Notes under the pieces: generated by a model
What the model was told of the DNA's origin: nothing
The model's database searches: none
The model's input: only the letters and a program-made list of their open reading frames with translations
Position numbers and translations under genes: made by a program
In this document: positions 1 to 64,000 of the stretch, piece after piece
Numbering within the stretch: position 1 is the stretch's first letter
Layout of the letters: each line of letters opens with the position of its first letter
DNA from: Bugula neritina
Lineage: Eukaryota; Animalia; Bryozoa
Direction of reading: 5' to 3'
Length of the DNA: 64,000 nt
NCBI GenBank assembly: GCA_964035545.1
Contig: OZ037769.1
Coordinates: 14,476,633-14,540,632, forward strand

Positions 1-887
1 GACTGCTGGCAAGTTGGCAAGTGGCGCGCCTTCAACCACCCCGAGTCCAGAGATCCGGCTACTATTCACCCTGCAGTGAATGGTAGCCCGGGAGCGGCCT
101 GGTATGATACGGTTGCGTACCACTTGCACACCTCCCACTAAAGGGCGGCCGAACTTGTCGATGCAGGCGAGTTCCCGCCCGGACATCATCATTGCAGATC
201 TGCTAAAATCTATGTGACATCCGTGCCGTTTAAGGAACGGCATCCCGAGGATAGCATCCTCCTTGAGCTGACTGACGATGAACGTCTCTTGGATCGTTTG
301 ATCACGGACTCGTCCCGTCAGCTCAATTATACCATAGAAGGGAAGGCACGACCCGTCAGCGAGGGTGCCGTATTCCCCTTCGTATGCTTCCATCTCGCCC
401 CTGACCCTAGTACTGAGGGTGTCAAAGAGTTGGCGGCTTAAGAGGTTTGTGGTACAGCCCGAATCAATGAGGAAAGTAACAGCTTTGCCTTCCAGTTTAC
501 CGGGCAAGAAATAGCTGTTCCCATGGGGCTGCGCCTGAACTCTCCCTTCAGGCCTTACTCTCGCAGGGAGTACCTCCCTCGCTTTGGGTCGCGAAGGAGG
601 TCTCTTAGGGCGGTGGTAGGTAGGCCTCGGGGGTGCCGAGGCTAGATTCTCAGCTACCTTTGTGGGCTCCCATCCAGATTCTTGGACTTGTAGCCCTGTG
701 AATCTGTTGTGAAGGGGCATAGAAAAGGCAGCTGCGGGGCGAAGCCCCTTGCTGGTCCGTCGTGGCTGTTGCCACTGTTGGTTGCCAGTACGCGGTACCC
801 GTCTGGGTGACCTGCGTTTCTTCTTCCCTGGAGGTTTCATCGTCGGCCCGCGGAAGGTGGGAACATCTGCGGGCCGCGGTAGTTTAA
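1..887 (-). CDS. pol: Pol N-terminus (aspartic protease), entered by -1 frameshift; partial
   Basis: -1 frame read by hand from GTTAAAC (882-888) is open into SYFLPGKLEGKAVTFLIDSGCTTNLLSRQLFDT. Confidence 0.85.
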
Positions 888-1790
888 CCCCTGATTTAGG
901 AAGGGACAATATCGGCGGAAATGTCCTTGATTTCCGCACTCCCAGCAAAAACTGACTGTTTCTCCCTGTGGCGGCGCCGATGGCCGCATGGGCTCAGGGG
1001 CGGTACTCACTGGGTTTTGTGGTATCAGTGTTGCTATCAGCTTGGCTAGCATGTCCGTCAGTTGAGTGACTTTTGATGCCGTCGCCAACTGGGACACGGC
1101 AGCCGCGGCGGGGGTTTCCTCCCCTTGTCCCGCGGCCGTCTCTGCGCGGTCTATCTCCACTTGGCGGGAGCTTCCGCGACTTTTATGCATTTGATTAGCT
1201 AGGAGGTAAGCTTCCCCCTCAGTCAGAGCATCTTCAACGGTGGTGACTCCCCTAGCTAAAAACTGGTGGTGGAGACCCAGATCGTCGACAGATGCTATGA
1301 AAGCGTCGAGGGTGTACCTCTCGCGGTTGACTGGGGGCAAGTCGCTGTACGCGATCTGTGCCAGCTTCATGACCGCGGCGGCATGCTCCCGCAGCGGGGT
1401 GCGGGGATCACGCCGCAACCTCTGCAATCGGGCCCTGGCATCTGTAGCAGAGAGGCCAAAGCGGGCCCGCAGAGAAGCAAAGATATTATCAATGTCTACG
1501 CCCAGCCCATAGGGCTTGGCTTTGTCCATCAATGCCATTCTAAGCTTCAGCAAGGCCACCCTAGGGGGCCACTGAGCGACGTCCATTACGTCGCTAAACT
1601 CTTGGATAAATTGTTCCACCTCCTTTTCACCCGTGAAGGTGGGCGCCTTTAACCTGTAGCGGTCCTCAGCTAGTTCTCGCGGAACCCTTCGCTCTTCTAC
1701 TACATGGTTAACAGGCATTGTCTCTACAGCATTGTCTCTACGCTCACCTTCGATTGCCGGTGGTTGAGTTCCAGCATTTTCAGTCTCCAT
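837..1790 (-). CDS. gag: Gag (Gypsy A)
   Basis: 317 aa; capsid-like RYRLKAPTFTGE.VEQFIQEF and zinc knuckle CWECGNQGHFRRYC; aligns with 36864-37787. Confidence 0.92.
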   Translation of the reverse strand: METENAGTQPPAIEGERRDNAVETMPVNHVVEERRVPRELAEDRYRLKAPTFTGEKEVEQFIQEFSDVMDVAQWPPRVALLKLRMALMDKAKPYGLGVDIDNIFASLRARFGLSATDARARLQRLRRDPRTPLREHAAAVMKLAQIAYSDLPPVNRERYTLDAFIASVDDLGLHHQFLARGVTTVEDALTEGEAYLLANQMHKSRGSSRQVEIDRAETAAGQGEETPAAAAVSQLATASKVTQLTDMLAKLIATLIPQNPVSTAPEPMRPSAPPQGETVSFCWECGNQGHFRRYCPFLNQGLNYRGPQMFPPSAGRR

Positions 1791-1802
1791 CTTGGATGCA
1801 CT

Positions 1803-1820
1803 ATCCCACCGCTGCCACCA
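1803..1820 (-). promoter_or_regulatory. Primer-binding site, tRNA-Leu
   Basis: TGGTGGCAGCGGTGGGAT, complementary to the tRNA-Leu 3' end (ATCCCACCGCTGCCACCA), 1 nt inside the LTR end. Confidence 0.88.
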
Positions 1821-1821
1821 C

Positions 1822-2126
1822 TGTTATAATTTTCAGATTTAGGGTTGATGTGCTATCCAGAGAGTCTATTTATTTACTATAGAACTGCACCAGGATAAGT
1901 CGAGTGAACGAGTATATTTTACACACAATTATACATTATAAAAACGATACATTATTTCCAAACAAGTTACACATCTAATCTATTTCACACTCTAGCTTCG
2001 ACTGAGTTAGCAGCGGGAAACTACAATTGCTGCTAACTATCAACTACGCTAATTGGTTATCCATTGTTCCGGGTCAATACCGCGACCCTACATGTTGTGC
2101 TGCTGGTAGTTCCACGAACCACCACA
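1822..2126 (-). repeat. 5' LTR of Gypsy A (~305 bp)
   Basis: Minus strand starts TGTGGT and ends ATAACA just before the PBS; outer boundary fixed by the empty paralogous site at 5460. Confidence 0.8.
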
Positions 2127-2179
2127 ATACGCTAGACTCCGATTAGTTTTTAAATTTACGAAAAAAAAGCTTATGATAG

Positions 2180-3745
<1,566 letters not shown>

Positions 3746-5514
3746 TAGTAGATATTATATTATAGTTGGTAAATATAAATTGTGATTTGTCTGTAAAAAG
3801 CTGGTCACTAAACAAAGTGCTCAAGAGTTTTATAAAATTGTTTTATCAAATTGAATGCTAAAAATTATTAGTTGAAAGGAAGTATAATCACTGGTTTTGA
3901 TATCCATCCATTTCAAACTTTTTTCATAGCATAAGAAAAAGTGTGCTAGTTGTCAGAGTATTACACGATATGACTGATGAGGCAATAATATTATGTTTTA
4001 TAAAATGTGAAACAGAGTAATTTAAAAAAAATACAAGTCATAGAATAATTAAAATTGACAATAAAGCAATACCTATAACATGTATAAGTTTGTCCGACTC
4101 TCTTATTCAAAGTACTAATGTACATAATTTGTTACTTTTTAAATAAGTGCAGGTTGCAATGCTTAGATGATGGTCTATAGCTGGTGGCGATTGTTTCCCA
4201 TGTTACATCATATCTTATGCTTTTATCTTTAAGGTAATAGAAATGTTTGCAGTTACAGTGTTTTAAAGAACTGGCGTGGCTATATATTATAGCTATTAGA
4301 TGTCACATTGAACCTCCTTGACAGCACTCATAGGCCAATAAAAATTAGGTAACGATCCTCTTTATGCAAATTGAAGTAGAAACCACCCCCCAAAGATAAT
4401 TGGGAATGTTTTAAGATATGCCAGAATTGTACCTTTCCAAGAAATAAAGAGCACTTCAATAGTGAAGCACTTATGTACTAAAAAGCCTTAGGCAGCAATA
4501 GTTACAGGTGTGCTGTAAACTACGGGAAGCAGGCTACGTACCCCAAAACATCAATGGGAATAAGAAAAAGAGCATGGTTTAACTCACACCAAAAGCTCAC
4601 TGAGGATTAGGCTACGCTTGTATGATTGACTCAATATATGATCAGAAAAAAAACTTTCAAAACACAGTCTTCCACTTATCTATTTCCTACCTTTTACTAG
4701 CACTAAGAAATCGTACAACAGCATATAAGTCTGATCTACCTGCCTTTTAAATAGAAAAAGGTTTATACCCTGTAATATATCTACCACATCTCAGTAAAAT
4801 GTTCAAGTACTAACCACACTCATATTATCTTATTTTAAACCAATTTTAAAAGCCAGCACTCAAATTATACCAGTTCTTTTATCATTATAAGGATCAACTT
4901 TTAAATTAAGTAGGCCCTAACTGAAAATGCTATTCTTTAAATGCTAAAGAGCACAAAGATACAGCTACTACTATGAATGTGTGGGCGCCAAAAATTTATT
5001 CATGCAGAAATTAGCTTAATGAATTTAAAAAGAAGTTTTAAATTTTTCGCTACTCTATTATATTTGTAGCAGTAAAACAAATACTACAGAAATTTAAGAA
5101 GTGATTATATATATGACAAATTATTTTATATTTATTATAAATAAAATAAATAAAAAAAAATTATCTGCACTAATAAAAAAAATTGTTGCAATGCATCAAA
5201 AATATATTAGAACATGTCTCGCCTAGACAATAAGTTTGATAAGCAGAGAATAATTGCTCAAAACTGATAGCAGCATATTTAATCAAGCTGCCTTTTAGGC
5301 TAAACGCAAATAATTGTAAATGAAGCTGAAAACTATTAGGGCCTATTTGTTGATCGGTGTACAATAAATATTTTGACCTAATTCCAGCATACGTATGCAG
5401 GACAATTATCTACTTCAAATAAATAAAGAACTCTCAAGACGTAACCAGTGCAGCTGGTTATACGCTAGACTCCGATTAGTTTTTAAATTTACGAAAAAAA
5501 AGCTTATGATAGTT

Positions 5515-6061
5515 AAAAAAATACTTTGCATCTAATAGCTACAGATGCTACTATACGCTGTTAAATAACAGTCTTAAGTCTGAGCGAGCTTTTCCTTTTG
5601 CATGTACTTCTATAAAGAACAGCATTCCTACCTCTTTTCTAAAATGTCGGCTGTTTTTGTTTTGATAATCAACATCGGTGTAACTATAGCCTCTTTGACT
5701 TTGAATAAATCGAAAGCTGTATGAATGCTCACACTCAGAACTTTTTTTGTTCTTCTCCTACTTACAGCTCCAATCAATTACAATTGAAAAAGCTCCGCCA
5801 TGATTGACAATGTGTTGAAAGGTATACTTATTATTTTCCCCGGCTTTTTAGAGCTTCTTTTACAATATAGTCTACTTTTAAAAAAGGACGGGTTCCAGTT
5901 TTCTTATCACCTTTGTTTAAGCGTAAGTCATAATTGTTGAAGTTTACGCCTTTTAAACCCTTTGTAAACTAAAAAATCACTGAGGTGTTGATGCGTACGG
6001 TACAATAAAGTTACCAGTACTGTCTAATATTTCTTCAACTTCATCATCCGGGGTCGGTTCA

Positions 6062-6063
<2 letters not shown>
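5515..6063 (-). pseudogene. P2X-like pseudogene copy 2 (3' half)
   Basis: Near-identical to copy 1 without the MITE; same truncation point at (TA)n; frameshifts and a premature TAG in TM2. Confidence 0.88.
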
Positions 6064-7650
<1,587 letters not shown>

Positions 7651-9539
7651 TGTGATTTGTCTGTGAAAAACTGGTCTCTAAACAAAGTGCTCAAGAGTTT
7701 TAGAAAAGATATCAAATAGGCTACTAAAATTTATTAGTTGAAATGAAATATGATTACTCATTATGATATTTTTTTGAATTTATTTGTTTCGAATTTTGTT
7801 CATAGCATAAGAAAAAGTGTGCAAGTAGTAATATACATGCTCTGACTGATAAGGAAACAATGTTTTATAAAATATGAGACACAATCATTTAAATTACACC
7901 ACAAGAAGTAGAATAATTAAAATTGACAGTTAAGCAGTGCCTATAACATGTATATTGGTTTGTTTGTATCTCTTATTCAAAGTACTAATGTACATAATAT
8001 GTTACTTTTTTAATAAGTGCAGCTAAGTTGCAATGCTCAGATGATGGTCTTTAGCTGGTGGCGATTGTTTCCCATGTTACATCATATCTTATGCTTTTAT
8101 CTTTAAGGTAATAGAAATGTTTGCAGTTACAGTGTTCAAAGAACTGGCATGGCTATATTATAGCTATTAGATGTCACATTGAACCTCCTTGACAGCACTC
8201 ATAGGCCAATAAAAATAGGTAACAATCCTCTTTATGCAAATATTAAAGTAGTAAAACACATGTCAGAATTTTACCTTTCCAGGAAATGAAGAGCACTTCA
8301 ATAGTGAAGCACCTATGTACTAAAAAGCCTTAGGCAGCAATAGTTACAGGTGTGCTGTAAACTACGGGAAGCAGGCTACGTACCCCACAATATTAAAGGG
8401 AAGAAAAGAAGATTATGGTTCAACCCACCCTTCAGTAAGCATGTGACAACTAAAACAAATATACATATTCTCACCGTATATGGATATCTCAAGATTTTTA
8501 CACCTATAGTTCATTGAGAATAGAACTAGAAACTCAAGTTAATCTACTCCTGCATGTGCTTGCCTCAATGGTATGGTCAACAGACAATTTTCAAAAAACA
8601 GCTCACCACTTATCAATTTCCTACCTTCTACTAGCACTAAGAAAATGTGCAACTGTATAGTCTAATCTATAATCTGCCTTTTGAATAGAATTTATACCCT
8701 AGCAAGATCTACCAGGCCTCAGTAGACATCGTCTTATTTTAAATCCAATTTAAAAGTGAGCACCTAAATTGCACTAGTTCTTTTAACATTATAATGATAA
8801 ACTTTTAAAATAAGTAATAATATATCAGTTTGCTTGAGACTTAAATTGCAAAATTATATATAAACTTTTATAAAAGCTAATATAGCTACTATAGTAGCTA
8901 TTTTGTTGAATAATCTTAGTGGCATGAGTTTTTGACCTTTATTAGATCAGTTGCTATATTTTGTAGGCGTTTTAAATTTAAAAGTTGTGCTAAATGGTCA
9001 CAGGATCACAATAAATAAATATTATAGACCGTCAGGTTAAATCAAGCTGTCTGAGTAACAATTTATAAACTGAAAAACTAATGCAAGAACATTTATATAC
9101 TTATAGGAGAATTAAGGCTACACGAGCACTTTTTTTACAGTCTAGGATACTCATGCTATGAACATAGAAAATAGTGCAAGAGGTGGTGCTGATTTGAAAA
9201 TATTAGATTGCATTTGAAAATAGTGGTAAAAGTTTATTGTTGATTCTAAGTTTTTGGCATTAACTTTACCTGCAACTACCTATATATAGCAGCTATTTTA
9301 AAGTAAATTAAATACCTCTGATTATTAGTAAACTGATTAACTGACTTAATAAAATTGATTATAACAAAGCTAAGTCAACTTGGCCTAAATCTAGAAGACA
9401 GTAAAAGTAAATGCTTTGTTGCGCTATTTATAGGATGCATATTTCCAATTGATCTATCAGTGAGATTTTGCTGTTGAAAATGCTATTTTTCAAATGCTAA
9501 AGAGCACAACAGCTATACAAATAATGGTATTTAGCCTGT

Positions 9540-10560
9540 GCCAAGTTCAAGAGATATGAGCTGAACAGAACATGAAACTTATATATAATGTATTTATTAT
9601 AGACTACTAAAGCACCTGGTACAGTCTTAAAAATAGCTTCCTGAGTGTGCTGCACGGAGAAGTATGGATTTACTGAGAATGTCATCAACTTGCTGTTCAT
9701 GAAGCTATGCAAAGCAAAGTAGTGCCAGGTAGAGACATGCACATAAAGCATGTTTGCAGTAACCAAATGGTGTCAAGGAGGTGTGGGCTCTTGTGCCCAC
9801 ACTATTTTCAGTATATTTAACGGCTATGCTATATAGAAGTGGCATCTAAGTATGTAAATGAAGAGATTTATATTTTAAATCGACGTGGGGCTAATCTCTT
9901 TGACATGGTTCAATTCAAGTCAAAGACTTGTATTACTAAGCACCTATAGTTAGAGAAGTGTTGTTTGCAGACGACAGTGCTTTGGTGTCACATAGCGCTG
10001 CAAACAAATTTGTAAAAGCAAAATTAAGAGAACAAAATACATGCAATAGATTATCAAGCTCATTCACCTCCTATTTGAACTTGAAGTTATTATGTTATCC
10101 CAAGAACCACTTGTGCTTGCTATGGAATTTCCTTATCTTAGAAGCACTGTTTCTTGCATAGCAAAAATAGATAAAGACCCAAGACAAAGTAAGAATGGCT
10201 TACAAAAGGTTGCGGCAGAGACTCTAGAAAAAACAGACATGTATTCATCAGGGTAAAGTGTAAAGTCTACAGAGCAGCGATGCTCTCAAGTCTGCTATAT
10301 AAAGTTAAAACATGGACAATATACAGGGCACAGGTGAAAAAGCTAAGCGCTTTTATGATAAGACACTGTAAAATGGTATAAAAGGGCTAAGATGTGTCAA
10401 CTAGCCATATATATGGCTGACGCATTCTTACAGAAAAAAACCTAAAGTGGTTAGCTAGGCCAAGTGCACAAATAGAAAATAACCAGTTACCAAGATGACT
10501 GCTTTATTCCTGCTTAAAAGAAGGAAAAAGAAATAGAAGGAGGCCTAGACTCAGATCTAC
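9540..10560 (+). mobile_element. Degenerate RTE-like LINE reverse-transcriptase fragment
   Basis: GVK....L.PTLFSI-like motif near 9770 and LFADDSALVSHS at 9958; many stops; boundaries approximate. Confidence 0.65.
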
Positions 10561-10600
10561 AGATGTTACTATAAAAAAATGCCAAAACTATGAAATAGTC

Positions 10601-10602
10601 AT

Positions 10603-10690
<88 letters not shown>

Positions 10691-10695
10691 GAGAG
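10601..10695. repeat. (GA)n microsatellite plus poly-G
   Basis: Direct inspection. Confidence 0.95.
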
Positions 10696-11056
10696 AGTAT
10701 AAAATAATGAATAAAAAGTGATTATTTATATATTTATTATAGAGAAAATTAGTAAAAAGCATTGACAGATTTTGTTTCTTTGAACTTATAAAATGTTGTA
10801 GCATCAACTTTATGAAAAGTTAAAAATTGCAACATAGACAAATGAGTTTTAAAAAAAAAAATTTGCCATAGACGTGATTATCATTACTAAATAAGCAGAA
10901 GGCAGCAACACACAGCTAATTATAAAAGGGCTGAAAATAGCTATATCAATTTATTCCTGTACCATAAATCTGTTAGCATAAAGCCAGCATATATACAAGA
11001 TAAATAACTTGCTGCAAATAAATGAAAAAAATTCATTCCTTACATAAGCACAGTTT

Positions 11057-12403
11057 CTAAGACTGTTGAGGTTTGGGGTCTGAAGTTTTAGTTTTGCAAC
11101 TAGAACAATAAGCTACTGCACATAAAACAATACTTTGAAATGTTCCAACACTTTTCAAAGCTAAGAATGCTGTTACGATTTTAAATAGCATATTCATGTA
11201 TGAGCGAGCTTTTCCTTTGGCATGCACTTCGATAAAGAACAACATTCCTACCTCTTTTCTAAAAAGTCGGCTGTTTTTGTTTTGATAATTGATATCAGTA
11301 TAACTATAGCCTCGCTGGCTTTGAAGAAATCAAAAGCTATAAGAGCGATCACACTTTAGGCCCGTTTTACTGTCTTCATACGTGCAGGTACAATTAATTA
11401 CAATAGAAAAAACTCCACCGCGTTTGACTATGTCTTTAAAAGTATGCTGATTATTTTCCCGTTTGCTTAGAGCTTTTTTCACGACATCTTCTACTTTAAA
11501 AAAAGAACACTTTTCAGTGTCATCATCACCTTTGTTTAGGCATACATTATAAGGGTTGAACTTAGGGCCTTTTAAGTCATTATTTTTAAACTGAAAAATT
11601 ACAGAGTTGTTGATATGTACAATAAAGTTACCAGTCCCATTTAATACTTCTTCAACTTCTTCATCTGGGTCAGGATCTGTATCAACTGGGCACCAGGCAT
11701 GCACGTAACAAGTCCCTCTGGCCACGTCACAAGTTCCGTTAGCATATCCGTCACTAAAATTTACCAACTTCAAGAACTCACAATCATCATCAGAAGTACA
11801 GTTTGGTTTCAAAGAAGAATGTTCATCTAAACATAGGCTTCTATTTTGCTCAACAGTTTTGATTAGTTTTGTCATCACAAAGAATTGGTCTGTAGCGTGT
11901 GCTGGTGTAACCACGTCATCTGCATCCCAAACTGTTATGTTTCCGGTTTTTGAATTATTTGCTTTTGCTGCTCCATAGACATTGATGGTTGTACTGCTCA
12001 CACCTACTGCCTCCTCGTAAAAAAATGACTCACTCCCAAAAAAGTAAACAAGTGACACAGCAAGTAATATAACGAACCAGACAATGTGCATGACAGCAGC
12101 ACACCAGCTATACTCTAACTTATCCTTAGCTTCTGAATATGGGATCTTAGGTTCGACTCGTTTAAGGGCTGCTTTGAGTTGTGCATCATTAAAAAATCTC
12201 ATTTCTGTTTCTCTGGCATCTTGGAGTGGTGCATCATTACTAGCTGTTGTTTTTTTTTCTTTGTCCTTCTTAAACGCAATATAACAATTTTCACAAATAT
12301 CGACAGCTTCTTTCACAAGTGATAAAAGAAAAGCTAAACCAGTTATTCCAGCACCAAACCATTCAGAGTGTTCTTCGGTCAGAAAGGGGATAATGTTTCC
12401 CAT
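11057..12403 (-). pseudogene. Full-length intronless P2X-like copy 3 with one in-frame TGA at 11330-11332
   Basis: ORFs 11330-12403 and 11057-11245 are in the same frame and the gap reads *FLQSQRGYSYTDINYQNKNSRLFRKEVG; the paralogue has CGA (Arg) at the stop. Confidence 0.88.
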
Positions 12404-12464
12404 TTTAGCTGCTGATCTTCAACAATACCTCAGCTTATACAATGAAGAGTTTGTAGTTGAAGTT

Positions 12465-12625
12465 TTCAGAATATATATCTTGATTGACCAATCAAGAAAA
12501 CATTCTTTCATAAAGTGATGTGATTGATCAAATCTTACTTAATTGTTATTGGACACTAGTGAACCAATAGGATGACATATTTTTAAGAACACTGCGCGCG
12601 CGCGCACGCACGCACAATACACAAA
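12465..12625 (-). promoter_or_regulatory. Putative proximal promoter of P2X-like copy 3
   Basis: TATATA ~70 bp upstream of ATG, CCAAT-like boxes, then a (CG/CGCA) repeat; layout conserved at 33375-33575. Confidence 0.5.
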
Positions 12626-13250
12626 CGATGTAAATTTCAAAACAAAATCAATCAACTGTACACACAACGACCTGATGGTGGTAGCTTGCACTACATGAAA
12701 CAATACTGTAGTCAATGAAATGAATATATAAGTTTATATAGATTAAAAGTGCCATATAGCTGTATGCCTAATATAGCAGCAATTATAAACGGTCACAATA
12801 AGAGAGTATTGAAGTCAGCAGAACATGAACATCATACCAAGCCATGCAACTGCAAAACTAAAAAGAATTGCTCACTGAGTGGCCAGTGCTGTACTGAGGC
12901 TGTCGGTTACCAAACAACAACAACACAGCAATAGAGACATACGTGGGACTAACCCAGAACCAGTTCAGGTACAGGTACAATAAGCTCACAGCCAGCTTCA
13001 AGAACCCAGTAAACAAAACTCCACTGAGCTGAGCAAATATATATGAAAGTTAAAGAGCAATAACATAGCTTATGAAATAAAGTGGAAAATTTTAGCCAAC
13101 TATGCAACAAGCAATCACTACTCTGCAAGCTGTGCCTAATATAGAAAAGAAATTCATAATTTGCGAACCACATGTATCTTCACTCAACAGCCACAATGAA
13201 ATCATAACAACATGCAGGCACGCTAGAAAGCTCCTCCTAGAGAATGTGAC
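12625..13250 (+). mobile_element. Degenerate Penelope-like fragment with decayed hammerhead (12669-12713)
   Basis: YSCMPN..IINGHNKR..CNCKTKKNCSLSGQC and NEIITTCRH motifs; gac CTGATGG..GAAAC..GTA gtc upstream. Confidence 0.75.
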
Positions 13251-13332
13251 GGGACATTTTAATCTCTTAATTACTTTTATTTTATCCATCTATATGTTTT
13301 AATCTATTGGCTTTAAAGCTTTTACACACATT

Positions 13333-14439
<1,107 letters not shown>

Positions 14440-17226
14440 TATATAATATTTGTAGCGTGAGTTTCTTAAGAAACAGCAGATGAAAAATTGCTCAAATTAT
14501 TATGCGTAGAATAATGGGCAATTATATTATTGAAGAAAAGAGCTCAATCAAGAAGAAGAACAGTTGCAAGTTGACAGCTTTCTCTATTGTATGGGAAATA
14601 AAAGTGAGAGTGTTTTCAATGGTTTAGCACTGTCGGATGAAGATATTAAGGACTACCAAAAAGTATCTGAAGCTTTTCAGAAGTATTTTTCTCCATGTAA
14701 GTACGTGATTTATGAACGAGCTCGTTTCTTCAGGCGCTGCCAACAACAAGGAGAAACTGTTGAACAGTATGTTAGGTCTCTAAATGACATAGCAGATAGG
14801 TGTGATTTTTCCAATAGATCAGAGCAAATGCGAGACAGAATTGTAGTAGGAATCACAGACACTAACTGCAGTCGTGAAACGCAGAAAATAAATGTTGAAG
14901 ACCTAACTGAAGAGGTTGCCATAAATATGGCTAGACAATTTGAGCAAGTAGACAAAAACGTTAAAGACTTAACAGAAAGTCATACTCAGGGTAGTACTAG
15001 TAATACTTCGGTAGATGCTGTCTCCAAATTCAGTAGTTATAGTAATAGTCACACAAACAAGTCTCAGAAGCACAGCTCTAAGAGTAACAGCACTAGGCAA
15101 ACTAATAACTCTACTCCATGTGGCCGATGTGGTTATGTAAACCACACAAGAGGTACATGCCCTGCTAAAGATTGTAAGTGTAAGCGCTGTGGTAAACTCA
15201 GACACTACACAAAAATGTGTAAATCTAAGCCTGCCAGTCAAGTTCAGCAAGTTGAAGAAGAAGTGGACAGCATATTTCTGGGTGAGATAGCTGAGAGTAA
15301 CGTAGGAGTGTGGACCAAGACTATTGTTGTATAGACAAGCTTGACTTTCCAGTTCAGTTCAAACTCGATACTGGTGCGAATGTCTCCATACTTCCTCAAA
15401 GGCTATGTTCTAATGTGCCATTAGTAAAGACTAAGAAGCAGTTTTTAGGCCCAGGTAACACTAAGATACCAGTTGTAGGCTGTTTTATTGCTAAACTTTC
15501 TGTAGACAATGTTACTCACACTGAAACTATTTATGTTGTCAACCAAACAAAAGCCTTGCTAAGTCGAAATGCATGAGTTAAGCTAGGGTTAATTTCATGT
15601 AAGTGTGATGTATACTCTGTTACTAATGTTACTGACAACTCTGTATTTTGTAGAGAATTCCCAAAATTTTTTAGTGGTCTAGGTAAAATGAATCATACCG
15701 TAGGTATAGAGTTGCGTTCTGAGTGTAAACCATTTGCTATTAACACCCCTCGTTCGGTCCTCTACCCCTTGTTGTCTAGTGTTAAGCAGGAGTTGAGTGA
15801 TATGGTTGCTAAAGGAGTAATTTCTCCAGTCAGTGAGCTCACAGATTGGTGTGCTCCCATGGTTGTAGTCCCCAAGGCTAATCGCAAGGTGAGAATCTGT
15901 GTTGATTACACTGAGTTGAACAAAGTTGTTCGTAGAGAAGTGCACCCCATGGCTCATGTTGAGTCAAGTCTCGCCAAGCTTGGCAATAGTAACTTTTTTT
16001 ACAGTACTCGATGCTAACTCAAGTTTCTATCAGATTCTTCTCTCTCTCAAAGCTAAAATGTTGACTACATTCTTGTTTCCTTTTGGTAGGTTTGCCTTTA
16101 ATCGTTTACCTTTTGGGTTGTTCTCTAGTCCAGAATTGTACTGCAAAATTGTTTCACAGGTTCTGGAAGGTTTGGATGGTGTTGTCTGTCACATGGATGA
16201 TGTTTGCATTTGGAGTAAATCTCAAGAAGAGCATGATAGTCGTGTTCGTGTTGTTTTGCGTAGGATGGTTGACGCTGGTATGACTCTGAATGTTGAAAAA
16301 TGTAAGTTCTCTCATAGCAGTATCAAGTTTCTTGGTCATGTCATATCCTCTTCTGGCATTCGTGCTAATCCCGAAGCAATCCAGGGTATAGAAAGTTTTG
16401 CCACTCCAACTTGTGTTAAGGATGTTTGCAGTTTCCTTGGAATGGCTAATCAGCTTAGCAAGTTCTCCACCAGGTTGGGTGAACTCAGTGCTCCCTTGCA
16501 TGAGCTTCTTCATAAAAACACTCCTTGGATTTGGGATGTTGCTCAAAAACAAGCCTTCTGTGACATCAAGAAAAAGTTACAACGTTGTGTTGAACTCGCT
16601 CCCTATAGTCCTCAGCGTGAAACAGTTATTCACACTGATGCTTCTCAATGTGGTATAGGTGCTGCTCTGTTCCAATATCAAGACAATGGCGAGCTATGCC
16701 TACTCTGTGCTGCTTCTCGTGGGCTCACTGAGACAGAGAAGAAGTATGCTACCATAGAGCAAGAAGTGTTGGCAGTTGTTTGGGCTTGTGAAAAGTTTAG
16801 GGATTATATTGTTGGTCTTAGAGTGGTTATCAAAACTGATCCCAAACCTTTAGTTCTACTCTTGAATGATATTGAGCTTGACAAGAACCATGCACCTATT
16901 CAGAGGTTTAGAATACGTCTCACGAGGTTCCAATATCAGGTGGAACACAATTCTGGAAAAAAGAATGTTATTGCAGATGCCCTTTCTCGTTCTGTAGGTC
17001 CCATTAGTGAGGCTGATGTTATGTTTATGGAAGAAGTAGAGCTTTTCGCTGTGTCAGCATTGCATAATACTGCCACTTTTCCTCGCTTGAAAGAGTTGAA
17101 AGTTCAACAAGAGAATGATGAGGTCTTATCTCGTGTTCTCCAATATGTTAGGTTTGGATGGCCCACATATTTGCCTTCTCATGAAATTTTGTTGCGCCCC
17201 TATTTTGAATGTACGTAGGTCTAGGC

Positions 17227-18921
17227 CAGGGGTGTCCAACCTTTTCAGACCGAGGGCCAGTCTGCAAGTTTCAGCTTGAGCTGGGGGCCACAACATTTTT
17301 TTTGTTTTTAGAATAAATTTTCAAGATTCATTAAACATCTGCAGGCCATATGCATTGTAATTATAAGCGAGGGCTAGGCTTTGCATGTTTATTAAAATCA
17401 TAACATATTTGAATAGATATATATTATTTATGTGTGTATGTGTGTATATATGCATTTAATTAAAATAGGTAAACAAGAAACATTTCATTTTTAAAACTTT
17501 AATAATCAATAATTATATATGCATTTATGTTTGTGCATAAGAAATTATACATATATATTTATACAAAGTATATATTCATGATTGTACATGCAAATTTAAA
17601 CAAGATGTGCCAGTGCTAAGAGTCTGTACTAATTCCGGTATAGTTGTATTTTACAACCATCAGTGAGACAGTTGTGAGTACACAGTGAGTACTGTTTGCC
17701 TTGAACAATTCTGTTAATATCTGGTTTCGTATCAGAACATATAACCCTTAGTTGCTGGACTAAGTGCTGACTAGTGAGTGAAGTGTAGTATTTATTTTGT
17801 GTATTTCATTTGACTGAAAATTGAAAGCTCAGAGTTCAAACCTTCAAGCCATCTCAGTGCAGTGCAGCATCTAACAAGCAGTCAAAGGTCAAAGGTCAAA
17901 TCATTTCAGTACATACTCGCACAAAATTCATTATAAAACAAAATTGTTTAGGCATCTAACCTTAAAACAGTATGTAAATGAAAACTAACATATACATAAT
18001 AATATTTTAGTACTGCATAAATGAAGTGTGTCAAGGATTCTTCAACTACTTATCTTTCACAATACAGTCAATAAAAGTGAGAGATCTCAGTTATAATTTC
18101 AAAAAAGTCTTGTCTCTATATGGCCTGTCCTGATTAAATGTCTTTGAAATACCTGTCTGCACAGGATAGTTACATGCAGGTAACTTTTTAGCTGCAACTG
18201 CCTTGCTGAGGTTTGCATTGTAACTGTGTAAAAATTCAGTACCAGTAAAAACAATCTTATTTAATTGAAGGCTACTAGAATCAAAATTTAAAAACTATGG
18301 TGTGAATCTTATTTTTTCTCAGTGCTGCTTTTTTGGAATTTTTTCATTTTTTTGCAAAGTTATAGAAAAAAACTGCACATTTTTGGCTAATTTTGCCTCA
18401 AAAGTTGATTTTAGTAGTACCAGTAAAATATCTTAGCAGGAAAACATGATATCTGAATAAAAAAGCAATGACTTTTAGATTTTATATAAATTGTGGATTT
18501 TACACGGGGAAATGGTATATTTCTTTTCAAGTAGTAAAAGCTGTGCATCACTTCACACTTCAGTGAACGCGTAGAGATGAGCATATAATATAGGCAGCTA
18601 CATTACTATAAGTCACAGGCTTGCTAGCTAACAGACTATAATGACTAGCTTACTGTTATTGGTTGTAGTTTGATCTCAGGCTAAACAATGACAAGTAGGC
18701 AACACGCATGCCACCCACAAGACAATATTGTAGAAGAACTTAAACTACATTTTAATAGAAATTCTTAGTGGGATGCTTTCAACTATACCATGTGCTGCTG
18801 TTTCAGGCTAGTTAGCAAATTTGATGAACAAAAATTTGTAACTTGCTATACCTTTGGGGGGCCACACAAATATAGCTGGAGGGCCGGATCCGGCCCGCGG
18901 GCCGCCTGTTGGACAGCCCTG
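17227..18921. mobile_element. Non-autonomous hAT element inserted in the Mag-like pol
   Basis: TIR CAGGGGTGTCCAAC / GTTGGACAGCCCTG; perfect 8-bp TSD GTCTAGGC. Confidence 0.93.
18160..18794. mobile_element. CACAG-terminated (CACTA/EnSpm-like) MITE nested in the hAT
   Basis: Same family as 55825-56578 (CACAGGATAGTTA...; shared internal sequence); CTG on both flanks. Confidence 0.8.
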
Positions 18922-20158
18922 GTCTAGGCTCTCTACGATTGAAGATATTTTAGTTCTTGACAGTCGCATTGTTATTCCCCATGCCAAACGTCTAGCCGTG
19001 CTTGACAAAATTCACAGTGGTCACCTTGGCATCACCAAATGTAGGTCTCGAGCTGCACAGTCAGTCTGGTGACCCAATATGTCCCAGCAAATTGCGGAGA
19101 TGGTTAAAAAGTGTGAGTCCTGTAGGAAAGAGTCAAACGTTCAGCAATCTCCACTCCTTCGTTCTGAGTTTCCTAGTCGTCCTTGGGAAAAACTAAGCAG
19201 TGATTTGTTTTATATTGACAGTAAGTGGTTCTTGCTAGTAGTCGATTACTATTCTCGTTATATTGAAGTTGCATTGTTGGAGGATCTCACCAGTTCTAAG
19301 GTTATACTCCATTTGAAGAGCATATTTGCTCAACATGGTGTCCCAGAGGTCCTGATTTCTGATAATGGTGTGCAATATGCTTCAGAGGAATTTAAATCCT
19401 TCGCCCGAAAGTTTGGTTTTACCCATGTTACCAATTCTCCTAAACACCCTCAAAGAAATGGTGCATCTGAACGAGCCGTTCAGACTGTTAAAAACATTTT
19501 GAAGAAAGGACAAGATCCGTATTTAGGGTTGATGGCTTATAGGTCTTCACCGTTGGAAAATGGTGTCTCTCCAGCTGAGTTGTTGATGGGTCGGAAACTG
19601 CGCACTACAGTGCCTTCTTTGCCATCAGTGTTGGCCCCAAAGCAGCCCGATGTAGAACGGGTTAAGCAAAAAGAGGCTCATGCTAGAGCTCAGAGCAAAG
19701 ATACATTTGACTTGAGACATCAAGTTGTGGTCCCTCCATCGTTAAGTCCTGGTGATAGAGTTCACATGCGTGATCTGAATCGTGATGCTGAAGTTGTTAG
19801 TACTTCCCCTGCAAGGCCCCGATCAGTTGTTGTTAAAAGTACTAATGGTGTCCCACTCAGACGCAATGTTACCAACCTAGTGCCATTACAAATTACTGAG
19901 TTGTCTGATGACAATAATGTCGCTAAAGAATCTAGTTTTGGTAGAACTATTAAACCTAGACAAGATTTGGATTTGTAAATATACTATTTGCTGTGTTTGT
20001 TTTCATTTTATTATGTATTGCATTACCATTGTGTTTGTTTTCACCAGAGTGCTAAAATGTCTCTGTGTACTATCAATATGTTTCCAATGTGTGTTTTCTG
20101 CTGTATTACAATTTTGTGCAGTCTCCCCATCTTTTATTATTGTCTTGAGAAAGGGAGG

Positions 20159-20314
20159 TGTTGTATTATAATGTACTCGCTATAATGTTACGCTTTTATT
20201 AGGTCAAGATTACCTTCAGTTTGAAGAAAGTTATTGCCATGTTAAATACAATACTTGCTCGTGTTCATTAACAAAATAATTATAATCCACTTCATCCGCA
20301 ACCATAATATTACA
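20159..20314 (+). repeat. 3' LTR of Mag-like Gypsy (~156 bp)
   Basis: Follows the PPT; TGTTGTATTAT...ATAATATTACA imperfect terminal inverted repeat. Confidence 0.65.
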
Positions 20315-21313
20315 GGCACAATATTGGTGGATTAAAATTTTTACATTAAGAAAATCAACATGCTAAACATAACGTAGAACGTAACGCAAACATATAGCAG
20401 TGGCTTTGTTGTAATATAGGTTTGTAATTAAATATATAAAATAAACACATAATGTAAAAACACAATTTATAGCAGATGCATGAAGTTGTTGTTGGGTGAT
20501 TACACTTTATAGGTATTTGGATATTATATACTATAGTACATAAAATATAAATAGGCTACAGAGTTTCTAGGTTTTGTGGTTGCACAGTAAGAACTTTTTG
20601 AGTGTCGGCAGGTTGATAAGAGTTTGTTTCGCTTGTTTAAAGTACACATGTTGGGTTTGTATAAAATAAAGAAACACTCCCATAGGCATAAATTACACCT
20701 TTTGGTAATTGTGTTGTATGGTTTCGCTTTCCTTAATATTTTCCAACTTAAATTATGTTTAATGTTTTTGCTAGTTAATTGCCAAATGTATTTGCTAAGT
20801 TCTGTTTGATTCGCTTTTTCCTTGTTTTTGAATGATGATTTGTGGTTTGCGTATCTTATTTTGAACGGTCTTTTACTTAGGCCAATGTATGTTGCAGGTT
20901 CGTTTTCGGTGGTTTCTACAGTTGCTTGGTATATTACTCTGCTCTCTTGACAGTTTCCTTTCAGTGGACAACTTTCTTTTTCTCTGCAGTTGCAGTTTTT
21001 TCTGGGAGATTTGTTTTGTTGCTTCTGTTTCTCTAAAATTCTGTTATTGTGGGCATTTATGGTATGTTTTATGTTTGGCATGCAGCTGTAGCTAACTTTT
21101 ATATTGTTTTTGTTGATTATTTTATAGAATGGGTGCTGTTTCGGAAACTCCTCAATCATAATTTTAAAATTTTTTTTGCAATTTTTGTGGTTACATGTTG
21201 GCTGTATGGTAGATTGTACCAAACAACTTTTTTATTTGGTTTCGGGATTTCTATTGTGTGTTGTCGGTTTGTTTTCTTGGTAGGAATTGTAGTTGGTGTT
21301 TATAGCCACTTTT
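20315..21313 (-). mobile_element. Penelope-like element (GIY-YIG; ORF 20524-21222)
   Basis: [51 protein letters not shown]; near-identical inverted copy at 26845-27845. Confidence 0.9.
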
Positions 21314-24292
21314 TATATGCAATATTGATGTCAAACTTAGAGTTGTGCACCCACACACATGCAACAATAAGAGATGACGACTACACGTACTTATAATACT
21401 TATAAATCCAGATACAACATTATACAACTCAACAAAATTTACAGTTCCACCTGTAAATACTTAACTATATGCTGTAAAAGTTAAATAAGATAGGATGACC
21501 TAAATTTAAATTTCATAGTTAGCTAAGCATTATAAATTATATCTTAAAATTAAAAAGTATGCAGGGTATTCTTAAACTACGTAATTTGTAATGATATATA
21601 GCCATTTGTAAATGGATTGTGGCTGTGTATAGCCCTATCTTCAAAGAAAGTATCAATTACTATTATTCCGATTTAATGAGATTATATGAGACACCTGCAA
21701 TTTAAATATAAGCTTACTTCCACGTTAAATATAATAACCTTTTGATCTGACAGAAGTTGCCAGACCAATTATTCTGATTTAATGACCTATCTGAAAGCAT
21801 GAACATAAATATACTTTTAAGTAGCATCTCTTATTATCATAAAATTGCCTTAGTATTAAATAATTTATTCTATACACCGTAGCAACTATCCTTGTAACTA
21901 CAGTAAAGAACTGAAGGCAGCAATGTAAAACTGTCTGGGTACCTATATTTGTCAGCTTTTATTCTACACTAATTGCAATTAAAGGTATATGACGTGGGAT
22001 GAAGCTGCAACTGAAATTGAAGTATGTGGTACCAGTTTATACCAATATATATATGTAATTATGACTTAGAGGACCACGTAGATAACGTAGTGTATTTGCT
22101 GTATTTACTGGGGCGAGTATATCTCTATAATTATAGAGATAAGGCTAACGTAATTGATATAATATGATAACTGCATGAGCCTGTCGTAAGCTAAGATGTA
22201 TATAAATATGGAGAGAATGGCAATTGATATAGGCAATAGGCAAATGGCCTGGGTATCTTTATCACAATAATAGAAATGTCTACAGAGTAAAATCTAAGGC
22301 CCAAAAGAGAATGGAAAAACTTTCATCACACAGAGTTGCGTGACATGAAATCTCAAACAACCATTTCAAGGGTAAGGCTCACAGCTCATTAAGGTTTATG
22401 CCTGGTCCACTATTTTCTAAACTGTCTAGCCTGATTCACTTAGGACCAGCTATCAGGTTAATTAACAAAATTACTTCCCCTTAGATTGTAAATAATTGCT
22501 TCTAATCGTCAGAACTCAACTATGCCGACGGTTTCCTAGAGAATGAAAATTAACCTTTGATTACTGCTCCAGCAGCAAGATGATATCAATTCAATAAACA
22601 CTATGAACCTGTAGATTCACAAGACCTTGGTTGTCATACATACTGAACTTTTCCAGTTCATTGATCCAACACATCAGTTAGAGAATAATGATGGTATGGT
22701 GCAGTAGTCACAGACGATGACTACCTACCAGCTTGAGTTTGTCAAGGTATATATGCTCGCATGGTTGGTAATGAGCCTAATAGATGATTACTTCAAAAGA
22801 AAATCTTATGACATGATAAGACATATTATATATCAATTCAATTAGCATATTTCTGTTCAATTTACACATTCACCATAGTTTGATTAAATAGTATTGCAAC
22901 TTAGTTATATAAAGTTTAATTAGAGTTAACTAGGGCCATAATCTGGACAATACATGGGAGTGACTGAGACTGTACGGGTGACAGCTGACACGCCCCATGC
23001 GATGCAGTCACATGTAGCAATGCCAGCCCCCACAGTGCCTGTTTCCACATGTATCCTACTATAATAATAGAGCTTATATTCTATTTTCTTTTTGAAGAAG
23101 TAATTGCAAACAAACAACATTGATCCCTGATGACTATTATGTGAGTCTGGTACAACATAACTACAATATATAATGTATGAATAATTGCAACTAGTTGCAG
23201 ACAGGTTTCTACATAAATAAACATAAGCTTATACTAATAATTTCTAGTGTATGTTGTGCCATACTGAATAAGGTCGTGCACTGTTATTGGTTTATGCTAG
23301 CGCTAGCACAAGTTGTGCTTATATGTGGGTTGTTGCCAGGCAGCAGCGCTTCATTAATAGAAAAATTCACAGCATAAGATTATATACATATATCCATCAC
23401 CAACATATAGGAAGTGGTTAGTGTTAATAGCTAGCATGCAGGATATCAAAATGCACCAGAGTAATGTGCACTCAGTCTATTTCATATGTCTATGAAATTT
23501 AGTCTGGTCAATGTCAAAGTATAGAGCTCTATGGACATCCAGTAGTACTTTTGTAAGGCCTGTAAATTTATGTTTATGCATGCTGTCGATATACCATTAT
23601 AAAATTTCATATATTCAATCTGCGTCGGTGTCCCATTTTCTTTAGTGATTCTACGTACTCGTTGCCCTAATGACGTGTAGTCATGACTATATAAATTATA
23701 CAATTGTTTTTTGATTTGTTTGTGTTTCGGGATAGTTTGTGTTTGCAGGCGCGCTTTATATAAATTATCATATTATCATAGCCTGTTTGTTGAAGTAGCC
23801 TATATATTATGACAGTATACTGTGTAGCCTTAGTTTTACAATTGAAGTTTGACGTCATTCTGCCCTTTAAATTGTAAAATTTGTAGTATGTACTTATACA
23901 TTGAATAGCGATGATCTATACATGTCCAACGGCCGGATGGGCTGGAACTGTGAGGAACTAATATGGAGATCTATAGAAACTCTTAGGCTGGCTACATAAT
24001 GGGCTAGTAATTAAATTATATAAATAATTATCTAGATCTAAGTACTGAGGGATTTTATTTGGGATAGGATGTTGGTATTGTGCAGATTGAGGGGGGGGGA
24101 AGAGGGTCAAGTTTGACAATAGCTTTTGAGAAGCATCTCAAAAGCTTGTTGACCAACCTATAAATGTATTTAGTGTGTGAGCCAAATTTTGGCTTACTCA
24201 ACTTAGGAAAAATTATTTTATAATTTCCAAGTAATAGCACATTGTTATGCCCCTGGGTTTGACACTTAACTCTGCCCCTTGAGTAGATGTCT

Positions 24293-25318
24293 TTACCCAG
24301 TTTTAGAATAAATGCTTGTAATGGTGTACACCAAATGTTGCAGAGTAAAGAAAAGCATGTATGTAAGAAGATATATGGCTGCTGCCACAGGATGATTGCA
24401 CACATTGAATACCTTATCAGAGGCCTTGGAGCTTGAGTGAAGGTTGGGTGTGGCAGTCATTACATCCTGATGAAGGCTTGCAGCTATCTTCTCTTCTGGT
24501 GAGACATTGTTAGTAGGATGAACCTGCTCTCCAGTAGCTGAACATGGCGGTGCCGATGAACAGCTGGGGTTCATACCTTCTGCCTCAGTGGTACCGTCTG
24601 AGGTTGCAGGTATCTCTGTTGCTTGGTTGCAGTGCTGGGTGCTTCCGACAAATTGTGGGGTATAGAATTTGGACTCAGGGGTCTGGATGTTTGATTCTTC
24701 ATCTGCCGGTCTGCACTCTGAACCTACTTTAGTAATAATACTGGCGCAGATATGACATTTGGTAGGTTTCCTACTCGGACTGTCCACACTGAGTGAGAAC
24801 AACTCCTCTATGGTTGGTGGATTTTTAAACCTACCAGCCAGTTGTGGCAGCAAAATGTAACTTAGCTCACGGTTACCTACGCCAGTAGCAAAAGTCTCAC
24901 CTATAATAGTAAGTTTTGAGCCACTATCTAGCATATATAGATTATTACCCTCATCGATAACTCTACATAAAAAGTCCTCTGTAGACTCATGGGCCCTGAT
25001 ATGGAGGTCTAAGAATTTTTTCATCTTTGTAGAGTGGTTCTCATTAAACTTTTTGTCAAGAACATTAATCAGGGTGTCAAATGAGATTTGGAACTTACTA
25101 GCTTTTACTACGTTCTCGTAACTCTTTTTTGCATTACCATAGAGACAAAGGCCTAAGAACTTAACACTTTGCTCATCTGTGAGGTTAAGAGCTTTTGCTC
25201 GATAGCTAAAATCAGCTTTGGTTTGATACCAATTGTCAGAGATGTCACCAAATTGATGAACAAAAGCCCAACTTTTGGGGCATCTAAATAAGTGGCACCA
25301 GTCACTACATGTGACCAT
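24293..25318 (-). CDS. gag: Gag-like capsid protein
   Basis: 341 aa; W..TKADFSYRAKALNLTDEQSVKFLGLCLYGNAKKSY..FDTLINVLDKKF..ESTEDFLCRV resembles retrotransposon capsid; lies just downstream of the PBS. Confidence 0.68.
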   Translation of the reverse strand: MVTCSDWCHLFRCPKSWAFVHQFGDISDNWYQTKADFSYRAKALNLTDEQSVKFLGLCLYGNAKKSYENVVKASKFQISFDTLINVLDKKFNENHSTKMKKFLDLHIRAHESTEDFLCRVIDEGNNLYMLDSGSKLTIIGETFATGVGNRELSYILLPQLAGRFKNPPTIEELFSLSVDSPSRKPTKCHICASIITKVGSECRPADEESNIQTPESKFYTPQFVGSTQHCNQATEIPATSDGTTEAEGMNPSCSSAPPCSATGEQVHPTNNVSPEEKIAASLHQDVMTATPNLHSSSKASDKVFNVCNHPVAAAIYLLTYMLFFTLQHLVYTITSIYSKTG

Positions 25319-25645
25319 TGTGTGACAGAAAGTGATATATTATAGGCTATTTATATAGTTGGGTATAAAATTTGTTTATATTATAAGCCTCTGGGTAATT
25401 TACTAATTAATTGTTTTTGCTTGCACAATACATAACATAATATTTCCACCCCATATTTAAAACAGACACGTCCTCGTGTCAATTTGTGCACGAATCAATA
25501 ATAAAAAATCAGGCTACAGAAAAAAACAAATAGGAAAAAACGAACTATACAGGACAAATCTAACAAGACATAACCTATATGGTAGTCCCAACTAATGAAA
25601 TACACAGAAAGACTAGGAAACTGGAGTGGTGCACGAGAAAGACCT

Positions 25646-25656
25646 CACCTCCACCA
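25646..25656 (-). promoter_or_regulatory. Primer-binding site, probably tRNA-Ala
   Basis: TGGTGGAGGTG, 2 nt after the LTR end; complementary to ...CACCTCCACCA. Confidence 0.65.
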
Positions 25657-25706
25657 AATGTTAGGGTTGGTTTTACTGATTTTAGGTATTGTAAAATCAC
25701 CGAATA

Positions 25707-25816
<110 letters not shown>

Positions 25817-26639
25817 TAGCCTTGGGGTGAGCTTGGGGTCGGTGCGTAGTTACGGGTTAATGGCTTGGCTGCGAGGTAACTCCAGCTCTTGTCCGTCCGG
25901 TAGGAGTGAAGTTGAGACTCCGGGTTAGAGTAGTTGGCTGGTGGTGCTCCTTAGTCTATGGTCCTGGGCTAGCACTCACTAACGTACTCTAACACATTCT
26001 AATTGGGTCGCATACATTCTATATAAATCTTCAATCGTTCTTCAATCAGTCTCAACAAGTCTCTCAATTCTCCCATTTGCACCAGGTTATATAGCTATAA
26101 CCCTCACACAAGCCACACCCACGCTATATGCAATATTAATGTCAAACTTAGAGTTGTGCACCCCACACACATGCAACAATAAGAGATGACGACTACACAT
26201 ACTTATAATACTTTATAAATCCAGATACAACAAGGTTTAAAATGTACGCCCCAACTAGCTCGCATGTTTCAGCGCCGTCGTACCCTCCCATTGTTACGTC
26301 AAAAAGGTTGTAGTTATATTTTTCCTATGCATTTCCAGAGTTGAAAAGTAGCGACTTTTTGGCGTATAGAATTATTTTTGTTTCATCTTTGCTGATTATG
26401 TCAAATGTTGATGCAAAAGTTAGAGCGTTTTCAAGTAGGTTTTGTGATATTGAAGGGTAAAAGTCTATGACGTCAAATGAAATAAATGTGTGTTGGTGTT
26501 TGTTGTTAATTCCTTCAAACCATTTTATTACGTCAGTGGTGTTTTTTCAATGCTTTAGGTGTGTGTTTGTAAGAATTTTGTTATTTATCCGATCTAATAT
26601 CTGTTTACTAATTTTTCCTATCTCTGGTTTGCAAGGATT

Positions 26640-27914
26640 TATAAGGCAACCTGAACAACAAAACCTACACACCATACACCAAGTCAAACAGTTTTACTAA
26701 ATGTTATATTTATAGCAAATCCAACCACCCACCAAGCATAATCACCAACCTACCATTGTCTGTTAACAAACGACTGTCGTCAATATCATCTAATGAGAAA
26801 ATGTTCGCACAATCCACCTACAACCACCAAAACCTCCTAAACCAAAGTGGCTATAAACACCAACTACAATTTCTACCAAGAACACAAACCGACAACACAC
26901 AATAGAAATCCTGAAACCGAAAAAGAAAAGTTGTTTGGTACAATCCACCATACAGCCAACATGTAACCACAAAAATTGCAAAAAAACTTTTTTAAAATCA
27001 TGATTGAGGAATTTCCGAAACAGCACCCACTCTATAAAATAATTAACAAAAACAATATAAAAGTTAGCTACAGCTGCATGCCAAACATAAAACATACCAT
27101 AAATGCCCACAATAACAGAATTTTAGAGAAAAAGAAGCAACAAAACAAAACCCCCAGAAAAAACTGCAACTGCAGAGAATAAGAAAGTTGTCCACTGAAA
27201 GGAAACTGTTGGGGGAGCAGAGTAATATACCAAGCAACTGTAGAAACCACCGAAAATGAACCTACAACATACATTGGCCTAAGTGAAAGACCGTTCAAAC
27301 TAAAATACACAAACCACAAATCATCATTCAAAAACAAGGAAAAAGCAAATCAAACAGAACTTAGCAAATACATTTGGCAACTATGTAACTAGCAAAAACA
27401 TTAAACATAATTTAAGTTGAAAAATATTAAGGAAAGCGAAACCATACAAAACAATTACCAAAAGGTGTAATTTATGCCTATGGGAATGTTTCTTTATTTT
27501 ATACAAACCCAACATGCGAAACGAACTCTTATCAACCTGCCGACACTCAAAAAAATTCTTACTGTGCAACCACAAAACCTAGAAACTCTGTAGCCTATTT
27601 ATATTTTATGTATTATAGTAAATTATAGTATCCAAATATACCTATTAAGTATAATCACCCAACAACAACTTCATGCATCTGCTATAAATTGTGTTTTTAC
27701 ATTAAGTGTGTATTTGATATATTTAATTACACTTACAAACTTATATAACAACAAAGCCACTGCTATGTTTGCGTTACGCTCTACATTATGTTTAGCATGT
27801 TGATTTTCTTAATGTAAAAATTTAAATCCACCAATATTGTGCCTGAGGAGTGCCAAAGAGGCATGAAACTATTAGTAGCGCAATAAAACATCTAATTAAT
27901 TTGCTCTTTTCTTC

Positions 27915-27917
<3 letters not shown>
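26640..27917 (+). mobile_element. Degenerate Penelope-like element (RT tail plus GIY-YIG) ending in (TA)n
   Basis: SNHPPSIITNLPLSVNKRLSSISSNEKMF; same endonuclease motifs as 20524-21222, with stops; hammerhead. Confidence 0.88.
27835..27885 (+). ncRNA. Type I hammerhead ribozyme
   Basis: tattgtgc CTGAGGA gtgcc-aaaga-ggcat GAAAC tatta GTA gcgcaata. Confidence 0.85.
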
Positions 27918-27978
<61 letters not shown>

Positions 27979-28020
27979 GTATACGAGAAACATTGTTTAT
28001 TTATTACTTTATTAGATAAA

Positions 28021-28068
28021 GTAATTACACTGATATTTCGGGTACCACTGTACCTATCTTCAGAGTAG
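28021..28068 (-). ncRNA. Degenerate hammerhead-like motif in a short cassette between (TA)n tracts
   Basis: Minus strand: CTGAAGA ta ggtac-agtg-gtacc c GAAAT...; stems I and III are poor. Confidence 0.4.
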
Positions 28069-28114
28069 CATTATACCTATTTATAATCAAATTGCTAGCT
28101 CGTAAAGATATATT

Positions 28115-28646
<532 letters not shown>

Positions 28647-28688
28647 TGGGTTGGGCGCTTAAACCCCTTATCTATGTCTTAAAGCGAG

Positions 28689-29294
28689 AAATCTGGCATA
28701 TTTTAAAACATTTTCAATTATCTTTGGGGGGTGGTTTCTTTTTCAGTTTGCATAAACAGGGTTGCTATCTAATTTATGTTGACTTGTGAACACTGTAGTC
28801 CTAAATGCAAACATTTCACAAATCTAAGCAAATAAATATAATACCTTGAAGATAATAGCATAAGATATGGTGTAACATGGGAAACAATCGCCACCAGCTA
28901 AAGACCATCATCTAAGCATTGCAACTTAGCTGCACTTAATAAAAAAGTTTTCTATACGTTATAGGCATCATTTCATGGTCAATTTTAATTATTCTACGAC
29001 TTGTGTTTTTTTAAATTACTCTGTCTCACATTTTATAAAACATAATATTATTGCCTAGCTCATCAGTCATCACGTGTATTACTCTGACAACTAGCACACC
29101 TTTTCTCCTGCTATGCAAAAAGTTTGAAATGGATGGATATCAAAACCATATTTCATTTCAACTAATAAAGTTTAGTATTCTATTTGATATATTTTTATAA
29201 TACTCTTGAACACTTTGTTTAGTGACCAGTTTTTTACAGACAAATCACCATTTATATACCAACTATATAATATATACTGGATATATTATACAAT

Positions 29295-29332
<38 letters not shown>

Positions 29333-29445
29333 TAATAAGCGGTAAAATTTGATTTAAAACACTTTATTACTACTAGTTTCATGTGCATTGAATGTACACA
29401 ATCTTCAGATAAAATGTTCGGTGTAGTACAACAATAATATAAACA

Positions 29446-29540
<95 letters not shown>

Positions 29541-30190
29541 ATTGTATAATATATCCAGTATATATTATATAGTTGGTATATAAATGGTGATTTGTCTGTA
29601 AAAAACTGGTCACTAAACAAAGTGCTCAAGAGTATTATAAAAATATATCAAATAGAATACTAAACTTTATTAGTTGAAATGAAATATGGTTTTGATATCC
29701 ATCCATTTCAAACTTTTTGCATAGCAGGAGAAAAGGTGTGCTAGTTGTCAGAGTAATACACGTGATGACTAATGAGGCAACAATATTATGTTTTATAAAA
29801 TGTGAGACAGAGTAATTTAAAAAAACACAAGTCGTAGAATAATTAAAATTGACCATGAAATGATGCCTATAACATGTATAAGTTTGTCTGGGTCTCTTAT
29901 TCAAATTACTAATGTACATAATATGTTACTTTTTTAATAAGTGCAGCTAAGTTGCAATGCTCAGATGATGGTCTTTAGCTGGTGGCGATTGTTTCCCATG
30001 TTACACCAAATCTTATGCTATTATCTTCAAGGTATTATATTTATTTGCTTAGATTTGTGAAATGTTTGCACTTAGGCCTACAGTGTTCACAGGTCAACAA
30101 AAATTAGATAGCAACCCTCTTTATGCAAATTGAAGTAGTAAAACACCCCCTAAAATAATTAAGAATGTTTTAAGATATGCCAGAATTTTA
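28689..30190. repeat. Large inverted repeat (arms ~28689-29299 and ~29536-30190)
   Basis: Left arm is the reverse complement of the start of the P2X flank unit D; spacer is (TA)n, a 120-bp cassette, then (TA)n. Confidence 0.9.
29358..29418 (-). ncRNA. Hammerhead ribozyme in a solo ~120-bp cassette at the palindrome centre
   Basis: Minus strand: aacattttat CTGAAGA t tgtgta-cattcaa-tgcaca t GAAAC tagta GTA ataaagtgtt. Confidence 0.75.
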
Positions 30191-31918
30191 CCTTTCCAAG
30201 AAATAAAGAGCACTTCAATAGTGAAGCACCTATATGTAGTAAAAAGCTTTAGGCAGCAATAGTTACAGGTGTGCTGTAAACTACGGGAAGCAGGCTACCT
30301 ACCCCACAATATTAAAGAGAAGAAAAAGAACATGGTTCACCCCACCCTTCAGTAAGCATGTGACAACTAAAACAAATATACATATTCTCACCATATATGG
30401 ATATCTCAAAATTTTTACACCTTAAGCTCACAGAGAATATAGAACTAGAAACTCTAGTTAATCTACTCCTGCATGTGCTTGCCTCAATGGTATGGATCAA
30501 CAGACAAAAAACAGTTCACCACTTATGAATTTCCTACCTTCTACTAGCACTAAGAAAGCATGCAACATGTATATATAATCTAATCCATAATCAGTCTTTT
30601 GAACAGGAAAAGGTTTATATCCTATTATACCTACGAAGCCTAGCTCTGTAAAACTTTAAAATACTGACCACAGTATAACACTGCCTCATTTTAAATCCAA
30701 TTTAAAAGTCACAGCTCAAATTACAGTAGTTCCTTTAACTTTACAATGATCAACTTTTAAATCAAGTAATATATCGGCTTGCTTGAGATTTTTCCAAAAT
30801 TCTATATATAAACTTTTAGTAGCTATTTTGTTGAATTTACCCAAATCTTAGTGGCATTGGCTTTTGGCCATTATAAGATCAGTTGCTATATTTTGCAGAC
30901 ATCTTAAATTTAAAAGTTGTGCTAAATGGTGACAGGGACCGCGATACAAGTTATATAGTCAGTCAGATTAAATATAGCTGTGTGAGTGACAATTTATAAA
31001 CTGAAAAACTATAATGTATAAGAACATTTAAATACCAGACAAATTAAGGCTGCATGAACATTTTTACAGTGTAGCATTTTCATGATATAAACATGGAAAA
31101 TGGTGCAAGAGGTGGTGCTGATTTGAAAATACTAGATTGCATTTGAAGATGAGGGGTAAAAGTTCATTGTTGATTCTAAGGTTTTGGCGTTAACTTTGAC
31201 TTTAACTGCAAATGCCTGGCAGCTTTTTTAAAGTAAATTAAATACCTTTAATGATTAGTAAGCTGAGAAGCTGGCTTAATAAAATTGATTATAACAAAGC
31301 TAAGGAAACTTGGCCTAAATCTATATAAGACTGTAAAAGTGAATGCTTTGTTGGGCTATTTAAAGGATGCATATGTCCAATTGTTTTATCATGCAGAGAG
31401 ATTATCCTGTAAAATGCTATTCTTCAAATGCTAAACAGCACAAGAGTACAAATTATACTGATAATGCGTTGCATGGTGTCAAAATTTAATCGTGCATAAA
31501 ACTTCACGAAGTTAAAAAGAATTTTAAACTTGTTGCTACCTACTCTATTATGTTTATAGCAACAATCAAATGTTACAGAAAATTAAAAGTGATTATATTA
31601 TGGCAAACTATTTTATATTCATTAAATAGATAAAATAAATAAAAACAGCAATAAAAACACTTTTTCTTGAACTTACTAAAATGGTAGCAACTAATCAGAA
31701 ATAAATCAGAAATTTTGCAGTGTAGACAGTAAATTTTGTAAGTTGAAAATAATTGTTCAAGTGACACCAGCTTATATTTTAATCAAGCAGCCTTATAGGC
31801 ATAACACATATAATTATAAATGTAGCTGAAAACTACAGTTGTTGGTTCTTGTATAGTAAATATTTTGCATAATACCAGCATGCAAGACAAGTATTTGTTG
31901 CCAATGAGCAAATAACTT
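29537..31918. repeat. Duplicated P2X-like 3' flank, unit D
   Basis: Colinear with units B and C. Confidence 0.88.
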
Positions 31919-33331
31919 TTAAGGCATAAGCGGGGTGGCTGACTGCAGTTGTGGGCTCTCGCAGGTTTGGGCTTTGGATCTTTTACAACTTTCACGAATT
32001 TTACAACAGCAGCAAAAACAACAAGCTATAAAACTTACAAGAACACTTTGCAATGTTCCAACGCTTCTAATAAATACAAATGCTACTACGGTTTTAACCA
32101 GCAGCCTTGTGCTAGAGAAAGCTTCTCCTTTTGCATCCACTTCTATAAAGAACAGCATTCCAACTTCCTTTCTAAAATGTCGGCTGTTTCTGTTTTGATA
32201 ATCAACATCTGTGTAACTATAGCCTCGTTGGCCTTGAAGAAATCGAAACTTGTATGGATGCTTACACTTAGGTTTATCTGCATCCTTCTCATACTTGCAC
32301 CTCCAATCAATTACAATTGAAAAAACTCCACCATGATTGACAATGTGTTGAAAAGTATACTGACTATTTTTCTGATATTTTAGAGCTTCTTTTACAATAT
32401 AGTCTACTCGAAAAAAAGGACACTTTTCAGTTTTTTTATCACCTTTGTTTAGGCATACATCATAATGGTTGAGGACTGGGCCTTTTAAACCATTGTTTGG
32501 AAACTGAAAAATTACAGAGGTGTTGATATGTACAATAAAGTTACCAGTCCCATTTAATACTTCTTCAACTTCATCTGGGGTAGGTTCGGTATCAACTGGG
32601 CACCATGCATTCACGTAACAAGTTCCTTTGGTCACGTCACAAGTTCCGTTAGCATATCCGTCACTATAATCTACCAACTTTAAGAACTCACAATCATCAT
32701 CAGAAGTACATTTTGGTTTGAAAGAAGAACGTTCATCTGAACATAGGCTTCTATTTTGTGTAACAGTTTTAATCAGTTTTGTCATCACAAAGAACTGGTC
32801 TGTAGCGTGTGCTGGTGTAACAACGTCATCTGCATCCCAAACTGTAAGTTTTTTAGTGTGAGGATTAACTGCTTTGGCTGCTCCGTAGACATTGATGATT
32901 GTACTGCTCACACCTACAGCTTCCTCATACCAAAATGTCTGACTTAAACATAAATATGCCACTGACACACGAAATGCTACAACAAGCACTACAACGTGCA
33001 TAATGCAAGCTTTCCAACTGTTCTTAAACTTTTCTTTAGCCTTTAAATATTTGTCCTCCTCAAATTCATGGAGCTGAGTGGTTGCGGCTGCTGTTTGCCC
33101 ATCTTTTACAGAAGTTGGTTTTTTCTCTCTTGCAGAATTTGGTTTTCCCTCTCCTTCAACAGAAGTTAGTTCTGTCTTTTGTGCAGTTACAGACCTTTCC
33201 TTATTTTTGCTCTGAACACCGGTACGCCAGTTCTCCCAAACATCACAGAGCTCTTTGATTATTGACAAAAAAATAGTTATAAGTGTCAAACCAAATCCAA
33301 ACCATTCAGATTCTTTGTCTCCCAGAATCAT
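31919..33331 (-). CDS. Intronless divergent P2X-receptor-like ion channel (intact, 470 aa)
   Basis: TM1 and TM2 plus P2X ectodomain motifs VWD..D.V.P, FFVMT, C.SD.DC, G.C..TC...WCPV, NF, CPFF, GG...I.I.W.C, C.P.Y.F, GY, R..K..G; 10 conserved-pattern Cys. Confidence 0.92.
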   Translation of the reverse strand: MILGDKESEWFGFGLTLITIFLSIIKELCDVWENWRTGVQSKNKERSVTAQKTELTSVEGEGKPNSAREKKPTSVKDGQTAAATTQLHEFEEDKYLKAKEKFKNSWKACIMHVVVLVVAFRVSVAYLCLSQTFWYEEAVGVSSTIINVYGAAKAVNPHTKKLTVWDADDVVTPAHATDQFFVMTKLIKTVTQNRSLCSDERSSFKPKCTSDDDCEFLKLVDYSDGYANGTCDVTKGTCYVNAWCPVDTEPTPDEVEEVLNGTGNFIVHINTSVIFQFPNNGLKGPVLNHYDVCLNKGDKKTEKCPFFRVDYIVKEALKYQKNSQYTFQHIVNHGGVFSIVIDWRCKYEKDADKPKCKHPYKFRFLQGQRGYSYTDVDYQNRNSRHFRKEVGMLFFIEVDAKGEAFSSTRLLVKTVVAFVFIRSVGTLQSVLVSFIACCFCCCCKIRESCKRSKAQTCESPQLQSATPLMP

Positions 33332-33374
33332 GTTGATGATTGTGAGTGTTTTACTATGACAGTTTTTTAAAAGT

Positions 33375-33575
33375 GGAAAATATATAGCTGAACGTTGATT
33401 TTATATCTTGATTATTAGTCTCTCATCAAAATCTTCCTTCATGAAGTGACATGATTGGTCAAATGATGTTTATTTGTTATTGGCTACCAACTAGCTAATA
33501 AAACTATGCAAACACACACACATGTGGGCGCGCACACACACACACGCACGCACGCACGCACGCACGCACGCACAC
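33375..33575 (-). promoter_or_regulatory. Putative proximal promoter of the intact P2X-like gene
   Basis: TATATA ~50 bp upstream of ATG, two CCAAT boxes (ATTGG on plus), then a CA/CGCA repeat; conserved with 12465-12625. Confidence 0.5.
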
Positions 33576-34073
33576 ATGCATTTGTTGTTTCTTTCTCTTT
33601 CACAATCGTCAAAATACTGAAATTTTTATAACGGAAAAACTTGCCCATTGTGGTTTGGTAGCGGGTACAATCGGCCACTGCATGGTTGGAACGCACCAAA
33701 TATATTAAAACTTTGCTTATTTGGTTGTACCTCACTTTTATTTATTTGATGTACACAAATAAACGAAAATACTCTTTTATATCTACAGAAAAATCATGTT
33801 TTAGCTGCACGGTTTGCGCCACCACAGATAGTAGGGGAGGCAAAACAAAACGCACATCACTTATTTCTATGGTGCTATTGTCATTAATGTTTAGAACTAA
33901 AAGTTTTTTTTAGTTTTGAGCAAAATTCCCACTTCACAAGAACTTTCACCAGAAAAAACTTTAGTAACATATTATGTACTACAAAATTCCGCGTGGACTT
34001 TTTCCTCTTACTATAGAAATAAATCTAGAGCATAAACATTAGAAGAAATAAAATGAGATTTGATTAATATAAT

Positions 34074-34134
34074 GGCATTTATTACTAGTAGTTTCGTACA
34101 CAAGAACGATGTGCACTCGTCAGATAAATTTGCC
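34074..34134 (-). ncRNA. Hammerhead ribozyme in a solo Penelope pseudo-LTR (34038-34150)
   Basis: Exact reverse complement of 14090-14150; abuts (TA)n. Confidence 0.88.
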
Positions 34135-34148
34135 ACATAAATTTCTTC

Positions 34149-34330
<182 letters not shown>

Positions 34331-36378
34331 TCTATGTTTAAAAAATGAATTAGAAGAACTCAATATTTTGAAAAATAGAGTATATATATATTTGGTATTG
34401 ATACTATTTCGGATATAATAAACTTATTTATTCAGTTTATCAGCTACAAATTTGTTTCACATAGGACAAGCCATGCTTATCAGGTTGTTATGTATGGCCG
34501 AGTGATTTTGTTTTGAAGTTTAGATTGTTTGTGTATTGCTACACTGGAATGTCATAATTAGCGTCTGTTAAATTCGCAGGCAAATATTTTCGTTTATGTT
34601 TGCACGTGCTGGAAAGCTCTTTGCGTTTGTTGAGGGAGGATAACTCCGGTTTCTTTCAAAATTACATATCTCTCATAGCTACATAAGTTACATCTGTTAG
34701 TTAAGTTTGAGTACGATATACAAATTTTAAAAATTTTCCATTTTAGCCCTGTTAGGCCCAGTGTATCGTATACGCTACATTAACTTTCAATGCATATATA
34801 TCTAATGGAAATGATAAAAAGTTATAAAATACATTTGTAAAGTTTAATTTTAGGCATTTTTCACCGATAGATACTATTTTTTATATAATTAGTTAGTTTG
34901 TATGACCATAGCATCAAGTTTAGAATTTGACATTCGCCTAGTTCGCGAAACACATATTTGGGGTTGCATTATTTGTTCAAATTTTTTCTGGACAGAGAGA
35001 ATTTATGTTTTTTTATTATATAAACCAACAGTAAACATGTTGTTCAACATGTGTACCAAGTGTTAATTGCTAAATTTGACCCAGCAGCAATATTCAGGCT
35101 TCCAAAAAGTCATGTAGCACCGGTGCTACACTGGGCCTTAGAGGCAACAACTCTTTCAAATTTCAGATCAATATTGTAATGATTGAAATTGCTATTTCAA
35201 TCATTTTTGCAACTTATTTTTGCTCCGTCAATTCAATTTAATTCACACATGATACCCAGATAGTGAAACTAAATATTTTTAAAGCAGCACTTATATACTA
35301 GAAAGATAAAAAATCGCAGAGCTGAAAAACTGGACAGCTTTATTTTTCAGTGGTTTTGATGGATTATATCAAACCAAATAAATAATTTCAATTGGCTTTG
35401 CCTTTTCTTTTAGGATTTTAGACTGCCTTTTGATCAATCTATTTTTACTAGTTTTTGATTGTAGAGAACCTAAACATAGATCTTTCAAAATCTGAAAATG
35501 GCTGCATTTATTTTGAGAGCTTTTCACCATCTATGCCAAAGGGACCGTTAAGCATTGCAAAAATATCATCAAACTAGCAAAAATGTACCTGAACTTTATT
35601 TTCTAAATTAAATGAAGTTCCAATTTTGGATTTTTAAAACCTTAGTGTATATTCTAACTTTCATAAATATTGTATAAAATTATTTAGGGCAACATTCTAA
35701 AACCAGTCATGTTTTATAATATTGCAAAAACTCTTCAAACAATAGCTTTGCTAACAACACTTTCCTTGCATAAAATTATAAGTACCTCAAAAAAAACAAA
35801 GTATGTCTTAGGCAGACTGAGTTATAATAAACAGCAGGCCAGGCTACAAATTCATTAGGTAGAAACAGCTAAATGATCTAGAATGTAAATTACTCAAACT
35901 GAAAGAGGAGAAAAAATATGTTTTTTTGTTAATATGAATGCTAAACTCTGAGTTTGCTTCATTTTTACTAAATAACAGGTAACATAAGAATGTGGATTAT
36001 AAAAGAACTAACAAAGATAAAGGCCACATTATACATATGTATTCATTATTCCAGAAATTGTTGGACACCATAAAAAAATGTCTGACATCACTGTGCTTGA
36101 TCTTTTTTACTTTCTTGATATTTGGAAATATCCACAAGATAAATTTTTTTGGGATAAGCTAATTCTAGCGACAGTGAGTGCATGTACTAGCTTACAGTAA
36201 TGGCATAAGGATACAACAAATATCAAATGTTAGATAAGCAAAGATCAAATTGTTAAGGGGGAGAGGGGTGGGTAAGCCTCATTAATGTATAATATATAAT
36301 AATTGTTTCTGGTAGCTTATTTTACTCAGGATATAATGTGACATCATTTATCATGGTAAATTTAAAACAGAATAATAT

Positions 36379-36791
36379 TGTTGTAGATTCGCACAAATAT
36401 ACCATGTCCTTGTTTTATTTAGAGTTATATTCCCTTGCACACGTTTCTTTTTTTTGTTATTATTATTATATGTAAACCGATACTCGTGCGAAGTCGGAGC
36501 CCGAAGACGCGATATCGGAGGGGCCTGCCCGAGATCGGGCAGGTCTTCCTCCGATGTCGGTCGGCGGAACTCCGACGTTCGCACGAGTTTCGGTCCCTCA
36601 TTAAGTGGCGGGAATTTCCCCCTATATAAGTACGAAGTTTTTCCAAAGCAATTCATTCTTGTACTGGAGCTCGAAACAGTCAGAAGTAATAAATACTCAT
36701 ATATTCATTTTGAATCAAGACTCTTTATTTCTATCACAATAACTGGCATGCAGACTACTAGTCTATTCTTATAATCTACAAAATCACAACA
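36379..36791 (+). repeat. 5' LTR of Gypsy B
   Basis: TG...CA; direct repeat of 42334-42746. Confidence 0.96.
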
Positions 36792-36863
36792 TTGGTGGCA
36801 GCGGTAGGATTAGAATAGACTAGTACGACAAGCAGCCATTAGAGAGAAAGAAAGAACAGCACC

Positions 36864-37787
36864 ATGGGGGACGAAGAAGAAGAAGTCGTGGTAGAAGGAG
36901 AAGAAGAAGTAGAAGGGGACCGTCTCACCATGGAGACGCTCATCACGGCTCTCCGAGAGGTCGGAAAGACCGGACAGGCAGCACCTGGAGACAGGTATCG
37001 CCTGAGGCCTCCGATTTTCGGAGGCGAGGGCGATATCGAACAATTCATCAGAGAGTTTGAGGAGGTAGCCACCCTGGCCGAATGGCCGGCACCGGTGCGC
37101 CTCCTCCACCTCCGTACCTGTCTGACGGGTCAGGCAAAGAGTTATGCTCTGGGACCCAATACAGCGCACATCTTTCAGGCCCTCAGGTCGCGTTTCGGGC
37201 TAACCGCCCGCGCCGCCAGGGACAGATTGCGCACCATACGCCGAGACCGGAAGACCTCACTCCAAGACCATGCAAACGCTATTGAGGCACTAGTACCAGT
37301 AGCCCATAGCGACGACACACCGGCAGCACAAAGAGGTGCTGTGTATGAAGCCTTCTTCCACACAATCAATAACCCTGGACTACAGCGTTATTACTTGGCA
37401 GCCAAGGTCACCACTATAGAGGAAGCCTTAACCCTGGGCAAGGCTTACTACCAAGTGGAGGGACCTCAGTGTGCGGATTTCACCGCTTGTCAAATTGAGG
37501 AACGACCCGAAGTCGCTAAATCGGATCAGCCAAACCCACAGGCCATGGCGGCTGCTACTACTTCGTCACCCGACCAGATGACCATGCTGATGGACATGGT
37601 AAAGGGATTGCAGGCAGAGATGAAACAGATGCAGAGAGAACAGGCTGATAAACGAAACCCCCGACCCCGGGGTGAACCAGCCGGTACTACCCACCTCACC
37701 TGCTGGGGGTGTGGTGCCAGGGGACATGTACGAAGACAATGCCCTCACGAAAGAAGGATGCCTTTAAACACCCGGGGCTCGCGGTAA
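36864..37787 (+). CDS. gag: Gag (Gypsy B)
   Basis: 307 aa; capsid-like region plus CWGCGARGHVRRQC. Confidence 0.93.
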   Translation: MGDEEEEVVVEGEEEVEGDRLTMETLITALREVGKTGQAAPGDRYRLRPPIFGGEGDIEQFIREFEEVATLAEWPAPVRLLHLRTCLTGQAKSYALGPNTAHIFQALRSRFGLTARAARDRLRTIRRDRKTSLQDHANAIEALVPVAHSDDTPAAQRGAVYEAFFHTINNPGLQRYYLAAKVTTIEEALTLGKAYYQVEGPQCADFTACQIEERPEVAKSDQPNPQAMAAATTSSPDQMTMLMDMVKGLQAEMKQMQREQADKRNPRPRGEPAGTTHLTCWGCGARGHVRRQCPHERRMPLNTRGSR

Positions 37788-37806
37788 CCTCCGCCAACCG
37801 TGAACC
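37763..37806 (+). promoter_or_regulatory. -1 programmed ribosomal frameshift signal
   Basis: T TTA AAC in the gag frame, followed by hairpin ggctcgcggt/accgtgaacc; pol is in the -1 frame. Confidence 0.75.
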
Positions 37807-39919
37807 ACCAGCCAACCCCATCCGGGAAGAAATGATCCAAGGAGCCTCTTCCAGGCCAGCCGAGGCTGCGTGGAGACGTCGGAGACCCCAAGGTCTGCCC
37901 GACTCTCTGACCCAGCCACCTACGACCCAGATGGGACCCCTAGATGCAGGATGGCAGGCACCTCGGAGATCTCGGAGACCGCAAGGTTTACCCGATCCTC
38001 CGGCCTGGCCACTCCAAAACCGGTTCGCGGGGTTGCCCGAAGAGGCTGTGGAGGAAGATTCAGCTTATTCGCAAGAGTATCCAAAGCTACCCTTCCAGCC
38101 TCAGAAAACCCCCGTTGTCTGTAAGACGAAGAGGAGGCCCGCTGTAAGGACCCAAGAGGTGTCCCCCCCAGAGACTGACCGACCCAGGAGCACCCAGCCG
38201 TATGGAAGCAGCTACTTCCTACCCGGAAAAATTTCGGGTAAAGCTGCCACCTTCCTGCTGGACACAGGGTGCACTACAAACCTGCTAAGTCGGCGTCTCT
38301 TCGACACCCTTGGTGCCCGAGAGCGGGCGAGCCTCGAGCCATACGAGGGAGCACACGGTACGTTGGCGGACGGATCGTGTATTCCCTTCTATGGCATTAT
38401 CACGTTACCTGGACGAGTCCGTGATAAAGTGATTCAAGAGACGTTCATTGTCAGCCACCTGAAGGAAGACGCCATTCTGGGAATGCCCTTTCTGGAGAAA
38501 CACCAGTGTCACATGGATTTCCAGAAGTCGGCGGTGGTGATGGCTGGGAAGGAACTTGCCTGTGTGGACAAGTTTGGTAGGCCCTTGGTGGGCGGAGTCC
38601 AGGTAGTGCAGGACTGCACGATTCCAGGGAGATCCCAGGCTACTCTCCGATGCAGGGTCAACTGCAAGGAGATCGCCGCACTGGGGGTGGTGGAGGGAAC
38701 GCACGGAGCAATCCGACTAGCAAACAGCCTAAATCGGCTGGACTGTCGAAGAGAGCTCCTCGTGCAATGCATCAACCCCTTTGCGGAATCGGTCCGATTA
38801 TCGGCTGGTGTACTGGTGGGGAAGTACCACTCCATCCATGAGGCGGATGTAGGTCCGGCACTGGAAACAGTGACCGACACCCAGGGAAACCCCCCTCACA
38901 ACCACCGAGAAGCAGTCCCGGAGCATGTGGCTGGCTTGTACAGTGGAGCGTGTGGGAACTGTACGAGTAGTACTGAACGCCAAACACTGGCTCAACTACT
39001 CGCGGAGTACAGTGATGTCTTCAGTCGTGGTGATGAAGATATGGGACTGACTAAGGTTATCTCCCACGAGATACCCCTGGCAGCTGGCACCACTCCCATC
39101 AGGCAGCCAACCCGACGTCTGGGCCCGGAGAAGGAGAAGGAGGTGAGCCGGCAGGTGCAAGATCTTCTCGACCGGGACCTGATTGAGCCTGCCCACGGTG
39201 CGTGGAGCTCTCCAGTAGTCCTGGTCAAGAAGAAGGATGGTAGCTGGAGGTTCTGTGTGGACTACCGCAGACTCAACAGCGTTACCATCCAGGACGCTTA
39301 CCCCCTCCCGCGGATAGATGAGTCTCTGGATGCCCTCGCGGGTAGCAAGTACTTCAGTACTCTGGACCTGCTTAGCGGGTACTGGCAAGTACCCCTCAGT
39401 CCTGATGCTCAGGACAAAGCAGCATTCATTACCCGCGATGGGCTCTGGAAGTGGAAAGTACTGCCGTTTGGACTTACGTCCGCCCCGGCAACTTTCCAAA
39501 GACTCATGGAGCAGGTCCTCAGTGGGTTACACTGGAAGACCCTCCTAATCTATCTGGATGACGTCATTGTCATCTCCCCAAACTTTACGACTCATGTCAG
39601 TCGTCTGCGGGAGGTCTTTGACCGACTCCGGGCTGCTGGACTGAAGTTGAAGCCCTCCAAGTGTGCACTCCTACAGCAAGAAGTCACGTACCTGGGCCAT
39701 GTGGTTGGCCGTGACGGGGTCGCTACCGACCCAGAGAAGGTACAGGCTGTGAAGGAGTGGGCCGTCCCCCGGGACCTCTCTGAATTGCGGGCATTCTTGG
39801 GCCTGGTAGGGTACTACAGGCAGTACGTACCGGGGTTTGCAGGGGTGGCTCAGCCTTTGAATCGGCTAACCACCAAGGAAGCACCCCCCACTCTAGCACA
39901 CAGGAAACACCGAACTTGA
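37763..39919 (+). CDS. pol: Pol (protease and RT), truncated by internal deletion at ~39878
   Basis: FLLDTGC, WRFCVDYRRLN, LPFGL, YLDD; runs out of frame after PLNRLTTK. Confidence 0.9.
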   Translation, partial: FKHPGLAVTSANREPPANPIREEMIQGASSRPAEAAWRRRRPQGLPDSLTQPPTTQMGPLDAGWQAPRRSRRPQGLPDPPAWPLQNRFAGLPEEAVEEDSAYSQEYPKLPFQPQKTPVVCKTKRRPAVRTQEVSPPETDRPRSTQPYGSSYFLPGKISGKAATFLLDTGCTTNLLSRRLFDTLGARERASLEPYEGAHGTLADGSCIPFYGIITLPGRVRDKVIQETFIVSHLKEDAILGMPFLEKHQCHMDFQKSAVVMAGKELACVDKFGRPLVGGVQVVQDCTIPGRSQATLRCRVNCKEIAALGVVEGTHGAIRLANSLNRLDCRRELLVQCINPFAESVRLSAGVLVGKYHSIHEADVGPALETVTDTQGNPPHNHREAVPEHVAGLYSGACGNCTSSTERQTLAQLLAEYSDVFSRGDEDMGLTKVISHEIPLAAGTTPIRQPTRRLGPEKEKEVSRQVQDLLDRDLIEPAHGAWSSPVVLVKKKDGSWRFCVDYRRLNSVTIQDAYPLPRIDESLDALAGSKYFSTLDLLSGYWQVPLSPDAQDKAAFITRDGLWKWKVLPFGLTSAPATFQRLMEQVLSGLHWKTLLIYLDDVIVISPNFTTHVSRLREVFDRLRAAGLKLKPSKCALLQQEVTYLGHVVGRDGVATDPEKVQAVKEWAVPRDLSELRAFLGLVGYYRQYVPGFAGVAQPLNRLTTKEAPPTLAHRKHRT

Positions 39920-40950
39920 TGATGTTGGGCCGAGAAACCAGGGTACCAGAACATCTCGCGTACCACATTCCTAACCCAGAATTCCCAGTACATGAGTACG
40001 TGGGAAAGTTAGTCGAAACCATGAAGAAAGCTCATGACGCACTGAGAGAGAAACAGTGGCTGGTACGAACAGAAGATTCCGAGGAACCACCTCTGTATCG
40101 CGAAGGGGACTGGGTGTGGATGGTCAGCTACCGCAGGCGACGCGGACAATCGGCTAAATTACAGCCTAAGTTCGTCGGGCCCTACTGCGTGGTAGAGGTT
40201 TTACCAAACCATACATATCGTGTGGAACGCTCGGGACAGATATCTGTTCAAAACGAGCAGCGGTTGAAACCTTACCACGGAAGCCCGGAAGCCGCGGGAC
40301 AGGCACCACCACTGCTGGAACCAGCACGACAGCCCATCACCCGTGGGAGGAGGAATCAACCCCGAGAGTGGGAAATAATAGTTCGTGACCCCAGGGAAGT
40401 CCAAGACACCTCCGACGCCCCCCCACGGAGCCTGCCACCCGCTCTACACACCCATGATTTACCCACCCAGACCAGCCAACCAGAGACACCCACCTCGCTA
40501 ACACCGGCCCCAGAGGACCTCCCCTTGCCACCGACGCCTGTCCCAGACGATATTCCACCTCCACCAGACACCCCACATCAACCAAGCAACCCTACCAACC
40601 TCACGCTAGGGAGAGGGAAAAGAGACAAGAAACCACCGGGTTATTTAGCTGATTATCACGTGGGATGCATGGCTGAACTTCACCCTTCAAATCATTACCC
40701 CCAACCAGACTCGAATTCAAACTGTCACCTCAGAACAACCATAAATACACTGACTACCCAAGAAAATCGGGACCGAAATTCGGAGGCGGCCCGACACCCG
40801 GAGTTGTCTAATTTAATTGACCACTTGACCAGTCACGTGATCGGCGATCGCACGAGTTTTAAAATTAAAAATCAAAACTCGGCCATTTGCACTTCAACTT
40901 TGAACAATACAGCACGCTATTTTAAATTCAATTTGAAAAATTTGACAGAT
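39916..40950 (+). pseudogene. Integrase C-terminal remnant (GPY/F motif, Pro-rich tail)
   Basis: MMLGRETRVP, KLQPKFVGPYCV, RDKKPPGYLADY. Confidence 0.85.
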
Positions 40951-42165
40951 ATGGAGCCTGTGACAGTTAATCAGACCCAGCTCGCTACGATATCAGGTAT
41001 TTCTAGCTTACTAGAACCTCCATTCACGGAGTGTAGTAGCTCTCTAGACTCATTTTCACCCGACTATCAGTGGGAAAATGAGCTGTTCTTTGATCACAAA
41101 GGTCAGGACGATGTAGAAGAGTCCCCAGTCCACGACTACCTGCTAGACCAGGAGGTTGGACGGGTGTCTCTTCGGCTATCACCTGACCTACCCATGTGTC
41201 AAAGAGTGCCTTACAAGGAGATGCCGAAATTCGGCACTCCTACGGCCAGGTCACCAAGCTCTCTGTTTTCTATTGCAGAAGCCATGGAATGTGAGGAGGT
41301 CGGGTCGAGTCGTATCGACTCCCCGGCCACCACAGTTCCCGACCCGGCTGTTACCAGCCCGCCTGAGGTTCCAGCACCAGAGCCTACGCTCACCACCCAG
41401 CCGGAAGCAGGTACCCCCCCTCCAGCCGACGGTTCCCCGTCCGGTGAGGGCCCTCAGTTGAAGGACGAGCCTCCTTACCAACAGCTAGCTCTCCCCCACA
41501 TCTTGACAGAGCGCCTCCACTGGACCACGGCAGAGACCCGTGCTAGGATAGAGCAGGACTGCGGAGAGGCCGGCAACCGCAAGTGCCGCCAGTGTAGTAA
41601 GAGATTTACTACTACCAGGCGACTGCGGGTGCACGTGCCCCAACATTATGCCAACGTCTTCTGCCCGTGTGGCGAATTCTCTTTTCAGAGAGATTATGTG
41701 CTGAGGCACCAGCGCATAGCCCGCTGCCACACGGGTCAGGTGTTTGTTGTCGACGAGGCGACATTTCCCGAATTTTGAGACTTGATTCTCCCTCACATCG
41801 GCGACCCCCATAAACGGGCAACACTCGCCCAGGGATTTCCGGCATGCCGCCCAACGCAGGATGCTACCGACGACGAGGCACCACCCGCGGCCCAGCCAGC
41901 TGTCACCCGACCTCTCCGGGTTGTGTTGGCTAGGGTCGACGGGAATGGAGAGAGAACCCAGCAGATAGCCGGCCACAAGAGGCGGAGGCGCCAGGACCCT
42001 AGGACCCAGGGTTCCACCCCTACCCCAGCAGTGCCAGCACGATGCCCCCATGAGACAGAGGTTCTCCGGCTGCGCCGGCAGGTACGCCGGCTGGAAGACG
42101 ACCTCCACGCTGTTCGCCGCCGCCTGGACAGGCTCGAGGGCCGCAGAGGTGACCGTCGCAACTGA
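40951..42165 (+). CDS. Accessory ORF3: acidic/Pro-rich region, two C2H2-type zinc fingers, basic patch, coiled coil (one internal TGA at 41776-41778)
   Basis: CRQC-x12-HVPQH and CPC-x12-HQRIARCH at 41584-41730; ORF 41782-42165 continues in the same frame; EVLRLRRQVRRLEDDLHAVRRRLDRLE. Confidence 0.72.
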
Positions 42166-42333
42166 AGGCTACTCTACCCTTACTCATGACAATCAGCCTG
42201 CTCAAACCTGTACTACATTTATATTTTCTTATTTCTCTTTGTAAACTTGTGCACCCCTAGATATTGTTTTATATGTATTGTATATTTGTTTTTTTTTTGT
42301 ATCGGAAAGAGATGCTTTCCAATAGGGGGTGTG

Positions 42334-42746
42334 TGTTGTAGATTCGCACAAATATACCATGTCCTTGTTTTATTTAGAGTTATATTCCCTTGCACACGTC
42401 TCTTTTTTTTGTTATTATTATTATATGTAAACCGAGACTCGTGCGAAGTCGGAGCCCGAAGACGCGATATCGGAGGGGCCTGCCCGAGATCGGGCAGGTC
42501 TTCCTCCGATGTCGGTCGGCGGAACTCCGACGTTCGCACGAGTTTCGGTCCCTCATTAAGTGGCGGGAATTTCCCCCTATATAAGTACGAAGTTTTTCCA
42601 AAGCAATTCATTCTTGTACTGGAGCTCGAAACAGTCAGAAGTAATAAATACTCATATATTCATTTTGAATCAAGACTCTTTATTTCTATCACAATAACTG
42701 GCATGCAGACTACTAGTCTATTCTTATAATCCACAAAATCACAACA
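42334..42746 (+). repeat. 3' LTR of Gypsy B
   Basis: Direct repeat; followed by the ATAT TSD. Confidence 0.96.
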
Positions 42747-43396
42747 ATATCAATTACTTTTACACTATGAGCAAAAAATATAATCAAAAGTTGAAATTTT
42801 GGCCTATATAAGATGCAAAAAGCATGTGTGAATTGGTCATTAGTGGGTCAAGGTCAAATAGTGAGGCTGCTGAAGATGTCTCTTCTTACTCTATATTAAA
42901 AAAATAGCTTGCAAAACTTGTAGCATGCAGTTTCCTTCCAACAAATAGCGAGAGTACTTTAGAAATGCTCATGTTGAATAATGCCATTGTTGCAAGCATT
43001 AAGGCCCAATGTGGCGCATATGCTACATTTTGTAAAATCAAAACAAACAAACATATCAACAAAACACAACTTGATTTTAGTTTATAAAGTCCCTAGTGAA
43101 AGGTGAAACCCAGAATAAATTTTTTGCTAATGCCTTTTTTGGCCTGGGCCTAACAGGGTTAGGCTGATTAATTATGACATTCCATAGTAGCAATACACAG
43201 CCAATCTAAACTTTAAAACAAAACTACTCAACCATACATAACGATCTAATGAGCATAGCTTGCACTACGTGAAACAAATTTGTAGCTGATAAACTGAATA
43301 AATAAGTTTATTATATCCGAAATAGTATCAATACTAAATATATATACTCTATTTTTCAAAATATTGAGTTCTTCTAATTCATTTTTTAAACATAGA

Positions 43397-45210
<1,814 letters not shown>

Positions 45211-45399
45211 CGAAACAAGATAAAAGTAGAAAAGAATGTAAATTAGTCAATAAAATAAATGGGTCATTTTGCTTAATTTAGTACACACTGGAAATCTCCA
45301 ATTTCTAGTTATCTTTTACAATTTAGCGCTGCTAATGAACATGGGTTTTTGCCCGAAACTAGTAAAATATGAATGAACGCACCTAAATATTTAAGGTTC

Positions 45400-45800
45400 T
45401 CTTTAATTTTGCTTGATTTCCCATGTTTTCTTCTTATTATTCAACTACTTTTGATTTCGGAGAGTTATGGTTTTTTCATAACACTCTGCAATCAAAAGTT
45501 AGGGTAGCCATTTTTATGTTAAAAGCATTTCGCATATACTTTAGTTCTTTGGTCTTTAAGTGCTGGAGTAGAACAGATTTTATTAGCCCTTAATACTAGC
45601 GATTTTAGTGTCCTTTGCTTTCACGTTTTAAGTGAGAAAGAGTTCCAATGCCAATATGTATCATTATGTGTTGGCTTACGAAATACTGTAGTTTCCACTG
45701 AGCTATTGTGTCGCAAAACTGTAACATCCAGAAAAGAAAGTGATTTATTGGTTTCTTGTTTGTGTGTAAATTTTATGTTAGGATGAAAATTATTAAGTGT
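45400..45800 (-). mobile_element. Penelope-type RT fragment
   Basis: LNNFHPNIKFT..LSFLDV..TTVFRKPTHNDTYWHWNS. Confidence 0.8.
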
Positions 45801-45876
45801 GTCGGGTAAGATACATAGATGATACATTTGCAACAATAGACCCTGATTATATTAACACAACAATCAACACACAAGT

Positions 45877-48800
45877 TTAATAATTTTCATGAGGAGGGTT
45901 GAAATTCGTTGTAATGTTCATAGATTTAAGTTTGCTGTCAGTCACATAAGTTGTTAGAAGACTCGCAGCACCAATGAAATTGGTACCTTGGTCCGATTGA
46001 ATCGTCTGAATTGGACCTCCAATGGCTACCACAGTCCTGACAGCATTTATGATGCTGTCAGTAGTCATGTCCTCTAAAAGTTCAATATGAACAGCTCGTG
46101 AGGCCATGCATGTGACTATCAAGTCATATCGTTTTGATTCTTTTCTACCATCTTTGTCAATAAAAGGGCCAAAACAATCTAATCCACAGTGGGTAAAAAG
46201 AGGGGCTTCATTGACTCTCGCTGATAGTAATTTTGCCATTTGTGGTGTCAATGTTTGAGCTTTGATTCTTTTACATGTTACACAAAAGCATAACTTTGAT
46301 GAAATTGTGGATTTACCACCGATGATCCAAAATCTCTGTAATATTATTTTAGCCAGAATATACTGTAAGCCAAGGTGTCCCAGTTTTGCATGAGCGTCAT
46401 TTCTGATAAGCGTAGTGAGATGACTGTGCGTAAGTCAGAGTAACGGATGTTTTTCTTCAAATAATAGCAATTTACTGTTTTGTAGCCTTCCTTCCACCCT
46501 GAGCAGACCCACCTTATCTAGAAATGGGCATAGTTTTGCAATGGAGTTATGCTTGGATGTAGTCTGAGTTTGTTGGAGTTGCTTGATTTCTGGAATGAAG
46601 ATTTTTGATTGAACTGACTTGACTAGAGAGTGTAACGTTTGTTGGCGTTTCTCTTGCTGAGTGAGAGAGGTTTTGCATAGTGCTGCTTGGATTCTAGCAA
46701 TAACTTTAAGAGTGTAATATAGGTCAGAGAAAATTGTTAGACACCGACTAAGAGGGACAAAGGTGTGTTGAGTGGCTAATGAAACTTTCACTTCTTGGTC
46801 GTCATGTGAGTTGGTGAACTTTTTCTGATGAAGGAGTATGATAGGTTCATTCCACAAGAAGTCTGGTCCTGTGAACCAAATGCACTCAGGAGAGAAAAGT
46901 TGCTTTGGTGATAACCCACGCGATGCATGATCTGCAGGGTTGAGCTTAGTTGGGACATAAAAGCAGTTGTCAGCATTGAAGCTATAACAGATTTGCTGAA
47001 CTCGATTTGCAACAAATGTGTGATATCTAGCCTGTGTATTCTTTATATAACCAAGAACGACTTATGAGTCAGTATAAAAATACTGAGCTACATGATCTAT
47101 ACCTAGCTCTTCTGCTGCCTTGAGGCTTAGATTTGCAGCCCACGTGCTGTTTGGAGCTCCAATCTGGGAACAGAAATAGCTTTGAGCGTAATGACATGAC
47201 CTTTGCTACAGATTAAAGCAATATGCACACGTTTGGCTGAGTTTACAATTGCAAGTAGGAGCAATGACCGTAGGCCATTGTACTGGCATTGCTAAAGGTA
47301 TGTAGCTCAACTTCAGCAGGTGTTCCAAATAATGATGGTACAAAGCTTTTAGAAATTGATAGGTGTTTAGGATCTTTGAGGCTTTGTTCTCATGACAACC
47401 AGTTTGCCAGCATGCTTTCATCTAAAGGATCATCCCAGTCCATTTTTTTGCAAAGATCTTTGAAAAAAATTTTACCTTGCAGTATAACCGGTGATGTGAG
47501 GCCAAGTAAATCAAAGACTGTGGTAACATTTGAGAGCACGCCTCGTTTAGTGTTGCGTTTATCAACAAGATTCACCTGGAACTAGAAGGAATTTTGCTCA
47601 GAATTTTACATCAATCCCAAAGTTCTTTCAATTGGAAGACGGTCAGAGTTTAGGTCAAGATCATGCAGGGTTGCAGATTGTTCAGATTTGGGGAATGAAT
47701 TTAATATTTCTTTTTTGCTAGAAAGAATCTTCTGCTGGTGTACTTTACCTTGTTGGCAAATTCCCCTTGTCTCGGTAAGTACTTTGGTTGCAGATGTTGC
47801 ATCAGGCATACTGCATGAGCAAGTCATCATCTGCATAGAACTGATTTCTAATAAATTTTCGGGGCTTGTTGACTTGATGGATCATTTGTGCTGTACTGGT
47901 CAGCCAGATAACGTAGATCATATGTTACACATGCAAGAGGCGAGGTCGCTTCAAACACATGCACTTTCATACGGAATACTGTTATTTCACTCAGTTCGTC
48001 TAGTCAGAAAAATCGGAGATAATCTGTATCTTCCTCTGCAACACGAAATTGGTGAAACATTTGCTCAATATCACATGTAACAGCAATCTGTTCTTGATGG
48101 AAGCAAAGAAGAATACCAGTGAGACTGTTTAGATGATCTGGACCTGTCATGAGATAGTCGTTTATGCTTTTTTCATCTGACTTTGCAGCACTATCAAAAA
48201 CTACTCTAATCTTGCCTGGCTTCTTTGGATGCCATACCTCGAAATGTGGTATGTACCATGTGCTGTCCCCATGGCTTGCTATGTCTTGTGGAACTATTTC
48301 AGCCTCACCCTTGCTAATGAGGTTTTCCATGAACTCTTTGTACTGGTTTTCCAAGTTTTGGTTCATAGATAACTTTTTCAGTAGTGAGTTGAACCGGTTT
48401 TTGATGTTTTAAAACTGTTATTTTGTGGTAGTTTGTGTTTGAAAGGTAAAGGCATAGCCTAGGGCCACACTGTGCGTATTTTCGCATGCGAAAATTGAAA
48501 TCACAAGTAGCAAAGGTGTCCACTGTGCGCGTTGAGAAAACATTCGCACTTGTCGCTCAGCATTTTCAACGCAAGTGCGAATCGTCTCTGTCATCGTCAC
48601 CTAATTGGCTGATAGTTATTCAGCGAGCCCAATTTCTTCATTTTAGTGCTACATTCCAGTAAATTGCATTTTATTGAAAGCGAGCGCGATTTAAAAATGA
48701 AAGCTTTATTTATCACGCATCACTGACGCTACAGTGGACACCTTTGCTACTTGCGATTTCAATTTTCGCATGCGAAAATATGCACCGTGTGGCCCTAGGC

Positions 48801-49530
48801 TTAGTGACATGACCATAAATTATTTTTGTTTCTTGTTTCATGAGAGACAACAATGCTCTGTCTTCTACGGAAGCTGCTTGTTTGTCTGTTACACATTCCT
48901 TGAAATCTTGAGCCAATAAATTTACTGTTTTGTTTATTTGTTTTGATGTTTCAGTTTGGCACTTGAAAGATACCGATGTTTTAGCTTTGTTGGGTGAATG
49001 AGTTACGGTTTTATTTACTATTGTTGTTTAATTGCTTAAATTGTCATCATCATGTGTGTTATTTGTATCTAGACTACCCATGATAACCCACTCTAGGTCA
49101 GTACGCCAAATGGTTCATCGTCTGCGTCGTTTCCCACTAGTACCTCTCTAGGTTTGAAGGCTAATGGGCAATTGCTTCTAGTGAGTAGCCCTATTGAACT
49201 GCTTTGTCCCTTGGCCATGTGTTTCGCTAGGTCTTGTAAATGTGGCCAGGCGATAAAAGCACCTATACCTGCGCAATAGACTCATACTTGGCAGATATTT
49301 GCTCTGCAGAATACACATTAGGAAGCTTCACCTCCTTATTACAGCTATATCCTTTGGTGATTAGATCATCGGTTACCATTGTGTCTAACTCAAAGCTTTG
49401 GTGGTTCATTGTTGCCATTGGCAGTTTTGTTGGTTTTTTGATGCATGTGAGTTGTTGGTTATGTAACATGAGTCACTGCCTGAGTCAAAATTGGCAGATG
49501 TTATTAGTCTTGTGTGTGGATTTTTGACAG
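45877..49530 (-). mobile_element. Degenerate BEL/Pao LTR retrotransposon pol
   Basis: WYIPHF..KPGKIRVVFDSAA, TGPD.LNSL, CDIEQMFHQ, TKRGVLS..FD.LG, WDDPL, FTHCGLDCFGPF, RAVHIE, SDQGTNF. Confidence 0.9.
48457..48800. mobile_element. Harbinger-like MITE (344 bp) in BEL pol
   Basis: ~70-bp TIR GCCTAGGGCCACAC...; ATA/TTA flanks; removal restores GHVTMPLPF. Confidence 0.85.
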
Positions 49531-49818
49531 AAGAAACCCAAACAGGAAGAGTCATAGACATGAGTGTTTGTGATGCATTTATAGAAATATTATTGTATAC
49601 TGTGCAAACTGATGGTGTAAAAGCTGTTTATATAGCTTAGTCATAGTGAATCATACACATGAGGAAATCATGTTGACTTTTGTGAAAATTTGTCATAGCC
49701 ATAGAAGAAAACAGCTACATATACATGACTTATGTGATGTTTTTCTAATCATAGGCAAGTAGGTAAAATTTTTTTGTTTTGATGAGAGCAAGAAATTTTA
49801 CTGCATTCTCAATTGATT

Positions 49819-49829
49819 ACACACACACA

Positions 49830-49893
<64 letters not shown>

Positions 49894-49962
49894 CACACAC
49901 GTGTGTGTGTGTGTGTGTTTGTGTGTTTGTTTGTGTGTTTGTTTGTGTGTTTGTTTGTGTGT
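49819..49962. repeat. (CA)n/(CGCA)n/(GT)n compound microsatellite
   Basis: Direct inspection. Confidence 0.95.
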
Positions 49963-51212
49963 GCGAAACTCATAACTATTCAAAGTTATTAAAGAATTTT
50001 GTAGTATCAAGTATTTCGTTAAGATGAACAAATATGATAATTCAGAAACTTTTAGGTAACTATGTTGACATTGTTTTCAATTATTACTAGCATTTAAGTT
50101 ATTTGAAAAATTTTCTCACAAAATGAAAATACCCCTATTTACTATATTTGAAGCCAATGTTTGGCCTTAAATATATCTGCAAGATATCTTGCAGGCATTT
50201 GAATTAAGTTTTGTAAACTTTCTGCAATAAGTATGTCTCTTTGCACGTAAGTAAATTTATGTTATGTTATATGTGTCAACTTTGTAGAAAAAGTCTTAAG
50301 TTGTATTTATACTTTCATGAGTTGCAATCAGAAATTTAATTTGGCCAAGTTGAAAGTTTACTAAGTGGCATTGCATTGTGATAACTTAATCAGTTGAATT
50401 CAGAATAACAAATCATAGGGAATGATAACCCCTTGTAGATAATCGCATTCTTGTTTCTATTGTCTTGGCTGCCTTTCTCAATTATCATCGTTATGCCGTG
50501 AACTAAACTAATTCTGTAAGGGATTTTAGTTATGTTATTATCAAAAGGATAACTCGTGGCTTACTCTCTATACGCTTGGCATAATGGCTACAGGGCAGAG
50601 CATCAATTATCATAATGGCTGGACAATTATTGCTAGCTACTAATGCACGCAGTTAAACAAGGCAAGACTAGTTAAATAGAATCAACAAGCGTACACAGAA
50701 TAGCCAATTAGCTCAACAGGAGGCGTAGATGATTTGCACTGGCAGTTAGCTGCTTAGTAGCAGATGCTAGTGTTATGCTTATGGTTATGGAGTTAATTAG
50801 TATCGACAGAGACGACTCGGCGTCGACTTTATCCGACAATATCTTACAGTCGACAGTGGCACCACTAACGCTAGCCAATCAGGACTGACATACTAATTGA
50901 TAGCAGGTGGAGCTAGCTACTCGTAGTGGAAGCGCGATGAGTAGCTAGCCAGGCAGAGCAGCTTGGGACTTCATTTAGAGTAGTTGTGTATAAAGCTCAC
51001 TAACTATGTAGGCCTAATCGTTTCTATTCATGTTAGCAGTAAATAAAACTTCTTGTATCTTGTGAATAATAAACTTATCTTAGCGTAAACAACCTGGTGT
51101 AGTGGCTTTGTTTAAGTTGACCTCCACATAATATAGTGAATTGCGAAATTCACTACAGTGGTGGCAGCAGTGGGATCCCACTTAATACAAATGCTCCTAG
51201 CCAGGGAGTAAG

Positions 51213-52085
51213 ATGGCCGACGAGAACGACGCGCCCAGACAGGGACCGGCAGCAGTAGAGGAGGATCACATAGGCGGCCCAGCGCTGCCTATGGACAGGT
51301 ACCACTTGCGGGCTCCCATCTTCTCAGGGGAAGAAGATGTGGAGCAATTCATCACTGAGTTTAGTGATGTGGCGGACATCTGCGGATGGCCGAATAGGGT
51401 TACTCTGATCCAGCTGCGGTTATGTCTGACAGGGCCGGCTAAACCCTATGGGATAAGCTAGAATGTCGGTGACATATTTGAAGCACTATGAGCTCGGTTT
51501 GGATTAACAGCTCGAGATGCTCACGTGCAACTGCAGAGTCTTAGGAGAAATCCTAAGACCAACCTGCGAGAGCATGCTACCGCAGTCGAACAACTGGCGC
51601 AAGTCGCCTACAGCGACTTGCCTGCCGATAGTCGACAGAGCCTAGCACTGGATGCATTCCTCCAGTCTATTAACAACCTCGGTCTGAAACAGCATCTGCT
51701 GGTGGCCGAAGTTGAGACTATGGAGAGAGCTCTAAGGCTTGGGAATGCCTATTTCCAAGCTGAGAGTGCGAGTCGACCTGGTGCGACGATACAGCAGGTC
51801 GGAGCAGACGACGACGTGTTGACGTCGCCGGCGAAGACAGCTGTACATGTCGCCTCGGCAGCAGCAGACGAATCGACTAGCTTGACCACAAGCTTGATTC
51901 GAGAACTGCTGGCCGAGATCAGGCAACTACGCCACCAGTCGACAGCCGAGCGACCCAGGAGGTCGTCGGTAGCTGTCGACGACAGGCGCCGCCCGTATGC
52001 TGGGGCTGTGGTAGTGGTGGGCACTTCATACGAAGTTGCCCCCGCGGTAATGGGAGACAGTTAAACAGCAACGGCCCACGGTAAC
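51213..52085 (+). pseudogene. gag: gag of Gypsy C (stops and frameshift)
   Basis: RYHLRAPIFSGEEDVEQF; split into ORFs 51213-51461 and 51525-52064. Confidence 0.88.
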
Positions 52086-55000
52086 TTCCGCCGACCGTGG
52101 GCCCCAGTTTCGCCCCCCAAGGCAGAGGCCAAGGCCCAAACCCCACCGGGTGAAAAGGCCGCTTTCGCCAGAGTGGCAAGCCCCAAGGAGAGTTAGCAGG
52201 CCGCAAGGCTCACCAAAACCTCCGGCTTGGGCACTCAAAAACCGCTTTGAAGGTTTGCTTGATGAGGGAGTGAACGACGAGTGGGAGCAAAACAGGGATT
52301 TTCCTCGGTTGCCCACACGAGCATCAGTCCGAGAATTCACTCGGCCGCCCGTGTGTCAGCGAGACCGGGACGTAACCTGCCTGCCCACGCAACGTCGACG
52401 ACCCCCTCGCAACCGAAAAGCACAGGTGCATCCCCAACTCCATGCACATGAGGTGTCGCTTCAAGAGACGAACCGCTCAGTGAGCGCTCAGCCATATGGA
52501 AGCAGCTATTTCCTCCCCGGCAAACTTGCTGGCAAAGCTGTCACATTCCTATTGGATACTGGGTGCACCACAAATCTACTGAGTCGACGTCTATTTGACA
52601 CTCTCAGTGCCAGGGACAGGGCTAGCCTAGAGTCATATGAAGGGGAACACGGCACGTTGGCGGACGGGTCGTGTATTCCTTTCTATGGGGTAATCCAGTT
52701 GACTGGTAGAGTCCGTGATCAGACGATCAGTGAGACCTTCATCGTCAGTCAACTCAAGGAGGACGCCATCTTGGGCATGCCATTTCTGAAGCGACACAGG
52801 TGCTACATCGACTTTAGCAAGTCGGCGGTATTGATGGCCGGGCGTGAGCTGGCCTGTGTCGACCGATTTGGCCGACCCTTAGTGGGGGGAGTGCAGGTGG
52901 TACAGCGTTGCACTGTACCTAGGCGCTCCCGGGCTACAGTTCGCTGCAGAGTGAACTGTAGGGAAATCTCCGAGTTAGGAGTGGTGGAAGGTGCACTGGG
53001 GGGCGTCCAGCTCGCTAACAGTCTGAATAGGCTGGATGAGTGGGGGGAGTTCCTAGTCCAGTGCGTAAACCCTTTCACGGAGCCGGTAGAATTGCCGGCT
53101 GGGTCTCTAGTGGGGAAGTTTCACTCCGTACAGGAGGAGGATGTAGAGCCCGCGCTGGAGACGGCGGACGAAGCCCGTGGGGTACCCACTAGAGACGGCA
53201 GGGGGCCGGTGCCTGAACACGTAGCGGAGTTGTACGAGGATGCCTGTGATGGCTGTGAGAGCAAGCGGGAACGCCTGGTGATGGCGCGGCTACTCTCTGA
53301 GTACAAGGACGTGTTTAGTTGCGGCGACCATGACATGGGTCTGACTAAGACTGTCTGTCATGAGATACCCCTGGCGGCGGGGACGGCGCCCATTCGGCAG
53401 CCGACCCGCCGGTTAGGTCCTGAGAAGGAGAGAGAAGTGAGCCGTCAGGTGCAAGACCTTCTGAACCGGGACCTGATTGAGCCAGGCCATGGGGCCTGGA
53501 GTTCTCCAGTCGTCCTGGTTCGGAAAAAGGATGGTAGCTGGAGGTTTTGCGTTGACTATCGCAGGCTGAACAGCGTGACCATCCAGGACGCTTACCCTCT
53601 CCCTAGGATCGATGAGTCGCTCGATGCCTTAGCTGGTAGCAAGTTTTTCAGCACGTTGGACTTGCTAAGCGGGTATTGGCAGGTGCCCCTGAGTCCTGAA
53701 GCACAGGACAAGGCTGCGTTTATAAAGCGGGATGTGCTCTGGAAATGGAAGGTGTTGCTATTCGGACTTACGTCCGCACTGGCCACCTTCCAGCGACTCA
53801 TGGAGCAGGTCCTGAGTGGGCTGCACTGGAAGACCTTGCTCATCTATCTCGATGATGTCATTGTCATCGCCTCCGACTTCGACACACATGTCAGTCGACT
53901 CAGGGAGGTGTTTGACAGGCTTCGAGCTGCGGGTTTGAAGCTCAAGCCCTCTGAGTGTGCATTATTGCAACGCGAGGTTAAGTACCTGCGCCATGTAGTT
54001 GGTCGAGACGGGGTCGCCACCGACCCCGAGAAGGTACGGGCTGTGAGGGACTGGGCTGTCCCTGTCGATCTCCCTGAATTGCGGGCATTCCTGGGACTGG
54101 TAGGGTACTATCGTCAGTACATACCAGACTTCGCCGGAATTGCACAGCCGTTAAATCGGCTGACAGCGAAAGGGGTGCGATGGCAGTGGACGCAGGCCGA
54201 GCAGAAGGTATTTGACCACCTGAAGGATCGCCTGGTGGAAACACCCAACTTGGCGTATCCTGACCCTGCGAAGGAGTACATTTTAGATACTGATGCCAGT
54301 AATCATAATGTGGGGGCTGTGCTATCGCAGGTCCAAGATGGTCGCGAGGTGGTGATGGCTTACTATAGCAAGGCCCTGCCGGCACCTGAGAAGAACTACT
54401 GTTCGACCAGGAGGGAACTCTTGGCAGTAGTCAAGGCGGTCAAACACTTTAGACCATATCTATATGGGCGCACATTCCGTCTGCGGACGGATCATGCGTC
54501 TTTGATATAGCTGTGTCGACGGGCGGAACCATCAAGCCAAGTAGTGCGCTGGCTAGAGATCCTGGCAGAGTTTTCTTATCGGATCGAACATCGACCCGGT
54601 AAGAAACACGGTAATGCCGATGGACTCAGCCGCCGCCAGGCAGATGGGTGTAAGCAGTGCCAGAATATTGAGCGCAGGGACGGTGGACCCCCTCGCTTGG
54701 ACGTTGAAGCGCAGTTGGGGAAAGCGGGTGTATACAGCTGGGAAGAAGGGCAACTCCTGTCCGAATCTCCTAACGAAGCTGTTAACAACCTTCACGCAAA
54801 CCCCACGTTGCTCAGGAACGTCAGGGAGCTATGTCGGCTCCAGACTACGCTATTAGGGGTGGTAGCTGACCTAGTCCGGGCCAAGAAGGAGGAACGGCAA
54901 CCGAGTGAGGCCGAACAGCGAGTGAAAAGTGCAGAGTTTAAGTACTTCTGTGACCGCTGGGACTCCCTCAGGTTCAACAGCGATGGGCTGCTAACGATTA

Positions 55001-57260
55001 CGTTGGCAGCCGGCACCAATCGCAGTGAACGAGAGAGGGTAGTCTGCCTGTCCGCTCTGAGGCGGGAGTTGATCTGGGACACCCATAGGCAAGCTCACGC
55101 GGGAGCTAGTCGGGTGACTAGGTGTCTTCAACTTCAGTGGTTTTGGCCCGGCATGACCCGGGATGTCCGACTCCGGGTGCGGAAGTGCGAGGTGTGCCAA
55201 GCTAGCAAGCATGGCCGCCCCACTGAGACCGCAGGGAGGCGTCGCCTCTATGCTGGTCGTCCGTGGCAGGTAGTTGCTGTCGATCTGGTAGGCCCCATGC
55301 CCACAACAGCGAGAGGTAATAACTGGATACTGGTATTAACTGACCATTTCACGAGGTGGGCTGATGCACTGGCTATTCCAGATGCGTCGGCCCCCTTGGT
55401 GGCCAGAGCCTTGGATCAGCAGGTGTTCTGCTATTTCGGCTTGCCGGAGCAGATACACTCTGATCAAGGCGCCCAGTTTCAGTCGCAACTTATGAGCGAT
55501 CTCTGTAAAATGTGGGGGGTAAACCAGAGTCGGACGACCCCGTATCACCCGCAAGGGAACGGGGTTGTGGAGCGGAACAACCGAATGCTAGGGGACTCTC
55601 TGAGAAGCCTGCTTATCGGTAGGAGCCAGGAAGAGTGGGACTTGGTGCTGCCGCAGATCATGCGAGCGTACCGTAGTACCCCTCACTCCAGTACACTGGA
55701 GACCCCTAATTTTCTCATGCTGGGGAGAGAAACCAGGGTTCCTGAGCACGTAACCTATCATGTTCCAGCTCACGAGAGCAACGTCCACGATTACGTGGAC
55801 AAGCTCGTAAAACGCATGGGGACGCACAGGATAGTTAAGGGCAACCTTTTAGCTGCAACTGCCTTGCTGAGGTTTGCATTGTAATCATATAAGAATTCAG
55901 TACCAGTAAAATAAAATCTTACCTAATTGTGCTAGAGTCAAAATTTAAAAACTATGTTGTAGATCTTGTGTTTCCCCAGTGCAACTTTTTGGAAATTTCA
56001 ATTTCCATTTTTTTTGCGAAGTTATAGACAAAAACTGCCCAGTTTTGGCCAAATTTGCCAGAAAAGCTGACTTTTCAGTACCAGTAAAATATCTCAGCAG
56101 CAAAAGATGATATCTGAATAAAAATTGCACTGCTGGAATCCTGAGATATTTTTCCAGTGCAAATTTTTTTCATTTTCCAATAACTCTGCTAGATTGCCCA
56201 TAAATTGGTGATTTATACACTGAAAATGCCATATTTTTTCATAAGAAACTAGCAGCGCGCAGTGCTTCACGCTTCAATGAGCACGTAAGGATGAGAAGAT
56301 ATTGGCGTGTACATGCTAATTATAGGCTTGCTAGCTGGCAGGCTATTATGAATAGCTCGCTTTGTACTTTGTTTATGTTGCACCCATAATGGAATGTTGA
56401 TAGATTACGCAGCCCTAACGAAGGTTGCTGCTTATTGGTTGTAATTTAATCTTAGGCTAAACAATTACAAGTAGGCAACACGCATGCCACCCGCAGAGCA
56501 ATATTATTCAAGAACCTGAACTACATTTTGAGAGAAATTTATGATATTCTTAGTGAGGATGCCCTTAACTATCCTGTGCGGCTCACGAAGTGCTATGTGA
56601 GCAGCAGTGGCAGGTCAGAAGTGGTGACTCTGACGACCCCCCCTTATATAAGGTGGGAGACTAGGTCTGGATGACCAGTCATCGCCGACGGCGCTTACAG
56701 GCAGCCAAGTTGCAGCCGAAGTTTGTAGGTCCCTACTGCTTAATTGAGGTAATGCCAAATCACACCTATAAAGTGGAACGGTCTTGACAAGTGTCGATCC
56801 AGAACGAAGCACGGCTGAAACCTCACTGGGCGAGTCCTGATGCGGCAGGTCAAGCACCTCCTTTCTTAGAGCCCGCTAGACGCCCTTCTATGAGGAGGCG
56901 AGGCATGGCGTATAGAGAGATTGAAGAGATACTGCCAGATCAGGACGGGGCGGCTGACGCGCCGCCCGACCAGCCCCAGCCACCTCCACCTCAGGAGGAG
57001 GAGGCTGACACACCAGAAGACCTGTTAGAGCCGGCCCCACCACCTGTGTAGCCGGTCGACAGGCCCATCGCCCCAGATGAGATGGAAATTCCTCAAAATC
57101 GTGAGGAAGAGGCAGCTGAGGGAGGACCACCCGTACTAGTGGACCCCCGTACTGGCGACACCACCCGTGGTGGAAGAGTCACCAGTCGCAGCAAATTCCC
57201 CCGTACCGTTGGAACGTAGCCAACGTACCAGGGCGCCATCATCTTATTTGCAAGACTTCT
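52060..57260 (+). pseudogene. pol: pol of Gypsy C (protease-RT-RNase H-integrase), with stops and a MITE insertion
   Basis: LLDTGC, YLDD, LDTDAS, RPWQVVAVDLVGP, HSDQG, YHPQGNGVVER; stop at 54508-54510. Confidence 0.93.
55825..56578. mobile_element. CACAG-terminated (CACTA/EnSpm-like) MITE in integrase
   Basis: TIR CACAGGATAGTTAAGGGCA / TGCCCTTAACTATCCTGTG; 2-bp TSD CG; removal restores MGTAHEVL. Confidence 0.9.
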
Positions 57261-58828
57261 GGTGTGACTTGGTTGACATGCATACTATACTATAACTTGT
57301 CAACCAGCACAAAAGAAGTCTGGGGGTGAAGTAAAGGAAAGAGTGAAGTCAGCTCGCTAGTGAAGGAGGTATTATGTGATCACTTTCACTACGAAGAGCG
57401 TTCTTTTCTATTTCAACTGCCAACGTGCATGCACGCACTCGGCAGGCTGGCGTACTACGTGGCCTAAGTGGGCAGCAGACTAACGTCGTGGCTGTCCTAT
57501 GGTAAGTCTACTAGTATAATTCTACTATTTGAGTAGAATTCATGCTGGTAGCTTTAAATCAGTCTCGCTTATCATAACGATAAAACGTGTTTCCCAAGTC
57601 GGGCGATTTCACTGACGACTTGAGTGGGGCAGTCGACCGCATGATTTAATAGTAATCAGTGGTTAGTAGATTGCGAGACTCAGTCGAGGTGTCGTACTGA
57701 CCAGGTGAAAACCCCTTCAACAGTTTCTGGCATGCTGTTGCGGGTGAGACTGTTCAAGGTTGAGAAACTAGAAGATAGACTCTACCGTCACGCAGCCACC
57801 CCCCCCCTCCGACAGAAGAAGAGGAAGAGTACCCGTGGCCCGATTAACCGAAACACTAGCCCCGACCAGTCCCTGTTGACGGATGTAAAGAAGCTACAGT
57901 GACGTATGGCTCGTCTCTGTAAAGAACAGGAACAGGTGGCTGCTGAAGTGATTAAACTACATACGAGACGCGAGGGACGACTGGCAAAGTAACCTGACGG
58001 CCCGACTTCCCCATACCCCTCTGACTAGTAGCAACTGGTACTTATTCCTCATAGAAGTGATGTAAATAGATTGTGTGTGTGTCGGAACTCTTGTGATTAA
58101 CGAGTAGGATACTTATTCTATATTATACTGTTTTGTCATTATGTGTTATATTCTTTTTCAATTGTGTATTAATTAGGGAGTGTACCTTTCGATAGGTGAG
58201 GAGAATATAAGGGATTTTAGTTATGTTATTATCGAAAGGATAACTCGTGGCTTACTCTCTATACGCTTGGCATAATGGCTACAGGGCAGAGCATCAATTA
58301 TCATAATGGCTGGACAATTATTGCTAGCTACTAATGCACGCAGTTAAACAAAACAAGACTAGTTAAATAGAATCAACAAGCGTACACAGAATAGCCAATT
58401 AGCTCAACAGGAGGCGTAGATGATTTGCACTGGCAGTTAGTGTGCTTAGTAGCAGATGCTAGTGTTATGCTTATGGTTATGGAGTTAATTAGTATCGACA
58501 GAGACGACTCGGCGTAGACTGTTATCCGACAATATCTTACAGTCGACAGTGGCACCACTAACGCTAGCCAATCAGGACTGACATACTAATTGATAGCAGG
58601 TGGAGCTAGCTACTCGTAGTGGAAGCGCGATGAGTAGCTAGCCAGGCAGAGCAGCTTGGGACTTCATTTAGAGTAGTTGTGTATAAAGCTCACTAACTAT
58701 GTAGGCCTAATCGTTTCTATTCATGTTAGCAGTAAATAAAACTTCTTGTATCTTGTGAATAATAAACTTATCTTAGCGTAAACAACCTGGTGTAGTGGCT
58801 TTGTTTAAGTTGACCCCCACATAATATA

Positions 58829-59582
58829 CACCGGCTTTCCATGTACCGATCTCAGATCGATCTCAGGAAGATCGATCCATGGAAAGACGTCAAAGATCGA
58901 TCTCAGTCGTTCTGAGCTGGTCGGTCTGTAGAGCTCGAACTCGGATCGATCTCAAGGCAATAAGACCATGGAAAGACGAAAGATCGATCCGAGAAGTAGA
59001 GAAATGACTGCTCGCTAAAATGTTGTCTGCTAATGAAAATGATAACTTATTGTTAATTACTAAGCAAAGTACTTAATAATTAAGATAGCCATTTTTTCAA
59101 GTGGCAAAACTTTGACTTTTAGTAAAATGATTAGGAAAACTTAATTATGTGAAATTATAGACGGTAGAAGATACAAAAAGTGAGAGCATTTAAATTGAAT
59201 TTAAACGACTAGTATAACGCACTGCCATTAGTTATTTGCTGCGTAATCTTAAGCCTAATAATCCCGTAATTTTATAAATAAGCTGCACAACAGCTATAAA
59301 TTTTATATAAGCTGTCAAGCTAAAATATTAAAATCAATTCTCTTAAATTGGCCAAATTACTTCATATTAAAAGCTTTATTGTGAAGAGTTTATAGCTGAC
59401 ATTAAATTTTAGACTATGAAAATTTTGTTTTTCAACAGCAGTAGCTTTTATCACTTAGGTGGGTGAAAAAAATATACTAATAAAGTAGTCTTTACCTAAG
59501 AGGAGGCAACTCCGAGAGATCGATCTGACGCTCTCATGGAAAAATAATCGATCTGAGCACGATCGGTACATGGAAAGCCGTG
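58829..59582. mobile_element. MITE inserted in the 3' LTR of Gypsy C
   Basis: TIR CAC(C)GGCTTTCCATGTACCGATC; 3-bp TSD ATA; absent from the 5' LTR; GATCGATC subterminal repeats. Confidence 0.92.
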
Positions 59583-60811
59583 ATAGTGAATTGCGAAATT
59601 CACTACAATTCATTACGTTTTCAAAAGGCACCAAGAAGCGAGTTATATTTTACTATTAGTAAATGAGCTTCCGTGTTGGATTATTCTATATGCAGTCAGC
59701 TGGCTCAACATTCAGTAGCGCTTATGATTGACTTGCGCACAAGTTGATATTGATTGCAGTCGCGTGCACTTCAAGTCACGCTAATAATTGTTGACAATTT
59801 TAGTTTCGTTGCTTGAGCTTGGTAAATTTTTTTATGCAAGGAGTCACCTAACCTAAGCTGCAATGTTGTTAAACTAATACAAACATCATTTTTATTTTAA
59901 AATATTTTTTCTAGTAGTGAAACTAAATGCAGTTGTTACCGCGGCAGTAGCGGCAGCAGTGAGATAAAGTAAGCCAATCAGAGATGCTCTCTGATCAGCC
60001 AATCAAAAATATCCATCGAATAAATACTGGGCTAGCCGACAGCATAATATAGAAAATTCTTTCCGGCATCAATATGATTGCAACAACTTTCAGTAGAACT
60101 GTGAAGTACTTGGGCGAGTGATATTAACTATAGGCTAACTCAGAACTTTTTTCAGTAAAGGTATAAACGCAATTTTACTTAAAATCCAGGCTTGGTTTTA
60201 CACCTTGAATGAATACGATTGCCTATCTTCTCTCTACAGTGCCCAGATCAAATTTTTGGTAATCTAATTCTATACACTTTGAAATTTGACTTCCTTGTTT
60301 TTAACCTTTCAACACTTAAAAACAGGTTGTATAACTATAAAGTAGGTATTTTAAATTTTTAAGCACAATGTAGATCTTAGCTGCTATAATGCATTGAATT
60401 TTTTTTCAAATTTTTCATAAAAATAAGCATGAAGATATTCATATTTATTGGAGCATTTATAGTTTTAGTAAATGTCAGTATGAGTATATTGATATTCAAT
60501 ATTTTTTTTAAATTTCTTTTTCAACTTGAAATAAAATTTGAAATAATTTCTGCATTTCATCTGAGTTGGAAAATTCTATTTTGATATATTATTCAATTGA
60601 GTGACGAAAGCGAAAAACCAGTAACTGCTTTTTACAAAAGAAGGTGTCTTGTATCAAGCATTGCAGTTATAGATATTTTTGTTGTAAGGAAACATTTGTG
60701 TTTTAAACTTGCAGATTGTATTAGCTGGCAATGTAACATCTTTCTCTATGCAAAAGACTGGCGGTTACCCATGCACTTTTCATCTTGATTTGCATGTTTG
60801 ACTGATACAGT

Positions 60812-60860
60812 ATGAATTGGGTCTTCTTTCTTTACTTCTCAGTCATCAGTGGAGCTTCCG
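60812..60860 (+). CDS. CLCA: CLCA-like gene, first coding exon (signal peptide MNWVFFLYFSVISGAS)
   Basis: ATG after an AG acceptor, GTAAGT donor, phase 1 matches the next exon. Confidence 0.7.
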
Positions 60861-61828
60861 GTAAGTTAGTTCCTGTGATGGCTTAGTACAAACTTTAAGT
60901 AAACAATATATTATTAACTACTTCACTTATAATAGTCTATTTTTATATAGCATATATAGTACAACATATTATAGATTCTTCTCGCTAAACAATGTTGCAG
61001 CAAGTTGCTTTTTTGTTTGTTGGCATTTTAAAATAATTAAATGGTATTAATGCGTATGCTTCTGGCATATTTACCTAATTTTGAAGAGAAAAGTTAAACT
61101 AATTCATTTTATCTGCCTCAGCTGTGATAGCGTAAATTCTTTTGTTCCGTTAGTTTGATTTTACAGCTTTACTTTCCTACTCTGTAACAAAATTAGCAAG
61201 GTTATTATTATTGTACCTGTTTGATTAATTACATTATTACCTTCATATTTAATATTATGGGCCATTAGCCTTCTAATTTCTACTTATCATTTTATTCTCA
61301 ACATCAATGACACTTGATTTCTGTTTTCTATCAGTTCAATGAATATAACTTATAATTATGATGCTTTAAATCTCCATTTTTCTTATTGTCATATGCGTCA
61401 TTCAGAATGGCACCATGACTAATGCATATGTGTGTATCACCATCACAAGCTCATCAGTTGTTGTTTGACTGTACAGTGCACTGCATTCACTTGTTTGTAT
61501 TTTGACATTATTATCATATTTTATAAATAATACATTTATTCTATCATTGGAAATACTTCGCAATATTATATACCCAGCAATGTAACACTTATATAAAGTT
61601 CAGTTTTGGTATTAAAATCCTTATCGACAACTACATTATGTTGTTTATTATATACCCTAACTCTAGAATATATCTCTGTTGTTAGTACTCAATAGCAACT
61701 ACATGAAATGGTTTCTTTTTAATTTAAAAACTGGTTTCACACCCTACATATGTTGCACAAATATTATTTTACTAATACTTGTGCCAAATTAAGTCGAAAT
61801 GAATGCTTGTATGTTTGTATATATGTAG

Positions 61829-61977
61829 CTGTTCTATTTTTACCTTCTTTATCAGCCTCAAACATTGGAGGTACCAGACAAGATATCTTGCAGAATGGTG
61901 ATGGAGGCTATAGAAACATCCTCGTAGCTATTAGTAGATCTATCCCTGAAGATCTAAGTCTTTTAAATAGAATTCAG
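61829..61977 (+). CDS. CLCA: CLCA-like exon
   Basis: NGDGGYRNILVAISRSIPEDLSLLNRIQ matches the CLCA N-terminal motif; AG/GT boundaries. Confidence 0.85.
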
Positions 61978-62337
61978 GTATGTCCCCGCCAATAAATATC
62001 TACTAAAGCAAAAAGCCATGACACGCATTTACTTCTTATTTTAAACAAAAATAGTAAAAATAACTTTTATTCCACAAGCTATATTGACTTATTAGAAGCT
62101 GGTATACATTATTTGTTCATTTTAAATAGTTAAAGCTTAATTACTCAAAAGGCTGCGTAGGCATGCAATGTATATTGTAATAAATGCTATACTTGCACAA
62201 ATGATAAAACAATGCTGAAAGCTATAATTGCAAGGTCTTGGTTGCTTAATTGTTAAGCAAGTGAAACAATATTGCAAGAGTGAATCAACTTGTTTGCATG
62301 AAAGCCATCACGTTTCCATATAACTGAAAAATAATTG

Positions 62338-62411
62338 CCCCCCCCCTGGAAATCGAACCCTATAAACCTCTGGCTTGCAAGCAAGTGTGCTAACCATTAC
62401 ACCACGGGACC
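62338..62411 (-). repeat. tRNA-derived SINE head or tRNA pseudogene
   Basis: A-box TGGTGTAATGG and B-box GGTTCGAT; poor acceptor and anticodon stems. Confidence 0.65.
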
Positions 62412-62757
62412 CCTGGGTATACTTAACACTACAATAACATCTCACTTAGCAAAAACAGGAACTGCATAGAAAGTCAAGCAAAATTAAAGAAAACCAGATT
62501 TTTTAGTTATATTTGGTAATTTTTTAATTAATTAGAGCAATAAAGTATACACTATTATACCAGCTAAACTGTGAAAAATAGCTAAAAGTTACAGATATAT
62601 TGAGTGTGTAATAAATTGAGTATAATGATCCAGATATGAATTGCTTTACAAAACAATCTTGGGTTCTTGAGTTATAATTTTTTGATTGTATCCTTAAAAT
62701 AAAATTTGCAAAATTTGAGAAGTGTTTTACCTATTGACTTTTTTGACTAACTTTTAG

Positions 62758-62874
62758 AGCCACTTTGAGAGTGCGTCTGCGTTCCTGTTTGAGGCTACTG
62801 AAAAACAAGTCTATTTCTCTGACATCACAATTCTTGTACCAAACACCTGGACACTCAACAGTTCCTGGGAAGTT
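62758..62874 (+). CDS. CLCA: CLCA-like exon
   Basis: SHFESASAFLFEATEKQVYFSDITILVPNTW; 117 nt; TTTTAG acceptor and GTAAGT donor. Confidence 0.88.
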
Positions 62875-63644
62875 GTAAGTTATTATTGAGTTTCTTGATG
62901 AGTTTACAGCAGCATAAAGTATGCTGACGATCAGGTTGCTATTATACCCTCATGATTTGTTTAGTAATGAAATGCTTGCAATTCTATTACTAAGTCTAAT
63001 TAGTTTCTAGTTTTCATTAAATAGCTACATTTTACATAGTTATATAATTTATCATCAAACTTTGATCATAACTGAAGCTAAAGAGTATATAATAAAATAA
63101 GTAAATAATTTTTTTATTAGTATTATAAATGCCTTTATTTCGCATTGTAATGGTCATGCTGTGGTTTATAGTCGAAATTAAATTAGGTCACCATTTAAGC
63201 ATTTTGTAATGCACTCCTTTTTGTAGAAGCTAAAATAGCTCATTCTTGTAACTCAATATGCTAAGGGAAGTATTAAATTCTACTAATTAATTGCAACACC
63301 TTAGGCTATTGTTTTATACTATGCATGCAATTGGCAACCACAAATGTAATCACTAGTATTAAATATCTTTCTTTTGATGATGATCTGTTGAAACTGTTGA
63401 ATTTTTTCAGAACTATATGATTGTAGACCTCCAATCGCACAAGGCCTATGACTGTTTTCACAATAATATTTATTTAGGCTATAGCTTGCTGCAATTGGAT
63501 TTAATACATAAAAAGACTCAAGCCAGCTTGTATATTATTATTATTATTATTATTTAATTCATATATTGGCCTTTAAAAATCTTCATAATATATAAGAATC
63601 AATAAGCAAAAACAAACCCTTTAACAAAGTTTAATAATTGCCAG

Positions 63645-63801
63645 GCTGAAGATGAGACATTTGACAAAGCAAGGATCTTGGTTGGACCAGCAAACAAAGT
63701 TTGGGGGGATAAACCGTACACCCTACAACCTGGTCTATGTGGGGTGGAAGGAGACTATATTCATTATACACCTGAGTATCTGACCAATGGCACAGCTCAA
63801 G
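63645..63801 (+). CDS. CLCA: CLCA-like exon
   Basis: ETFDKARILV..GDKPYTLQPGLCGVEGDYIHYTPEYL; donor position less certain. Confidence 0.85.
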
Positions 63802-64000
63802 GTCCTTCTCTACTAAATCTCTGCTCTAAACTAAATTTGTTTATTTTAAAAAAAGCTTAAGTTTTCCTAAAAGTTCTTCAACTGTGTTTTGTTTGTTTCT
63901 ATACACTTGGATAGTAAAAAGTTTTATTACCTATTTTATGGGGATGTAGTTCATATTAGCACAGTTTTTACCTTTTCTTTTTAGGGAACTGAAGCTTTGT

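What the first reader, a model, noticed from the sequence alone, without database searches (positions are those of the whole stretch)
31919..33331. Intronless P2X-fold channel that has lost most of the ATP-binding site: candidate new receptor class
Seen: the P2X cysteine scaffold and two TMs are intact, but most canonical ATP-contacting motifs are replaced. SSVxTKxKG reads SSTIINVYG (both Lys lost), NFTxxIKN reads NFIVHINT (Thr and Lys lost) and GYNFR reads GYSYT. Only the Lys of RTLxK remains (RHFRK). The same substitutions occur in the diverged paralogue at 11057-12403, so they are a family trait and not decay of one copy. Known: these residues coordinate ATP in vertebrate P2X receptors, and animal P2X genes are usually multi-exon. 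Inference: a retrocopy-derived, locally expanded P2X family repurposed for another ligand or gating mode (e.g. chemosensory), analogous to cephalopod chemotactile receptors arising from nicotinic receptors.
Basis: partly seen in the sequence, partly recalled or inferred. Interest (0 to 1): 0.88.

Follow-up and report, generated by a model that had tools for sequence, protein, structure and literature searches.

The report
Bryozoan P2X channels lacking ATP site
This intact gene of a colonial marine animal (a bryozoan) belongs to an apparently undescribed branch of the ATP-gated P2X ion channels that has replaced most of its ATP-binding residues, rebuilt its pore helix and gained an extra hydrophobic N-terminal helix, so it probably opens to something other than ATP, but nobody has tested it.

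Summary
Confirmed: an intact 470-aa ORF with the P2X fold and all 10 ectodomain cysteines. Of seven ATP-pocket positions (zebrafish P2X4 K70, K72, T189, K193, N296, R298, K316) only K316 survives. It is one of four full-length paralogues in a Bugula-like bryozoan genome.

The gene belongs to a 19-sequence clade (SH-aLRT 99-100) that includes Watersipora proteins auto-named 'P2X4-like' and groups with ordinary bryozoan P2X. One or two extra N-terminal hydrophobic helices replace the YxTxK motif (19/19). TM2 has Lys/Arg at the rat P2X2 Gly342 position (17/19; 0/82 canonical) and has lost Asp349.

The ectodomain is under purifying selection (dN/dS 0.13-0.52). 'Intronless retrocopy' is not distinctive: five other P2X genes here, four with intact ATP sites, are intronless too, and the paralogues share upstream non-coding DNA.

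Best reading: a non-ATP-gated, possibly anion-leaning channel (0.45). Caveat: Dictyostelium P2XE lacks both key lysines yet is ATP-gated. Chemosensation is unsupported and expression unproven. The scan noted two sister paralogues before (s1-457283).

The parts
31919..33331 (-). Gene A: intact single-exon CDS, 470 aa, divergent P2X subunit
33248..33304 (-). Extra N-terminal hydrophobic helix (candidate TM0, residues 10-28), acidic on its N-side, with a family-conserved Glu27 at its end
   Evidence: KD19 1.77; helical in AF2, pLDDT 76-80; KD19 >=1.05 in 19/19 clade members vs 3 of 56 testable canonical P2X; flanking charges
33017..33247 (-). Variable charged linker (residues 29-105); the canonical YxTxK cap motif is absent
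   Evidence: pLDDT below 50 at residues 59-79
32945..33016 (-). TM1 (residues 106-129)
32114..32944 (-). Ectodomain with 10 Cys. Pocket positions: N147 (32891-32893), Y149, I266, N270, S372, T374 (32210-32212); K388 retained (32168-32170); clade-specific K185
   Evidence: dN/dS 0.52, CI 0.33-0.90, p 0.007 against its orthologue
32024..32113 (-). TM2 (residues 407-436) with R422 (32066-32068) at the rat P2X2 G342 / human P2X4 G347 position, S429 for D349 and K413 for N333
32003..32023 (-). Cys cluster after TM2 (C437-C443), possible palmitoylation anchor; YxxxK trafficking motif absent
   Evidence: the palmitoylation role is inference
33370..33580 (-). Upstream non-coding block shared by all paralogues and orthologues (CCAAT-like boxes), bounded by a GT-rich microsatellite; likely promoter / 5' UTR
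   Evidence: the promoter role is inference
11057..12403 (-). Gene D: full-length paralogue (60% identity) with an in-frame TGA at codon 358 (11330-11332); its orthologue P0003 is intact
5528..6065 (-). Decayed 3' half of a paralogue (stops, frameshifts), cut at a TA microsatellite
3040..3518 (-). Second decayed 3' half, cut at the identical junction

Best explanation
The gene encodes a functional subunit of a bryozoan-lineage P2X subfamily that arose by duplication of an ordinary bryozoan P2X. SHOWN: P2X fold, intact reading frame, purifying selection on the ectodomain, loss of 3 of the 4 phosphate-binding basic residues and of the adenine-reading Thr, conserved polar/aromatic replacements, a basic residue in TM2, loss of the TM2 Asp and of both cap motifs, and an extra hydrophobic N-terminal helix. 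INFERRED: it assembles as a trimer like other P2X. The inter-subunit cleft no longer binds a triphosphate with useful affinity and instead binds a smaller or less charged ligand, or senses ions or pH, through the same cleft-to-pore coupling. Three TM2 Lys/Arg and no Asp ring bias the pore towards anions or low Ca2+ permeability. TM0 (N-terminus out, or a hairpin in members with two extra helices) anchors the N-terminus in place of the cytoplasmic cap.
For: Pocket: 17/19 clade members keep only one of four basic residues, against 78/82 canonical-type proteins with all four (the canonical set was selected on these sites). The replacements are conserved across proteins only 23-28% identical: Asn at K70 in 18/19, Tyr/Phe/His at K72 in 16/19, Thr/Ser at R298 in 17/19. 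K69A or K69C alone makes rat P2X2 ATP-insensitive, a chemically modified K69C channel opens to zinc or acid, and T339K raises anion permeability (PMC4460280). TM2 Lys/Arg is in 17/19 vs 0/82, and the Asp is absent in 19/19; the register is confirmed against human P2X4. Ectodomain dN/dS is 0.13, 0.49 and 0.52 for three orthologue pairs. Clade support is 99-100, and it groups with bryozoan canonical P2X at 95-96.
Against: There are no functional or expression data. Dictyostelium P2XB lacks one and P2XE both key lysines, yet both are ATP-gated, EC50 about 270-510 uM (PMC2787382, PMC3853471). Gene A is the least constrained of the two intact pairs tested (residues 98-436 dN/dS 0.71, CI 0.46-1.13), and its TM segments have dN/dS near or above 1 with wide intervals. 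A charge in mid-TM2 could also prevent a working pore. No trimer model was available, so compensating basic residues (K185, K188) could not be placed. TM0 hydrophobicity is marginal in some members (KD19 1.1-1.3).
Confidence: 0.45

Rival explanations
1. Still ATP-gated, but at low (high-micromolar to millimolar) affinity through a different set of contacts (K388, R384, new K185/K188), perhaps in an intracellular compartment.
For: K316 and R312 equivalents are kept in 18/19 and 19/19 members. Dictyostelium P2XE is ATP-gated without both lysines. Clade-specific lysines were gained in the upper body.
Against: Dictyostelium receptors lie on the other deep P2X branch (PMC10620158), whereas this clade descends from a canonical-site ancestor and replaced six of seven positions, on both faces of the cleft. 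The same genome keeps at least four 7/7 P2X genes for ATP sensing.
Confidence: 0.2
2. A silent modulatory subunit that co-assembles with canonical P2X, removes binding sites and changes selectivity or acts as a dominant negative.
For: Dictyostelium P2XC and P2XD give no currents and suppress P2XB. Trimer-building ectodomain strands are the most conserved part. Both faces of the ATP cleft are disabled, as a damper would be.
Against: The conserved new pocket residues and pore lysine suggest a positive function of their own. 23-28% identity to canonical subunits and loss of the domain-swapped cap motifs make hetero-assembly less likely.
Confidence: 0.17
3. A non-conducting receptor or scaffold that uses the P2X ectodomain for binding and signals through its N-terminal linker and Cys-rich tail.
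For: TM2 has lost the Gly-Ser-Gly and Asp features, carries one or two mid-helix lysines and is weakly hydrophobic; TM segments evolve faster than the ectodomain.
Against: The TM2 lysine is conserved in register over 23-28% identity, which suits a pore function. No signalling domain is present.
Confidence: 0.1
4. Decaying duplicates.
For: One paralogue has a stop codon and two fragments are decayed. Gene A dN/dS is 0.90 over the whole alignment. No RNA run holds this exact gene.
Against: Open frames with 10 Cys persist across Bugula, Watersipora and other samples. Ectodomain dN/dS is significantly below 1 (p 0.007 to 3e-11). Upstream DNA is conserved. The broken copies fit ordinary birth and death of duplicates.
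Confidence: 0.08

Closest known systems
Vertebrate P2X1-7 (closest solved: human P2X4 9bqh, tick P2X 5f1c)
   Same: Fold, 10 ectodomain Cys, TM1/TM2 layout, R312 and K316 equivalents; about 22-26% identity.
   Different: K70, K72, T189, K193, N296 and R298 replaced; YxTxK and YxxxK motifs lost; TM2 Gly>Lys/Arg and Asp lost; extra N-terminal hydrophobic helix; single-exon CDS.
Canonical bryozoan P2X of the same genome (L008, L010, L012, L013; L007 with a partly eroded site)
   Same: Nearest relatives in the tree (SH-aLRT 95-96); also intronless.
   Different: They keep 7/7 pocket residues (L007 4/7), YxTxK and a short N-terminus.
Watersipora subatra XP_067940410 / XP_067940412 ('P2X purinoceptor 4-like', automatic names)
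   Same: Same clade: N at K70, T at R298, K in TM2, extra N-terminal helix; XP_067940410 is intronless.
   Different: Only 24-25% identical to gene A; keeps T189, K193 and N296 (3/7).
Dictyostelium P2XB-E
   Same: P2X proteins missing canonical ATP lysines; P2XA and P2XB are chloride-permeable; P2XC and P2XD are unresponsive and dominant negative (PMC2787382).
   Different: Belong to the other deep P2X branch, which has no bilaterian members (PMC10620158); P2XB and P2XE remain ATP-gated; they sit on the contractile vacuole.
Cephalopod chemotactile receptors
   Same: Lineage-specific ligand-gated-channel offshoot that lost its canonical agonist site.
   Different: Different superfamily (pentameric), larger expansions with sensory-tissue expression; here 3 intact copies, a conserved pocket and no expression data.

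Membership tests
P2X receptor family (Pfam PF00864) | Profile match above the curated cut-off and P2X fold | tested here: met
   148.8 bits vs cut-off 27; Foldseek E 1.6e-25, probability 1.0
P2X receptor family (Pfam PF00864) | Ten ectodomain cysteines | tested here: met
   C197, 208, 214, 231, 238, 244, 293, 304, 345, 356
P2X receptor family (Pfam PF00864) | Exactly two TM helices with both termini cytosolic | tested here: inconclusive
   TM1 and TM2 are present, but so is a third hydrophobic helix at residues 10-28; topology is not established
Canonical ATP-gated P2X | Phosphate-binding K70, K72, N296, R298, K316 and adenine-reading T189 (PMC8199792) | tested here: not met
   Only K316 is kept
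Canonical ATP-gated P2X | N-terminal YxTxK/R motif and C-terminal YxxxK motif | tested here: not met
   Both absent; a strict YxxxK is also missing in some canonical genes of this genome
Canonical ATP-gated P2X | TM2 Gly342 and Asp349 (rat P2X2) of the cation pore | tested here: not met
   R422 and S429
Canonical ATP-gated P2X | Trimer and ATP-evoked cation current | not testable with these tools
   Needs expression and electrophysiology; only monomer models could be made
Recent processed retrocopy | Lacks the introns of a close parent and shares no upstream DNA with it | tested here: not met
   No close intron-bearing parent (best non-clade match about 30% identity); five other P2X genes are intronless; paralogues share upstream non-coding DNA. 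An ancient retroposition at the base of bryozoan P2X is not excluded (one search is unresolved).
Chemosensory receptor repertoire | Large expansion with a diversifying ligand pocket | tested here: not met
   4 full-length copies, 3 intact; pocket positions near-invariant among paralogues; ectodomain dN/dS 0.26-0.39 between paralogues
Chemosensory receptor repertoire | Expression in sensory cells | not testable with these tools
   No RNA run on record for this organism

The most novel reading that the evidence does not exclude
A natural animal P2X-fold channel with three or four membrane helices per subunit that is gated by a non-nucleotide signal (a small metabolite, an ion or pH) and conducts anions, i.e. 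an inhibitory or sensory receptor class built on the P2X scaffold and used by bryozoans.
Probability: 0.22. Interest if true: 0.87.

Novelty: new variant of a known kind. Interest (0 to 1): 0.63.

Why it matters
In the reviews I read, every functionally characterised animal P2X channel is ATP-gated, and agonist recognition is described as highly conserved across species (PMC8199792). A natural, selected clade that changed the agonist pocket, the pore and the N-terminal architecture together would show that the scaffold can be re-wired, as has happened in the Cys-loop, glutamate-receptor and DEG/ENaC families (own knowledge). Single-exon genes from two bryozoan genera, with ATP-site-intact paralogues as built-in controls, make the question directly testable. 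Database names ('P2X4-like') hide the divergence.

Tried and rejected
- Word-index homologue searches found only the Bugula-like proteins; the wider clade came from the full HMMER scan.
- The metagenome locus scan found nothing, and A2 was too divergent to use as its query.
- The ESM Atlas gave only ordinary P2X clusters and no hit for residues 1-105.
- Literature searches found no description of bryozoan or ATP-site-less bilaterian P2X. The library is incomplete, so this is not proof of novelty.
- Expression could not be shown. The one possible RNA run holds only relatives under 95% identity, as contigs, and its RNA status is a guess.
- A cleavable signal peptide for the N-terminal helix was rejected by reasoning: it would invert TM1 and put the disulphide-rich ectodomain in the cytosol.
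- Careful trees did not finish in time; supports are SH-aLRT from quick searches.
- No trimer or pocket coordinates were available, so the check for compensating basic residues was not done.
- The source organisms of the biofilm-metagenome and Logan members could not be named.

Full report
OBSERVATION. The minus-strand ORF 31919-33331 is open for 470 codons. It matches Pfam P2X_receptor at 148.8 bits, and all 34 distinct PDB sequence hits are P2X proteins. An AlphaFold model (pLDDT 82.9) retrieves only P2X structures among its 50 listed hits. Mapping onto canonical columns gives N147, Y149, I266, N270, S372, T374 and K388 for zebrafish P2X4 K70, K72, T189, K193, N296, R298 and K316. A family-profile alignment to human P2X4 gives the same register. 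K70, K72, N296, R298, K316 and T189 are the residues named as ATP contacts in the IUPHAR review (PMC8199792).

GENOME CONTEXT. The genome is 216 Mb in 321 contigs. It holds seven canonical-type P2X loci and four full-length divergent ones: gene A, the window paralogue D, and two more about 155 kb beyond the window. Gene D has an in-frame TGA at codon 358, where the paralogues read Arg; its orthologue in another sample is intact. Two decayed 3' halves lie at 3040-3518 and 5528-6065. Five of the seven canonical-type genes are single open frames, four of them with all seven pocket residues, so lack of introns does not mark this gene out. All paralogues and orthologues share about 130 nt of upstream non-coding sequence next to a GT-rich repeat. 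This indicates duplication of genomic DNA, not separate retroposition.

ORGANISM. The only close homologues are JGI proteins on contigs labelled AY690838, which is the accession of the Bugula neritina mitogenome. They pair one to one with genes A, C and D at dS 0.17-0.18, with 84-90% DNA identity including flanks. I infer a member of the Bugula neritina complex or a close relative. An earlier agent also read this genome as bryozoan.

WIDER FAMILY. A full HMMER scan returned further proteins at 23-28% identity with the same pattern. They include Watersipora subatra XP_067940410/412 (XP_067940410 is intronless) and proteins from marine biofilm and other metagenomes, whose hosts are unnamed. Nineteen sequences form one clade (SH-aLRT 99-100) that groups with canonical bryozoan P2X (95-96) (quick trees, long branches). 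Seventeen of 19 keep only one of the four basic residues. The replacements are themselves conserved: Asn at K70 in 18/19, an aromatic residue at K72 in 16/19, Thr/Ser at R298 in 17/19. That pattern looks like a rebuilt pocket, not a free one.

First, every member has a hydrophobic segment before TM1 (KD19 at least 1.05 in 19/19, against 3 of 56 testable canonical proteins) and lacks the YxTxK motif. In the Bugula-like genes it is one segment with an acidic N-flank, which fits an N-out anchor. Four members (P0005, P0008, P0009, P0010) have two segments, and the model of P0009 shows helix 6-29, a short turn and helix 34-70, which fits a hairpin. Whether these span the membrane is inferred, not shown; some are marginal. 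Second, TM2 carries Lys/Arg at the rat P2X2 Gly342 position in 17/19 (0/82 canonical), has lost Asp349 in 19/19, and in many members has a second basic or acidic residue three positions on. [quoted passage not shown] The TM2 Asp contributes to calcium permeability (PMC3853471).

SELECTION. Nei-Gojobori estimates for the ectodomain against orthologues are 0.52 for gene A (CI 0.33-0.90, p 0.007), 0.13 for gene C (p 3e-11) and 0.49 for gene D. Between paralogues they are 0.26-0.39. Gene A is less constrained overall (residues 98-436: 0.71, CI 0.46-1.13). Its membrane segments are near or above 1 with intervals too wide to call positive selection. The family is functional, and gene A may be relaxed or diverging. 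Expression is not shown: no listed run is on record as RNA, and the candidate holds only relatives.

MECHANISM. Most likely (0.45) this is a trimeric channel in which the inter-subunit cleft responds to something other than ATP and the pore leans to anions or low calcium. In rat P2X2, loss of the first lysine alone abolishes ATP gating, and a chemically modified version then opens to zinc or acid, so the gating machinery can work without ATP. The main caution is Dictyostelium: P2XE lacks both key lysines yet is ATP-gated, while P2XC and P2XD are silent and dominant negative (PMC2787382). These give rivals 1 (0.20) and 2 (0.17). A non-conducting receptor (0.10) and decay (0.08) are less likely. 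The chemosensory analogy lacks support: three intact copies, near-identical pockets, and a conserved rather than diversifying ectodomain.

COMPARISON AND NOVELTY. It is a P2X-family protein by fold and descent, but it fails the tested sequence criteria for a canonical ATP-gated P2X. I found no paper on this clade (incomplete library). The Clytia survey places lysine-deficient receptors on a branch without bilaterians (PMC10620158). Site erosion is not unique to this clade: L007 in this genome, a Folsomia 'P2X5' and several unnamed proteins also lack pocket residues. What is distinctive is the joint, conserved change of pocket, pore and N-terminus.

VERDICT. Observation confirmed; interpretation partly supported; new variant of a known kind; interest 0.63. 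Nothing was taken for human sequence. Spliced models were not joined, and gene D was read through with X at its stop in scripts. One notebook entry gives Asn at K70 as 16/19; the correct count is 18/19.

Noticed in passing
window 3040-3518 and 5528-6065 (-): Both decayed P2X halves begin at the same base, directly after a TA microsatellite, so one truncated copy was duplicated. Upstream of the 5528-6065 half lies an ORF (6472-6879) that resembles a GIY-YIG/Penelope-type endonuclease by eye; it has no Pfam hit.
   Followed up: partly
L007 (G000:C5:7698645-7699697): An intronless P2X with a partly eroded ATP site (K70>S, K72>T, R298>Y) but normal N-terminus and TM2; it pairs with P0011 in the trees. 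It may be a second, independent departure from ATP gating in bryozoans.
   Followed up: partly
   Followed up: no
proteins P0089, P0094, P0110, P0134, P0147: Other long-branch P2X proteins lack most ATP residues, one from the springtail Folsomia candida. P0110 also has Lys at the TM2 Gly342 position without an extra N-terminal helix, possibly convergent.
   Followed up: partly
window 36864-42165 and 51525-55884 (+): Two related Gypsy-type LTR retrotransposons (protease, RT; RNase H in the second); further retroelement pieces at 14564-19978 and 45877-48366.
   Followed up: partly
run X2 laid on window 32100-32850: Up to 8 divergent contigs stack on the conserved ectodomain, consistent with alleles of 4-6 copies; extra copies missing from the assembly are not excluded.
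   Followed up: no
P0014; gene A residues 437-443: Cys-rich C-terminal tails are common in the clade (a very long Cys/Lys repeat in P0014), reminiscent of the palmitoylated C-cys anchor of P2X7.
   Followed up: no
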